Positions 1 to 41,286 of a DNA stretch of 41,286 bases are shown here, one piece after another. Made by a program: the position numbers and the translations under genes. The notes beneath the pieces were generated by a model, which made no database searches, had not been told where the DNA came from, and saw only the letters and a list, made by a program, of their open reading frames with translations. The first letter of the stretch is position 1; the number at the start of each line of letters is the position of its first letter. Location of the stretch: positions 1 to 41,286 of the IMG/VR virus record IMGVR_UViG_2851933302_000002. One strand, written 5' to 3'. Origin of the DNA: a virus. Taxonomy: Duplodnaviria > Heunggongvirae > Uroviricota > Caudoviricetes.

Positions 1-1131
1 TCAAATGACCAGTTTTTTCCATTCCTTACCGCGTGCGTCGTTGTAAATATCGGTCATTTTTTGATTCGAATGGCCTAGCAAAATTTTGGTATCAACCCCC
101 TGCTCTCTGAACAATCGCTCTGATAAAGATCTCTGCTCATGGAAAGAGGGAGGGGTGCCATTAGCACGCCAGTTGTAATCCACAGAATCCCGGGCTTTTT
201 TAAATGCAACGGTTAATGTTGCTGGCTTAACCATCCCGCCGCGCTTAGCTGTCCCTTTCGCGTGATGGTGGTGCAATAGCCACGGACTAAGAACGCAATC
301 GCGGCAGGATGACACCACATCATCTAGGGTGAGATTTAATTTATCGCAACGCAGAGCCAGAGGGATGGCAATCCGGGTTCCTGTTTTTTGCTGTTCGACA
401 TGAAGATAACCATCCCGGATATCCGAAAATTGCATTTTGCAAATATCTGAAAGGCGCTGGCCTGTCATCAGTGCCAGCAGCATACCGCGCTGTAAAAAGT
501 AACCATCCTTTTCCGCTGCGTTATAAATCATCATCCACTCATCAAAAGTCAGTCGCTGTCTTGATATCCGCACCTGCGGTTTTTTTGCCGATTCTGCAGG
601 GTTAAAGCCTGGCGGGACATCGCCCGTTTGCTGAGCTTCCCGGAAAACATCGATCAGTACTTTCCTGAAAATTTGTCCCATTCTGTTATGTCCTCTGGCC
701 TTGTACTCTTCCAGTACTGATACCACATCTTTTACGGTTATGGCATCTAACGGTCTGGTGCCAAAACGTTCATCAAATACCCTGAGAGGGGCCGCTTTCT
801 GTTTCAGCGTGTTGAGTTTGATCTCGCCGTTTTCATATCTTTCCTGTTGAATTTTTCTGTAATTATTCAGAAAAATGGTAACGGTTGATGAACCGCCGGT
901 ATCACTAATAATTTTCTCCTGCAGACTGAGCATTTGTTCCATTTGCTGCCGGGCAAGACGGCTGTTCGCTTCTGCTGCAATAGTTTCTGCCAGTTTCTGG
1001 TCAATACTGCCGAGACCGTGATTTTTGCCTGTTATGGGATGCCTGTAACGCCAGTAAACTTTGTTATTTCTTTTGTCAAAATACGGAGATAATCCCGGAA
1101 CATCGGTTTTATATTTTCGCGGGCGCGCCAT
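1..1131 (-). CDS. int: Phage integrase (tyrosine recombinase, lambda Int family)
   Basis: 376-aa ORF at the prophage edge. The C-terminal region carries tyrosine-recombinase-like motifs (HxxR, catalytic-Tyr region near the end) as I read them. The start overlaps the upstream xis-like gene. Confidence 0.9.
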   Translation of the reverse strand: MARPRKYKTDVPGLSPYFDKRNNKVYWRYRHPITGKNHGLGSIDQKLAETIAAEANSRLARQQMEQMLSLQEKIISDTGGSSTVTIFLNNYRKIQQERYENGEIKLNTLKQKAAPLRVFDERFGTRPLDAITVKDVVSVLEEYKARGHNRMGQIFRKVLIDVFREAQQTGDVPPGFNPAESAKKPQVRISRQRLTFDEWMMIYNAAEKDGYFLQRGMLLALMTGQRLSDICKMQFSDIRDGYLHVEQQKTGTRIAIPLALRCDKLNLTLDDVVSSCRDCVLSPWLLHHHHAKGTAKRGGMVKPATLTVAFKKARDSVDYNWRANGTPPSFHEQRSLSERLFREQGVDTKILLGHSNQKMTDIYNDARGKEWKKLVI

Positions 1132-1357
1132 CTTCCAGTATCCTCTTCAAAGCAGGGTGATCTGTGGCGATCACCTCCGGCTTGTTTACCATTCCGACAA
1201 AGCGAGCTTGCGGATCCACTCGCCAGCGTCTTCCAACTTTTTTGGGGAGAGGAAATATCATTCCGGCTTTAGCGTATTTACTTAACGTACTCGGAGTAGG
1301 GACCGGTTCACTGAATTCCTCTTTTGCCCACTCAGTGAGCAGAATAAGTCTTGCCAT
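1109..1357 (-). CDS. xis: Excisionase (Xis-like DNA-binding protein)
   Basis: 82-aa ORF immediately upstream of int and overlapping it by 23 nt. Small basic protein with an Xis-like winged-helix segment (FPLPKKVGRRWRV). Position is the classical int-xis one. Confidence 0.7.
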   Translation of the reverse strand: MARLILLTEWAKEEFSEPVPTPSTLSKYAKAGMIFPLPKKVGRRWRVDPQARFVGMVNKPEVIATDHPALKRILEDGAPAKI

Positions 1358-1421
1358 GAGCGTCGTTCGCTAATCATGGTCGCCGCCACTATAGCTGGTG
1401 GGCAACGACCGGGGTTGAACA

Positions 1422-3893
1422 TTAAAAATCAGCCTGATTCGGGATCAGTTTTTGCCAGATAGCTGAAACGTATTTTGCCTGGTAACGGGCATCATCCAGC
1501 GCATTGTGGCGCTCACCTTCGAATGGGATAGCAGTTCTGGCATCGAAGTCTACGGCTTTCCCCAGCTCAACGATTGTGCGTACATCGCGATCGTTGCAGT
1601 AGCGCCACGGGCAGGGGATACCCTGTCGTTCGTATGAACGGCGCAAAATCGTGTTGTCGAAGTTGGCCCCATTACCCCAGACCTGAACAAAAAACTCACC
1701 GGAGTTTTCGTCGATAAATTCCCGCAATTGCAGTAGTGCATCATCTAACGGGATTTCATCGGTCATAATGGCAGACTGCGCTTCACGTGATTGCTTCAGC
1801 CACCATTTAATGACGTCACGATCAATGACTCCGCCAGCAGTATCCAGATCGATGGTCTTGCTAAATTCTGGTCCCATATCTCCGGTTTGCGGATCGAAAA
1901 ATATTGCGCCTATTGAGATAATCGGGGCATCGGGATTTTTTCCCATGGTTTCAAGGTCGATCATCAGATGAATCCCCGCTCTGCTGGTGGATGTGAGATT
2001 ATGATGACTGTTCGCCTTAATTAAGGGATCTGACGCCTCGCCAGTTTCACTATCGCTGGCATGATGCTGATTGCCGCCAGTGTTCTCCTTGTGCTGATGT
2101 GCAGTACCTTCCATTTCCTCCGGATCATTTTCCTGAACTTCAGGCTGATTCTCTTCATCGAATATTTCCTGGTATGTTGCGTCGCCCATCACCGCGCCAC
2201 AATCAGGGCAGTTGCCGCCGCCGGTCTGACCGCAGGCGGTGCAGACTTTTTCCGGTTCCTGTTGCGCCACTGGTTCAGGCTGTTTCGTTTCTGGCTCGTT
2301 TTGTAACGCATTTGGGCTGTTTTGTTCCGCTTTCTGGTCGTTCTGTTCCGTTTCTTGCTGGTTCTGGTTCACAGAATCGCGGGTTTCAATCCCCTTCACC
2401 CATTTCGGATCATTCGGGTCGCTAATCCCTGCAACAAATTCACCACGTGATGCGGCGAGCAACTGATTGGCGTCAGGCTGGCTGATATTGGCTGCCTGCA
2501 TAATTTTCTTTACTTCGTCAGCGGTAACTTTTACCGGTTCTGGTTGTTCAGAATTTTGTGCGGTATTTGCATTTTGCGGTAAGCCTGTGTATGTGCCATT
2601 TTTTCGGGCAAAATATTCTTCTTTTGTGATTTCAGTAGCCCCGGCAGCCAGCGCCTTATCCAGACCAGAAAGTTTGTTTGCGCGACCGTATTTTTCGCAA
2701 TCCTTGTCGGTGAAGAAGAAGTAGAACGGCCCCTCACGCTCTACAGATGGTTCGACTTCCACTTTGCATTCGGTTTTTTCGTTGTCCGGAATTGCCGTTT
2801 CCACTGCATCAGTTTCTGGTACTGGCGACGAGAGAGTGTCAGTTGCGCTCTGATTTGTTCCTTCATCTTCAAACACGCCCTTTGTAGTCAGGTATTCAGT
2901 AATGTATTTGTTCAGTGCCACAGGGTCTTTGTGAATGTCGATCGGACGTTCACGGACAAGGCCAAAAATAGTCTGGCGGTCGTAGCGAAGGGCATCAGGC
3001 TGTTTGCGCATTGATGCCGAGATACTCTTCCAGTCTTCGCGGTCGTTGTCGATAACTTCATTTTTTGCCCAGCGATGGATGCTGCCGTCAATGTTTCCGG
3101 CATCCACATCACCAGGCCAGAGAGCGTAGGCCAGTTCGTCATCCAGTGTTTTCCATGTCTGCTTATATTCGCGACGAATGACTGCAGTGACAGGGGGGAT
3201 TTTTTCTGCTGAGTTTTCAGTGTGCTGTCGGTGGACTCTGGCGCGGGCGAGATCAACAACAGACGTGTATTTTCCGGTTTCCTTGCGTTCACCTTCGCGA
3301 CGTTTTTTCCAGATGCGCATCTCTGCCTGAATTTCGGGCCATTTGGCACCAGGCTTACATTTATGCTTAACCCACCCGATGGCATGCAGCTTAAGCTCCG
3401 GATACATGGCGTTAACTTCTGGCATTTTCATCAACGCTTCAACGATATGTCCGTCGAATGTTGCCATGTCTTCCTGCAACAATTCCTGCGCGCTAATCAC
3501 CATATCAACGGTGATGTTTTCACATGTGTCGAACTTAACCATGACAGCGTTCTGTACTTCAGGGGCCAGCTTGTCAAAAGCGACGTTCATCGGATCTGAT
3601 TCAGTCTCAACCGGGACAAAGGAAGTAGCCCCCTCATCCCAGCGGTTTTCCTGCATATATTCAGCATCCCATGAATCGAGGGCAGGGCGGGGTATACCGG
3701 GTTTATCCTCGCAAACAAGAAATTTATAAGCGCAGTCCTGAGCAGCCGGATAATGCTCCAGGAATTGCCAGTGAAATTTTGCGCGGGCGCGACGTTCATC
3801 ACCGGCTTCAATGGCAGTGGCTACAGCGACTGCACCTTCTTCCTTTATTGCCTGTTCGTCCGGAATGGCGGCGCAAATAAAGACTTTACTCAT
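1422..3893 (-). CDS. Large phage exonuclease with C-terminal DnaQ-like DEDDh 3'-5' exonuclease domain and internal zinc ribbon
   Basis: 823-aa ORF. C-terminal DEDDh motifs are visible: Exo I (IDLET), Exo II (NGANFDNTIL), Exo III (HNALDDARYQ). A central CTACG...CPDCG zinc ribbon is flanked by Q/E/N-rich low-complexity linker. Sits where exo/recE genes lie in lambdoid prophages; no recT/bet partner is seen. Confidence 0.75.
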   Translation of the reverse strand: MSKVFICAAIPDEQAIKEEGAVAVATAIEAGDERRARAKFHWQFLEHYPAAQDCAYKFLVCEDKPGIPRPALDSWDAEYMQENRWDEGATSFVPVETESDPMNVAFDKLAPEVQNAVMVKFDTCENITVDMVISAQELLQEDMATFDGHIVEALMKMPEVNAMYPELKLHAIGWVKHKCKPGAKWPEIQAEMRIWKKRREGERKETGKYTSVVDLARARVHRQHTENSAEKIPPVTAVIRREYKQTWKTLDDELAYALWPGDVDAGNIDGSIHRWAKNEVIDNDREDWKSISASMRKQPDALRYDRQTIFGLVRERPIDIHKDPVALNKYITEYLTTKGVFEDEGTNQSATDTLSSPVPETDAVETAIPDNEKTECKVEVEPSVEREGPFYFFFTDKDCEKYGRANKLSGLDKALAAGATEITKEEYFARKNGTYTGLPQNANTAQNSEQPEPVKVTADEVKKIMQAANISQPDANQLLAASRGEFVAGISDPNDPKWVKGIETRDSVNQNQQETEQNDQKAEQNSPNALQNEPETKQPEPVAQQEPEKVCTACGQTGGGNCPDCGAVMGDATYQEIFDEENQPEVQENDPEEMEGTAHQHKENTGGNQHHASDSETGEASDPLIKANSHHNLTSTSRAGIHLMIDLETMGKNPDAPIISIGAIFFDPQTGDMGPEFSKTIDLDTAGGVIDRDVIKWWLKQSREAQSAIMTDEIPLDDALLQLREFIDENSGEFFVQVWGNGANFDNTILRRSYERQGIPCPWRYCNDRDVRTIVELGKAVDFDARTAIPFEGERHNALDDARYQAKYVSAIWQKLIPNQADF

Positions 3894-3985
3894 TTTGTTT
3901 TACCTCATTACAGATTTAAGGGTGAACAAATCCCTGCCATTGCTGGCATATAAGAATGAAATCGGATGTTTATTACGGAACTGTT

Positions 3986-4231
3986 TTAAAGACCTGCCGG
4001 GATTTCGCTATTATCCTGGTGAATAACTTTATCGACAGGGTAACAGTTACCGGGAATTTTCTGTTCGGTTGCTGCAGTCACACACTCCTGCATTGTCCTG
4101 TGAACACTGACTGCAATATCAACTGGCTCTCCGGAAACAAGAAAAACTGTCAGAACAAGTGCAAATGCTGTATTCATTGCCAGCATCCTTTTTGTATCGG
4201 ACGTAAACGGGCCAGCATTGAAAGAATGCAT
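3986..4231 (-). CDS. Hypothetical small protein with predicted N-terminal signal peptide (early-left operon)
   Basis: ORF on the leftward operon strand. Hydrophobic N-terminus (MLAMNTAFALVLTVFLVSG) followed by a polar domain with 2 Cys. The real start may be the internal Met at 4186. Confidence 0.3.
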   Translation of the reverse strand: MHSFNAGPFTSDTKRMLAMNTAFALVLTVFLVSGEPVDIAVSVHRTMQECVTAATEQKIPGNCYPVDKVIHQDNSEIPAGL

Positions 4232-4362
4232 ATTTTATTTAATAACTCCCGTTCGTGTTTTCTCTTGTTAATGGCATCTTCAGTAAATACAGGGTTACTG
4301 ATAGTGACACCAATTTCAAAACAACCTTCAGACGTATTAACGTTTGGTAATAACGTTTCCAT
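4174..4362 (-). CDS. Hypothetical small protein (early-left operon)
   Basis: 62-aa version of track ORF 4174..4467, starting at an ATG preceded by GAGGA at about -9. Function unknown. Confidence 0.3.
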   Translation of the reverse strand: METLLPNVNTSEGCFEIGVTISNPVFTEDAINKRKHERELLNKICILSMLARLRPIQKGCWQ

Positions 4363-4911
4363 TATCGCGTCCTCAACAATGAATTTTGTGATGCGGTGCC
4401 TGGTGCCTCCAGGTGACGTTAACCAGTTAACAATTAACGCCGGATACAGAGAATCCACCCATAACACTGTTTTTGGTTTTAACTGTTCCGCGTGCGCTTA
4501 GCCGCATTCACTGCATCACAAAATTCACTTTAAAAAGGGTGGCAGAGCAGTCACGGAGTAGAACTGATGCCACCAAAGACTACACATGGATATTGTGGCG
4601 GGGCTGTCACTTAAGCGTATGGTCAGCCTGACAACCCGGTGTCCTCAAGGGGAAGGAATAACCCCGCCATACTTACCGCCGCGCCATTTCGCGGATTGCC
4701 ACAACCGGAAGCGCACGGTCGAATTAAATTTAACGACAAAGTACAGAGAGACGAGCTTCTCCGTGTGCTTTCGCGTTATGCTCTGACTTTTCAGAGAAAT
4801 ATCCTTTCAGTAAACTGTCAGTGCCGGATGTTCACCCGTGTCCGGCGCACGCACTCCACTTCACCCGTGGAGAACTCCTTAATTACCAACCTTAGCTTCG
4901 TTGGTTAGCTA

Positions 4912-5130
4912 TTAACGCGGGTATGTAATCATTCTGGCAATGCTTAATGCCGCTGCTTTTTCCAGATTGGTGATATCCTGCTCCAGAGCGGACAGATTTT
5001 CAGCCTGCTTAGCCCTGGCTTCATTGGCCCATTTCAGATCCTGCGCTGCATTAATTTTCTGGCGCATCCACTCATAAAGTTCATCATCGGTATAGTCTGG
5101 CGCGATGATGACGGGTTCTCGTTTCTGCAT
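4912..5130 (-). CDS. Hypothetical small protein, predicted coiled coil (early-left operon)
   Basis: 72-aa ORF with a strong SD (AAGGAG, 5-nt spacing). Same strand as the leftward operon. No recognisable family. Confidence 0.5.
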   Translation of the reverse strand: MQKREPVIIAPDYTDDELYEWMRQKINAAQDLKWANEARAKQAENLSALEQDITNLEKAAALSIARMITYPR

Positions 5131-5201
5131 GTCGGCTCCTTGTGGTTAGCGTTGCCTGCTTTTAACCACGTCAGGCGAGGTGGTATCCTCTGAGGGGTCT
5201 G

Positions 5202-5558
5202 TTACTCGAGAGGAAATTGGTTATGAGTACAATCAAGTTTTCTTGCCCAGAATGTGGTGGCGAAGTCTTTGACACATCCTTTAAGCCGCAGGGCTCTGAC
5301 AGTTTCGCGGGAGCCATCTGCAAAAATTGTGGTCACCTTGTAACTGAAGATGAGTCCTCGCAGTTCGATGACGAAATCGTTGACAATATCTTCGGTGCAC
5401 TCACCAGAGACTTTCTGAAGTAAAGGCGCATACCGCTTAGTTACCGCTCTGATAATTCTTACCTGTCCGGCAATGGCGCTGATGTCAATATAAAGCGCCA
5501 TTGCTGCTTCTTTGCCGATCCCGGGATGCCTTCCATTCTGATGTTTGACTTCGCCCAC
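5202..5558 (-). CDS. Hypothetical protein, first gene downstream of the pL-like promoter
   Basis: 118-aa ORF, GTG start with AGAGGA SD. Fits leftward operon logic, but fully overlaps a plausible plus-strand zinc-ribbon ORF. Confidence 0.35.
   Translation of the reverse strand: MGEVKHQNGRHPGIGKEAAMALYIDISAIAGQVRIIRAVTKRYAPLLQKVSGECTEDIVNDFVIELRGLIFSYKVTTIFADGSRETVRALRLKGCVKDFATTFWARKLDCTHNQFPLE
5223..5423 (+). CDS. Hypothetical zinc-ribbon protein (CxxC-x26-CxxC), antisense to the leftward operon
   Basis: 66-aa ORF with SD GAGAGGA and two CxxC pairs (CPECGG ... CKNCGH). Lies entirely inside minus-strand ORF 5202..5558; only one of the two is likely real. Confidence 0.3.
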   Translation: MSTIKFSCPECGGEVFDTSFKPQGSDSFAGAICKNCGHLVTEDESSQFDDEIVDNIFGALTRDFLK

Positions 5559-5740
5559 TGAGAAATCCTCTGTTTCCCCTTAACGCCGGGGTAGCGGAAC
5601 AAAAACCTGCTGCATAGTTATTAAAGTTGAACCCTGCCGTCATGTTCTTACGCCTCGGGCTGGCTACTTAACCCCTGACCACTGCCTGGTAACTCGAAGT
5701 ATTGCCCTGCATTCTGTGGGGCGGGGTGGGTGGCAGGTAT

Positions 5741-5790
5741 ATAATGTACTTTGCGTTCATTGTTGTAAAGTACTTTTAGTACATTTTGTG
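5741..5790 (-). promoter_or_regulatory. pL-like early-left promoter with overlapping operator repeats
   Basis: On the minus strand: -35 TTTACA (plus coordinates 5764-5769), 17-nt spacer, -10 CATTAT (5741-5746). Overlaps operator motif ATGTACT-N4-GTTC (5744-5758) and a GTAC-rich near-palindrome (5768-5788). Confidence 0.45.
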
Positions 5791-5859
5791 TGTAAAAAAA
5801 TGAGATGGGATAAAGTGAAGCACAAACCCGGAGGAAGGCGCTACCGGATTTATGCTGGT

Positions 5860-6279
5860 TTAAGAGGCTTTTTGTTTTTTCTTTCGTGCTAACTCTTCGT
5901 AAATTGCATTGTACTTCTGTTTTTTCTCTTCAAGAGTTTTTAAAAGTTCATCTGTCTCACTGTCAGGGAGCTCGTCCAGAAGGTCAATGATGATTTTTTG
6001 TCTTGGATTTAACTCCTGATAGAAACGTACCTGTCCACTTTCTTCTGTATCCTCTCCCAAAAGATAGGTTGGTGTTGTTCCTATTAGTGTTGCTAATTCC
6101 CTTAATTTCTCCCGGCGAGGAATTGTTTCGCCATTAAACCATTTGCTAACCGCTTTTGGTGTTAATTTCATTCGACGGGCAATTTCTGCCTGCCTTCCAT
6201 GTTGTTCATAACCAGCGTTTTCACAGGCTAGCGCAAGCCTACTGGCGAACTCTTTACGCGCTTTATCTTCATGAACCAT
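5860..6279 (-). CDS. Prophage repressor, XRE-family HTH (RacR/CI-like, no peptidase domain)
   Basis: 139-aa ORF with an N-terminal HTH (QAEIARRMKLTPKAVSKWFNGE). Divergent from the cro-like gene, with operator repeats in the intergenic region. Confidence 0.85.
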   Translation of the reverse strand: MVHEDKARKEFASRLALACENAGYEQHGRQAEIARRMKLTPKAVSKWFNGETIPRREKLRELATLIGTTPTYLLGEDTEESGQVRFYQELNPRQKIIIDLLDELPDSETDELLKTLEEKKQKYNAIYEELARKKKQKAS

Positions 6280-6299
6280 AAGTTCAATGATATTCGCTC

Positions 6300-6342
6300 T
6301 TGAATGTACTGTCAGTTCTGTTATAGCATGTACTCAAAGTTC
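6300..6342. promoter_or_regulatory. Divergent immunity-region promoter/operator (pR/pRM-like)
   Basis: Two direct copies of ATGTACT-N4-GTTC (6304-6318 and 6328-6342) lie between the repressor and cro-like starts. A candidate rightward promoter (-35 TTGAAT 6300-6305, -10 TATAGC 6322-6327) overlaps them. Confidence 0.45.
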
Positions 6343-6358
6343 ACATTGTGAGGGTGAT

Positions 6359-6613
6359 ATGAACCAGAAAACACTTGAAGATGTAATCAAAACTGTTCGC
6401 GTTGCTGTTGTGGCCGACGTTTGTGGTGTCAGCCAAAGAGCAATCTATAAATGGATGGATAACGGAAAATTGCCTCGCACAGAATATACCGGCGAAACAA
6501 ATTACGCTGAAAAAATCGCTCTTGCATCAAACGGATTATTTTCTGCCGATGCAATTTTAACTATTGGCAGGAATAAAACTACTACGAAAAAGCTGATGGG
6601 AGTTGATTCATGA
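6359..6613 (+). CDS. Cro-like / YdaS-like HTH regulator
   Basis: 84-aa ORF from the ATG at 6359 with SD GAGGGTG. HTH segment DVCGVSQRAIYKW. Translationally coupled to the next gene through an ATGA overlap. Confidence 0.7.
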   Translation: MNQKTLEDVIKTVRVAVVADVCGVSQRAIYKWMDNGKLPRTEYTGETNYAEKIALASNGLFSADAILTIGRNKTTTKKLMGVDS

Positions 6614-7035
6614 AAATCAAGCATGAACACATCCGCATGGCGATGAATGCCTGGGCGCATCCGGACGGCGAAAAAGTACCGGCTGCGAAAATTACCAAAG
6701 CGTATTTCGAGCTGGGAATGACGTTCCCGGAACTGTATGACGACAGCCATCCGGAAGCCCTGGCCCGTAATACCCAGAAAATTTTCCGTTGGCTGGATAA
6801 AGACACCCCTGATGCTGTTGAAAAAATGCAGGCTCTGTTACCGGCGATCGAAAAGGCGATGCCGCCTTTGCTGGTGGCCCGTATGCGCAGCCACAGTTCT
6901 GAATATTACCGTGAGATCGTCGAACGGAGGGATCGGCTGGTGAAGGATGTCGATGATTTTGTTGCGTCAGCGGTTGTTTTGTATGACCAGATGAATCGCG
7001 GCGGCCCGGCAGGGAATGCTGTGGTGATGCACTAA
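6610..7035 (+). CDS. YdaT-like protein (Rac-type early region)
   Basis: 141-aa ORF beginning MKIKHEHI. Assigned from the position after the cro/YdaS-like gene and recalled similarity to the YdaT family. Confidence 0.55.
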   Translation: MKIKHEHIRMAMNAWAHPDGEKVPAAKITKAYFELGMTFPELYDDSHPEALARNTQKIFRWLDKDTPDAVEKMQALLPAIEKAMPPLLVARMRSHSSEYYREIVERRDRLVKDVDDFVASAVVLYDQMNRGGPAGNAVVMH

Positions 7036-7042
7036 AAGCACG

Positions 7043-8020
7043 GTGTTCGGGGGGGTTATGAGCAGCAAGCTTCATGGTCTTGTCTGGGAAGGGTGCGCCT
7101 TCACCGGCATGATCTTATCCAGGGTGGCGGTTATGGCCCGTCTTGCAGACTACAGCAATGACGAGGGCGTGTCATGGCCTGCCATTGAAACTATCCGGCG
7201 TCAGATCGGTGCAAGAAGTGAATCCACAGTGAAATCGGCTATTGCAGAACTGGCGAAAGAGGGCTGGCTGACGAAGGAAGAGCGTAAGGTCGGTGGGCGT
7301 AATGTAAGCAATATCTATCGGCTTAATGTGGAAAAACTCGAAGCAGCTGCGGCGGCGGCGCGTGAGTCATATAAACCGAAAAGAAAAATTAGCCCGGCAA
7401 AAAATGACCCGTTAACAGTTGACCCGTCAAATATTGACCCCTCAACGGTTGACCCGTCAAATTTTGATGGATCAACTGTTGATAAAAAACTGCCGATTAG
7501 GGGGGCGATGATTGACCCCGATCCGTCAGTATTAAAACCTGATCCGTCAGATAAAAGATCTTCTTGTCCGGACGCTTCGCAACCGGACCCGCAGACGGCT
7601 GAACAGGATTTTTTAACCCGACACCCTGACGCGGTTGTGTTCAGTGCGAAAAAACGCCAGTGGGGAAGTCAGGAAGATTTGGTGTGCGCACAGTGGATCT
7701 GGGGACGAATCGTGAGTCTTTACGAGCAGGCGGCCAGCTATGATGGCGAGATCACTAGACCGAAAGAACCCAACTGGACAGCATGGGCCAATGACGTTCG
7801 CACAATGCGGATGCTGGATGGCAGAACTCACAGACAAATTTGTGAAATGTTTGGGCGTCTCCAGCGGGATTCGTTCTGGGTAAAAAACATCATGAGTCCG
7901 GCAAAACTCCGGGAAAAATGGGATGAACTGGTTATCCGCCTGGGGCGTTCGCCTGCGCAGCGTTGCGTGAATCACATTTCTGAACCGGACACTGAAATAC
8001 CGCCGGGATTCAGGGGGTGA
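7043..8020 (+). CDS. Replication initiation protein (O-like, N-terminal winged helix) with internal iteron-like repeats
   Basis: 325-aa ORF with an N-terminal HTH-like segment. The coding sequence holds 12-bp direct repeats (TTGACCCGTCAA type, 7404-7460) and GATCCGTCAG repeats (7520-7550), as in a lambda-type ori inside O. Followed by a DnaC-like gene. Confidence 0.75.
   Translation: MFGGVMSSKLHGLVWEGCAFTGMILSRVAVMARLADYSNDEGVSWPAIETIRRQIGARSESTVKSAIAELAKEGWLTKEERKVGGRNVSNIYRLNVEKLEAAAAAARESYKPKRKISPAKNDPLTVDPSNIDPSTVDPSNFDGSTVDKKLPIRGAMIDPDPSVLKPDPSDKRSSCPDASQPDPQTAEQDFLTRHPDAVVFSAKKRQWGSQEDLVCAQWIWGRIVSLYEQAASYDGEITRPKEPNWTAWANDVRTMRMLDGRTHRQICEMFGRLQRDSFWVKNIMSPAKLREKWDELVIRLGRSPAQRCVNHISEPDTEIPPGFRG
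7404..7550 (+). repeat. Candidate replication origin iterons inside the initiator gene
   Basis: Four copies of (A/T)TGACCC(G/C)T(T/C)AA at 15-bp spacing (7404-7415, 7419-7430, 7434-7445, 7449-7460), then an A-rich stretch and two GATCCGTCAG copies (7520-7529, 7541-7550). Confidence 0.55.
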
Positions 8021-8026
8021 CGTGTC

Positions 8027-8773
8027 ATGAAAAACATTGCGGCAGTTGGGGTTCTTGAACGTATTCGCAGACTTGCACCACAGGGGTCGGTTCCACCGTA
8101 CCGGACGGTGGAGGAGTGGCGGGAATGGCAACTTGCTGAAGGACGAAAACGCAGCGAGGAGATTAACCGCCAGAATCGCCAGTTGCGGGTGGAAAAAATC
8201 CTGAATCGTTCGGGCATCCAGCCTCTGCACAGCAAATGCTCGTTTGCAAATTATCAGGTGCAGAACGACGGGCAAAAATACGCGCTGAGCCAGGCCAAAT
8301 CCATAGCTGACGAACTGATGACCGGGTGCACGAATTTTGTGTTCAGCGGTAAAACCGGCACCGGGAAAAATCACCTTGCAGCGGCGATGGGCAACCGGCT
8401 GATGGTGAAGGGGCGCAGCGTGATTATCGTCACCGTGTCTGACGTCATGAGCGTGTTGCATGACAGCTACGACAACGGCAAATCCGGGGAAAAATTTTTA
8501 CAGGAGCTTTGCGGGGTTGATTTGCTGGTCCTGGATGAAATAGGCGTTCAGCGGGAGACGAAAAACGAGCAGGTGGTATTGCACCAGATAATTGATCGCC
8601 GGACAGCATCACTGTGCAGTGTCGGGATGTTAACAAACCTGAATCATGCCGCAATGAGTACGCTTCTTGGTGAGAGGATTATGGACCGCATGACCATGAA
8701 CGGTGGTCGATGGGTGACGTTTAACTGGGATAGCTGGCGTCCAAATGTCAGCAATATGAGGGTTGTGAAGTAA
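8027..8773 (+). CDS. DnaC-like helicase loader / replication ATPase (AAA+)
   Basis: 248-aa ORF with Walker A GKTGTGKNHL and Walker B LLVLDEIG. Lies immediately downstream of the initiator gene. Confidence 0.85.
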   Translation: MKNIAAVGVLERIRRLAPQGSVPPYRTVEEWREWQLAEGRKRSEEINRQNRQLRVEKILNRSGIQPLHSKCSFANYQVQNDGQKYALSQAKSIADELMTGCTNFVFSGKTGTGKNHLAAAMGNRLMVKGRSVIIVTVSDVMSVLHDSYDNGKSGEKFLQELCGVDLLVLDEIGVQRETKNEQVVLHQIIDRRTASLCSVGMLTNLNHAAMSTLLGERIMDRMTMNGGRWVTFNWDSWRPNVSNMRVVK

Positions 8774-8794
8774 TTTTGTCCGGAGGAAATTTTA

Positions 8795-9565
8795 ATGGAA
8801 ACCGTATCTGACGCACTGAAAGCACTGAAAAAAGCCTCTTCACATGTGGTGGCAGCTCGCCTTGGAATCAGTCGTGAAGAGGCTGTCAACGAGCTGTGGG
8901 AACTCAAAAGAAAAGGCGTCGTTGATAAAACTGGTCACACCTGGTTTCTGGCTGGCGAAGGTGAATCCCGGGTAACCGAAGAGCGGCCAGTAAAATCTGA
9001 AGCACAGGATATGCTGACCGGGGAGGTCGAACAAAAAGTTACCGCAGACATGATGATTGAGTTTATCGGTCAGGATGGGGCTAAAACGTGTGAGGAACTG
9101 GCGGGTAAGTTCGGTGTCAGTACTCGCAAGGTTGCTTCCACGCTGGCGGTGGTAACCGCAACGGGGCGGCTGGCACGCGTTAATCAGAACGGTAAATTTC
9201 GTTACTGCATGCCGGGCGATAATTTACCAGCAGAGCCGAAAGCCGCGCTGGTAACGGAAAGTGATGGTAAGGCCTTTCCTCAGCCAGCAGGTGCTGCGTT
9301 ACCAGGCCGGGAAGCCGCAACACAGGAAGAAATTAAAACAGAAACTGTGGCGGACATTGTGCAGTCGTTGCCATCGTTTACCGAAACGCAAGCAGATGAG
9401 CTGATTTTTCCGTCCCTGCGCAGGGCAAACCTGGCGCTGCGCAGGGCGAAAAGTGATGTTCAGAAGTGGGAGCGAGTCTGCGCCGCGCTGCGGGAGCTGA
9501 ACAAGCACCGGGATATTGTTCGACAGATTACTGATTCTTCCCGCCGTGTTGTATCGGAAAAGTGA
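8795..9565 (+). CDS. Hypothetical phage protein with two winged-helix-like modules
   Basis: 256-aa ORF at the start of the nin-like region. Two HTH-like segments (VAARLGISREEAVNEL; CEELAGKFGVSTRKVAS). No confident family assignment. Confidence 0.5.
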   Translation: METVSDALKALKKASSHVVAARLGISREEAVNELWELKRKGVVDKTGHTWFLAGEGESRVTEERPVKSEAQDMLTGEVEQKVTADMMIEFIGQDGAKTCEELAGKFGVSTRKVASTLAVVTATGRLARVNQNGKFRYCMPGDNLPAEPKAALVTESDGKAFPQPAGAALPGREAATQEEIKTETVADIVQSLPSFTETQADELIFPSLRRANLALRRAKSDVQKWERVCAALRELNKHRDIVRQITDSSRRVVSEK

Positions 9566-10006
9566 TTGCCGGAGGCGCTTATGGCAAAAGTATTTACACA
9601 AGAAGAGCGGGAAAAAATTAAAGGGCAGGTTGTTGAACTTGTACGTCTGAGCGGTCGCGAGACGTTACGGCAACTGGAAGCCAAGACAGGTGCGACAAGA
9701 TATCTGATGAGCGTTCTTGCCAGAGAGCTGGTTGCCAGTGGCGATGTATACGACTCTGGTTACGGGTTATTCCCGTCTGAACAGGCGCGTAAGGACTGGC
9801 AAAATGCTCGCAAAAAACTCTCAAGGGCAAAGGTGAAGAAACCTGCAGTGGTTGATCCGGACCTTATCTGGTCGTTACCAGACGGCGAAATACGCCGCTA
9901 CGACAGGCGCCTGAATATAATCTGTCGCGAGTGCCGGAAGAGCGAAGCTATGCAGCGTGTACTGGCATTTTATCAAGGAAATGTTAGGTATTTTAGACGT
10001 TACTAG
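9566..10006 (+). CDS. Hypothetical phage protein
   Basis: 146-aa ORF, tightly coupled to the upstream gene. Function unknown. Confidence 0.45.
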   Translation: MPEALMAKVFTQEEREKIKGQVVELVRLSGRETLRQLEAKTGATRYLMSVLARELVASGDVYDSGYGLFPSEQARKDWQNARKKLSRAKVKKPAVVDPDLIWSLPDGEIRRYDRRLNIICRECRKSEAMQRVLAFYQGNVRYFRRY

Positions 10007-10159
10007 ATTAAAGAGCATTAGTTCAGATGTGAATTGACATTTTCATGGCGCAGGGTAGAGCCAGCGTGGTTGTCCGCTTTGCGTCAAAACCAGATATTAC
10101 CAGATTTAGACATATATTCCCGATAGACCTGCTCTGATGCTACACTCTGTGCTATTTTC

Positions 10160-10846
10160 ATGACCCCAATAAAAATATTTATGACTATTGCTGATTTCAA
10201 ACGGCCTAAATTGGAGCTCCCAAACGGGGCAAACAAACTACTACTGCACTCTTGCTGTGCTCCATGTTCCGGTGAAGTGATGGAGGCGCTTCAGGCCTCG
10301 GGAATCGACTACACCATCTTTTTCTACAACCCGAACATTCATCCTCAGAAAGAGTATTTAATTCGTAAGGATGAAAATATTCGCTTTGCTGAACAACACG
10401 GCGTGCCGTTTATCGATGCTGATTACGACACCGACAACTGGTTTGAACGTGCCAAAGGAATGGAATGGGAGCCTGAGAGGGGGATCCGTTGTACCATGTG
10501 TTTTGACATGCGTTTTGAGCGGACAGCGTTGTACGCTGCTGAAAATGGTTTCAGTGTGATCAGCAGTTCACTGGGCATTTCACGCTGGAAAAATATGCAG
10601 CAGGTTAACGAGTGTGGGCGGCGAGCTGTTGCGCATTATCCGGGTATGGTGTACTGGGATTATAACTGGCGCAAGCAGGGCGGCTCGTCCCGTATGATTG
10701 AAATCAGCAAGCGCGAAAAATTCTATCAGCAGGAATATTGTGGCTGTGTGTATTCTCTGCGCGATACCAATCTACACCGCAAATCTCAGGGACGCCCTCT
10801 TATCAAAATTGGCCAACTCCACTACGGAAAAGAAGAGAAGGAGTGA
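10160..10846 (+). CDS. QueH-like protein (DUF208, epoxyqueuosine reductase family)
   Basis: 228-aa ORF with the [11 protein letters not shown] motif and further Cys residues (CTMC, CGC) that I recall as characteristic of DUF208/QueH. Family assignment is from memory of the motif. Confidence 0.65.
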
Positions 10847-11083
10847 TTTTATGGATCACCTTTCTGATTGATTTCATATTGGCGAGGTGACGTGAGTTAA
10901 GTAGAATGGCTGCGGGTGCTTGAGGCTATCTGTCTCAGGCATGAACACTGAAAGGCAGATAGAGAAAAGCCCCAGTTAACATTTCGCGTCCTGCAAGACG
11001 CTTAACATTAATCTGAGGCCCAATCTATGTCTCACAAATGTAGGTTAGCCTCTTACGTGCCGAAAGGCAAGGGGAAGCAGGCT

Positions 11084-11239
11084 ATGAAGCAGCAAAAGGC
11101 GATGTTAATCGCCCTGATCGTCATCTGTTTAACCGTCATAGTGACGGCACTGGTAACGAGGAAAGACCTCTGCGAGGTACGAATCCGAACCGGCCAGACG
11201 GAGGTCGCTGTCTTCACAGCTTACGAACCTGAGGAGTAA
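11084..11239 (+). CDS. hok: Hok/Gef-family type I toxin (HokD/RelF-like)
   Basis: 51-aa peptide MKQQKAMLIALIVICLTVIVTALVTRKDLCEVRIRTGQTEVAVFTAYEPEE, matching my recollection of HokD. Structured leader upstream (10860-11080) would hold mok/sok elements. Terminator follows at 11310-11337. Confidence 0.9.
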   Translation: MKQQKAMLIALIVICLTVIVTALVTRKDLCEVRIRTGQTEVAVFTAYEPEE

Positions 11240-11309
11240 GAGACCTGGCGGGGGAGAAATCCCTCGCCACCTCTGATGTGTCAGGCATCCTCAACGCACC
11301 CGCACTTAA

Positions 11310-11337
11310 CCCGCTTCGGCGGGTTTTGTTTTTTTCT
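11310..11337 (+). terminator. Rho-independent terminator after hok
   Basis: CCCGC-TTCG-GCGGG hairpin followed by TTTTGTTTTTTT. Confidence 0.7.
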
Positions 11338-11406
11338 GGCATTCTGGTTTACAATTCGCACGTCAGCCTGAACACCTGACACCTGCTGCGCCAGCAGAGA
11401 AAACAG

Positions 11407-11679
11407 ATGGCGCACAAAACCAAATTTCACAATTCTGATACCGACCTTGCCATCCGGCATGGGCGGCGTTCACACGCATTTAAAACCGACTGGTACCAAC
11501 ACCCACCATGTACTGAAGAACAGGCCGAATGGCTAATTCATAACTACCGCAGACGCGGATACGAGATTAAGAAAGCCCTCAGCCTCGATTATCGTCACTG
11601 GATAATCTCCGTCAGGCTTCCTTACTCTGAACGCCCACCGCGTCCGTCCCGCACATTCCAGCAACGCATCTGGAGGTAA
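11407..11679 (+). CDS. Hypothetical protein (position matches rem in Qin-type prophages)
   Basis: 90-aa ORF between hok and the DUF968 gene. Assignment is by gene order only. Confidence 0.4.
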   Translation: MAHKTKFHNSDTDLAIRHGRRSHAFKTDWYQHPPCTEEQAEWLIHNYRRRGYEIKKALSLDYRHWIISVRLPYSERPPRPSRTFQQRIWR

Positions 11680-11680
11680 C

Positions 11681-12736
11681 GTGCGGGTATTACTTCGACC
11701 TGTTCTGGTACCGGAACTCGGGCTGGTGATCGTTAAGCCGGGCCGTGAATCCATGCCGGTATTCCACAATACCCGGGTACTGGTGGAGCCGGAACCGAAA
11801 AGCATGCGTAATCTGCCGTCCGGGGTCGTTCCTGCCGTTCGCCAGCCGCTGGCGGAGGATAAATCATTACTGCCATTTTTCAGCGACGAACGAGTGATTC
11901 GTGCTGCTGGTGGCGCTGGCGCATTGTCTGACTGGTTACTGCGCCATGTTAAATCCTGCCAGTGGCCACACGGCGATTATCACCACAGTGAAACCGTCAT
12001 TCACCGTTATGGTACCGGCGCAATGGTGTTGTGCTGGCACTGCGACAACCAGCTGCGCGACCAGACCTCCGAATCACTCGGGCAACTTGCTCACCAAAAC
12101 CTGTCTGCATGGATGATTGACGTCATACGCCATGCAATGAATGGCTCGCAGGAACGGGAATTATCGCTGGCTGAATTATCCTGGTGGGCGGTCCGCAATC
12201 AGGTGGCGGACGCGCTACCGGAAGCGGTATTACGTCGTTCGCTGGGGTTGCGTGCGGAAAAAATCCGCTCAATGTACCGTGAAAGCGACATCGTACCGGG
12301 AGAGCAGACCGCCACCAGCATACTGAAGCAGCGCACAAAAAATCTTGCGCCGCTGCCTCACGCCCACCAGCAAAACCCGCCACAGGAAAAGACGGTGGTC
12401 AGCATTGCCGTTGATCCGGAGTCACCGGCTCAGTATCTCCAGCGCCAGAAATCACAACGGGAAGAGATGCCTGTATACACGCGTTGGGTAAAAACGCAGA
12501 AATGCATGACGTGTGGCAATCAGGCAGATGATCCGCATCACATCATTGGTCATGGACTGGGAGGGATGGGAACAAAGGCTGATGATTTGTTTGTTATTCC
12601 GCTGTGCCGTAAATGCCATAGCGAACTACACGCCGGGGTAAAAGATTTTGAAGAAAAACACGGCAGCCAGCTGTTGTTGCTGATTCGTTTTTTAATGCAC
12701 GCGAGAAATTCGGGTGTTCTGAAGTGGAAAGCATAA
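11681..12736 (+). CDS. DUF968-family protein (YdfU-like) with C-terminal HNH-like zinc motif
   Basis: 351-aa ORF, GTG start with SD GGAGG. C-terminal CMTCG...HHIIGH...CRKCH motif. Conserved hok-rem-ydfU-like order. Confidence 0.7.
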   Translation: MRVLLRPVLVPELGLVIVKPGRESMPVFHNTRVLVEPEPKSMRNLPSGVVPAVRQPLAEDKSLLPFFSDERVIRAAGGAGALSDWLLRHVKSCQWPHGDYHHSETVIHRYGTGAMVLCWHCDNQLRDQTSESLGQLAHQNLSAWMIDVIRHAMNGSQERELSLAELSWWAVRNQVADALPEAVLRRSLGLRAEKIRSMYRESDIVPGEQTATSILKQRTKNLAPLPHAHQQNPPQEKTVVSIAVDPESPAQYLQRQKSQREEMPVYTRWVKTQKCMTCGNQADDPHHIIGHGLGGMGTKADDLFVIPLCRKCHSELHAGVKDFEEKHGSQLLLLIRFLMHARNSGVLKWKA

Positions 12737-13102
12737 ATGACTGAACGCATAGAATTTGTTTTGCCTTACCCGCCAACGGTGAACACTTACTGGCGACGTC
12801 GTGGCAGCACATATTTTGTATCAAAAGTCGGTGAGCGTTATCGCCGTGATGTGGCGCTTATTGTTCGCCAGCAGCAACTGAAATTAAACCTGTCCGGAAG
12901 GCCGGCAATAGAAATTATTGCAGAGCCACCGGATAAGCGCCGTCGTGACCTGGACAATATCCTGAAGGCACCACTGGATGTACTGACGCATGCGGGGCTG
13001 CTCATAGACGACGAGCAGTTTGATGAAATTAATATTGTGCGCGGTCAGCTTGTTCCTGGTGGGCGGTTGGGGATAAAAATCACAGAACTGGAGTACGCAT
13101 GA
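12737..13102 (+). CDS. rusA: Holliday junction resolvase RusA
   Basis: 121-aa ORF with the RusA-like N-terminal motif (LPYPPTVNTYW) and an acidic catalytic region. Classical position upstream of Q. Confidence 0.85.
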   Translation: MTERIEFVLPYPPTVNTYWRRRGSTYFVSKVGERYRRDVALIVRQQQLKLNLSGRPAIEIIAEPPDKRRRDLDNILKAPLDVLTHAGLLIDDEQFDEINIVRGQLVPGGRLGIKITELEYA

Positions 13103-13788
13103 ATAACCAGTATTTACAGTTTGTTCGTGAGCAACTCATGATTGCCACCGCCGATTTGAGTGGATCAACAAAAGGGCAGCTTGAGGCCTGGCAGGAGAAT
13201 GCCATGTTTGATACAGGGCGTTACAGGCGTAAAAAAATCCGGTACCGCGATGAAGTGACTGGAAAAATGATAACGCGGGATAATCCACCAATCCCGGGAA
13301 AGCAATCGCTGGCGAAGGGGGTGTCAATTCCTCTCGTCAGTCCGGTTGAGTTTTCGACATCATCGTGGCGGCGGGCTGTTCTGTCTCTTGAAGAACATCA
13401 TAAAGCCTGGTTGTTGTGGTGTTACAGCGGGAGTATTTGTTGGGAATATCAGATCGCGATAACGCAGTGGGTGTGGAATGAATTTAAAACCCGGTACGGC
13501 ACCAGAAAAATTGCAGGGAAAACGCAGGAGCGCGTGAAGAAGTTGATCTGGCTGGCGGCACAGGATGTCAGAGGATGGATTACCGGGTGTGAGGTCTACC
13601 AGAGACAGGAGCTTGCCAGACTGTGTGGAGTTAAGCCTGATAACTGGAGCCATAATTATGCGAACTACTGGCGTGAGATGTGCGATATTTTTAAGAGTCT
13701 CGATAGAGAATCTGTGATTTGCACCGTGAAAATAAGAGCGCAACAAAAAGCGACTTTTTCACGACGAGATATTGCAAAAGTCAATTAA
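13099..13788 (+). CDS. Late-gene antiterminator Q-like protein (phage 82/Qin QuuQ type)
   Basis: 229-aa ORF overlapping the rusA stop (ATGA). Size and position fit the large Q family; followed by a promoter/terminator-like intergenic region. No motif-level confirmation. Confidence 0.55.
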   Translation: MNNQYLQFVREQLMIATADLSGSTKGQLEAWQENAMFDTGRYRRKKIRYRDEVTGKMITRDNPPIPGKQSLAKGVSIPLVSPVEFSTSSWRRAVLSLEEHHKAWLLWCYSGSICWEYQIAITQWVWNEFKTRYGTRKIAGKTQERVKKLIWLAAQDVRGWITGCEVYQRQELARLCGVKPDNWSHNYANYWREMCDIFKSLDRESVICTVKIRAQQKATFSRRDIAKVN

Positions 13789-13857
13789 ATAGCGTACGTT
13801 TCGTATAAATCTGATATTTTGCCGATTTTGTACGCGATGGCAAAGTAAGAAAAAAAA

Positions 13858-13880
13858 CTGCCGTCAGGCGGTTTTTTTTT
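13858..13880 (+). terminator. Candidate tR'-like terminator downstream of Q
   Basis: Short 5-bp hairpin (CTGCC-GTCA-GGCGG, one G-U pair) followed by T9 and preceded by A7. Confidence 0.5.
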
Positions 13881-14002
13881 ATGCCCAAAATCGCGTCAGT
13901 ACAGTAAACACGCTGGTGGTTGCGAATACGGGTCTTTCAGCTTGCTGGCTTTTTCGACAAGAGTTATTGGTATGTCACGTTAACCGGAAAAAGGAAAAAG
14001 AC

Positions 14003-14200
14003 ATGCTAAAACAGCAGGATATGACAGAAACCGCCAGAGTGGTGTTTAATGAATTAAGCGTTACCGAACCGGCGACAGTCGGGGAGATAGCGCAGAATAC
14101 TTACCTTTCACGCGAACGCTGCCAGTTAATACTGACTCAGCTGGTTATGGCGGGTCTGGCAGACTATCAGTTCGGTTGTTACAGACGCCTTCCGCAGTGA
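14003..14200 (+). CDS. Small winged-helix-like protein upstream of the DNA methyltransferase (possible controller)
   Basis: 65-aa ORF from the ATG at 14003 with SD AAGGA. HTH-like segment TVGEIAQNTYLSRERCQLILTQL. Confidence 0.4.
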   Translation: MLKQQDMTETARVVFNELSVTEPATVGEIAQNTYLSRERCQLILTQLVMAGLADYQFGCYRRLPQ

Positions 14201-14350
14201 AGGCTTTTTTATTTGTGGTAAATGGGCGGCTGGTGGGTGTTAGGGGCACTTACCAGCCATCTGCTCATGCGTTGGGTTCACAAGCAAACCTCAGGCCCAC
14301 TGCTTTGCGCAAAAGCAGAATGAGCCTATCAGAGACAGGCTTAATGATCC

Positions 14351-15400
14351 ATGCTTAATACTGTAAAAATATCCAGTTGTGAGTTAATCAACGCCGACTG
14401 CCTGGAATTTATCCGGTCGTTACCCGAAAATTCTGTTGACCTGATAGTCACGGACCCGCCGTACTTTAAAGTGAAGCCTGAGGGCTGGGATAACCAGTGG
14501 AAGGGCGACGATGATTACCTGAAGTGGCTGGACCAGTGTCTGGCGCAGTTCTGGCGGGTGCTGAAACCTGTCGGAAGTCTTTACCTGTTCTGTGGTCATC
14601 GCCTGGCATCTGATATCGAAATCATGATGCGTGAACGCTTCAGTGTGCTGAACCATATTATCTGGGCGAAGCCGTCCGGACGCTGGAACGGATGCAACAA
14701 GGAAAGCCTGCGGGCGTATTTCCCCGCCACAGAGCGCATTCTGTTCGCGGAACATTATCAGGGGCCGTATCGTCCGAAAGATGCCGGGTATGCGGCGAAG
14801 GGCAGTGCACTGAAACAGCATGTGATGGCCCCGCTGATTTCTTACTTTCGTGATGCGCGCGCGGCCCTGGGGATAACGGCAAAACAGATTGCAGATGTCA
14901 CAGGAAAGAAAAACATGGTGTCGCACTGGTTCAGTGCCAGTCAGTGGCAGCTACCGAACGAAAGCGATTATCTGAAATTACAGTCGCTGTTTGCCCGGGT
15001 GGCAGAAGAGAAACATCAGCGCGGTGAACTGGAAAAGCCCCACCACCAGCTGGTGGATACGTATACGTCACTGAACCGGCAGTATGTGGAGCTGCAGAGT
15101 GAATATAAGCATCTGCGGCGGTATTTTGGTGTGACGGCGCAGGTGCCGTACACGGATGTATGGACACATAAACCGGTGCAGTTCTATCCCGGGAAACATC
15201 CGTGCGAAAAACCGGCAGAAATGCTGCAGCAGATAATCAGCGCAAGCAGTCGTCCGGGTGACCTGGTTGCAGATTTTTTTATGGGCTCAGGTTCAACGGT
15301 AAAAGTGGCACTGGCGCTCGGGCGTCGTGCGATTGGCGTTGAACTGGAGACCGGACGTTTTGAGCAGACAGTCAGGGAAGTTCAGGATTTAATCGTTTGA
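14351..15400 (+). CDS. DNA methyltransferase (beta-class N6-adenine/N4-cytosine type, orphan)
   Basis: 349-aa ORF with motif IV DPPY (TDPPYF) preceding motif I FxGSG (FFMGSGST), i.e. permuted beta-class order. No adjacent restriction endonuclease gene. Confidence 0.85.
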   Translation: MLNTVKISSCELINADCLEFIRSLPENSVDLIVTDPPYFKVKPEGWDNQWKGDDDYLKWLDQCLAQFWRVLKPVGSLYLFCGHRLASDIEIMMRERFSVLNHIIWAKPSGRWNGCNKESLRAYFPATERILFAEHYQGPYRPKDAGYAAKGSALKQHVMAPLISYFRDARAALGITAKQIADVTGKKNMVSHWFSASQWQLPNESDYLKLQSLFARVAEEKHQRGELEKPHHQLVDTYTSLNRQYVELQSEYKHLRRYFGVTAQVPYTDVWTHKPVQFYPGKHPCEKPAEMLQQIISASSRPGDLVADFFMGSGSTVKVALALGRRAIGVELETGRFEQTVREVQDLIV

Positions 15401-15449
15401 AACGGATGAGATTGCAGAATTAATTACGCACCATTATTATTCTGCTCCC

Positions 15450-15525
15450 GGCCCTTTAGCTCAGTGGTGAGAGCGAGCGACTCATAATCGCCAGGTCGCT
15501 GGTTCAAATCCAGCAAGGGCCACCA
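15450..15525 (+). tRNA. ileZ: tRNA with anticodon CAT (Ile2/Met type; ileZ-like)
   Basis: 76-nt cloverleaf. Acceptor stem GGCCCTT/AAGGGCC, anticodon CAT at 15483-15485, T-loop GGTTCAAATCC, 3' CCA. Confidence 0.85.
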
Positions 15526-15532
15526 TCACATA

Positions 15533-15609
15533 CCGCCATTAGCTCATCAGGAAAGAGCGCCAGCTTTCGAAGCTGGTTGCGCGGAGTTCGGGTCCCCGAA
15601 GGCGGTCCA
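15533..15609 (+). tRNA. argN: tRNA-Arg (anticodon TCG; argN-like)
   Basis: 77-nt candidate. Anticodon stem CCAGC/GCTGG with loop TTTCGAA (anticodon TCG), 3' CCA. One mismatch in the acceptor stem and one in the T-stem. Confidence 0.7.
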
Positions 15610-15622
15610 TTATCTGTATCCT

Positions 15623-15699
15623 GCGTTGTTAGCTCAGCCGGACAGAGCAATTGCCTTCTAAGCAATCGGTCACTGGTTCGAATCCAGTACAACGCGCCA
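15623..15699 (+). tRNA. argO: tRNA-Arg (anticodon TCT; argO-like)
   Basis: 77-nt cloverleaf. Acceptor GCGTTGT/ACAACGC, anticodon loop CTTCTAA (TCT), T-loop GGTTCGAATCC, 3' CCA. Confidence 0.85.
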
Positions 15700-15714
15700 C
15701 ACTTATTTTCCCTG

Positions 15715-15737
15715 GCTCGCTTTTGCGGGCTTTTTTT
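15715..15737 (+). terminator. Terminator-like hairpin after the tRNA cluster
   Basis: GCTCGC-TTTT-GCGGGC hairpin followed by T7. Confidence 0.55.
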
Positions 15738-15743
15738 AAATGT

Positions 15744-15960
15744 CTCACAATTCAGGCGGTTGACTGTTGTCTGGTTTGCGGGGAGTTTGTTAAAAGAAAC
15801 TGGCATGGTGAATCCCCCTGTGCGGAGGGGCAATCAGCGAGTAGGTATATGGGATAATCGCGGATTCAGGTGCTGGTACTGAATTCACCGGGAGGCACCC
15901 GGCACCATGCAATGGCACATAGCGCCACTCTCCAGCCCCTCTCCGGAGGGGCTTTTCTGT
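15744..15960 (+). repeat. Structured repeat unit, copy A (promoter-like TTGACT plus hairpins plus terminator)
   Basis: Shares blocks with copy B: CTCACAATTCAG..GTTGAC, GCATGGTGAATCCCCCTG.GCGGAGGGGC, CACCGGGAGGCACCCGGCACCATG, and the terminator hairpin AGCCCCTCTCCGGAGGGGCT followed by T-run. Confidence 0.6.
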
Positions 15961-16147
15961 GCCGGATACATCACAGTTTCTGGAACCTTAGGTACTACAG
16001 TATCAGTCAGGGTGCTATATTTTCAGATGTGATGAAAGCCTGTCAGCAGGCAGGGCGTATCGGAAATGACCCAGTAGAGAAAACGTTGACTCAGATACCG
16101 GTGCTGAGTTACCGGGAAACCGGCATCACATGACCGCTATCCTTCCA

Positions 16148-16174
16148 GGCCCATCCGCTCCGGTGGGCCTTTTT
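16148..16174 (+). terminator. Rho-independent terminator between repeat copies
   Basis: GGCCCA-(10-nt loop)-TGGGCC hairpin followed by TTTTT. Confidence 0.6.
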
Positions 16175-16211
16175 ACTGCAGAAAACAGGTTCCCCGTTAA
16201 ATGCTATGTTG

Positions 16212-16446
16212 CTCACAATTCAGTAAGTTGACAGTTGCCTGTCAGACTGGGCATTTGTTAAAAAAATTTCGCATGGTGAATCCCCCTGAGCGGAGGGGCG
16301 ACTGGTGACGGTATAATCTCTGATTATCAAAACGAGAATGACGCGGGTTTAGTGGCACCGGGCTGAACTCACCGGGAGGCACCCGGCACCATGTGCATGA
16401 TGATACAGATACGCGGCTTTAGCCCCTCTCCGGAGGGGCTTTCTTA
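16212..16446 (+). repeat. Structured repeat unit, copy B
   Basis: Second tandem copy of the copy A element. Contains TTGACA, a perfect TATAAT at about 16309-16314, the same GC hairpins and the AGCCCCTCTCCGGAGGGGCT terminator hairpin. Confidence 0.6.
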
Positions 16447-16451
16447 TGGAC

Positions 16452-16480
16452 AAAAAAAGCCCGCGCTGGGAGACGCGGGC
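16452..16480 (-). terminator. Minus-strand rho-independent terminator
   Basis: GCCCGCG-CTGGGAGA-CGCGGGC hairpin preceded by A7 on the plus strand, i.e. a T-run after the hairpin on the minus strand. Confidence 0.5.
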
Positions 16481-16673
16481 GGCAAGGAATAAACAATAAA
16501 ACGTGAAGTAATATTTCAGCTGGCGAATAATACCCCATAGTAATCACTCTGCGCAACTGCGCGGTCTTTTTCGAATTGCGGGCTGTAGTCTCCCTTCTGC
16601 CATTGTCCTGTAACTTCCGGACTTCAGCCTGCTCCTTATCTGACTCACAACATTATCCCGCCCGGGAGGATTC

Positions 16674-18527
16674 ATGGCATTTAAACACTATGACGTGGTC
16701 AGGGCGGCATCGCCGTCAGACCTTGCGAAACGACTGACACAAAAACTGAAGGAGGGCTGGCAGCCGTTTGGTAGTCCGGTGGCCATAACCCCTTATACCC
16801 TGATGCAGGCGATTGCAGCAGAAGGTGATGTGGTCGTCAGTGGTGCAACTGAGCCGGAGTGGTACTACGTCATCGTACTGGCCGGGCAATCCAATGCCAT
16901 GGCTTACGGTGAAGGGCTTCCGCTTCCGGATTCATACGATGCGCCCCATCCGCGCATTAAGCAACTGGCCCGTCGTAACACAGTGACTCCCGGTGGTGAA
17001 GTATGCGTATTTAACGACATCATTCCTGCTGACCATTGTCTGCATGATGTTCAGGATATGAGTACGATTAACCATCCCCGGGCTGACCTGAGCAAAGGGC
17101 AGTACGGCTGTGTCGGACAGGGCTTACATATTGCCAAAAAACTGCTTCCGTATATCCCTAATAATGCGGGGATCCTGCTGGTACCATGCTGTCGTGGTGG
17201 TTCGGCATTCACCCAGGGCACGGAGGGGACATTCAGCGAGTCCACGGGAGCCAGTCAGGATTCGGCTCGCTGGGGAGTGGGTAAGCCGTTATATCAGGAT
17301 CTGCTTTTCCGCACGAAGGCAGCATTGCAGAAAAACCCGAAAAACGTTTTGCTGGCGATATGCTGGATGCAGGGGGAATTCGATATGACGAATGCCAGTT
17401 ACGCCCAGCAGCCAGCAGCATTTCTTGCAATGGTACAGCAGTTCCGTGCTGACCTTGCCGGGCTGGCGGCGCAGTGTCACGGTGGAAGTCCGGCATCAGT
17501 CCCCTGGATTTGTGGCGACACGACATACGCGTGGAAACAAGAACACGGTACGCAATATGAAGTGGTATATGGTGCATATAAAGGTAAAGAATCCCAGCAG
17601 ATTTATTTTGTTCCCTTTATGACCGATGGTAGCGGAGTTAATACACCGACAAACAACCCGTCAGAAGATCCTGATATTGCCGGGTCTGGTTATTACGGTT
17701 CGGCATCCCGAACGAACAAAAACTGGGTATCATCAAATCGCCCGACGCATTTCAGCTCATGGGCGCGTCGTGGCATTATTCCCGATCGTATGGCAACTGC
17801 TATTCTGAACGTAGCCGGTCGCACCTTAGCCTTCATTAGTGGTAAGGCACCGGAAATCAAACCCTCGCCCGGCGGCGACACGCCATCGGGGCCGTCTGAA
17901 GATGCATCCATACGCACAATCTCCCTGTTGCCGACAGCCGGAGACGCTGCTGCGCAGGGCTGGAGCATTAAGAATGGCGGAATTCAGTTGTCAGATGGTG
18001 TATTTAAGATCACCAAGCAGAGCAATAAAGCCTGGTCCCTGACGCGCCCGGTGGATGACGCAGTCTCCCTGCTGACACGGGGTGGCAGACTGAGCTGTAA
18101 GTTTCGACTGTCAGGCGCACTGACCAACAACCAGTTCGGTCTGGGAATTTATCTGTATACCGATGTAGCGTTACCTGACGTCGTGGCGATGACCGGGACT
18201 GGTAACCCGTTCCTGATGTCGTTCTTCACCCAGACCACAGACGGCAAACTGAATCTGATGCATCACAAGAAAGCAGGAAACACAAAGTTGGGCGAGTTCG
18301 GGAATTACAGTAACGACTGGCAGACGCTGGAGCTGGTGTTCACCGCCGGCAGTGCCACGGTTACTCCGAAACTGAATGGAGTGGCTGGCCCGGCATTCCA
18401 GGTCATAAAAGACAGTCTGACACTGGGGCTGAATGCGCTGACGCTGACGGATATTACCAAAAATGCAGCGTATGGCGTTGAGATAGAAAGTCTGGTGCTG
18501 GAGATAAATGCACCGGCATCATCATAA
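16674..18527 (+). CDS. nanS-p: Prophage sialate O-acetylesterase (NanS-p-like; SASA esterase domain)
   Basis: 617-aa ORF with SD GGGAGGA. N-terminal module followed by an SGNH/SASA-like esterase motif (VLAGQSNAMAYG). Sits between the tRNAs and the lysis cassette, as in Stx-type lambdoid phages. Confidence 0.75.
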   Translation: MAFKHYDVVRAASPSDLAKRLTQKLKEGWQPFGSPVAITPYTLMQAIAAEGDVVVSGATEPEWYYVIVLAGQSNAMAYGEGLPLPDSYDAPHPRIKQLARRNTVTPGGEVCVFNDIIPADHCLHDVQDMSTINHPRADLSKGQYGCVGQGLHIAKKLLPYIPNNAGILLVPCCRGGSAFTQGTEGTFSESTGASQDSARWGVGKPLYQDLLFRTKAALQKNPKNVLLAICWMQGEFDMTNASYAQQPAAFLAMVQQFRADLAGLAAQCHGGSPASVPWICGDTTYAWKQEHGTQYEVVYGAYKGKESQQIYFVPFMTDGSGVNTPTNNPSEDPDIAGSGYYGSASRTNKNWVSSNRPTHFSSWARRGIIPDRMATAILNVAGRTLAFISGKAPEIKPSPGGDTPSGPSEDASIRTISLLPTAGDAAAQGWSIKNGGIQLSDGVFKITKQSNKAWSLTRPVDDAVSLLTRGGRLSCKFRLSGALTNNQFGLGIYLYTDVALPDVVAMTGTGNPFLMSFFTQTTDGKLNLMHHKKAGNTKLGEFGNYSNDWQTLELVFTAGSATVTPKLNGVAGPAFQVIKDSLTLGLNALTLTDITKNAAYGVEIESLVLEINAPASS

Positions 18528-18612
18528 AAAGTGAGCCAGCCAAATGGAAGGTATCGTTAAACTCACCGGTAGTGTCAGTGGGTCGTCTGAGATGCCTGCA
18601 TGAGTTATCAGA

Positions 18613-18643
18613 GCCATCAGTACTTAACTGGTGGCTTTTTTTA
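18613..18643 (+). terminator. Terminator-like hairpin after nanS-p
   Basis: GCCATCAG-TACTTAA-CTGGTGGC hairpin (one G-T pair) followed by T8. Confidence 0.5.
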
Positions 18644-18677
18644 TTGTTGTCAGCTTCCGGATAACGGGAGACGGGGT

Positions 18678-18893
18678 ATGTACCAGATGGAAAAAATCAC
18701 AACAGGTGTGTCATACACCACGTCAGCGGTGGGAACGGGCTACTGGTTCCTGCAGTTGCTGGACAGGGTTTCCCCGTCTCAGTGGGCGGCAATAGGCGTG
18801 CTGGGGAGTCTGCTGTTTGGGCTGCTGACATATCTGACTAACCTGTATTTCAAAATCAGAGAGGACCGTCGTAAGGCTGCACGGGGAGAGTAA
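18678..18893 (+). CDS. S: Holin, phage 21 S-type pinholin with dual start
   Basis: 71-aa product [13 protein letters not shown]...[36 protein letters not shown], near-identical in its C-terminal two-thirds to my recollection of S21. Dual-start Mets at 18678 and 18687. Confidence 0.85.
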
Positions 18894-18897
18894 TTCA

Positions 18898-19242
18898 ATG
18901 ACTCAAAACTATGAACTGATTGTGAAAGGGATCCGCAATTTTGAGAATAAAGTTACGGTAACTTTAGCGTTACGGGACAAAAAACGCTTTGACGGTGAAA
19001 TTTTTGACCTGGACATCTCGCTGGACCGTGTTGAAGGTGCCTCGCTGGAGTTTTATGAGGCAGCAGCCAGAAGGAGCATCAGACAGGTCTTCCTGGATGT
19101 TGCTGCCGGGTTATGTGAAGGGGATGAGCAGTCGCCGGAAAAGCGCCCCGTAATTTTAGAGGCGCAGGATGTGTTGATAACCTACAGAGGAAAACTACCG
19201 GGAATAATTACGGGTTCTCTGAAGAGTCCGCCGAAATGGTAA
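18898..19242 (+). CDS. Hypothetical protein inserted between holin and endolysin
   Basis: 114-aa ORF starting 5 nt after the holin stop, with SD GGAGAG. No recognisable family. Confidence 0.5.
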   Translation: MTQNYELIVKGIRNFENKVTVTLALRDKKRFDGEIFDLDISLDRVEGASLEFYEAAARRSIRQVFLDVAAGLCEGDEQSPEKRPVILEAQDVLITYRGKLPGIITGSLKSPPKW

Positions 19243-19480
19243 TTTTACCAGCATATTTTTCATCCAGTAATACAGCAAGCCGCCTGAAAGAGTCTTGTTG
19301 TTCCTGAGACCATTTGGGATTGCATGATTCAAACTGGATTGATGCCAGCGTTGATTGCATCTGTTCCCTTGGAATTGAGAATGCCAGATATGAGAAGGCG
19401 ACGGTAAGGGTATTCACGTCTTCCCGAAGCCTGGAAATGCTGTCGAGCAACTCCTGTAGAGAAATGGTGTTATTGTCCAT
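19208..19480 (-). CDS. Hypothetical protein, antisense to the late operon
   Basis: 90-aa ORF on the opposite strand with SD GAGGA. Its 3' end overlaps the 3' end of the 114-aa gene by 35 nt. A 7-bp-stem hairpin lies in its upstream region (19513-19534). Confidence 0.5.
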   Translation of the reverse strand: MDNNTISLQELLDSISRLREDVNTLTVAFSYLAFSIPREQMQSTLASIQFESCNPKWSQEQQDSFRRLAVLLDEKYAGKITISADSSENP

Positions 19481-19585
19481 AAATAATCCTCATGATTGTA
19501 TTGACCTGTTAGCAGCCTGAGGCAACAGGCTGGAACTGATAAACATATCTAGGGCTCAGAAACCGATAAATCCTGATAAATATCC

Positions 19586-20119
19586 ATGAACGCAAAAATC
19601 AGATACGGCCTGTCGGCTGCCGTTCTGGCGCTGATTGCCGCTGGTGCGCCTGCGCCTGACATTCTCGACCAGTTTCTGGATGAAAAGGAAGGTAACCACA
19701 CCACGGCATACCGTGATGGCGCGGGTATCTGGACCATCTGCCGCGGTGCCATCCTGGTGGATGGCAAACCTGTCGTTCCGGGCATGAAGTTGTCGAAGGA
19801 AAAATGCGACCGGGTTAACGCCATTGAGCGTGATAAGGCGCTGGCATGGGTGGAGAAAAACATCAGAGTGCCATTGAGTGAACCCCAGAAAGCGGGGATC
19901 GCGTCATTCTGTCCGTACAACATTGGTCCCGGTAAGTGTTTCCCGTCGACGTTTTATAAACGAATTAATGCAGGTGATCGCAGGGGAGCGTGTGAGGCGA
20001 TTCGCTGGTGGATTAAGGACGGTGGCAGAGACTGCCGTGTCCGCTCAAATAACTGTTATGGTCAGGTATCCCGTCGTGACCAGGAGAGCGCGCTGGCGTG
20101 CTGGGGAATCGACAGATAA
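19586..20119 (+). CDS. R: SAR endolysin (phage 21 R-type lysozyme with N-terminal signal-anchor-release domain)
   Basis: 177-aa ORF. N-terminal hydrophobic Ala/Gly-rich SAR segment (LSAAVLALIAAGAPA) followed by a lysozyme core (E...D...T) resembling R21. Confidence 0.85.
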   Translation: MNAKIRYGLSAAVLALIAAGAPAPDILDQFLDEKEGNHTTAYRDGAGIWTICRGAILVDGKPVVPGMKLSKEKCDRVNAIERDKALAWVEKNIRVPLSEPQKAGIASFCPYNIGPGKCFPSTFYKRINAGDRRGACEAIRWWIKDGGRDCRVRSNNCYGQVSRRDQESALACWGIDR

Positions 20120-20213
20120 GCAGAATATTTTGCTGAAAAATAAGGTATGGCCACGCGGGCGGATAACACGAAATCCTGCGAACTGGCGAAACGTAAGTGA
20201 ATAAAAGTAAAAA

Positions 20214-20249
20214 CCCCGTTTGTTGGCACCAAGCGGGGTTTTGTGTTTC
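20214..20249 (+). terminator. Terminator-like hairpin between endolysin and downstream small ORF
   Basis: CCCCG...TTGG-CA-CCAA...CGGGG hairpin followed by TTTTGTGTTT. Confidence 0.5.
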
Positions 20250-20278
20250 CTGACTCCGGAAAAGTCAAAGGAGAAAGT

Positions 20279-20416
20279 GTGTTTGATTTTAGCAAACTGA
20301 TTCGGGAGATTCGAGTGATGGCTGAAAAATTATCCACCTGGAAGTTCATTCTTATCTGGCTGGTGTTTGTGATTATGGCCTCCGGTTATTTCATCGGTCA
20401 GATACGCTGGTGGTGA
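20279..20416 (+). CDS. Small single-pass membrane peptide between R and Rz
   Basis: 45-aa ORF from GTG at 20279 with SD AAGGAG at 5-nt spacing; an in-frame ATG at 20318 gives a 32-aa version. Hydrophobic core [20 protein letters not shown]. Stop lies 1 nt before the Rz start. Not in the ORF track (under 60 aa). Confidence 0.35.
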
Positions 20417-20417
20417 A

Positions 20418-20885
20418 ATGAACCGCGTACTGTGCGTGGTCATCATTGCCCTGCTGGTGGCCTGTGGTGCGCTTAGTCTGGGGCTGAATCATTACCGTGA
20501 TAACGCCATTACCTACAAAGCCCAGCGCGACAAAAATGTCAGAGAACTGAAGCTGGCGAACGCGGCAATTACTGACATGCAGATGCGTCAGCGTGATGTT
20601 GCTGCGCTCGATGCAAAATACACGAAGGAGTTAGCTGATGCGAAAGCTGAAAATGAAACTCTTCGCGCTGACGTTGCCGCTGGTCGTAAGCGCCTGCGTA
20701 TCAACGCCACCTGTCCAGGTCCCGTGCGTGAAGCCACCGGCACCGCCCGCGTGGATAATGCAACCGGCCCCCAACTGGCAGACACCGTTACACGGGATTA
20801 TTTCACCCTCAGAGAGCGGCTGATGACGATGCAGAAGCAACTGGAAGGGGCGCAGGAATATATCCGTACTCAGTGCCTGAAATAA
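20418..20885 (+). CDS. Rz: Spanin, inner membrane subunit (Rz)
   Basis: 155-aa ORF with an N-terminal transmembrane segment and a coiled-coil periplasmic domain. Sequence closely resembles lambda Rz. Confidence 0.85.
20638..20823 (+). CDS. Rz1: Spanin, outer membrane lipoprotein subunit (Rz1), embedded in Rz +1 frame
   Basis: 61-aa ORF inside Rz in another frame. Lipobox-like LVVSAC followed by a proline-rich mature part. Confidence 0.85.
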
Positions 20886-21235
20886 GTTTTGTTGATGCGC
20901 CGTATCGTCGCTGTATTCCCTCATTAACAGAGACCGCAGCCCGACAGGGAGACTCCTCTGCGCGAGTGTGCGGGGATAATCAAAAACGATACACACCGGG
21001 GTTTACCGCGTTAACGGAGCGCGGCGTTGTCCCCTCATAGTCGCCTGTCCGGTGCGATGGTGGAAGAAACCGGATGTTTATCACTATTAATTGATGACAC
21101 AGAAATGGATTCATTGAATTTCAGCACGTTTTTGTATTCGTGTTATTGAACATCTGTTTATTTTACTTTTAACATATTGATAATAAAAAGAGCTGTAAAT
21201 CTTTAGATGAGTCGATTTTGTCCGGGGAAGTTCAA

Positions 21236-21376
21236 ATGGATTTTATGCTGACGGTTTCTGGTGTGGTTATCCTGTCCATTGCTTATACTGCAGATAAATA
21301 TGGCTGCCATTTGTTATCACGTATTGGCGCTTATTGTTCGTTGATGCTGATTTTCTCGTCGCTTTTTTTTGAGTAA
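21236..21376 (+). CDS. Small hydrophobic peptide in AT-rich Rz-cos spacer
   Basis: 46-aa ORF with SD GGGGAAG. Hydrophobic sequence (VSGVVILSIAY...SLMLIFSSLFF). Not in the ORF track. Confidence 0.25.
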   Translation: MDFMLTVSGVVILSIAYTADKYGCHLLSRIGAYCSLMLIFSSLFFE

Positions 21377-21508
21377 GTTATATTAATTATAACAAATAAT
21401 TTTCTGTGTTATTTTTTCAGGCTATCCCGTCAGAGGGGAAGCCTGTACTGCCGGGGAGCGAATGGAAAACTGATGTGTCCGGTAACTGCGTGTTCTGTGA
21501 ACACCATG

Positions 21509-21694
21509 TTACTTAATTATGTAATTCATACCCGAACTCTCTGTTGACAGCCTTCTTCTGCAGGCTTCAATAACCCACGCTGAAAAGTTTCCTGAACCTT
21601 TCAGATCAAGAGCGATGTTAATTTGTTCAATCATCTGGTTTGGAAATCGGATGTTGCGGGTTGTTGTTCTGCGGGTTCTGTTCTTTGATGACAT
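21509..21694 (-). CDS. Ribbon-helix-helix (Arc/MetJ/CopG-like) DNA-binding protein
   Basis: 61-aa ORF with SD GGGGA. Basic N-terminus, beta-strand RNIRFPNQ, helices MIEQINIALD and NFSAWVIEACRRRL. Located in the AT-rich region between Rz and cos, where lambda carries bor. Confidence 0.55.
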   Translation of the reverse strand: MSSKNRTRRTTTRNIRFPNQMIEQINIALDLKGSGNFSAWVIEACRRRLSTESSGMNYIIK

Positions 21695-21879
21695 AATGTT
21701 TCCCCATATTCAGTGTTGCTGATTTGTATTATCTGAAGTTGCTTTTACGTTAATTTGATGCAGATCAATTAATACGATACCTGCGTCATAATTGATTATT
21801 TCTCGTGGTTTGATGGCGTACACACATGTTGTGATAAACCTTATATAGATGATAATCATTATCATTTTCGTGGGTCCTT

Positions 21880-22060
21880 TCCGGCGATCCGACCGGTTAC
21901 GGGGCGGCGACCTCGCGGATTTTCACTATTTATGAAAATTTTCCGGGATCCATGTCCGGTTTCTCTGCAAGTTAACCATATGAAAAATATAAAAACATGC
22001 TTTCCATGAACCGGACATGCGCAAAAAATAGACACTAAAACCGGACATGACCGGTTTTGT
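21880..22060 (+). other. cos: Cohesive end site (cosQ-cosN-cosB), lambda type
   Basis: GGGCGGCGACCT at 21902-21913 with flanks (CCGACCGGTTACG upstream; CGCGGATTTTCACTATTTATGAAAATTTTCCGG downstream) near-identical to my recollection of the lambda cos junction. Downstream are three copies of a 9-bp motif: CATGTCCGG (21951-21959, inverted) and CCGGACATG (22011-22019, 22041-22049). Confidence 0.8.
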
Positions 22061-22097
22061 TGTGATTGTGAGGTGAGAGTTTTTTGCGAGGTGAGGA

Positions 22098-22607
22098 GTG
22101 GCTACGCAGACTGAAGTTGCCAGGCATTTAAGTCTGACCGATCGCCAGCTTCGCAGATTGCAGAAATTGCCGGGTGCCCCGATATCGAATAAGCGAGGGC
22201 AACTGGATCTGGATGCCTGGCGCGATTTTTACATATCGTATCTGAGAAGAAGTAAAAACGATGTGCCTGATGGCGATAGCGAAGACGACTATGAGGAGAA
22301 ATTGCTTATTGCCAGATGGGAACTGACAGCAGAACAGGCTGTTACACAGCAGTTAAAAAATGAGGTGTCAAAAGGAAAACTTATTGACACCGGGTTCTGT
22401 ATTTTTGCCCTCAGCAAGCTGGCAATGGCGTTATCCAGTACGCTTGATTCCATCCCTTTATCCATGCAGCGACAGTTTCCTGATTTAACACCGCGCCATC
22501 TTGACCATCTGAAAACCCTTATTGCGAAGGGGGCAAATCAGTGTGCGCGGGCGGGGGATAAATTACCGGATTTACTCGATGAATATATCAGAGCAACAAC
22601 TGAATAA
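22098..22607 (+). CDS. Nu1: Terminase small subunit (Nu1-like)
   Basis: 169-aa ORF directly downstream of cos. N-terminal HTH (VARHLSLTDRQLRRLQ). C-terminal region resembles the Nu1 family. Overlaps the terminase large subunit start. Confidence 0.8.
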   Translation: MATQTEVARHLSLTDRQLRRLQKLPGAPISNKRGQLDLDAWRDFYISYLRRSKNDVPDGDSEDDYEEKLLIARWELTAEQAVTQQLKNEVSKGKLIDTGFCIFALSKLAMALSSTLDSIPLSMQRQFPDLTPRHLDHLKTLIAKGANQCARAGDKLPDLLDEYIRATTE

Positions 22608-24507
22608 TATGATGAGTGCTGTCACAACAGCATTACAGCCCCTGATAAGGGCATTGCCGGTGACGCCAGTTGAATGGGCTGATCAAAATTATTATCTGCC
22701 TAAAGAATCTTCATATGGTGAGGGAGAATGGAAAACGCTGCCGTTCCAGATCGCCATCATGAACAGCATGGGGAATGATCAGATCCGGACTGTTAATCTG
22801 ATTAAATCTGCCCGTGTTGGCTATACAAAGATGTTGCTGGGAGTCGCCGGGTATTTTATTGAGCATAAATCCCGAAACAGTCTGCTTTTTCAGCCCACGG
22901 ATTCTGCCGCTGAAGATTTTATGAAGTCTCACGTGGAGGCGACGATTCGCGATGTTCCCTGCCTGAAAAAACTTTCTCCCTGGCTGGGACGTAAACATCG
23001 TGATAATACCATCACGCTGAAACGCTTTTCATCGGGTGTGGGCTTCTGGTGCCTGGGCGGCGCTGCCGCCAAAAACTACCGTGAAAAATCCGTGGACGTG
23101 GTCTGCTATGACGAACTTTCCTCGTTCGAGCCGGATGTCGAAAAAGAGGGCTCGCCAACCCTGCTGGGGGATAAGCGTATTGAGGGCTCGGTATGGCCAA
23201 AATCCATTCGCGGCTCGACGCCTAAAATAAAAGGCTCCTGCCAGATCGAAAAAGCGGCCAACGAGTCGGCGCATTTCATGCGTTTTTATGTGCCCTGCCC
23301 GCACTGTGGGGAGGCGCAGTATCTGAAATTTGGCGATGAGTCCACGCCTTTTGGCCTTAAATGGGAGAAGGACAGCCCCGAAAGCGTTTTCTACCTCTGT
23401 GAACATCATGGCTGCGTGATCCATCAGTCTGAGCTTGACCAGAGCAACGGGCGGTGGATCTGTGAAAACACGGGGATGTGGACCCGCGACGGTCTGACGT
23501 TTTTCAGCGCCGCGGATAATGAAATTCCGCCGCCGCGCTCCATCACATTCCATATCTGGACGGCGTACAGTCCGTTCACCACCTGGGTACAGATTGTCTA
23601 TGACTGGCTGGATGCACTGAAAGATCCCAACGGCCTGAAAACCTTTGTGAACACCACGCTGGGCGAGACCTGGGAAGAGGCCGTGGGCGAAAAACTCGAT
23701 CACCAGGTGCTGATGGATAAGGTTGTGCGTTACACGGCTGCGGTGCCTTCCCGGGTGGTTTATCTGACGGCGGGCATTGACTCGCAGCGAAACCGTTTTG
23801 AGATGTATGTCTGGGGATGGGCTCCGGGAGAGGAAGCCTTTCTGGTGGATAAAATCATCATTATGGGGCGTCCCGATGAGGAAGAGACGCTGTTACGTGT
23901 GGATGTGGCGATCAACAAAAAATACCGCCATGCAGACGGAACCGAAATGACCATTTCCCGTGTCTGCTGGGACATCGGGGGGATCGATGGCGAAATTGTC
24001 TATCAGAGGTCAAAAAAACACGGTGTTTTCCGGGTGCTGCCGGTAAAAGGTGCATCTGTTTATGGCAAGCCGGTGATCACCATGCCAAAAACCCGCAATC
24101 AGCGGGGCGTGTATCTGTGCGAAGTGGGGACGGACACCGCAAAAGAAATTCTCTATGCCCGTATGAAAGCCGATCCCACGCCTGCGGATGAAGCCACGTC
24201 GTATGCCATCCGTTTTCCTGATGATCCGGAGATTTTTTCGCAGACAGAGGCGCAGCAACTGGTGGCGGAAGAGCTTGTGGAGAAGTGGGAAAAAGGAAAG
24301 ATGCGTCTGCTGTGGGATAACAAAAAGCGGCGTAACGAAGCGCTGGACTGCCTGGTGTATGCCTACGCGGCATTACGTGTGTCCGTGCAACGCTGGCAGC
24401 TTGATCTGGCTGTACTGGCAAAATCCCGGGAAGAAGAGACGACCCGGCCAACCCTTAAAGAACTGGCAGCGAAGCTGTCCGGAGGAGTGAATGGTTACAG
24501 TCGCTGA
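22579..24507 (+). CDS. A: Terminase large subunit (lambda gpA-like)
   Basis: From the ATG at 22579 (MNISEQQL...). Extensive similarity along the protein to recalled lambda gpA (VEWADQNYYLPKESSYGEGEWKTLPFQ, Walker A-like KSARVGYTKMLLG, nuclease region). Confidence 0.95.
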   Translation: MNISEQQLNNMMSAVTTALQPLIRALPVTPVEWADQNYYLPKESSYGEGEWKTLPFQIAIMNSMGNDQIRTVNLIKSARVGYTKMLLGVAGYFIEHKSRNSLLFQPTDSAAEDFMKSHVEATIRDVPCLKKLSPWLGRKHRDNTITLKRFSSGVGFWCLGGAAAKNYREKSVDVVCYDELSSFEPDVEKEGSPTLLGDKRIEGSVWPKSIRGSTPKIKGSCQIEKAANESAHFMRFYVPCPHCGEAQYLKFGDESTPFGLKWEKDSPESVFYLCEHHGCVIHQSELDQSNGRWICENTGMWTRDGLTFFSAADNEIPPPRSITFHIWTAYSPFTTWVQIVYDWLDALKDPNGLKTFVNTTLGETWEEAVGEKLDHQVLMDKVVRYTAAVPSRVVYLTAGIDSQRNRFEMYVWGWAPGEEAFLVDKIIIMGRPDEEETLLRVDVAINKKYRHADGTEMTISRVCWDIGGIDGEIVYQRSKKHGVFRVLPVKGASVYGKPVITMPKTRNQRGVYLCEVGTDTAKEILYARMKADPTPADEATSYAIRFPDDPEIFSQTEAQQLVAEELVEKWEKGKMRLLWDNKKRRNEALDCLVYAYAALRVSVQRWQLDLAVLAKSREEETTRPTLKELAAKLSGGVNGYSR

Positions 24508-24697
24508 ACTGCAGGCGCTGCGTCAGGCGCGCCTTGATTTATTAACCGGTAAACGGGTGGTGTCTGTCCAGAAAGATGGTCGCAGAATTGAATATACGGC
24601 AGCTTCTCTGGATGAGCTTAACCGGGCGATCAATGATGCGGAGTCGGTACTGGGGACAACCCGCCGTCGCCGTCGTCCGCTGGGAGTGAGGTTATGA
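24491..24697 (+). CDS. W: Head-tail joining protein gpW
   Basis: 68-aa ORF strongly similar to recalled lambda gpW (LLTGKRVVSVQKDGRRIEYTAASLDEL). Confidence 0.9.
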   Translation: MVTVAELQALRQARLDLLTGKRVVSVQKDGRRIEYTAASLDELNRAINDAESVLGTTRRRRRPLGVRL

Positions 24698-26287
24698 AAC
24701 GAACGCCTGTCCTGATTGATGTGAACGGCGTTCCGCTTCGGGAGAGCCTCAGCTACAACGGTGGCGGTGCAGGATTTGGCGGGCAAATGGCAGAGTGGTT
24801 GCCACCCTCGCAGAGTGCCGATGCGGCCCTGCTGCCCGCGTTGCGTCTGGGGAATGCCCGTGCAGATGATCTGGTGCGCAATAACGGAATAGCGGCCAAT
24901 GCGGTGGCCCTGCATAAAGGATCACATTGTCGGGCATATGTTTCTGATCAGCTACCGTCCGAACTGGCGCTGGCTGGGGATGCGGGAGACCGCAGCAAAA
25001 AGCTTTGTCGATGAGGTGGAGGCGGCCTGGTCGGAATACGCCGAAGGGATGTTTGGCGAGATCGACGTGGAAGGAAAACGCACGTTCACGGAATTTATCC
25101 GTGAAGGTGTGGGCGTTCATGCGTTTAACGGCGAAATCTTTGTGCAGCCGGTCTGGGATACGGAAACCACGCAGTTATTCCGTACGCGTTTTAAAGCCGT
25201 GAGTCCGAAACGGGTGGACACGCCTGGACACGGTATGGGGAACCGTTTTCTGCGGGCCGGTGTGGAGGTCGATCGATATGGCCGTGCCGTCGCGTACCAT
25301 ATCTGTGAGGATGATTTTCCGTTCTCTGGTAGTGGACGATGGGAACGGATCCCGCGTGAACTTCCCACCGGGCGTCCGGCCATGCTGCATATTTTCGAGC
25401 CGGTGGAGGACGGGCAGACCCGTGGGGCTAATCAGTTTTACAGCGTCATGGAACGGCTGAAGATGCTCGATTCCCTGCAGGCAACACAGCTTCAGTCGGC
25501 CATAGTGAAGGCGATGTATGCAGCGACGATTGAAAGTGAACTTGATACCGAAAAGGCCTTTGAATATATCGCCGGCGCGCCACAGGAGCAGAAGGATAAT
25601 CCGCTTATTAATATTCTGGAGAAGTTTTCCAGCTGGTATGACACGAATAACGTGACACTGGGCGGTGTCAAAATTCCGCACCTTTTCCCTGGTGATGATC
25701 TGAAACTACAGACTGCGCAGGATTCAGACAATGGATTTTCTGCGCTTGAACAGGCGCTGCTGCGGTATATCGCCGCCGGTCTTGGCGTTTCCTACGAACA
25801 GTTGTCCCGTGATTACTCGAAGGTCAGTTACTCAAGTGCCCGCGCCTCCGCCAATGAGTCGTGGCGCTATTTTATGGGGCGGCGAAAATTTATTGCGGCC
25901 CGGCTGGCCACGCAGATGTTTTCCTGCTGGCTGGAAGAGGCACTTCTTCGGGGGATTATTCGTCCGCCACGGGCACGTTTTGATTTTTATCAGGCGCGAT
26001 CAGCCTGGTCACGGGCAGAGTGGATTGGTGCCGGAAGAATGGCCATTGACGGGCTCAAGGAAGTCCAGGAATCAGTGATGCGCATTGAGGCCGGACTGAG
26101 CACGTATGAGAAAGAGCTGGCGCTGATGGGCGAGGATTATCAGGACATTTTCCGCCAGCAGGTCAGGGAATCTGCTGAGCGGCAAAAAGCCGGACTCTCA
26201 CGTCCGGTGTGGATAGAGCAGGCGTATCAGCAGCAGATAGCGGAGAGTCGTAGGCCGGAAGAGGAGACAACACCACGTGAGACGTAA
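24694..26287 (+). pseudogene. B: Portal protein gpB, disrupted by a 1-nt insertion frameshift near 24919-24920
   Basis: The N-terminal 75 codons are in the frame of 24694 (…NNGIAANAVALHK). The rest (DHIVGHMFLISYRPNWRWLG… to 26287) is in the frame of 24899. Both halves match recalled lambda gpB contiguously; the join falls at CTGCATAAAGGATCAC, which has one extra G. Confidence 0.85.
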
Positions 26288-27782
26288 TCTTTCACACATT
26301 ATTGCCGCAGCATTCAATGAACCGCTGCTTCTGGAGCCCGCCTATGCGCGGGTTTTCTTTTGCGCGCTCGGGCGCGAGATGGGGGCAGCAAGTCTTTCGG
26401 TACCACAACAGCAGGTACAGTTTGATGCTCCCGGAATGCTGGCTGAAACGGACGAGTACATGGCCGGAGGTAAACGACCGGCCCGTGTTTACAGGGTGGT
26501 GAACGGTATTGCTGTACTGCCGGTGACCGGCACGCTGGTGCACCGGCTGGGTGGTATGCGGCCATTTTCCGGAATGACAGGCTATGACGGCATTGTCGCC
26601 TGTCTTCAGCAGGCAATGGCGGATAGCCAGGTGCGGGGTGTACTGCTGGACATTGACAGTCCGGGCGGGCAGGCCGCCGGTGCGTTTGACTGTGCTGACA
26701 TGATTTACCGCCTCCGTCAGCAGAAGCCGGTCTGGGCACTGTGCAATGACACGGCCTGTTCTGCAGCCATGCTGCTGGCGTCGGCCTGCTCCCGACGGCT
26801 GGTTACCCAGACATCCCGTATCGGCTCCATTGGCGTGATGATGAGCCATGTCAGCTATGCCGGTCATCTGGCGCAGGCCGGTGTGGATATCACGCTGATT
26901 TATGCCGGGGCGCACAAGGTGGATGGCAATCAGTTTGAAGCGTTGCCGGCAGAGATTCGCCAGGACATGCAGCAGCGGATTGATGCGGCGCGCCGGATGT
27001 TTGCCGAAAAAGTGGCGATGTATACCGGTCTGTCTGTTGATGCAGTCACGGGAACAGAGGCCGCCGTTTTTGAAGGTCAGTCCGGCATTGAGGCCGGGCT
27101 GGCGGATGAATTAATCAATGCGTCGGATGCCATCAGCGTGATGGCTGCGGCGCTGAACACACATGATACAGGAGGCACTATGCCGCAATTAACTGCAACG
27201 GAAGCTGCCGCGCAGGAGAACCAGCGAGTGATGGGGATCCTGACGTGTCAGGAAGCGAAAGGACGTGAACACCTTGCCACGATGCTGGCAGGACAACAGG
27301 GCATGAGCGTTGAACAGGCCCGGGCGATTCTGACCGCGGCAGCACCACAGCAGCCGGTGGCATCCACGCAGAGTGAAGCCGATCGCATTATGGCGTGTGA
27401 AGAGGCTAAAGGTCGTGAACAACTGGCGGCAACGCTGGCGGCGATGCCGGAGATGACGGTGGAAAAAGCCCGCCCGATCCTTGCGGCTGCACCACTGGCG
27501 GATGCCGGACCCTCACTCCGTGATCAGATTATGGCTCTGGATGAGGCAAAAGGGGCTGAGGCGCAGGCTGAAAAACTGGCGGCGTTTCCCGGAATGACGG
27601 TGGAGGCTGCCCGCGACATTCTGTCCTCATCGCCGGATAAAGCAGAACCGGTCTCTGCATCCACAACCGCCCTGTTTGAACATTTCATGGCGAATCATTC
27701 ACCGGCAGCGGTGCGGGGTGGCGTGTCACAGACGTCAGCAGACGGTGATGCGGACGTGAAAATGCTCATGGCCATGCCATGA
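26277..27782 (+). CDS. C: Prohead protease/scaffold gpC (S49 ClpP-like) with C-terminal Nu3-like repeats
   Basis: 501-aa ORF. S49 protease-like core. The C-terminal part has three tandem copies of about 45 aa (CQEAKGREHLATMLA.. / CEEAKGREQLAATLA.. / LDEAKGAEAQAEKLA..). Confidence 0.9.
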   Translation: MRRNLSHIIAAAFNEPLLLEPAYARVFFCALGREMGAASLSVPQQQVQFDAPGMLAETDEYMAGGKRPARVYRVVNGIAVLPVTGTLVHRLGGMRPFSGMTGYDGIVACLQQAMADSQVRGVLLDIDSPGGQAAGAFDCADMIYRLRQQKPVWALCNDTACSAAMLLASACSRRLVTQTSRIGSIGVMMSHVSYAGHLAQAGVDITLIYAGAHKVDGNQFEALPAEIRQDMQQRIDAARRMFAEKVAMYTGLSVDAVTGTEAAVFEGQSGIEAGLADELINASDAISVMAAALNTHDTGGTMPQLTATEAAAQENQRVMGILTCQEAKGREHLATMLAGQQGMSVEQARAILTAAAPQQPVASTQSEADRIMACEEAKGREQLAATLAAMPEMTVEKARPILAAAPLADAGPSLRDQIMALDEAKGAEAQAEKLAAFPGMTVEAARDILSSSPDKAEPVSASTTALFEHFMANHSPAAVRGGVSQTSADGDADVKMLMAMP

Positions 27783-27818
27783 AGTCAGTGCTGACCATCA
27801 ATATGAGGTTTTTACAAT

Positions 27819-28166
27819 ATGGTAACGAAAACCATCACTGAACAACGTGCAGAAGTACGTATTTTTGCCGGTAATGATCCGGCTCATACCGCCACAGGCA
27901 GCAGCGGGATTTCTCAGGCAACACCGGCACTGACGCCCCTGATGCTGGATGAAGCCACCGGGAAACTGGTGGTCTGGGACGGACAGAAAGCCGGTAGTGC
28001 GGTTGGCATACTGGTACTGCCGCTTGAAGGCACAGAGGCGGTGCTGACGTATTACAAGTCGGGGACCTTTGCGACGGAGGCAATCCGCTGGCCTGAAAGT
28101 GTGGATGAACACAAAAAGGCCAACGCCTTTACCGGCAGTGCCCTGAGTCACGCGGCGCTGCCGTAA
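27819..28166 (+). CDS. D: Head decoration protein gpD
   Basis: 115-aa ORF matching recalled lambda gpD (DPAHTATG...TPLMLD...KLVVWDG...GILV...YKSGTF). Confidence 0.9.
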   Translation: MVTKTITEQRAEVRIFAGNDPAHTATGSSGISQATPALTPLMLDEATGKLVVWDGQKAGSAVGILVLPLEGTEAVLTYYKSGTFATEAIRWPESVDEHKKANAFTGSALSHAALP

Positions 28167-28223
28167 CACGTTATCAGGCCACCGCGTTGGCCTGACTGAT
28201 TTCTTAATGAAAGGAACTGATTT

Positions 28224-29252
28224 ATGGGATTGTTTACGACCCGCCAGTTACTCGGTTATACCGAACAAAAAGTTAAATTCCGTGCGCTGTTTCTGGAGCT
28301 GTTTTTCCGCCGTACGGTGAATTTCCACACCGAAGAGGTGATGCTGGACAAAATTACCGGAAAAACGCCGGTGGCGGCCTATGTCTCCCCGATCGTTGAA
28401 GGAAAAGTGCTTCGCCATCGCGGTGGTGAAACCCGCGTGTTACGTCCGGGCTACGTCAAGCCCAAACACGAATTTAATTACCAGCAGGCGGTTGAGCGCC
28501 TTCCTGGTGAAGATCCGGCTCAGCTGAACGACCCGGCCTACCGTCGTCTGCGTATCATTACCGATAACCTCAAACAGGAAGAGCACGCTATTGTGCAGGT
28601 GGAAGAAATGCAGGCGGTGAATGCCGTGCTGTATGGCAAATACACCATGGAAGGGGATCAGTTTGATACTGTCGAGGTGGATTTCGGGCGCTCTGAAGGA
28701 AATAACATTGAGCAGGCTGACGGTAAAAAATGGTCTGAGCAGGACCGTGATACGTTTGATCCGACGCATGATATTGACCTCTATTGCGATCAGGCCAGCG
28801 GCCTTGTGAATATCGCCATTATGGACGGTACGGTCTGGCGTCTGCTGAATGGCTTTAAGCTGTTCCGCGAAAAACTGGATACCCGTCGCGGCTCAAATTC
28901 ACAACTCGAAACGGCAGTGAAAGACCTGGGGGCGGTGGTGTCCTTCAAGGGGTATTACGGCGATCTGGCCATTGTGGTGGCGAAAACGTCTTATGTGGCA
29001 GAGGACGGTACCGAAAAACGTTATCTGCCGGAGGGCACACTGGTCCTGGGGAATACGGCAGCAGAGGGCATTCGTTGCTATGGTGCCATTCAGGATGCGC
29101 AGGCGTTGTCCGAAGGTGTGGTGGCCTCTTCCCGTTATCCGAAACACTGGCTGACTGTGGGCGATCCGGCCCGTGAATTCACCATGACGCAGTCCGCACC
29201 GCTGATGGTGCTGCCGGATCCGGATGAGTTTGTGGTGGTACAGGTGAAATAA
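28224..29252 (+). CDS. E: Major capsid protein gpE
   Basis: 342-aa ORF with extensive similarity to recalled lambda gpE (YVSPIV, PGYVKPKHE, VEEMQAVNAVL, KLDTRRGSNS, TGDPAREFTM, SAPLM). Confidence 0.95.
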   Translation: MGLFTTRQLLGYTEQKVKFRALFLELFFRRTVNFHTEEVMLDKITGKTPVAAYVSPIVEGKVLRHRGGETRVLRPGYVKPKHEFNYQQAVERLPGEDPAQLNDPAYRRLRIITDNLKQEEHAIVQVEEMQAVNAVLYGKYTMEGDQFDTVEVDFGRSEGNNIEQADGKKWSEQDRDTFDPTHDIDLYCDQASGLVNIAIMDGTVWRLLNGFKLFREKLDTRRGSNSQLETAVKDLGAVVSFKGYYGDLAIVVAKTSYVAEDGTEKRYLPEGTLVLGNTAAEGIRCYGAIQDAQALSEGVVASSRYPKHWLTVGDPAREFTMTQSAPLMVLPDPDEFVVVQVK

Positions 29253-29303
29253 TCCGTGAGCGGGGGCGAAATGCCCCCGTGTCTTTTTTCACAGGAGGCT
29301 GAG

Positions 29304-29687
29304 ATGGCAACAAAAGAAGAAAATCTGAATCGTCTTCGTCAACTGGCTGGCCTGCTGGGGCGCGAGGCGGATATGTCGGGGAGTGCTGCGGATATTGCTC
29401 AACGTGTGTCTGAGTGGGAAGAGGAGCTTGCTGTTTCCCCGGAGGGCATTATGCACTCTGATGAGAGCGGGGCTGATCAAAATCACACAGACGATGGTGA
29501 GCAGTTGAACAACACGGATGCTCCGGATGATGTTAAAGCCGTCCGGGTACGGAAGTGCCTGCAAGTAATGGGGTATTGCCCGGAGACAGGTCGTCCCGTT
29601 GAGCTGGCGTTACGGGGTATGCGTGTTCTGGTGCCATCATCACTGGCAACGGCCATGATACAGCACGGAACGGCTGAATATGCGTGA
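29304..29687 (+). CDS. FI: DNA packaging protein gpFI
   Basis: From the ATG at 29304 with SD AGGAGG. Position and size match lambda FI; acidic middle region. An upstream in-frame ATG at 29256 is less likely. Confidence 0.8.
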   Translation: MATKEENLNRLRQLAGLLGREADMSGSAADIAQRVSEWEEELAVSPEGIMHSDESGADQNHTDDGEQLNNTDAPDDVKAVRVRKCLQVMGYCPETGRPVELALRGMRVLVPSSLATAMIQHGTAEYA

Positions 29688-30033
29688 TTTTCAGAATGCC
29701 TTTGATGCTGCCCTCGCCGGGGTGGACAGTACGATCGTTGAAGTGATGGGGATCCGTGCGCAGTTCACCTCCGGAGCACAACGTGGCGGCGAAGTTCAGG
29801 GGGTTTTTGACGATCCGGAGTCGCTGGGTTTTGCCGGTGGCGGGGTCCGTATTGAAGGAAGCAGCCCGTCATTATTTGTGCGGACGGATACGGTGCGTGC
29901 CGTGCGGCGTGGTGACACGCTGACCATTAACGGCGAGATGTTCTGGGTGGATCGTGTTTCTCCGGATGACGGGGGAAGCTGTTATCTCTGGCTCAACCGT
30001 GGGCAACCACCCGCTGTTAACCGGCGACGATAA
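29680..30033 (+). CDS. FII: Head completion protein gpFII
   Basis: 117-aa ORF near-identical at the C-terminus to recalled lambda gpFII (VDRVSPDDGGSCYLWLNRGQPPAVNRRR). Confidence 0.9.
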   Translation: MRDFQNAFDAALAGVDSTIVEVMGIRAQFTSGAQRGGEVQGVFDDPESLGFAGGGVRIEGSSPSLFVRTDTVRAVRRGDTLTINGEMFWVDRVSPDDGGSCYLWLNRGQPPAVNRRR

Positions 30034-30048
30034 ACGCAGGGTGAAATT

Positions 30049-30624
30049 ATGGCGATAAAAGGGCTTGATCAGGCGATTGATAATCTGAGCCGGGTTCGTA
30101 AAAACGCCATTCCGGCGGCTTCAGCAATGACGATTAACCGCGTGGCCACAACGGCGATTAATCAGTCTTCATCACAGGTTGCCCGGGAGACAAAGGTACG
30201 CCGGAAACTGGTTAAGGAACGGTCCAGACTGAAACGGGCCACGGTCAGAAATCCGAATGCAAAAATTATCGTTAACCGCGGTGATCTCCCTGTGATTAAG
30301 CTGGGGATCAGAATGCTGGGGCGTCGTCCGGACAGCATACTCAAAGCCGGTCAGCATCGTTATCAGCGGGCATTTATCCAGCGATTAAATAATGGGCGCT
30401 GGCATGTTATGCAACGTCTTCCCCAGGCCAGATATGAGGAGGGCAATGACGACAAGGGAAGGAAAAAGCGTAATCGCCTTCCCATTCAGGTGGTGAAAAT
30501 CCCGATGGCGGCCCCACTGAAACAGGCATTTGATGAGAATGTTGACCGTATCCGGCGTGAACGCCTGCCTAAAGAACTGGCATACGCGCTGAAACAACAA
30601 CTGAGGATTGCGATAAAACGATGA
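30049..30624 (+). CDS. Z: Tail completion protein gpZ
   Basis: 191-aa ORF with N- and C-termini matching recalled lambda gpZ (MAIKGL..., ...[22 protein letters not shown]). Confidence 0.9.
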   Translation: MAIKGLDQAIDNLSRVRKNAIPAASAMTINRVATTAINQSSSQVARETKVRRKLVKERSRLKRATVRNPNAKIIVNRGDLPVIKLGIRMLGRRPDSILKAGQHRYQRAFIQRLNNGRWHVMQRLPQARYEEGNDDKGRKKRNRLPIQVVKIPMAAPLKQAFDENVDRIRRERLPKELAYALKQQLRIAIKR

Positions 30625-31016
30625 AACACACTGACATTCGTGCCGCAGTGCTGGATGCACTCGAGCAGCATGAACACGGGGCGACGCTGTTTGATGGTCG
30701 CCCCGTTGTTTTTGACGAAGAGGATTTTCCTGCGATCGCGGTTTATCTGACGGATGCAGAGTATACCGGTGAAGAGCTGGATGCAGATACCTGGCGGGCC
30801 ACGCTGCATATTGAGGTGTTTTTACCGGCACAGGTACCGGATTCAGAGCTTGATCAGTGGATGGAAAGCCGGATTTACCCGGCGATGACTGCGATCCCGG
30901 CACTGGCAGGACTGATTACCACGATGGTTACGCAGGGCTATGAGTATCGTCGTGATGACGATATGGCGTTATGGAGCTCTGCGGATCTGACTTATTCCAT
31001 TACATACGAGATGTGA
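30621..31016 (+). CDS. U: Tail terminator protein gpU
   Basis: 131-aa ORF highly similar to recalled lambda gpU throughout. Confidence 0.9.
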
Positions 31017-31023
31017 GGACGAT

Positions 31024-31770
31024 ATGGCAACACCAAATCCCCTGGAGCCGGTAAAAGGTGCCGGTACCACTCTGTGGGTTTACAACGGCAAGGCTGATGC
31101 TTATGCAAACCCGTTGTCAGACGATGACTGGCAGCGACTGGCTAAGGTGAAGGATCTGACGCCGGGCGAGATGACGGCTGAACCCTACGATGATAACTAC
31201 CTGGATGATGAAGACGCGGACTGGACCGCGACCGGGCAGGGACAGAAATCTGCAGGTGATACCAGTTTTACGCTGGCCTGGAAACCGGGAGAGGAAGGTC
31301 AGAAAGGGCTTATAGGCTGGTTTGAAAGCGGCGATGTCCGGGCCTATAAAATCCGTTTTCCGAATGGCACGGTGGATGTGTTTCGTGGCTGGGTCAGCAG
31401 TATCGGTAAGGCCGTGACGGCGAAAGAAGTGATCACCCGCACGGTGAAAGTCACTAACGTGGGTAAACCTTCTGTAGCGGAAGAACGCAGCAAAATTACG
31501 CCGGTCACTGCGATTAAGGTAACGCCGACAGGTACGGTTGAAAAAGGGAAAACAACCACCCTGACCGTTACTGTGGAACCGGAAAATGCAACGGATAAGA
31601 CATTCAGGGCGATTTCCGCCGATCCATCAAAAGCCACCATTAGCGTGAAAGATATGACGATTACTGTGACGGGGGTTAAGGATGGAAAAGTCAGCATCCC
31701 TGTGATTTCCGGTAATGGTCAGTTTGCTGCGGTGGCTGAAATTACCGTTAATAATGTGCCGGGTGGCTAA
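31024..31770 (+). CDS. V: Major tail tube protein gpV (with C-terminal Ig-like domain)
   Basis: 248-aa ORF highly similar to recalled lambda gpV ([48 protein letters not shown]). Confidence 0.9.
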
Positions 31771-31788
31771 AGAGCTGAGAGATAAGCG

Positions 31789-32220
31789 ATGTTCCTGAAA
31801 ACAGAACAATTTGAATATAACGGTGTATCCGTCACGCTTTCTGAGCTGTCTGCGCTGCAGCGTATTGAGCATCTTGCCCTCCTGAAACGGCGGGCAGAAG
31901 AGGCTGAAGCCAGCGGCAACCTGCAGGTGAGTGTGGAAGATCTTGTCAGAACCGGCGCGTTTCTGGTGGCGATGTCCCTGTGGCATAACCATCCACAGAA
32001 AACGCAGTCACCGTCAATGAATGAGGCCGTGATGAAGATAGAGCAGGAAGTGCTCACCACCTGGCCTGCCGATGCCATTGCCCGGGCGGAAGACGTGGTG
32101 TTGTGCCTGTCCGGGATGATCGAAGCTGTTCGTCCGGATACTGATATTACTGAAGTGGCGAAAAATAACACGCTGACTGATGATGATTTTTCTGCGGGAA
32201 AGTCTTCGACGGCGAGCTGA
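31789..32220 (+). CDS. G: Tail assembly chaperone gpG
   Basis: 143-aa ORF in the lambda G position. Ends just after the slippery heptamer GGGAAAG (32196-32202). Confidence 0.85.
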   Translation: MFLKTEQFEYNGVSVTLSELSALQRIEHLALLKRRAEEAEASGNLQVSVEDLVRTGAFLVAMSLWHNHPQKTQSPSMNEAVMKIEQEVLTTWPADAIARAEDVVLCLSGMIEAVRPDTDITEVAKNNTLTDDDFSAGKSSTAS

Positions 32221-32660
32221 ACTTTGCCCTCAGACTGGCGCGTGAGATGGGGAGACCCGACTGGCGCGCCATGCTTGCCGGGATGACATCCACCGAATAT
32301 GCCGACTGGCACCGTTTTTACCGCACGCATTATTTTCAGGATACCCAGCTGGATATGCATTTTTCCGGGCTGACGTACGCTGTACTCAGCCTGTTTTTTT
32401 GCGATCCGGATATGCATCCCTCTGATTTCAGTCTGCTTGTCCCCCGGCATGAGGAAGAGCAGGTGGAGAGGCCGGATGAGGACAAAATGCTGATGCAGAA
32501 AGCGGCAGGACTTGCCGGAGGCGTCCGGTTCGGTGGGGACGGAGGGCGCGATATTTTATCGTCTGCGGATGTGGCGGATGTCATGGTGGATGATGCCGCA
32601 TTAATGATGGCTTCAGCGGGGATTCCGGGAGGTGTGAGATATGTCCCAGCCGGTTGGTGA
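31789..32660 (+). CDS. GT: Tail assembly chaperone gpGT (product of programmed -1 ribosomal frameshift at GGGAAAG)
   Basis: Slippery sequence G GGA AAG at 32196-32202 in the G frame. A -1 slip moves into the T frame (…[26 protein letters not shown]…), which runs to 32660. Same arrangement as lambda G/T. Confidence 0.8.
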
Positions 32661-35600
32661 TCTTGTTATTGACCTTAGTCTGGATGCTGTCCGTTTCGAT
32701 GAGCAGATGAGCCGGGTAAGGCGTCATTTTTCAGGTCTGGATACCGACGCCAGAAAAACCGCCAGTGCTGTTGAACAGGGCCTGAGCCGCCAGGCGCTGG
32801 CTGCACAAAAAGCCGGGATTTCCGTCGGGCAGTATAAAGCGGCCATGCGAACCCTGCCCGCACAGTTTACGGATATCGCCACGCAGCTTGCCGGTGGTCA
32901 GAATCCCTGGCTGATCCTGCTGCAACAGGGCGGTCAGGTGAAGGACTCCTTCGGCGGGATGATCCCCATGTTCAGGGGGCTTGCCGGTGCGATCACCCTG
33001 CCGATGGTCGGGGTCACCTCGCTGGCGGTGGCGACAGGTGCGCTGGTGTACGCCTGGTACCAGGGAGATTCCACGCTTTCAGCGTTTAATAAAACCCTGG
33101 TTCTTTCCGGTAATCAGTCCGGACTGACTGCCGATCGCATGCTGACGCTCTCCAGAGCCGGACAGGCCGCAGGGCTGACGTTTAACCAGGCGAGTGAGTC
33201 ACTGGCAGCCATGGTGAATGCCGGTGTGCGTGGTGGTGAACAGTTTGATGCCATCAACCAGAGTGTCGCGCGTTTTGCTTCTGCATCCGGTGTGGAGGTG
33301 GACAAGGTTGCAGAGGCTTTCGGAAAACTGACCACTGACCCGACGTCGGGGCTGATTGCGATGGCGAAGCAGTTCCATAACGTGACGGCGGAGCAGATTG
33401 CGTATGTTGCTCAGTTGCAGCGTTCCGGCGATGAAACCGGGGCATTGCAGGCGGCGAACGAGGCCGCAACGAAAGGGTTTGATGACCAGACCCGCCGCCT
33501 GAAAGAGAACATGGGCACGCTGGAGACCTGGGCAGACAGGACAGCGCGGGCATTCAAATCCATGTGGGATGCGGTGCTGGATATTGGTCGTCCTGATACC
33601 GCGCAGGAGATGCTGATTAAGGCAGAGGCTGCGTTTAAGAAAGCAGACGACATCTGGAATCTGCGCAAGGATGATTATTTTGTTAACGATGAAGCGCGGG
33701 CGCGTTACTGGGATGATCGTGAAAAGGCCCGTCTTGCGCTTGAAGCCGCCCGAAAGAAGGCTGAGCAGCAGACTCAACAGGACAAAAATGCGCAGCAGCA
33801 GAGCGATACCGAAGCGTCACGGCTGAAATATACCGAAGAGGCGCAGAAGGCTTACGAACGGCTGCAGACGCCGCTGGAGAAATATACCGCCCGTCAGGAA
33901 GAACTGAACAAGGCACTGAAAGACGGGAAAATCCTGCAGGCGGATTACAACACGCTGATGGCGGCGGCGAAAAAGGATTATGAAGCGACGCTGAAAAAGC
34001 CGAAACAGTCCGGCGTGAAGGTGTCTGCGGGCGATCGTCAGGAAGACAGTGCTCATGCTGCCCTGCTGACGCTTCAGGCAGAACTCCGGACGCTGGAGAA
34101 GCATGCCGGAGCGAATGAGAAAATCAGCCAGCAGCGCCGGGATTTGTGGAAGGCAGAAAGTCAGTTCGCGGTACTGGAGGAGGCGGCACAACGTCGCCAG
34201 CTGTCCGCACAGGAGAAATCCCTGCTGGCGCATAAAGATGAGACGCTGGAGTACAAACGCCAGCTGGCTGCACTTGGCGACAAGGTTACGTATCAGGAGC
34301 GCCTGAACGCGCTGGCGCAGCAGGCGGATAAATTCGCACAGCAGCAACGGGCAAAACGGGCCGCCATTGATGCAAAAAACCGGGGGCTGACTGACCGGCA
34401 GGCAGCGCGGGAAGCCACGGAACAGCGCCTGAAGGAACAGTATGGCGATAATCCTCTGGCGCTGAATAACGTCATGTCAGAGCAGAAAAAGACCTGGGCG
34501 GCTGAAGACCAGCTTCGCGGGAGCTGGATGGCAGGCCTGAAGTCCGGCTGGAGTGAGTGGGAAGAGAGCGCCACGGACAGTATGTCGCAGGTAAAAAGTG
34601 CAGCCACGCAGACCTTTGATGGTATTGCACAGAATATGGCGGCGATGCTGACCGGCAGTGAGCAGAACTGGCGCAGCTTCACCCGCTCCGTGCTGTCCAT
34701 GATGACAGAAATTCTGCTTAAGCAGGCAATGGTGGGGATTGTCGGGAGTATCGGCAGCGCTATTGGCGGGGCTGTTGGTGGCGGCGCATCCGCGTCAGGC
34801 GGTACAGCCATTCAGGCAGCTGCGGCGAAATTCCATTTTGCGACCGGAGGATTTACGGGAACCGGCGGCAAATATGAGCCAGCGGGGATTGTTCACCGTG
34901 GTGAATTTGTCTTCACGAAGGAGGCGACCAGCCGGATTGGTGTCGGCAACCTGTATCGTCTGATGCGCGGGTATGCGGAAGGTGGTTATGTCGGCGGTGC
35001 CGGAAGTCCGGCGCAGATGCGGCGGGCGGAAGGTATCCGGTTTGAGCAGAACAACAGCGTGGTGATTCAGAACGACGGTATCAACGGACAGGCCGGGCCG
35101 CAGCTGATGAAAGCGGTGTATGAGATGGCCCGTAAAGGTGCGCAGGATGAGATCCAGTCCGTCACCGACGGCGTGAAGGTAAAAGTGAGCCGTGTTCCTG
35201 ACGGCGTTGCTGAATACAGCGTGTGGGGGCTGAAGCTGCCGACGCTGCGCCAGCGCCTGTTCCGCTGCGTGAGTATCCGTGAGAACGACAACGGCACGTA
35301 TGCCATCACCGCCGTGCAGCATGTACCGGAAAAAGAGGCCATCGTGGATAACGGGGCGCACTTTGACGGCGACCAGAGCGGCACGGTGAACGGGGTCACA
35401 CCGCCAGCAGTGCAGCATCTGACTGCCGAAGTCACCGCAGACAGCGGGGAATACCAGGTGCTGGCGCGCTGGGATACGCCGAAGGTGGTGAAGGGTGTGA
35501 GCTTTATGCTTCGCCTGACCGTGGCAGCGGATGACGGCAGTGAGCGGCTGGTCAGCACGGCCCGGACGACGGAAACCACATACCGCTTCACGCAACTGGC

Positions 35601-36945
35601 GCTGGGAAACTACAGGCTGACAGTCCGGGCGGCAAATGCCTGGGGGCAGCAGGGCGATCCGGCATCGGTATCGTTCCGGATTGCCGCCCCGGCAGCGCCG
35701 TCGCGGATTGAGCTGACGCCGGGCTATTTTCAGATAACTGCCACGCCGCATCTTGCGGTTTATGATCCGACGGTACAGTTTGAGTTCTGGTTCTCGGAAA
35801 CGCGGATTACCGATATCAGGCAGGTTGAAACCACAGCCCGCTACCTTGGCACGGGGCTGTACTGGATAGCCGCCAGTATCAATATCAAACCGGGCCATGA
35901 TTATTACTTTTATATCCGCAGTGTGAACACCGTTGGCAAATCGGCATTCGTGGAGGCCGTCGGTCGGGCGAGCGATGATGCGGAAGGTTACCTGGATTTT
36001 TTCAAAGGCAAGATAACCGAATCCCATCTCGGTAAAGAGCTGCTGAAAAAAGTCGACCTGACGGAGGATAACGCCAGCAGACTGGATGAGTTTTCGAAAG
36101 AGTGGAAGGACGCTAACGATAAATGGAATGCTATGTGGGGCGTCAAAATTGAGCAGACCAAAGACGGCAAACATTATGTCGCGGGTATTGGCCTCAGCAT
36201 GGAGGACACGGAGGAAGGCAAGCTGAGCCAGTTTCTGGTTGCCGCCAATCGTATCGCGTTTATTGACCCGGCAAACGGGAATGAAACGCCGATGTTTGTG
36301 GCGCAGGGCAACCAGATATTCATGAACGACGTGTTCCTGAAACGCCTGACGGCTCCCACCATTACCAGCGGTGGAAATCCGCCGGCATTTTCCCTGACAC
36401 CGGACGGAAAGCTGACCGCTAAAAATGCGGATATCAGCGGTAATGTGAATGCAAATTCAGGGACGCTCAACAACGTCACGATTAACGAGAACTGTCGGGT
36501 TCTGGGAAAACTGTCCGCGAACCAGATTGAAGGCGATCTCGTTAAAACAGTGGGCAAAGCTTTCCCCCGGGACTCCCGTGCACCGGAGCGGTGGCCATCA
36601 GGGACCATTACCGTCAGGGTTTATGACGATCAGCCGTTTGACCGGCAAATTGTTATTCCGGCGGTGGCTTTCAGCGGTGCCAGACATGAGCGGGAGAATA
36701 GCGATACTTATTCGTCATGCCGCCTGATAGTGAAGAAAAACGGGGCTGAAATTTATAACCGAACGGCTCTGGATAATACGCTGATATACACGGGTGTTAT
36801 TGATATGCCTGCAGGCAGTGGCGTAATGACACTGGAGTTTTCTGTATCAGCATGGTGGGTAAATGGTTGGTATCCCACAGCAAGTATCAGCGATTTGCTG
36901 GTTGTTGTGATGAAGAAAGCCACTGCAGGCATCACGATTAGCTGA
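32641..36945 (+). CDS. In-frame fusion of tape measure protein (gpH, N-terminal about 840 aa) to the C-terminal half of central tail fibre/host specificity protein (gpJ); deletion derivative
   Basis: 1434-aa ORF. The first about 840 aa track recalled lambda gpH nearly residue by residue up to …[10 protein letters not shown]. The sequence then continues …[23 protein letters not shown]… through Fn3-like and C-terminal receptor-binding regions that match recalled lambda gpJ. No M, L, K or I genes are present anywhere in the window. Confidence 0.85.
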
Positions 36946-36964
36946 ATTTTATAACCCAGATACG

Positions 36965-36988
36965 GGCGCCAGAAATGGCGCCTTTTTT
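36965..36988 (+). terminator. Rho-independent terminator after the H-J fusion gene
   Basis: GGCGCC-AGAAAT-GGCGCC hairpin followed by TTTTTT. Confidence 0.8.
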
Positions 36989-37012
36989 ATTGCAGAAAAG
37001 CGAGAGGTAATT

Positions 37013-37612
37013 ATGCGTAAATTATGTGCTGTTATTCTGTCCGCAGTAGTCTGGCTGGTTGCCGCTGGTACGCCAGCGAGTGCAGCAGAGCATCAGTCCA
37101 CACTAAGCTCCGGGTATATTCAGTCCCATACTGATATGCCCGGCAACGATGACCTGAAGGGCATTAACGTGAAATACCGTTATGAATTTACGGACACGCT
37201 GGGGCTGGTGACGTCATTCAGTTATGCTGGAGACAAGAATCGCCAGATTACCCGTTACAGTGATACCCGCTGGCATGAAGATTCAGTGCGTAACCGCTGG
37301 TTCAGCATGATGGCGGGGCCATCTGTGCGCGTGAATGAGTGGTTCAGCGCATATGCGATGGCGGGTGTGGCTTACAGCCGTGTTTCGACTTTCTCCGGGG
37401 ATTATCTCCGCGTAACTGACAACAAGGGGAAAACGCACGATGTGCTGACCGCAAGTGATGATGGTCGCCACAGTAACACGTCTCTGGCGTGGGGGGCTGG
37501 CGTGCAGTTTAACCCGACCGAATCCGTGGCCATTGATATTGCTTATGAAGGCTCCGGCAGTGGTGACTGGCGCACTGACGGTTTTATCGTGGGTGTCGGT
37601 TATAAATTCTGA
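37013..37612 (+). CDS. lom: Outer membrane protein Lom (Ail/PagC/OmpX family)
   Basis: 199-aa ORF with a signal peptide and a beta-barrel pattern ending in ...GVGYKF. Position after J as in lambda. Confidence 0.9.
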
Positions 37613-37628
37613 TTAGCAGTGTTATGAC

Positions 37629-37655
37629 AGCCCGCATATTCTGGCGGGCTTTTTT
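37629..37655 (+). terminator. Rho-independent terminator after lom
   Basis: AGCCCGC-ATATTCTG-GCGGGCT hairpin followed by TTTTT. Confidence 0.8.
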
Positions 37656-37666
37656 GTGGGGTGGAT

Positions 37667-39496
37667 ATGGCAGCAGTAAAAATCTCAGGTGTGCTGAAAG
37701 ATGGTGCGGGAAAACCAATACAGAACTGCACTATTCAACTGAAGGCAAAACGTAACAGCACAACGGTTGTGGTGAACACGGTGGCCTCAGAAAATCCGGA
37801 TGAAGCTGGACGTTACAGCATGGATGTTGAGTATGGTCAGTACAGCGTCACCCTGCTGGTTGAAGGTTTTCCGCCTTCACATGCCGGGACCATTACCGTT
37901 TATGAAGGTTCCAGACCAGGTACGCTGAATGATTTTCTGACTGCCCCCGACGAAGGCGACCTGAAGCCAGATGTGGTGAAACGATTTGAAGATTTGACAA
38001 GTCAGGCGCGACGAAGTGCAGATGTGGCAATATCAGCGACAAAAAGGGCAGAAGCGTTACTGTCTGAAATGCAGGGAATAGCCGATAGTTTTCCCGGTTT
38101 GCGCTTTGAGAACTTTGACGACATCGTGAGTCGTTGCACTACTGCAATGTTAAAACTGGAACAACCCGAGGTTGTTGATACATCAATATCTTTAAAAATA
38201 AAAGAAAATATCGATTTTAATTATGTCGGTGCAGTTAACGGATATTGCGATATTTCTGAACCAGAAAAGTATAAAGTCGAAATGTATGCTTATACAACCG
38301 GAGAGTATTTTAACGGCGACGCTAATTTGAATAGTGACGGAACTTTCTATTTCAGACGTTGCTGGACGGGAGCAAAACAGTTTCGTCTTATTCGGATTGA
38401 GGATAATGCGTGGATCACAACGCTGGAGTTTCCACTGCTCATTCGTAGCTACTGGATGCCGGAGGACGCAGACCCCGAAGTGATCAGGGTGATGAAAGAT
38501 CGGTGTTACACGTATGACCAGGCGCTGGCAGCACTGGCGTTGATGGTTCAGCGACATGAGGCTGTAGAAAGATACGTTGCGGGCTTGTGTGCGCTTGTTG
38601 ATGAAAACGGTGGAGTAAAGTTTTTTGTTAACAGGCTGTCTGCCATGTCACCGCGTACCTATTACCGCTTGGGCAATGCGGCATGGGTTTATTATGCTCT
38701 TGCTTTCTATCTGGAGAAGTATCCGGACGGTACTCAGACTGCGCGGGTCAGAGAAAAGCTATTGGCAGGCATTGCCTGGCTGGATACTTTTCTGGTGAGC
38801 ACACCAGGCGACCTGCGTGAAGGCCTGTATAAAGGGGGGCAGGGGCGTTATGTGGACGGCAATTTTGATGAAACTTTCGTCGCCGAATGGTGCGCACTGG
38901 AGCATAACGTTGATATCTGGTTTTTGTTTGAACTGATGGGACGGCTGGGATTTGACGGTTTCAGTGAGCGGGCTGACAGGCTGGCAAAGAGTATCATCAG
39001 AGGTCTGTGGGTGGAAGATGAAGGCCGATTTCGACAGGGGGTTCATTCAACCCACTATGACAACGCAGCGGCGCTGGATCAGTCTTCCTGGGGCGGATTG
39101 TTTGTTGCCAATATTGATGCTGAGAAAGCGGCTAAGTGCCGAAAATATATGGGGCGTTTTTTATTTGGTACGAGGGAAACCACGGGTTACACACCGTACC
39201 ACCCTGATTATGGTTATAGTGGTCACAGCCGTGGCGTGTGGGTGGAAGGAACGGCAGGTGTGGCACTTTTTGAGCGCAAGCTGGGTAATGAGCTGAATGC
39301 GGTGAATCTTGTGGCAGCAATGGCTCCACTTTTTAATGAGTACGGTTATCGTGATTCTTGCGATAACCTGGCATACGATGTGCTGCCTTCCTGGCCATCA
39401 ACAACAAACACTGCCTGGATCATTCTGGCTGTAAAGCCAGATAATTTCTGGTTAGTGGATTCGCCAGAAATGGATGTAGGGACAATCCGCTATTGA
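37667..39496 (+). CDS. stf: Side tail fibre-like protein: Stf N-terminal tail-attachment domain fused to an unrelated C-terminal domain, possibly enzymatic
   Basis: The N-terminal about 100 aa (MAAVKISGVLKDGAGKPIQNCTIQLKAKRNSTTVVVNTV…GFPPSHAGTITVYEGS) match the recalled lambda Stf N-terminus. The remaining about 500 aa lack the fibrous repeats of lambda Stf and are rich in Trp/Tyr helical segments (YYRLGNAAWVYYALAFYLEKY, WVEGTAGVALFE), suggestive of an alpha/alpha-toroid fold. An AT-rich stretch (38160-38420) marks the junction. Confidence 0.7.
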   Translation: MAAVKISGVLKDGAGKPIQNCTIQLKAKRNSTTVVVNTVASENPDEAGRYSMDVEYGQYSVTLLVEGFPPSHAGTITVYEGSRPGTLNDFLTAPDEGDLKPDVVKRFEDLTSQARRSADVAISATKRAEALLSEMQGIADSFPGLRFENFDDIVSRCTTAMLKLEQPEVVDTSISLKIKENIDFNYVGAVNGYCDISEPEKYKVEMYAYTTGEYFNGDANLNSDGTFYFRRCWTGAKQFRLIRIEDNAWITTLEFPLLIRSYWMPEDADPEVIRVMKDRCYTYDQALAALALMVQRHEAVERYVAGLCALVDENGGVKFFVNRLSAMSPRTYYRLGNAAWVYYALAFYLEKYPDGTQTARVREKLLAGIAWLDTFLVSTPGDLREGLYKGGQGRYVDGNFDETFVAEWCALEHNVDIWFLFELMGRLGFDGFSERADRLAKSIIRGLWVEDEGRFRQGVHSTHYDNAAALDQSSWGGLFVANIDAEKAAKCRKYMGRFLFGTRETTGYTPYHPDYGYSGHSRGVWVEGTAGVALFERKLGNELNAVNLVAAMAPLFNEYGYRDSCDNLAYDVLPSWPSTTNTAWIILAVKPDNFWLVDSPEMDVGTIRY

Positions 39497-39823
39497 CTCT
39501 CTTGTTGTTTGATAAACCGACAAAAGGATAAATATCAGCGATCCATTCTGTGCTGTTTGATTGTGCGCTCCCCGCTCAGAATTGCGCGTCAATTAGCCTA
39601 TAAAAAATCGCGAAGATACAATACGTACTTCATTGCGCTTGAACACCCCAGGCATAATATCGCTGGATTGAAATGTTCGGACATGGCAAGCGAATGAATA
39701 TGCCGTGGTGGGGCGGTTTTGATCCGCGCGCGTGGGATGTGGCAAGCCTGATGGATTTTGCTGTGCCGGTGGTGGCGTGTCTGCTGGTCTGGCTGTTGGT
39801 TAATCGTGGGTGAAAAAAGGTGA

Positions 39824-39952
39824 GCTGTATATGCAACGGAGGAAGAAACCTCGTTGCTGGAAGCCTGGAAAAAGTATCGGGTGTTGCTGAACCGTGTTGA
39901 TACATCAACTGCCCCTGATATTGAGTGGCCTGTGAACCCTGTCAGGGAGTAA
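39824..39952 (+). pseudogene. Tail fibre assembly protein (Tfa) 3' remnant
   Basis: Frame without a start codon encodes …[38 protein letters not shown], the conserved Tfa C-terminus. Duplicated as the 3' end of the intact-looking gene at 40732..41001. Confidence 0.6.
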
Positions 39953-40006
39953 TCATTGGGATTATGCCGCAGCACGTCTTAAGCAAGAACGTGCTGCGGT
40001 TGGATG

Positions 40007-40675
40007 CTATTTTTTCCCTGAAGCGGAAAACATTACTACAGTACCTTGAACCTTGGTTTTAACATTCTCGAAATGCTCTGAGAGTATATGTGTTAAGCCT
40101 TCTTCGGAATCTTTTGTGTTTGAAAAGATGCCTTTCTGATTGTAAATGCGCATCAGTTTTTGACCGAAGCTATTGTGCACAACGCCGTCACCAAGAATTG
40201 TGGCTCCGTATAGAGTTCCATCGTCAGTTAAGGCCTGCGCCGCATTGCGTATTACACAGCTTTTTGTAGATATATTTCCAGGCAGGCAGTGAAGAAGGTA
40301 AAACATGGAAATGGAATCAAATTGACCATGTAACGCCGCGGGATAAGGATCAAAAACATCATGGCTAATTTTATGTTTAATTTTTGATTCCCCAGCCCTT
40401 GTCGATGCCGCGTTCAGGCTAGCTTCGTTCAAATCCATTAAAGATATCAGACTACTCTCAGGTACGTGAGTAAGGTAAAACCCAGTTCCAACACCAATAT
40501 CCAGATGGTTGTTACCTAAATGTTCCAGAAAGTGTGGAAGAAGGTGTTCCTTTGTAGGACATCCCCATGCAAGCCGATTTGATACTCCCAAAACCCACCA
40601 GTCATAAAGCTTTAGGGTAAGTGGTGTGTAAATTTTAGCCCCATCATCTGTGTTTTTTTTCATTAATTTCACCAT
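40007..40675 (-). CDS. Class I SAM-dependent methyltransferase (small-molecule/RNA type), cargo gene
   Basis: 222-aa ORF on the opposite strand to the tail genes. Motif I HLDIGVGTGFY with a Rossmann-fold pattern. Flanked by direct repeats of the tfa 3' end. Confidence 0.7.
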   Translation of the reverse strand: MVKLMKKNTDDGAKIYTPLTLKLYDWWVLGVSNRLAWGCPTKEHLLPHFLEHLGNNHLDIGVGTGFYLTHVPESSLISLMDLNEASLNAASTRAGESKIKHKISHDVFDPYPAALHGQFDSISMFYLLHCLPGNISTKSCVIRNAAQALTDDGTLYGATILGDGVVHNSFGQKLMRIYNQKGIFSNTKDSEEGLTHILSEHFENVKTKVQGTVVMFSASGKK

Positions 40676-40731
40676 GTTATAGTTTTATTTGTGAATTAAA
40701 TCAATTATGGCGATGAATTACAAGGGGTTAA

Positions 40732-41001
40732 ATGCTGCCGCAGCATAGCGATATTGAAATAGCCTGGTATGCTTCGATACAGCAGGAGCCGAATGGCTGG
40801 AAGACCGTCACCACACAGTTCTACATCCAGGAATTCAGTGAGTATATTGCGCCACTGCAGGATGCTGTAGATCTGGAAATCGCAACGGAGGAAGAAAGAT
40901 CGTTGCTGGAGGCATGGAATAAATATCGGGTATTGTTGAATCGTGTTGATACATCAACTGCACCTGATATTGAGTGGCCTGCAAATCCTGTCAGGGAGTA
41001 A
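40732..41001 (+). CDS. Tail fibre assembly protein (Tfa-like), short form
   Basis: 89-aa ORF whose C-terminus ([32 protein letters not shown]) is the conserved Tfa C-terminal motif. May be N-terminally truncated relative to canonical Tfa of about 190 aa. Confidence 0.55.
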
Positions 41002-41004
41002 TCA

Positions 41005-41286
41005 TTGGGATTATGCCGCAGACACGTCGTATGCAGGAACGTGCTGCGGTTAGTTTGTGAGCTTTCGATAGTGGTTGTTATTTTTGCCCTTATTTGTTCC
41101 GGAGGCCCTGGTTCAATGGTCCGTCTGCCCCCTGTGGTGATGTCAGCAAAATCAGCCACTGCGCGAACCACAATAGCCCGGGAAGATGCTGAAGATCACC
41201 AGGTAAAGCTGTCAGCGCAGAAACTGGAAGAACTGCTCGCATCAATGGTTAAGGATGAGGTTGATCGCAATGATGGGATTTATTGA
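41005..41286 (+). CDS. Hypothetical protein at window edge
   Basis: 93-aa ORF ending at the last base of the window. The likely start is an internal Met (MVRLPP…). Function unknown. Confidence 0.3.
   Translation: MGLCRRHVVCRNVLRLVCELSIVVVIFALICSGGPGSMVRLPPVVMSAKSATARTTIAREDAEDHQVKLSAQKLEELLASMVKDEVDRNDGIY

Follow-up and report, generated by a model that had tools for sequence, protein, structure and literature searches.

A single open reading frame of a lambdoid prophage of E. coli joins the tape measure gene H to the 3' half of gene J, and this H::J join is correctly read as a real and inactivating deletion, by all appearances a recent one, in a decaying prophage. The prophage was analyzed in a 41,286-nt stretch of DNA (hereafter the window), for which an initial annotation had described one 1434-aa ORF that starts like gpH and ends like gpJ; Pfam domains and alignments to lambda agree with that description. 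The fusion very probably goes back to one microhomology-mediated deletion of ~4.05 kb in a lambdoid prophage of the ompW family, which would have left a tail-defective H::J remnant that is in frame by chance. The features of the fusion are as follows.

32641..36945, + strand: H::J fusion ORF, ATG start, 1434 aa plus stop (ORF list and translation, Pfam domain order)
32641..35151, + strand: gpH part, codons 1-837 of the normally 853-aa tape measure protein (alignments)
35149..35151, + strand: junction, GAG, a 3-nt microhomology common to H codon 837 and J codon 534
35152..36945, + strand: gpJ part, J residues 535-1131 plus stop (identity to MS 21-1 J, Pfam)
36550..36942, + strand: C-terminal receptor-binding domain, fusion aa 1304-1434 (Ig_GpJ_C positions 1-135 of 135)

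Composition of the fusion protein

By exact-sequence look-up, the product of the fusion ORF is identical to RefSeq entry WP_047340612.1, which is named only "phage tail tape measure protein". The exact chimeric protein is thus already in RefSeq, while its fusion nature is absent from its name.

The proximal part is gpH-like, as initially annotated. It matches residues 1-841 of PDB 8iyk_H, and it contains TMP_2 (PF06791; aa 54-256, E=8.8e-69) and Tape_meas_lam_C (PF09718; aa 627-701, E=7.1e-21), both of which lambda gpH (853 aa; PDB 8IYK chain H) has as well; over residues 1-841 of both proteins, the amino acid identity is ~92%. At the DNA level, window positions 32650-35157 correspond to lambda 10551-13058 in gene H (91.4% identity), and the 3' 1.5 kb of H (33600-35148) is 97.6% identical to the intact 853-aa H of strain DA33135. 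As expected for a gpH gene, and as in lambda, the ORF begins directly after the G/T tail chaperone genes with an overlapping start. In contrast to lambda gpH, however, the sequence stops at residue 837 of 853, so that the last 16 residues are absent and 597 foreign C-terminal residues follow instead; an intact H relative runs on past residue 837 as ...DELRLQLRDGGLLSGSGR. The gpH C-terminus is therefore incomplete, with the break falling within the C-terminal coiled-coil helix, which comprises gpH residues 818-842 and is seated on the gpI tripod/plug (PMC10721106).

The distal part proved to be gpJ-like, and the possibility that the last ~600 aa are not related to J is contradicted by the intact prophage of E. 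coli MS 21-1, whose J residues 534-1131 are 100% identical to the distal 598 aa, as well as by a match to residues 531-1131 of PDB 8iyk_J. Window positions 35149-36495 correspond to lambda 17104-18450 in gene J (93.3% DNA identity), and fusion residues 837-1433 share 81.6% amino acid identity with residues 534-1131 of lambda gpJ (1132 aa; PDB 8IYK chain J, 8XCG). Four Pfam domains, each exceeding its gathering score, succeed one another in this part: Ig_J (913-1017), Ig_J_second (1019-1121), Phage_Tail_Tip (1149-1275), and Ig_GpJ_C (1304-1434). Like lambda gpJ, it thus comprises FN3/Ig domains, the central fibre, and a complete C-terminal receptor-binding domain, with lom next to it; the initial description of the receptor-binding region as intact is borne out by coverage of the entire Ig_GpJ_C model. 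Based on the published domain map (PMC10721106), however, HDII, the HDII-insertion, HDIII, and most of HDIV are gone, and what remains of HDIV is its tail end, including half of the beta-sandwich insert (gpJ residues 483-569), so that the conical hub with gpL, gpI, and gpM could not be formed. No Phage-tail_3 domain was found in the fusion by Pfam, whereas another fusion that retains J from residue 313 (P0018, see below) has one. The last 151 aa match PDB 9wca ('A8 gpJ') with E=1.9e-50 and lambda gpJ with 4e-29; the receptor-binding tip belongs to the gpJ family, yet is only distantly like the LamB-binding tip of lambda.

The junction and its origin

A three-way alignment of the window with an H parent and a J parent placed the junction at the GAG of 35149..35151, after which H codon 837 is followed by J codon 535 in an unbroken frame. 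When lambda itself is the reference, the two alignments, to H and to J, overlap across 35149-35157, which is the low edge of the region (35150-35180) where the junction had been expected. The predicted loss of about 4 kb agrees with the ~4.05 kb measured against both lambda (4054 bp missing in lambda coordinates) and the intact MS 21-1 prophage (4055 bp extra at the junction point). It comprises the entire genes M, L, K, and I, flanked by the final 16 codons of H on one side and J codons 1-534 on the other; these are the parts listed as missing in the initial annotation, and the MS 21-1 prophage carries all of them. Searches with M, L, K, I, and J residues 1-533 by tblastn returned zero matches in any frame of the 41-kb window, and thus none in alternative frames within the ORF. 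No inserted sequence and no mobile element were found at the join, and the short microhomology is as in illegitimate recombination. Both breaks lie inside folded elements, namely the gpH coiled coil and the gpJ hub beta-sandwich, rather than at domain borders, given the placement of gpH 818-842 and gpJ 483-569 in the published structure (PMC10721106). H and J are one frame apart, which a deletion length congruent to 1 mod 3 compensates, so that the remnants read as one 1434-aa ORF. By chance, such an in-frame outcome is expected in 1 of 3 cases, and there are no signs that the frame was selected for.

An assembler that misjoined H and J in a genome that really has M, L, K, and I would produce the same picture, and repeats of this kind are known to lead assemblers astray: lambdoid prophages match at a median of 2 and at up to 16 places per E. 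coli genome. We nevertheless regard an artefact as highly improbable. The fusion protein was found in two assemblies, a 13.3-kb draft contig (GCA_002911335.1) and a 5.0-Mb contig; 2 SNPs separate the draft contig from the window along 13.3 kb, one of them synonymous within the ORF, and the contig has the same junction 8.4 kb and 4.9 kb from its ends. Moreover, only 3 nt are common to H and J at the join, leaving no repeat to collapse, and three further, different H::J joins are present in independent assemblies, including the complete genome CP010119.1. The two assemblies are related and could have a lineage in common, but not an error of assembly, and the agreement of their sequences makes a misassembly unlikely. 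Beyond these two, a 551-nt junction probe had a contiguous match in 0 of 5,426 complete RefSeq E. coli genomes, and the 33-nt junction sequence had no match in IMG/VR viral contigs or in GTDB species-representative genomes. Strains E8, E1648, E1654, and E1739 cover 97% of the probe and were rejected, because their prophage is another one, further decayed and with an L'-'J deletion.

The intact sibling of the prophage, located at ompW in MS 21-1 (NZ_CP146670.1, 2353070-2398400) and also found in B1172, has the identical gene order from integrase to tail fibre and the same protein for J 534-1131. It differs in being annotated with H, M, L, K, I, and a full-length J, in its intact portal, and in its H of 857 aa (83% amino acid identity). 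Along the DNA, the window is nearly identical to MS 21-1 from 1 to 27.4 kb (about 14 mismatches) and again from 35149 to its end (99.85% identity). The H-side block in between (~27.5-35.15 kb) represents another allele, with 68-99% identity per 250-nt window and 68-86% in the last 1.3 kb of H, before identity returns to 100% exactly at the junction. As the H-side allele differs from that of MS 21-1, a simple deletion in an MS 21-1-type genome is not the whole history.

This mosaic would also fit an origin in one step from two lambdoid genomes, in which a homologous crossover at ~27.5 kb, near the protease/capsid genes, was combined with an illegitimate join of a donor H at codon 837 to a resident J at codon 534. 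Such a hybrid would account for a divergent block that starts at ~27.5 kb and ends exactly at the junction, and for an H allele whose nearest relatives are other prophages (DA33135, 97.6% over 33600-35148; NZ_OZ547117.1, 98.8%, and CE10, 98.5%, over the whole block). However, the same picture results if the right end of an ordinary homologous mosaic block lay within the 4 kb that were later deleted, and CE10-type members of the same ompW prophage family combine this H allele with an intact M-J region. A join between genomes at 3 nt is also less likely than an intramolecular deletion, given the abundant homology of H and J. No direct intact ancestor was found for the 27400-35148 block (best match only 98.8%); we consider the hybrid possible but unlikely, and the tail module would be defective under either origin. 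In the favored scenario, an illegitimate deletion at the GAG microhomology in a prophage of the family that integrates next to ompW would have taken the 3' end of H, M, L, K, I, and the 5' half of J in a single event, and the remnants would by chance read through. The event appears to be recent, because the J remnant is 100% identical to an intact J protein and the fusion occurs in only two close assemblies.

Tail assembly, neighboring genes, and recurrence of H::J fusions

Apart from the losses at the fusion site, all genes compared from int to lom are full length with the exception of the portal gene. The neighboring features are listed below.

24694..26287, + strand: portal gene, split by +1 A (two-frame tblastn match, alignment to MS 21-1, Pfam)
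30049..32660, + strand: tail genes Z, U, V, G, and T, intact, upstream of the fusion (tblastn full length, 97-100% amino acid identity to MS 21-1)
31789-32220: G
32247-32660: T, overlapping the fusion start by 20 nt, same as in the intact sibling prophage
37013..37612, + strand: lom-like outer-membrane protein gene (Ail/Lom protein of MS 21-1, 100% amino acid identity), which immediately follows the fusion, just as it follows J in intact phages

In the portal gene, alignment to MS 21-1 revealed a change from CATAAGG to CATAAAGG at about 24916-24918, and Phage_portal_2 positions 2-47 and 47-354 are found in two separate ORFs. This frameshift, which was missed initially, is a candidate for a second inactivating lesion, though +1 A in a short A-run could be a sequencing error.

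The lambda tail tip is built from gpM, gpL, gpI, and gpJ (PMC10721106). The chimera would keep the gpH body, but the end of its C-terminal helix, which in the tail tip docks on the gpI plug, would be lost together with all gpJ hub domains that nucleate the tip complex. With these parts as well as M, L, K, and I lost, no tail initiator and hence no tails should be formed unaided. The initial conclusion that tail tip assembly is impossible is consequently expected to hold for the present prophage by itself, but not in general, since co-resident lambdoid prophages can complement such defects (PMC2669165). Its classification as a defective remnant stands: M, L, K, I, the 3' end of H, and the 5' half of J are absent in comparison to MS 21-1, established lambda tail assembly needs these parts, and the portal frameshift strengthens the case. 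The fusion ORF would be transcribed only within the late operon, after induction, and the protein it encodes is most likely a by-product without function.

Three further in-frame H::J fusions were found in E. coli, with junctions H833/J601, H777/J765, and H426/J313. They encode proteins of 1398 aa (P0016), 1144 aa (P0017), and 1246 aa (P0018, in the complete genome CP010119.1). All share with the present fusion the context E-FI-FII-Z-U-V-G-T-[H::J], the absence of M, L, K, and I, microhomology of 1-3 nt, and deletion lengths congruent to 1 mod 3; lom follows wherever the fetched locus reaches (L006; probably as a partial gene ending L008). As their breakpoints and prophage backgrounds differ, they are independent events and not relatives of the present fusion. 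As P0016 matches the whole query (100% coverage, 79% identity), it was considered as a conserved older form of the present fusion, but was rejected because its junction is H833/J601 and not H837/J535. Each fusion is rare, occurring in 1-7 contigs, compared to tens of thousands of sequences in normal-H clusters. Taken together, the differing junctions and the 1-3 nt microhomology point to recurrent illegitimate deletion rather than to a designed or conserved fusion.

A selected, functional chimera, which would, for example, interfere with tail assembly in lambdoid phages that superinfect the cell or prevent transcriptional polarity on downstream lom/stf, might be suspected from at least four occurrences of in-frame H::J fusions in E. 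coli, from the complete receptor-binding half, and from the synonymous nature of the sole SNP by which the two known copies of the ORF differ. We find this very unlikely: every fusion has its own junction and is rare, both cuts lie within folded elements and not at domain borders, and no divergence has accumulated after the event, so that maintenance has yet to be put to the test. Furthermore, a protein search shows only in-frame deletions, for which reason recurrence is expected under neutrality, and one synonymous SNP has no statistical weight. In its most specific form, selection would act on a dominant-negative decoy against rival lambdoid phages, and in-frame H::J fusions would then be mildly favored in E. 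coli rather than purely accidental. The chimera would be produced upon activation of the late genes, also where this activation comes from the Q protein of a relative that superinfects the cell; the G/GT chaperones and tail-tube subunits would be sequestered by its gpH body, and its gpJ fibre half would co-trimerise with incoming gpJ, poisoning the assembly of the rival tail. We consider this decoy very unlikely as well.

Place among decaying prophages

Cryptic K-12 prophages such as Rac, Qin, and DLP12 are lambdoid prophages disabled in morphogenesis genes. Likewise, prophages Sp3-Sp15 of E. coli O157 Sakai are lambdoid, with morphogenesis genes disabled by deletions, frameshifts, or IS insertions, while integration, regulation, and lysis modules are kept (PMC2669165). 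Compared to all of these, the present prophage is still early in its decay. The O157 Sakai paper (PMC2669165) mentions no H::J fusion, its text having 0 occurrences of the word "fusion", and our literature searches found no paper devoted to one.

The fusion represents ordinary prophage decay and implies no new biology; its relevance lies mainly in annotation and in the scoring of prophages. H-to-J deletions have arisen repeatedly and independently in lambdoid prophages of E. coli. The present case is a clean and dated instance of prophage decay in its early phase, for which an intact, near-identical sibling serves as reference. As RefSeq calls this fusion and at least one other H::J fusion "phage tail tape measure protein", approaches that count the tail genes present may score a prophage as intact although its tail-tip module is gone. 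At the same time, the retained 3' half of J, lom, and the tail-fibre remnants are available for recombination into incoming phages.

An H::J fusion produced by deletion

A single ORF (32641..36945, + strand, ATG start, 1434 codons), identified from the ORF list and translation of the window, begins like the lambda tape measure protein gpH and ends like gpJ. This agrees with the initial annotation and was borne out by the assignment of Pfam domains from both proteins.

Pfam domains of the fusion protein (fusion residues; domain; type)
54-256; TMP_2; lambda tape-measure domain
627-701; Tape_meas_lam_C; lambda tape-measure domain
913-1017; Ig_J; gpJ domain
1019-1121; Ig_J_second; gpJ domain
1149-1275; Phage_Tail_Tip; gpJ domain
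1304-1434; Ig_GpJ_C; gpJ domain

The same division was given by PHROGs (tape-measure family, residues 1-841; tail-fibre/J family, residues 834-1434) and by PDB entry 8IYK, in which fusion residues 1-841 pair with the same residues of lambda gpH, and 834-1433 with 531-1131 of lambda gpJ. The chimera is a full member of neither the gpH nor the gpJ family: the complete C-terminus of the former and the hub domains of the latter were not found in it.

In an alignment to the lambda reference (J02459), window 32650-35157 matched lambda 10551-13058 (gene H, 91.4% identity) and window 35149-36495 matched lambda 17104-18450 (gene J, 93.3% identity), so that the distal part is indeed J-like; the two alignments share a 9-nt overlap at the join. 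When closer proxies for the parents were used, namely H of strain DA33135 (97.6% identical over window 33600-35148) and J of the near-identical, intact sibling prophage in E. coli MS 21-1 (identical), the overlap narrowed to a 3-nt GAG at 35149-35151, which corresponds to H codon 837 and J codon 534. The fusion point therefore stands as initially proposed, with the exact overlap at the low edge of the estimated 35150-35180. Neither inserted DNA nor a mobile element was found at the join. The expected frame-preserving loss of about 4 kb was likewise recovered, with the missing DNA amounting to 4055 bp in MS 21-1 and 4054 bp in lambda coordinates, a length congruent to 1 mod 3 that offsets the one-frame shift between H and J.

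The exact fusion protein is present in RefSeq (WP_047340612.1) on two contigs of 5,006,568 bp and 13,285 bp (GCA_002911335.1, PQAZ01000077.1). The latter, a draft contig, covers window 26776-40060 with the junction well within it, and differs from the window only at positions 26950 and 34365, the second difference being synonymous (A575). Since two assemblies agree on a join at which only 3 nt are common to both sides, misassembly would be a very unlikely origin. The junction was detected in 0 of 5,426 complete RefSeq E. coli genomes and neither in IMG/VR nor in GTDB representative genomes; the lesion is limited to a narrow lineage, and the lack of any divergence between the J remnant and an intact J indicates a recent deletion.

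The intact sibling prophage and the history of the deletion

The window begins at the end of the integrase gene and represents a whole prophage. The same prophage adjoins ompW in MS 21-1 (NZ_CP146670.1) and B1172, each 100% identical over window 1-22000. Its annotated order in MS 21-1 is int, xis, exo, dicB, regulators, replication genes and Q; a DNA methyltransferase, three tRNAs, an esterase, lysis genes, terminase, portal and protease; D, E, FI, FII, Z, U, V, G and T; and finally H (857 aa), M, L, K, I, J (1131 aa) and lom. When every MS 21-1 protein was used as a tblastn query against the window, M, L, K and I had no match in any frame, which confirmed their proposed absence and left no copy in alternative frames of the fusion ORF. 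J was matched only by its residues 534-1131 (100% identity), while the remaining compared genes from int to lom, portal aside, are present at essentially full length.

Further features of the prophage are listed here as side observations.

10181-10846, queH (epoxyqueuosine reductase) gene
4537-4588 (-), 4177-4362 (-) and 10914-11236 (+), Qin/Rac-like early features: DicF sRNA (61 bits), dicB, ydfC and a hokD/sok type I toxin-antitoxin locus (sok, 120 bits)
15450-15699 (+), three tRNA genes downstream of the DNA methyltransferase gene: CAT anticodon (tRNA-Ile according to PGAP in MS 21-1), Arg-TCG and Arg-TCT
15774-16451 (+), two copies of the STnc100 sRNA family after the tRNAs (15774-15964 and 16242-16451)
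16674-18527, SASA-family esterase gene (617 aa), after the STnc100 copies
21001-22000, GC dip (0.40 vs ~0.52 in the flanks) between lysis genes and terminase, with small ORFs only, including a minus-strand YlcI/YnfO-family gene

Window 1-27.4 kb is nearly identical to MS 21-1 (~14 mismatches, two 1-nt indels), as is the part from 35149 to the end (99.85%; 9 mismatches in 6138 nt, without gaps). Over ~27.5-35.15 kb, H included, the prophage carries another allele (250-nt windows with 68-99% identity), and this block stops exactly at the deletion junction; FI, within this block, is only 50% identical at the amino acid level. The nearest intact relatives of the block (window 27500-35157) reach 98.4-98.8% (NZ_OZ547117.1, MSB1_4I, CE10), and with 98.8% as the best match no direct ancestor was found.

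Two routes could have led to this arrangement. Probably, homologous exchange would first have brought a CE10-like block, spanning the head-tail genes up to and past H, into an ancestor, and a later deletion would have taken away the right-hand end of this block. A single event between two genomes, combining one homologous with one illegitimate crossover, is the less probable route. The coincidence of the block end with the junction is compatible with it, as it is with two steps. CE10-type members of the ompW prophage family carry the window-type H allele (98.5% identity) together with an intact M-J region, which counts in favour of two steps. The functional outcome is the same under both.

Tail function and further lesions

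In the established lambda pathway, gpV polymerises on an initiator, a tip complex of J, I, L, K, H and M. As the hub domains are missing from the chimera and M, L, K and I from the prophage genome, no tail could be started, and we strongly infer that the prophage would be tail-defective on its own, in line with its initial description as a defective remnant. The lambda tip consists of a ring of gpM together with gpL, gpI and gpJ, each as a trimer; residues 818-842 of gpH, its C-terminal helix, form a coiled coil seated on the gpI tripod, and gpJ HDIV holds an extra beta-sandwich (residues 483-569) (PMC10721106). Mapped on this structure, the H cut (residue 837) falls within the coiled coil and the J cut (residue 534) in the middle of the HDIV beta-sandwich, neither at a domain border. 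Most lambdoid prophages of E. coli O157 Sakai have morphogenesis genes hit by deletion, frameshift or IS insertion, and some defective ones are still mobilised with the help of co-resident prophages (PMC2669165). The claim that tail tip assembly is impossible thus holds for the prophage alone and needs the qualifier "without a helper".

The fusion retains the native start of H, which overlaps T. It would therefore be transcribed and translated as H is, as part of the Q-dependent late operon and only once the prophage is induced. The receptor-binding region is complete, as had been noted, but only distantly related to that of lambda.

36490-36942, + strand, receptor-binding tip of J

Against PDB 9wca "A8 gpJ" this tip scores E=1.9e-50, against lambda gpJ only E=4e-29; its much closer relation to the former suggests a receptor other than LamB.

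Two further regions are damaged, or putatively so.

24694-26287, + strand, portal gene
37661-41286, side tail-fibre region

Compared to the intact MS 21-1 copy, the portal gene contains an extra A at ~24916-24918 (CATAAGG to CATAAAGG), which divides the 530-aa protein into ORFs 24694-25014 (106 aa) and 24899-26287 (462 aa). If real, this would be a second lethal lesion, hitting head assembly; alternatively, it is a homopolymer sequencing error. The position is outside the independent draft contig, so that the extra A is known from one assembly only. The side tail-fibre region is decayed in the window and MS 21-1 alike (truncated stf, tfa fragments, opposite-strand methyltransferase gene), so that decay there is older than the H-J deletion. 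It comprises a 611-aa ORF with phage_tail_N only (aa 5-130), repeated tail-fibre-assembly fragments (39833-40001 and 40882-41051, ~90% to their MS 21-1 counterparts) and a SAM-dependent methyltransferase gene (40007-40675, opposite strand).

Recurrence of H::J fusions

Three other chimeras of tape measure protein and J head the list in a search of a large protein collection.

H::J fusions of E. coli (length; source; junction in lambda numbering)
This window; 1434 aa; 2 contigs; H837/J535
P0016; 1398 aa; 7 contigs; H833/J601
P0017; 1144 aa; one Logan contig; H777/J765
P0018; 1246 aa; complete genome CP010119.1; H426/J313

Each directly follows E-FI-FII-Z-U-V-G-T, with lom next wherever the fetched locus reaches, and each junction shows 1-3 nt of microhomology. 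The deletions in P0016, P0017 and P0018 (4264, 4924 and 4621 bp in lambda coordinates) are all congruent to 1 mod 3. At NCBI, P0016 and P0018 go under the names of ordinary tail proteins; P0017 comes from Logan and is unnamed. A fourth, different lesion, an out-of-frame L'-'J deletion plus several others, occurs in E8, E1648, E1654 and E1739. The E8 locus (NZ_CM180514.1 1245087-1260062), whose arrangement the other three share, is a more decayed lambdoid prophage with internal deletions portal'-'FII, Z'-'H and L'-'J; its C-terminal J remnant of ~617 aa is similar in extent to that of the window.

The fusions arose independently, by accident. No other targets in the tail module are as large as H and J, and deletions that break the frame escape a protein search, so that recurrence favours routine deletional decay and counts against a conserved or designed fusion. 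That the chimera was selected as a dominant-negative decoy acting on competing lambdoid phages, with recurrence and the kept frame as the only points in its favour, is highly improbable. The initial observation is thereby confirmed and its interpretation supported: the H::J fusion is a well-documented but ordinary, recent in-frame deletion in a decaying prophage, which resembles the defective lambdoid prophages of O157 Sakai. As the chimera carries the plain name "phage tail tape measure protein", it represents an annotation pitfall, and with an intact sibling to hand, it provides a neat example of early prophage decay.

What the first reader, a model, noticed from the sequence alone, without database searches (positions are those of the whole stretch)
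37667..39496. Side tail fibre with lambda Stf attachment domain fused to a non-fibrous, possibly enzymatic C-terminal module
Only the first about 100 aa resemble lambda Stf. The rest is a globular-looking, Trp/Tyr-rich, helical sequence, preceded by an AT-rich segment that suggests mosaic acquisition, and no full-length tfa gene follows directly. It may be a receptor-binding or glycan-degrading domain (for example capsule or O-antigen hydrolase or epimerase-like) that changes host range.
Basis: inference. Interest (0 to 1): 0.6.

Follow-up and report, generated by a model that had tools for sequence, protein, structure and literature searches.

The report
Lambda side fibre carrying glycosidase-like head
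This prophage gene joins the part of phage lambda's side tail fibre that clips onto the tail to a compact domain predicted to fold like sugar-cutting enzymes, so it probably binds or cuts a bacterial surface sugar instead of acting as a long fibre, although no such activity has been measured.

Summary
An intact gene at 37667-39496 (+) follows J and lom in a lambdoid prophage. Residue numbers here count from the in-frame GTG at 37661.

- **Attachment domain.** Residues 5-95 are 88% identical to the lambda Stf collar domain (PDB 9e7m).
- **Neck.** A lambda-like helical neck runs to about residue 142.
- **Exchangeable module.** From residue 148 the protein is a beta-sandwich (the AT-rich part, GC 0.39) plus a 12-helix (alpha/alpha)6 barrel. 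The AlphaFold2 model has pLDDT 93.
- **No sequence family.** Nothing matches in Pfam, NCBIfam or PDB sequences.
- **Conserved residues.** D286, E414, D418, D473 and E529, with Y285, H415 and several Trp, are kept in 95-99% of 127 distant homologues. All lie at the starts of the even-numbered barrel helices.
- **Modularity.** The same module sits behind at least five other kinds of phage tail N-terminus and also occurs alone.
- **No chaperone.** No intact tfa gene follows it.

Best reading: a chaperone-independent, enzyme-tipped side fibre, probably a glycoside hydrolase. The substrate is unknown and activity is unproven. This copy lies in a tail-defective prophage (H-J fusion).

The parts
37667..39496 (+). 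Complete gene for the Stf-like protein (609 aa from the ATG at 37667; an in-frame GTG lies at 37661, and the residue numbers in this report count from that GTG, so subtract 2 for the ATG start).
   Evidence: ORF list; RBS-like GGGGTGG and ATG; same start annotated in phiSTEC1575-Stx2k; 100% identical in E. coli B1172 and MS 21-1.
37673..37945 (+). StfN collar/attachment domain (aa 5-95), a beta-sandwich that in Ur-lambda forms a 12-copy collar at the gpV/gpM junction.
   Evidence: PF08400 E 6.6e-62; 88% identity to PDB 9e7m_Ta; role of StfN taken from PMC12617516.
37946..38101 (+). Helical neck/linker (aa 96-147; predicted helix 103-142), still weakly lambda-like to about aa 129. Presumed trimeric coiled coil.
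   Evidence: Secondary structure of the model; BLASTP to lambda orf-401 ends at aa 127-129. Trimer state is inferred from lambda Stf.
38102..38440 (+). Beta-sandwich domain (aa 148-260), the first domain of the exchangeable module and the AT-rich segment (GC 0.392).
   Evidence: Strands 149-256 at pLDDT about 96-98; similarity to proteins with other N-termini begins sharply at aa 148; GC values.
38468..39460 (+). (alpha/alpha)6 six-hairpin barrel (aa 270-600, 12 helices), the putative catalytic domain.
38513..38518 (+). Y285-D286 (YTYDQA motif) at the start of barrel helix 2. D286 is a candidate general acid, by position like MmpH D47/D50.
   Evidence: Y285 98% and D286 95% conserved in 127 homologues below 45% identity; MmpH catalytic residues from PMC9883506. 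The equivalence is inferred, not superposed.
38900..38914 (+). E414-H415-N416-V-D418 (STEHNxD motif) at the start of barrel helix 6. Candidate catalytic or sugar-binding carboxylates.
   Evidence: E414 98%, H415 97%, D418 98% conserved; invariant in A1.
39077..39091 (+). D473...W477 (LDxxSWG motif) at the start of barrel helix 8.
   Evidence: D473 98%, W477 98%, L472 100% conserved.
39245..39250 (+). E529-G530 (VWxEGT motif) at the start of barrel helix 10. Candidate general base, by position like MmpH E262 and the GH15 base.
   Evidence: E529 99% conserved; least variable block among enterobacterial alleles; MmpH E262 from PMC9883506. Inferred equivalence.
39833..40001 (+). 3' remnant of a tail-fibre assembly (tfa) gene, the likely distal scar of the replacement that brought in the module. 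PGAP annotates 39833-39952 in the equivalent MS 21-1 locus; the repeat extends to 40001.
   Evidence: PGAP annotation 'tail fiber assembly protein, missing N-terminus' at the equivalent position in MS 21-1; 90% repeat with 40882-41051.
40732..41001 (+). Second tfa 3' fragment (89-aa ORF; only profile positions 75-130 of 131 are matched).
   Evidence: PF02413 E 6e-25, partial match; annotated as a fragment in MS 21-1.

Best explanation
The gene encodes a chimeric side tail fibre.

**Attachment (by homology).** Its first ~95 residues are the lambda-type StfN domain. [quoted passage not shown] A short lambda-like helical neck follows.

**Head (by structure prediction).** The usual long fibrous shaft and Tfa-dependent tip have been replaced from residue 148 by a self-folding two-domain head: a beta-sandwich plus an (alpha/alpha)6 six-hairpin barrel.

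**Function (inferred).** I infer that the barrel is an active carbohydrate-processing enzyme, most probably a glycoside hydrolase of the GH15/GH-L structural type. In that reading, near-invariant carboxylates (E529 as base; E414, D418 or D286 as acid) and a ring of Trp/Tyr line the funnel formed by the starts of the six inner helices. The virion would then carry up to twelve such heads. These would bind and cleave a surface glycan of E. coli to speed adsorption or to unmask the gpJ receptor, as depolymerase tailspikes do.

**Substrate.** It is unknown. Near-identical alleles occur in hosts of different O-serogroups, and the predicted active-site blocks are the least variable parts. Both hint at a conserved glycan rather than a serotype-specific one.

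**This copy.** In this window the prophage cannot build a tail tip, because an in-frame H-J fusion has removed M, L, K and I. The copy is therefore stored cargo that could be rescued by recombination, not a working part of a phage.
For: **Attachment domain**
- PF08400 covers aa 5-130 (E 6.6e-62).
- 88% identity to the Ur-lambda StfN structure 9e7m.
- 72% identity to lambda orf-401 over aa 1-127.
- The gene lies directly after J and lom, as in lambda.
- The collar of 12 copies and the four trimeric fibres come from PMC12617516.

**Fold**
- The AF2 model has mean pLDDT 93 and pTM 0.81, with 12 helices between aa 272 and 591.
- Foldseek alignments to GH78 rhamnosidases span 565-574 columns, nearly the full length of the query, although at rmsd 12-15 A.

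**Active-site-like conservation**
- E529 is conserved in 99% of 127 homologues below 45% identity; E414, D418, D473, Y285 and W477 in 98%; H415 in 97%; D286 in 95% (invariant columns).
- Every conserved cluster sits at the N-terminus of an even-numbered helix of the barrel.
- Among enterobacterial alleles the least variable blocks are aa 281-300 and 521-540. The most variable are the outer helices at 361-380 and 541-560.

**Modularity and virion association**
- The same module follows PF08400, PF12571, PF18668 and PF03406 N-termini or a T7-like nozzle, and in other proteins precedes DUF7941 (PF25613) or gp5 spike repeats.
- It is the last minor tail gene in Microbacterium phage RubyRalph.
- It is a second fibre gene without its own Tfa in P2-like prophages.
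- It directly follows a GpJ-like gene in another siphophage prophage.
- A stand-alone copy lies among non-structural genes in jumbo phage ph0011. That fits an enzyme better than an adhesin.

**No chaperone needed**
- phiSTEC1575-Stx2k has no tfa after the gene.
- Only tfa fragments remain in this window.

**Feasibility**
- Engineered lambda Stf N-termini carrying K1F and K5 phage tail-fibre heads supported delivery into K1- and K5-capsulated strains (PMC11338833).

**Host spread**
- Alleles at least 99.4% identical occur in O169:H41 and O27:H7 strains.
Against: - No enzymatic activity has been measured for any member of this family. None was found in the literature library searched.
- There is no sequence-level link to any CAZy-type family: no Pfam, NCBIfam or PDB sequence hit, even with profiles at E <= 10.
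- I had no model coordinates. That the conserved residues line one pocket, and which residue matches which in GH15 or MmpH, is inferred from helix positions, not from a superposition.
- Trimer formation by the globular head is assumed, not modelled.
- A lysogen's serotype is weak evidence about a phage's target.
- This copy sits in a tail-defective prophage, so it does not act in a virion made by this element alone.
Confidence: 0.6

Rival explanations
1. The six-hairpin head is a non-catalytic, lectin-like receptor-binding domain. It is an enzyme fold recruited only to bind a surface glycan (or a protein) reversibly, as lambda Stf binds OmpC.
For: Lambda Stf itself only binds its receptor (PMC12617516). 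There is no sequence membership in any glycosidase family. The conserved aromatic and acidic residues could serve binding alone.
Against: Five carboxylates plus Tyr and His are kept in 95-99% of homologues. Those homologues come from phages of E. coli, Microbacterium, Thermus and Coprococcus, whose surface glycans must differ, and pure binding sites normally diverge with the ligand. A free-standing copy lies outside the tail module in a jumbo phage. Fusions to PhoD phosphatases suggest a catalytic partner.
Confidence: 0.2
2. The head is an enzyme with different chemistry: a polysaccharide lyase, a transglycosylase, or an AGE-type epimerase/isomerase that modifies rather than cuts the receptor glycan.
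Confidence: 0.12
3. The gene is a decaying relic with no function, as NCBI's pipeline implies when it annotates identical copies as a pseudogene 'missing C-terminus'.
For: PGAP marks only the first 417 nt as a partial tail-fibre pseudogene in MS 21-1 and TW10690. The surrounding prophage is defective (H-J fusion, tfa fragments, frameshifted downstream ORF). Truncated copies exist in O6:H16 ETEC strains.
Against: The ORF is intact over 609 codons. It is 99.7% identical to the gene of the complete Stx2k phage genome phiSTEC1575-Stx2k. It folds with pLDDT 93 and keeps every family-invariant residue. The pseudogene label arises because no annotation model covers the C-terminal module.
Confidence: 0.05

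Closest known systems
Bacteriophage lambda (Ur-lambda) side tail fibre Stf with its chaperone Tfa
   Same: Same gene position after J and lom. Homologous N-terminal collar domain (88% identity to 9e7m; PF08400) and the first part of the helical neck.
   Different: Lambda Stf continues as a long trimeric fibre with a Tfa-dependent tip that binds OmpC (PMC12617516). Here everything after about aa 147 is a globular beta-sandwich plus (alpha/alpha)6 barrel, and no intact tfa follows.
GH15-type / clan GH-L six-hairpin glycosidases: dextran dextrinase 9ju0, glucodextranase 1ulv, bacterial glucoamylase 1lf6, and the MmpH endo-alpha-1,4-mannanase 7qsj
   Different: Only 8-15% identity and no detectable sequence relationship, even profile against sequence. 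Catalytic equivalence was not verified in 3D. Those enzymes are soluble metabolic proteins, not virion parts.
Depolymerase-bearing phage tailspikes and fibres, including the rare 'alpha/alpha toroid' class seen in computational surveys (DepoScope; Klebsiella prophage survey)
   Same: A conserved virion adaptor plus an exchangeable glycan-directed head. The alpha/alpha-toroid fold is a recognised though rare class: 11 of 984 predicted phage depolymerases, and 29 of the predicted depolymerase domains (under 1%) in Klebsiella prophages (PMC11326577, PMC12491483).
   Different: Most characterised depolymerases are trimeric right-handed beta-helices or beta-propellers. This family has no Pfam or InterPro-type hit, so surveys seeded on such hits would probably miss it. 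No member has a known substrate.
Engineered lambda-K1F / lambda-K5 / lambda-KL106 chimeric Stf proteins
   Same: A lambda Stf N-terminus carrying a foreign tail-fibre head from K1- and K5-specific phages; those heads are enzymes (endosialidase, K5 lyase) from my own knowledge. The chimeras assemble on lambda particles and redirect them (PMC11338833).
   Different: Those are laboratory constructs with beta-propeller or beta-helix enzymes. This is a natural chimera with a six-hairpin head.
AGE superfamily (N-acylglucosamine / cellobiose 2-epimerases, YihS isomerase)
   Different: Only one conserved His in this family. AGE enzymes act on free sugars in the cytoplasm. No sequence match.

Membership tests
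Lambda-type side tail fibre (Stf) | N-terminal StfN collar domain homologous to lambda Stf residues 1-94 | tested here: met
   PF08400 E 6.6e-62; 88% identity to 9e7m_Ta; 72% identity to lambda orf-401 over 127 aa.
Lambda-type side tail fibre (Stf) | Gene located directly downstream of J and lom in a lambdoid tail operon | tested here: met
   J C-terminal domains end at 36945, lom is at 37013-37612, and the gene starts at 37667. The order is the same in lambda.
Lambda-type side tail fibre (Stf) | Long fibrous shaft and C-terminal tip whose folding needs the Tfa chaperone encoded just downstream | tested here: not met
   No fibre repeats (no PF03406). The model is globular after aa 148. Only tfa fragments lie downstream, and phiSTEC1575-Stx2k has none.
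Lambda-type side tail fibre (Stf) | Assembly as trimers on the virion | not testable with these tools
   Needs multimer modelling, virion proteomics or cryo-EM. Inferred only from StfN homology.
Six-hairpin glycoside hydrolases (GH15 / clan GH-L type) | (alpha/alpha)6 barrel fold | tested here: met
   [not shown]
Six-hairpin glycoside hydrolases (GH15 / clan GH-L type) | Sequence membership in a curated GH family | tested here: not met
   No Pfam hit at E <= 10. No NCBIfam hit. No PDB sequence hit with two profiles. One of 71 homologues has a weak PF22422 (GH63-like) hit at E 0.0055, which is not significant after 71 scans. CAZy/dbCAN was not available.
Six-hairpin glycoside hydrolases (GH15 / clan GH-L type) | Two catalytic carboxylates (general acid and base) in the funnel at the barrel opening | tested here: inconclusive
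   D286, E414, D418, D473 and E529 are 95-99% conserved and sit at the N-termini of helices 2, 6, 8 and 10. Without coordinates there is no superposition on GH15 or MmpH catalytic residues.
Six-hairpin glycoside hydrolases (GH15 / clan GH-L type) | Demonstrated glycosidic bond cleavage | not testable with these tools
   Needs biochemistry.
AGE superfamily epimerases/isomerases | Pair of conserved catalytic histidines in the barrel (from my own knowledge of the family) | tested here: inconclusive
   Only H415 is conserved above 90%. No second conserved His appears among the 45 most conserved columns. Spatial equivalence was not checked.
Phage polysaccharide depolymerase tailspikes | Conserved virion-adaptor N-terminus plus exchangeable glycan-directed C-terminal module | tested here: met
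   The module starts at aa 134-148 behind at least five different kinds of N-terminus. The N- and C-terminal parts have different similarity histories.
Phage polysaccharide depolymerase tailspikes | Right-handed parallel beta-helix (the majority fold) | tested here: not met
   The model is a beta-sandwich plus alpha/alpha barrel. It belongs to the rare alpha/alpha-toroid fold class.

The most novel reading that the evidence does not exclude
The module is the founding, still uncharacterised member of a new glycoside-hydrolase family: a six-hairpin fold that is a sequence orphan, with about 490 clusters at 50% identity. Phages of Enterobacteria, Actinobacteria, Thermus and Firmicutes would mount it on fibres, tailspike adaptors, nozzles and puncturing spikes. 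In E. coli lambdoid, Stx-type and ETEC prophages it would cut a conserved, non-serotype-specific envelope glycan, such as the alpha-linked LPS outer core or enterobacterial common antigen. It would then act as a broad 'receptor-unmasking' enzyme rather than a serotype-specific depolymerase.
Probability: 0.2. Interest if true: 0.75.

Novelty: new variant of a known kind. Interest (0 to 1): 0.5.

Why it matters
**Enzyme discovery.** Enzyme-tipped receptor-binding proteins decide phage host range and are sought as anti-capsule and anti-biofilm reagents. Almost all characterised ones are beta-helices or propellers. This locus gives a natural, compact, apparently chaperone-independent six-hairpin head on the best-understood siphophage attachment domain. 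The head belongs to a widespread family that no Pfam, NCBIfam or PDB sequence search detected here. If it is active, it would define a new carbohydrate-active enzyme family with a directly testable set of catalytic residues.

**Phage engineering.** It would be a ready-made module for engineering lambda-based particles.

**Phage spread.** It could help explain how Stx-type and ETEC-associated lambdoid phages reach their hosts.

**Annotation.** Pipelines currently call intact copies pseudogenes because the head has no model.

Tried and rejected
**Searches that found nothing**
- Pfam at E <= 10 and NCBIfam at E <= 1 on the C-terminal 478 aa: no hit.
- phmmer and two profile searches (A1 full length, A4 barrel only) against all PDB sequences: only StfN and three spurious WD40 hits, or nothing.
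- Pfam scan of 71 homologues, looking for a bridging family: only tail adaptor domains and one insignificant GH63-like hit.
- Source names of ten distant cluster representatives: all 'hypothetical', with one automatic 'lanthionine synthetase-like' label.
- BFVD fold search: the best hit is the uncharacterised viral protein F9VHN7 (no name in the tables); nothing characterised.
- Literature searches for toroid or six-hairpin phage tail proteins and for phiSTEC1575-Stx2k: only computational surveys, and no functional work on this family.

**Not possible**

**Ideas rejected**
- That the AT-rich segment is a junction or linker: it codes for the well-folded beta-sandwich.
- That the small downstream ORF is a dedicated chaperone travelling with the module: it is absent downstream of the module in P2-like and other siphophage contexts and is frameshifted here.
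- That the window carries stx: the stx site between the tRNAs and the nanS-p-like gene has no ORF longer than 101 aa and no stx-sized gene.
Full report
**1. What is at the coordinates**

One uninterrupted ORF runs from 37661 (GTG) to 39496 on the + strand. The ATG at 37667 is the finding's start. It is preceded by GGGGTGG and follows a terminator-like hairpin (37629-37650) that closes lom. The near-identical gene of phage phiSTEC1575-Stx2k is annotated from the same ATG. Residue numbers below count from the GTG (611 aa); subtract 2 for the ATG start.

Upstream lie the C-terminal domains of J and an Ail/Lom gene at 37013-37612, in the lambda order. The window as a whole is a lambdoid prophage running from integrase to tail fibres. 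Its late region is like that of Stx phages: Q, a DNA methylase, three tRNAs and a nanS-p-like esterase. It carries no stx gene.

**2. N-terminal part**

- PF08400 matches aa 5-130 (E 6.6e-62).
- Residues 5-95 are 88% identical to chain Ta of the in situ Ur-lambda tail tip structure 9e7m.
- BLASTP against lambda orf-401 gives 72% identity over the first 127 residues and nothing afterwards.
- At the DNA level the high identity to lambda ends near nt 37940.

According to the Ur-lambda paper (PMC12617516), residues 1-94 of Stf form a six-stranded sheet plus a helix. Twelve copies build a collar at the gpV/gpM junction, and four trimeric fibres emerge from it.

**3. The rest of the protein**

No Pfam or NCBIfam model matches residues 134-611. 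PHROGs only says 'tail fiber protein'.

A full-database HMMER search found 492 clusters (at 50% identity) with E <= 1e-3. With 70 homologues as the alignment (A1), AlphaFold2 gave a confident model: mean pLDDT 93, pTM 0.81. Its layout is:

| Residues | Element |
|---|---|
| 5-80 | beta-sandwich (StfN) |
| 103-142 | long helix |
| 149-256 | second beta-sandwich |
| 272-591 | twelve helices |

Fold searches gave these matches.

- **Foldseek against the PDB** returns (alpha/alpha)6 enzymes: D-mannose isomerase, dextran dextrinase, GH78 rhamnosidases, cellobiose 2-epimerases, GH100 invertase, GH63 and GH76.
- **Profile searches against PDB sequences** find nothing, even at E <= 10.

The resemblance is therefore at fold level only.

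**4. Is it likely to be an enzyme?**

In 127 homologues that are under 45% identical to the query, the most conserved side chains are (invariant columns):

| Residue(s) | Conserved in |
|---|---|
| E529 | 99% |
| E414, D418, D473, Y285, W477 | 98% |
| H415 | 97% |
| D286 | 95% |
| W527 | 94% |
| W450 | 93% |

Mapped on the predicted helices, each conserved cluster lies at the N-terminus of an even-numbered helix:

| Helix | Conserved residues |
|---|---|
| H2 | Y285/D286 |
| H4 | R336/G338 |
| H6 | E414-D418 |
| H8 | D473/W477 |
| H10 | E529/G530 |
| H12 | W586 |

From my own knowledge of GH15 glucoamylase structures, six-hairpin glycosidases form their active-site funnel from this end of the barrel.

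MmpH uses D47/D50, in the loop between its first two helices, as the acid, and E262 as the base (PMC9883506). D286 and E529 occupy similar positions along the chain here. This equivalence is my inference. I had no coordinates to superpose.

Among enterobacterial alleles the least variable 20-residue blocks are 281-300 and 521-540. The most variable are the outer helices at 361-380 and 541-560. That is the pattern expected of a conserved catalytic centre with a drifting surface. It is not the pattern of a hypervariable binding face.

**5. Modularity**

BLASTP shows that similarity to proteins with other N-termini starts sharply at residue 148, or at 134 in P2-type proteins. The module follows several kinds of N-terminus:

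- lambda StfN (PF08400);
- P2-type tail-collar (PF12571);
- CBA120-type Tail_spike_N (PF18668);
- Phage_fiber_2 repeats;
- a T7-like nozzle protein.

It also lies upstream of DUF7941 or gp5 spike repeats, occurs in large proteins with PhoD phosphatase domains, and occurs alone.

Even among proteins whose heads are at least 80% identical to this one, the StfN part is only about 49% identical. The two halves therefore have separate histories.

Genomic contexts agree with a virion role:

- It is the last of four minor tail genes in Microbacterium phage RubyRalph.
- It is a second fibre gene after the ordinary fibre-plus-Tfa pair in P2-like prophages, with no Tfa of its own.
- It is the gene directly after a GpJ-like protein in another siphophage prophage.
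- In jumbo phage ph0011 a 494-aa stand-alone copy (56% identical) lies among small non-structural genes. This argues for an activity that does not depend on being part of a fibre.

**6. The AT-rich segment and tfa**

GC is 0.392 over 38102-38440. That stretch is exactly the beta-sandwich, the first domain of the module. The barrel has GC 0.509 and the window 0.514. The AT-rich DNA is therefore part of the acquired module and does not precede it.

Downstream there is no intact tfa. The region holds:

- a small ORF that is frameshifted relative to phiSTEC1575-Stx2k;
- a tfa 3' fragment at 39833-40001 (annotated over 39833-39952);
- a SAM-dependent methyltransferase on the opposite strand;
- a second tfa 3' fragment.

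phiSTEC1575-Stx2k has no tfa at all after the gene. A self-folding globular head would not need Tfa.

**7. Distribution**

The head occurs in 42 of 5,426 complete E. coli genomes. Carriers named by serotype in the records include O169:H41, O27:H7 and O6:H16; the other carriers include isolates from sheep, pig, goat and buffalo. From my own knowledge, several of the named carrier strains are ETEC reference strains. The O6:H16 copies are truncated.

Alleles at least 99.4% identical occur in O169 and O27 backgrounds. This weakly suggests that the target is not O-antigen specific. A lysogen's serotype is only indirect evidence.

**8. State of this copy**

Compared with the 99.85%-identical region of strain MS 21-1, the window lacks about 4 kb. 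The loss fuses the tape-measure gene H in frame to the middle of J and removes M, L, K and I. The result is a 1,434-aa ORF carrying both TMP and J domains. This prophage cannot make a tail tip.

The stf-like gene here is therefore intact but stranded. It could still be rescued into other lambdoid phages by recombination through the conserved StfN 5' end. Temperate phages do acquire DNA from defective prophages (PMC3945230, listed).

**9. Comparison with what is known, and novelty**

- Enzyme-tipped receptor-binding proteins are a well-known kind.
- Engineered lambda Stf chimeras carrying K1F and K5 phage tail-fibre heads support delivery into capsulated strains (PMC11338833).
- Computational surveys list an 'alpha/alpha toroid' class as a rare depolymerase fold: 11 of 984 predicted phage depolymerases, and under 1% in Klebsiella prophages.
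- I found no characterised member of this particular family, no curated model for it and no paper on it.
- NCBI's pipeline labels intact copies as truncated pseudogenes. It calls an isolated C-terminal fragment 'glucosidase family protein'.

I therefore class it as a new variant of a known kind: a natural lambda-type side fibre whose head is a sequence-orphan six-hairpin, glycosidase-like module.

**10. Verdict**

- Catalysis, substrate and effect on host range remain untested.
- Confidence that the head is a catalytically active glycan-processing enzyme used in adsorption is about 0.6.
- Interest is 0.5.

Noticed in passing
window 32641-36945 (+): A single 1,434-aa ORF joins the tape-measure protein H (TMP_2 and Tape_meas_lam_C domains) in frame to the distal two Ig domains, tip-fibre domain and receptor-binding domain of J. 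Relative to strain MS 21-1, about 4 kb is missing (end of H, M, L, K, I and the first ~530 codons of J). The prophage is therefore tail-defective.
   Followed up: partly
window 40007-40675 (-), flanked by 39833-40001 and 40882-41051: A class I SAM-dependent methyltransferase gene on the opposite strand sits between two ~170-bp direct repeats (90% identical) that are 3' ends of tail-fibre assembly genes. It looks like a moron inserted by recombination between tfa copies. Its function is unknown.
   Followed up: partly
window 39509-39813 (+), especially 39673-39813: The small ORF just after the fibre gene is annotated as 99 aa in phiSTEC1575-Stx2k. Here a 1-bp deletion breaks it. A 46-aa ORF with a hydrophobic C-terminal stretch that looks like a transmembrane segment, judged by eye (MFGHGKRMNMPWWGGFDPRAWDVASLMDFAVPVVACLLVWLLVNRG), remains. 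It is not found next to the module in other phage types.
   Followed up: partly
window 13099-18527 (+): The late region is like that of Stx phages: antiterminator Q, a DNA methylase, tRNA-Met, tRNA-Arg and tRNA-Arg (15450-15699), then about 970 bp holding only short ORFs (none longer than 101 aa) and no stx-sized gene, where stx genes would sit. A 617-aa DUF1737/SASA esterase (nanS-p-like) follows. No stx genes are present.
   Followed up: partly
L001 8007-8423 (E. coli MS 21-1) and L010 1108-1524 / 2292-2936 (TW10690): NCBI PGAP annotates the 100%-identical intact gene in MS 21-1 as a pseudogene 'missing C-terminus' covering only the first 417 nt. In TW10690 a C-terminal fragment is named 'glucosidase family protein'. 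The module has no annotation model, so intact copies are mislabelled.
   Followed up: yes
L004 3926-5410 (Escherichia jumbo phage ph0011, Asteriusvirus): A stand-alone 494-aa copy of the module (56% identical, no tail adaptor) lies among small hypothetical genes, not among the tail genes.
   Followed up: partly
proteins P0130, P0131, P0148, P0160 (no window coordinates): Distant homologues of the module are fused to T4 gp5-type spike repeats, to a T7-like nozzle protein, and to PhoD-like phosphatase domains in proteins of 1,050-1,709 aa. Their source organisms are unknown.
   Followed up: partly
E. coli genomes listed: Record names give serotypes O169:H41, O27:H7 and O6:H16, and several carriers come from sheep, pig, goat and buffalo. 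From my own knowledge, several named carriers (TW10598, TW10690, B2C, 214-4, DS26-1, E275a) are ETEC reference strains. A lineage of O6:H16-type strains keeps only a truncated copy next to a portal gene.
   Followed up: no
window 1422-3893 (-): An 823-aa ORF next to the integrase has a C-terminal Rv2179c-like 3'-5' exoribonuclease domain and no recognised N-terminal domain.
   Followed up: no
[not shown]
   Followed up: no

Follow-up and report, generated by a model that had tools for sequence, protein, structure and literature searches.

The window analyzed here is the whole 41,286-nucleotide stretch of DNA in IMG/VR record IMGVR_UViG_2851933302_000002, a virus of the Caudoviricetes. Near its right-hand end, direct repeats bracket an intact class I SAM-dependent methyltransferase gene (MTase) that is oppositely oriented to them, and genes and gene fragments on the plus strand lie to either side. 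The features of the region are listed below, with the evidence for each in parentheses.

37661-39496, plus strand: intact side tail fiber or tailspike gene, 611 aa (Pfam PF08400; PHROG 4128 and 13714 full length; AF2 and Foldseek)
39622-39813, plus strand: 3' remnant of a PHROG 1443 small hydrophobic-protein gene (alignment A1; PHROG 1443 and 34165; comparison with phiSTEC1575-Stx2k)
39833-40001, plus strand: direct repeat copy 1, made up of an orphan tfa 3' fragment (39833-39952, the last ~40 codons, without a usable start) and the hairpin downstream (repeat search, B1172 annotation, alignments)
39966-40000, no strand assigned: strong hairpin in the gap between the convergent tfa fragment and MTase (dG -28.5 kcal/mol on the plus strand and -25.4 kcal/mol on the minus strand; z -4.2 and -4.6)
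40007-40663, minus strand: ybcY-type class I SAM-dependent methyltransferase, 218 aa from the conserved start M5 (Pfam, PHROG 2132, family alignment A2, AF2, dN/dS)
40676-40731, minus strand: the MTase gene's own upstream region, shared with non-phage homologues (conservation; K-12 promoter motif match)
40732-41001, plus strand: tfaX-type 5'-truncated tail fiber assembly gene, 89 aa (Pfam Caudo_TAP, PHROG 2341, comparison with full Tfa)
40882-41051, plus strand: direct repeat copy 2, made up of the tfaX 3' end and a hairpin (41015-41050, with a 1-nt bulge) (repeat search, hairpin folding)
41005-41286, plus strand: DUF4376/tail-fiber-related gene fragment that continues past the window end (PHROG 7703 and 1141; B1172 annotation)

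The direct repeats that an earlier note on this DNA had described around the MTase are real. The repeat search of the window finds one pair of segments of 140 nt with 91% identity (39833-39972 and 40882-41021) and a second pair of 29 nt with 90% identity (39973-40001 and 41023-41051), offset from the first by a 1-nt indel. In total each copy is about 170 bp, at 90-91% identity and with a spacing of 1049-1050 bp. Weak homology extends the repeats about 14 nt further to the left (from ~39819/40859), with a 9-nt gap between (alignment A1). The repeats had been put at roughly 130 bp, and they are longer than this because they run beyond the tfa stop codon into the strong hairpin. Either copy is thus composed of the final ~120 nt of a tfa gene and the hairpin behind it. 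The hairpin at 39966-40000 is probably a bidirectional terminator. It accompanies the MTase in Turner, PhiR68_2, and O157:H7, and in Turner and O157 the homology begins at 39961-39967. The finished E. coli B1172 chromosome matches all features of the cassette at 100% identity, and therefore it is not an assembly artifact.

The tail fiber loci of Mu, P1, and e14 employ repeats and a second tfa copy, and in Turner and PhiR68_2 a pin gene lies between tfa and ybcY, so the tfa repeats could be imagined to bound a tail fiber cassette of the Gin/Pin/Cin type that switches by inversion or excision. However, the repeats are direct, and the repeat search found no inverted repeats in the window. No invertase ORF is present at 36000-41286, and the second tfa has the same orientation as the first and is not preceded by an alternative fiber tip. 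The direct orientation of the repeats and the lack of an invertase led to the rejection of an invertible segment, and the chance that the cassette is switchable is close to nil. A transposable element was also considered and rejected. There is no transposase, inverted repeats are lacking, and the apparent duplication consists of gene sequence over 170-227 bp, in place of a short target-site duplication.

The left flank contains a fiber gene and the remains of two other genes. The 611-aa fiber protein has a lambda-Stf N-terminal adaptor and a glycosidase-like (alpha/alpha)6 domain. Its gene is the current fiber module upstream of the cassette, and a cognate full-length tfa is absent. A hydrophobic ORF of 39 aa had been pointed out ahead of the first repeat. 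The reading frame exists, from an ATG at 39694 to 39813 (or 46 aa from the ATG at 39673), but it is not an independent gene. It is the 3' remnant of the PHROG 1443 gene, which is complete in 2G7b, ev243, and PhiR49, where it encodes 97-99 aa with a hydrophobic N-terminus. In the window the part of the gene 5' of 39622 has been replaced, and a single nucleotide is deleted near 39653; PGAP calls the remnant 'frameshifted' in B1172. The upstream tfa copy is full and functional in most carriers, and in the window it is a decayed orphan. This tfa fragment and the 39-aa ORF are debris of a further module exchange.

The tfa gene to the right of the MTase, tfaX, is 5'-truncated and most likely a relic. 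The earlier note took it for a short tfa gene whose 3' end forms the second repeat; the repeat stands, but the gene lacks Caudo_TAP positions 1-74 and the N-terminal fiber-binding part of Tfa. Residues 32-89 correspond to residues 137-194 of full Tfa (~194 aa) and are 88% identical to that part of PhiR26_1 Tfa. They form a C-terminal domain that matches positions 75-130 of the 131 in Caudo_TAP (PF02413, E 6e-25). The first 31 codons are unrelated to Tfa; a source for these 93 nt was absent from every locus compared, and the sole lead is a weak match to PHROG 3893. In B1172 PGAP labels the gene 'missing N-terminus.' The window's copy of tfaX is an uninterrupted ORF of 89 aa preceded by a plausible ribosome-binding site. 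Of the six other lineages examined, five have a broken tfaX, by three different routes. The fragment at 41005-41286 is more fiber-module debris before the prophage end at ompW.

Another reading of the tfaX region is that it is a small-RNA gene (Rfam IS009) in which the ORF is incidental. The IS009 model RF02111 matches 40755-40958 (112.5 bits, E 1e-26) and 39811-39909 (71.6 bits), and RpoD binding has been reported on the tfaX side of the spacer in K-12. Both scores are under the gathering score of 117, however, and the matched stretch is protein-coding tfa with 88% protein identity to a full Tfa. A small-RNA gene is very improbable here.

The MTase can be assigned by sequence comparison to the YbcY family (PHROG 2132; NCBI WP_000239878-type). 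The annotated ORF extends from 40007 to 40675 on the minus strand (222 aa), and from residue 5 it is matched by the full length of the PHROG 2132 profile (1-218 of 218, E 1.3e-156). The protein is 100% identical to WP_000239878.1 of B1172, and the DNA is 98.5% identical to K-12 ybcY. Matches to Pfam Methyltransf_12, 23, 25, and 11 are found, those to Methyltransf_12, 23, and 11 being above the cut-offs. The SAM loop motif I (E/DxGxGxG) is present as LDIGVGTG at residues 58-65, and D59, G61, G63, T64, and G65 are invariant across 37 homologues (alignment A2). The AF2 model (pLDDT 89.8) is a single domain with the seven-stranded beta sheet and alternating alpha/beta fold of class I enzymes, and there is no extra domain in the 218 aa. 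The dN/dS values of 0.06-0.21 suggest that the MTase is under purifying selection.

A methyltransferase on a phage genome might act on DNA or RNA, for anti-restriction or epigenetic control. Orphan DNA MTases are frequent in phages and the class I SAM fold is consistent with this. However, neither motif IV, (D/N/S)PP(Y/F), nor PCQ is found in the sequence or in alignment A2, there is no target-recognition domain, and the fold also argues against a DNA MTase (N6A/N4C or C5). A nucleic acid substrate is extremely improbable. The modeled fold instead favors a small-molecule or lipid substrate class. The nearest folds found with Foldseek are PE N-methyltransferase, JHAMT, phosphoethanolamine MTase, and natural-product MTases, and weak matches to JHAMT and UbiG in the PDB are found at the sequence level. 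The NCBIfam models for PmtA, CpaM, and RquA match only below threshold, and identity with the PmtA equivalog was rejected (NF045882, 17.6 bits against a cut-off of 390).

The surroundings of the chromosomal homologues give no consistent partner gene from which a substrate could be deduced, as the neighbors differ in every genus examined. In Salmonella they include a PMT_2 glycosyltransferase and cytochrome b561, in Enterobacter DUF4156 and a hydrolase, in Erwinia DoxX and an esterase, and in Citrobacter sodC. The sole PADLOC match that might indicate membership in a defense system is a meaningless 13.9 bits to mad2. Literature searches for ybcY and tfaX returned no functional study; they yielded only gene lists, a table of SELEX promoters, and studies of the spacer between tfaX and appY. 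A role for YbcY in lysogenic conversion can be imagined, as an enzyme methylating a membrane lipid (for example the PE head group, in the manner of PmtA) or another envelope or redox small molecule, a specific proposal that we consider quite unlikely. If it is true, most natural E. coli bear a prophage-encoded lipid or metabolite modification, one that would have escaped notice since ybcY is a frameshifted pseudogene in K-12.

The region upstream of the MTase resembles that of its bacterial relatives. The 62-69 nt upstream are 76-84% identical to the DNA upstream of the Salmonella, Citrobacter, and Enterobacter homologues. Two candidate sigma70 promoters are found, TTGTAA (40723-40718)-17-TTTAAT (40700-40695) and TTGATT-17-TATAAC (40704-40676), with a Shine-Dalgarno sequence, GGTGA, on the minus strand at about 40672-40668. 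In a consensus promoter scan, promoter-like sites were no more frequent than in shuffled sequence. The motif given for the ybcY promoter of K-12 (Shimada 2014) is reproduced here without a mismatch, and both in vitro RpoD binding by SELEX and H-NS binding are reported at the K-12 ybcY/tfaX spacer (PMC3946193). The MTase would most likely be transcribed leftward from its own predicted sigma70 promoter in this spacer, independently of the phage late operon.

These features bear on the possibility that the MTase, tfaX, or both are working parts of the tail fiber module, acting in fiber or receptor modification and as a minimal assembly chaperone. The MTase always adjoins tfa sequences, tfaX is intact with a complete 3' end in 868 genomes as well as here, and the PHROG family that it matches, 2341, is itself an 88-aa family. 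On the other hand, the MTase is on the opposite strand and has a predicted promoter of its own that is common to non-phage homologues, and there are lambdoid phage records that have no MTase (PhiR49_2 and phiSTEC1575-Stx2k). The truncation of the Caudo_TAP domain also argues against a chaperone. Furthermore tfaX has suffered frameshift, nonsense mutation, or 3' truncation among 2G7b, K-12, PhiR68_2, ev243, Turner, and PhiR26_1, a set that includes several isolated phages. A working role in the fiber module is very unlikely.

The MTase is widespread in E. coli. It is found at 95% identity or higher in 3831 of 5426 complete genomes, or ~70%, and the junction of tfa end, hairpin, and MTase is spanned in 3118 genomes. 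The cassette also occurs in the isolated lambdoid phages 2G7b, ev243, PhiR26_1, and Turner, and likewise in PhiR68_2; in PhiR26_1 the block comes after a full stf-tfa. Its presence varies among related phages. The MTase is present in ev243, PhiR49_1, and 2G7b, while PhiR49_2 shares the left flank and has one tfa-end/hairpin copy without the MTase. This 'empty' single-copy junction is found in 470 genomes. Homologues of the MTase with 56-87% identity occur in non-phage or plasmid contexts, including Salmonella, Enterobacter, Erwinia, Citrobacter, and a plasmid-like contig. The GC content is 40-43% over 40000-40900 and ~50% in the flanks. The earlier note had proposed, as a check, a comparison with related prophages lacking the insertion. 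The phage without the MTase and the relatives in non-phage contexts both uphold its view of the MTase as cargo, as opposed to a core tail fiber gene. In its distribution and sequence the MTase behaves as a captured bacterial gene, or moron.

The positions at which homology breaks indicate how the cassette was joined. On the left, homology breaks exactly at the MTase stop codon (40006/40007), and on the right it breaks in the middle of tfa (40824/40825). Further breaks are found within the tfaX 3' end (40956/40978), and conserved tfa 3' ends are the sites where mosaic joints fall. The cargo had been thought to be inserted by recombination between tfa copies. The role of tfa 3' ends as mosaic joints is borne out, but an insertion event in this prophage is not, since the block is an old one of the DLP12 type with its own two joints. 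A recent insertion of the MTase in this prophage lineage, by homologous recombination between tfa copies and with the repeats as its footprint, would account for the bracketing repeats, for the single copy in the otherwise similar PhiR49_2, and for the mosaic joints inside tfa 3' ends. Against it, the same block is 96-99% identical in thousands of genomes and in K-12, the two primary joints are outside the homology, and the left copy was shortened by a later fiber-module replacement and not made by insertion. As an account of the origin this reading is largely refuted, and we regard it as unlikely. The joints that made the cassette appear to have been illegitimate, not homologous.

Overall, we identify the region as the cargo block ybcY-tfaX known from lambdoid prophages, and an origin by bacterial capture, with shuffling at tfa ends and autonomous predicted expression, is probable. 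A stand-alone bacterial class I SAM-dependent methyltransferase gene would have been captured, and with it some 70 nt from its own promoter region. Illegitimate recombination would have joined it to a phage tfa, immediately after the terminator hairpin, and its other side would have been fused to the middle of another tfa gene. The resulting order would be tfa, hairpin, ybcY on the opposite strand, and truncated tfa (tfaX). As one tfa 3' end lies on either side of ybcY, the two form direct repeats. Because the tfa 3' end is conserved among many tail fiber modules, it is a landing pad for homologous exchange, and the alignments indicate that exchange at tfa 3' ends has shuffled the block onto many fiber modules. 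In the window, the original left stf-tfa was swapped for a different fiber gene, leaving the orphan tfa 3' fragment and the broken small ORF, and the right-hand copy was patched to a complete tfa 3' end. The MTase would act in the lysogen cytoplasm or at the inner membrane face, on a small molecule or lipid, while tfaX and the upstream tfa fragment would be non-functional relics.

The cassette is already known from the annotation of DLP12, a prophage in E. coli K-12, and the arrangement is ordinary. It is a textbook-style case of phage mosaicism and moron capture and carries little weight as a structure. It does illustrate, cleanly and in a form dated by decay, the tfa 3' end as a recombination linker. 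It also serves as a warning that what is annotated here as 'tail fiber assembly protein' or as Rfam IS009 is a relic. The enzyme itself poses a modest but legitimate substrate question, since ybcY is intact, uncharacterized, under apparent purifying selection, carried by most complete E. coli genomes, and null in K-12.

The closest known system is the tfaD-ybcY-tfaX locus of the cryptic prophage DLP12, which has the same gene order and orientation as the window. It is 96.8% identical in DNA to 39833-40978, with an identical ybcY promoter motif, the same hairpin, and the same truncated tfaX. In K-12 the order is tfa fragment, frameshifted MTase, and partial tfa, then appY and ompT. The two loci differ in that K-12 ybcY is frameshifted and K-12 tfaX has an internal stop, whereas in the window neither ORF is interrupted and tfaX has its complete 3' end and hairpin. 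The surroundings also differ. K-12 has a terminase fragment upstream and appY-ompT downstream, while the window has the 611-aa fiber gene upstream and the prophage end at ompW downstream. At the level of structure, PmtA (PDB 8ys9) and MTases of the UbiE/UbiG/JHAMT type have a class I fold with an N-terminal helical cap, as does the MTase model, and 8ys9 is its best Foldseek match (E 5e-12, TM 0.62-0.66).

The cassette also resembles the morons of lambdoid phages, a concept that reportedly goes back to Juhala and Hendrix and to phages HK97 and HK022; lom and bor of lambda are examples. Like these, ybcY is a single extra gene with a predicted promoter of its own, a terminator-like hairpin, atypical composition, and presence or absence among relatives. 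It is located between the late-operon genes and the b-region, with lom just upstream. Unlike them, it is flanked by duplicated tfa ends, and it is predicted to encode an enzyme of the cytoplasmic type instead of a surface protein. Horizontal exchange of tail fiber modules among P2, Mu, P1, and the stf-tfa region of lambda is said to have been described by Haggard-Ljungquist in 1992, and a two-domain Tfa reportedly by North in 2019. As in such exchanges, the sequence coding for the Tfa C-terminal domain is where homology between unrelated modules starts or ends. What sets the present cassette apart from the usual exchange is that the conserved tfa end occurs twice, in tandem orientation, with a non-fiber gene between the copies.

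The last 5 kb of the window are the right arm of a lambdoid prophage, in which a methyltransferase gene, named 'YbcY' in phage records, lies between two pieces of the tail-fibre-assembly gene tfa.

Features of the prophage right arm
37013-37612, lom
37661-39496, side-tail-fibre gene, 611 aa
500-bp stretch between the fibre gene and the methyltransferase ORF, broken ORFs
40007-40675, minus strand, methyltransferase ORF, 222 aa as annotated
40732-41001, short tfa (tfaX) ORF, 89 aa
41005-41286, DUF4376/tail-fibre-related gene fragment (PHROG 7703 and 1141), running off the window

A prophage of E. coli B1172, whose chromosome is finished, matches the entire segment 35149-41286 at 100% identity; it ends there in a truncated ompW adjoining yciE-yciF-yciG-trp. 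The DUF4376 fragment lies 3' of the second tfa copy, right before the prophage end at ompW, and is one more piece of fibre-module debris. Farther left, the 1434-aa ORF at 32641-36945 joins two tail proteins in frame at 35149-35157: its first ~838 aa are tape-measure protein gpH, and its remaining ~598 aa are the C-terminal portion of gpJ, the tail-tip protein. Compared to the B1172 prophage, the window lacks a ~4-kb stretch that includes genes M, L, K, and I plus the 5' half of J, and therefore its prophage should be unable to make a tail tip.

Direct repeats of the tfa 3' end bracket an oppositely oriented methyltransferase gene, as the earlier note had observed. The repeat search found a direct repeat of 140 nt (39833-39972 and 40882-41021, 91% identical) and, displaced by one base, a second of 29 nt (39973-40001 and 41023-41051, 90% identical); no inverted repeats were found. 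The adjacent segments form one ~170-bp repeat with copies 1049-1050 bp apart, somewhat longer than the ~130 bp first noted. The repeat contains the final ~120 nt of a tfa coding frame with its stop codon, followed by a hairpin, which in copy 1 (39966-40000) has a dG of -28.5 kcal/mol and a z-score of -4.2 and in copy 2 has a one-base bulge. The minus-strand ORF matches Pfam Methyltransf_12, 23, 25, and 11, identifying it as a class I SAM-dependent methyltransferase. The candidate sRNA family RF02111 ('IS009') of Rfam matches 40755-40958 (112.5 bits) and 39811-39909 (71.6 bits) against a gathering score of 117; this family appears to represent tfaX and tfa 3' coding sequence, not a demonstrated structured RNA.

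Empty sites and homologues outside phages show that the methyltransferase is cargo and not a core fibre-module gene, so the earlier view was right in spirit. Phage PhiR49_2 is 96% identical to window positions 39622-40006 and then passes straight into the sequence right of copy 2 (GTGAxCTTTCGATAGTG); thus it has a single copy of the tfa end and hairpin and no methyltransferase. This type of empty junction is spanned in 470 genomes. In Salmonella, Enterobacter, and Erwinia, homologues with 56-69% identity stand alone among ordinary chromosomal genes. A Citrobacter homologue (68%) adjoins sodC in an apparent prophage remnant, and an 87% homologue is found on a plasmid-like, IS-rich Salmonella contig. 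The GC content is 40-43% across the gene versus ~50% around it. Its dN/dS is 0.06-0.21, whether phage copies are compared with each other or with the distant homologues, showing that it is maintained by selection.

The control region of the gene was probably captured along with it, since the 62-69 nt 5' of the start codon are 76-84% identical to those of the Salmonella, Citrobacter, and Enterobacter genes, and this homology spans essentially the whole ybcY-tfaX spacer. Candidate promoter hexamers TTGTAA-17-TTTAAT are found at 40723-40695 on the minus strand, with TTTAAT nearly invariant across homologues. The overlapping candidates TTGATT-17-TATAAC (40704-40676) exactly match the K-12 ybcY motif of Shimada et al., who reported RpoD holoenzyme binding and an H-NS site in the K-12 ybcY/tfaX spacer (PMC3946193). 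The most conserved upstream part is ATTGATTTAATTCAC (40691-40703, minus strand; conserved in loci L011, L017, and L018). Within it the imperfect palindrome TGAnTTAAnTCA overlaps the candidate -10 and -35 hexamers and could be an operator for some regulator. The annotated 222-aa start is probably wrong. The first ATG of the window (40673-40675) reads AAG in homologues, inside the Shine-Dalgarno sequence AAGGTGA, and the proteins of 36 of 36 relatives, like the PHROG profile, begin at residue 5 (the second Met, 40661-40663), suggesting a start at 40663 and a protein of 218 aa.

The sequence at the joints points to an origin by illegitimate joining. Compared to single-copy or other phages, homology breaks at 40006|40007, exactly at the methyltransferase stop codon. 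Homology of tfaX to full-length tfa begins at 40825 and extends 227 bp in DNA, and tfaX residues 32-89 correspond to Tfa residues 137-194 with 88% identity; the first 31 codons show no relation to Tfa, and none of the loci compared contains a source for them. Both primary joints are thus outside the repeated sequence, which argues for illegitimate joining and against insertion by homologous crossover between tfa copies, as had been proposed. The captured gene would have been joined illegitimately just past the end of one tfa on one side and midway into a second on the other. Later exchanges have relied on the conserved tfa 3' end. Sharing ends on the left at 39833 (versus PhiR26_1 and K-12) and on the right at 40956 or 40978 (versus all other carriers). 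Mosaicism of the fibre modules produced the repeats as a side effect. In Tfa proteins the N-terminal, fibre-binding domain reportedly varies and the C-terminal domain is conserved, and conserved fibre and tfa ends are said to be classic exchange points, which fits the pattern at the tfa 3' ends.

Both tfa pieces, like the small ORF, are debris. The hydrophobic 39-aa ORF, listed in the earlier note as a small ORF preceding the first repeat, is not its own gene: it is the frameshifted 3' remnant of a PHROG 1443 gene and shares its TGA end (39811-39813). In 2G7b, ev243, and PhiR49 this gene encodes a protein of 97-99 aa whose N-terminus is hydrophobic. Upstream of 39622 the sequence of the window has a different origin, common to phiSTEC1575-Stx2k, which carries the same fibre gene; the remnant lacks one base near 39653, and PGAP labels the ORF 'frameshifted' in B1172. 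The tfa fragment at 39833-39952 follows an in-frame stop (39821-39823), lacks an in-frame ATG or GTG start, and is an orphan here and in 2G7b, ev243, and PhiR49. tfaX is a relic. Its 89-aa ORF matches the Caudo_TAP profile only at positions 75-130/131. It has a frameshift in 2G7b and a nonsense codon in K-12 and PhiR68_2, lacks the last 13 residues and the hairpin in ev243, Turner, and PhiR26_1, and is intact in the window and B1172.

The neighbouring 611-aa fibre protein combines a beta-sandwich and an (alpha/alpha)6 barrel with a lambda-Stf N-terminal adaptor (PF08400), and its AF2 model reaches a pLDDT of 86.5. Among PDB folds it comes closest to GH76, GH78 rhamnosidases, MmpH, GH63, and AGE-type epimerases, which suggests a tailspike-like tip that may degrade or bind glycan. 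At least five different N-terminal adaptors are found joined to this same C-terminal module. PGAP labels the gene a truncated pseudogene in B1172, where it is identical, yet its ORF is intact.

Structural comparison favours a methyltransferase of small molecules or lipids for YbcY. The AF2 model is confident (pLDDT 89.8) and has a class I fold, with helices forming an N-terminal cap. The top Foldseek match in the PDB is a bacterial phosphatidylethanolamine N-methyltransferase (8ys9, E 5e-12, TM 0.62-0.66), followed by juvenile-hormone acid methyltransferase (JHAMT), Plasmodium phosphoethanolamine methyltransferase, and many natural-product methyltransferases. Sequence and profile searches of the PDB found only JHAMT and UbiG, and the NCBIfam matches (PmtA, CpaM, and RquA only) are all sub-threshold. 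The family alignment contains no DNA-methyltransferase motifs, the homologue neighbourhoods in Salmonella, Enterobacter, Erwinia, and Citrobacter have no consistent gene partner, and a literature search on ybcY/tfaX found no report of function. For these reasons we commit only to a predicted methyltransferase of small molecules or lipids that would be expressed from the prophage and act in the cytoplasm.

The arrangement is real and already known: it is the tfaD-ybcY-tfaX block of E. coli K-12, names confirmed by PMC4559166 and PMC3946193. K-12-type chromosomes have the order terminase fragment, tfa fragment, frameshifted methyltransferase on the opposite strand, partial tfa, appY, and ompT, and 39833-40978 is 96.8% identical to the K-12 locus. 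Among 5426 complete E. coli genomes, 3831 have the methyltransferase at ≥95% identity, with up to four copies per genome, and 3118 fully span a 181-nt probe for the tfa-end/hairpin/methyltransferase junction. A tfaX like that of the window, with complete 3' end and hairpin, is found in 868 of the genomes; in the remaining carriers its homology ends at window position 40956 or 40978. In the isolated lambdoid phage PhiR26_1 the block comes immediately after a complete gene pair, stf (1025 aa) and tfa (194 aa), and in 2G7b and ev243 it follows another fibre set. A pin invertase and ynaE separate tfa from the block in Turner and PhiR68_2, as do katN- and yciEFG-like stress genes in O157:H7. The methyltransferase of this long-known block is very common and under selection, with a null copy in K-12.
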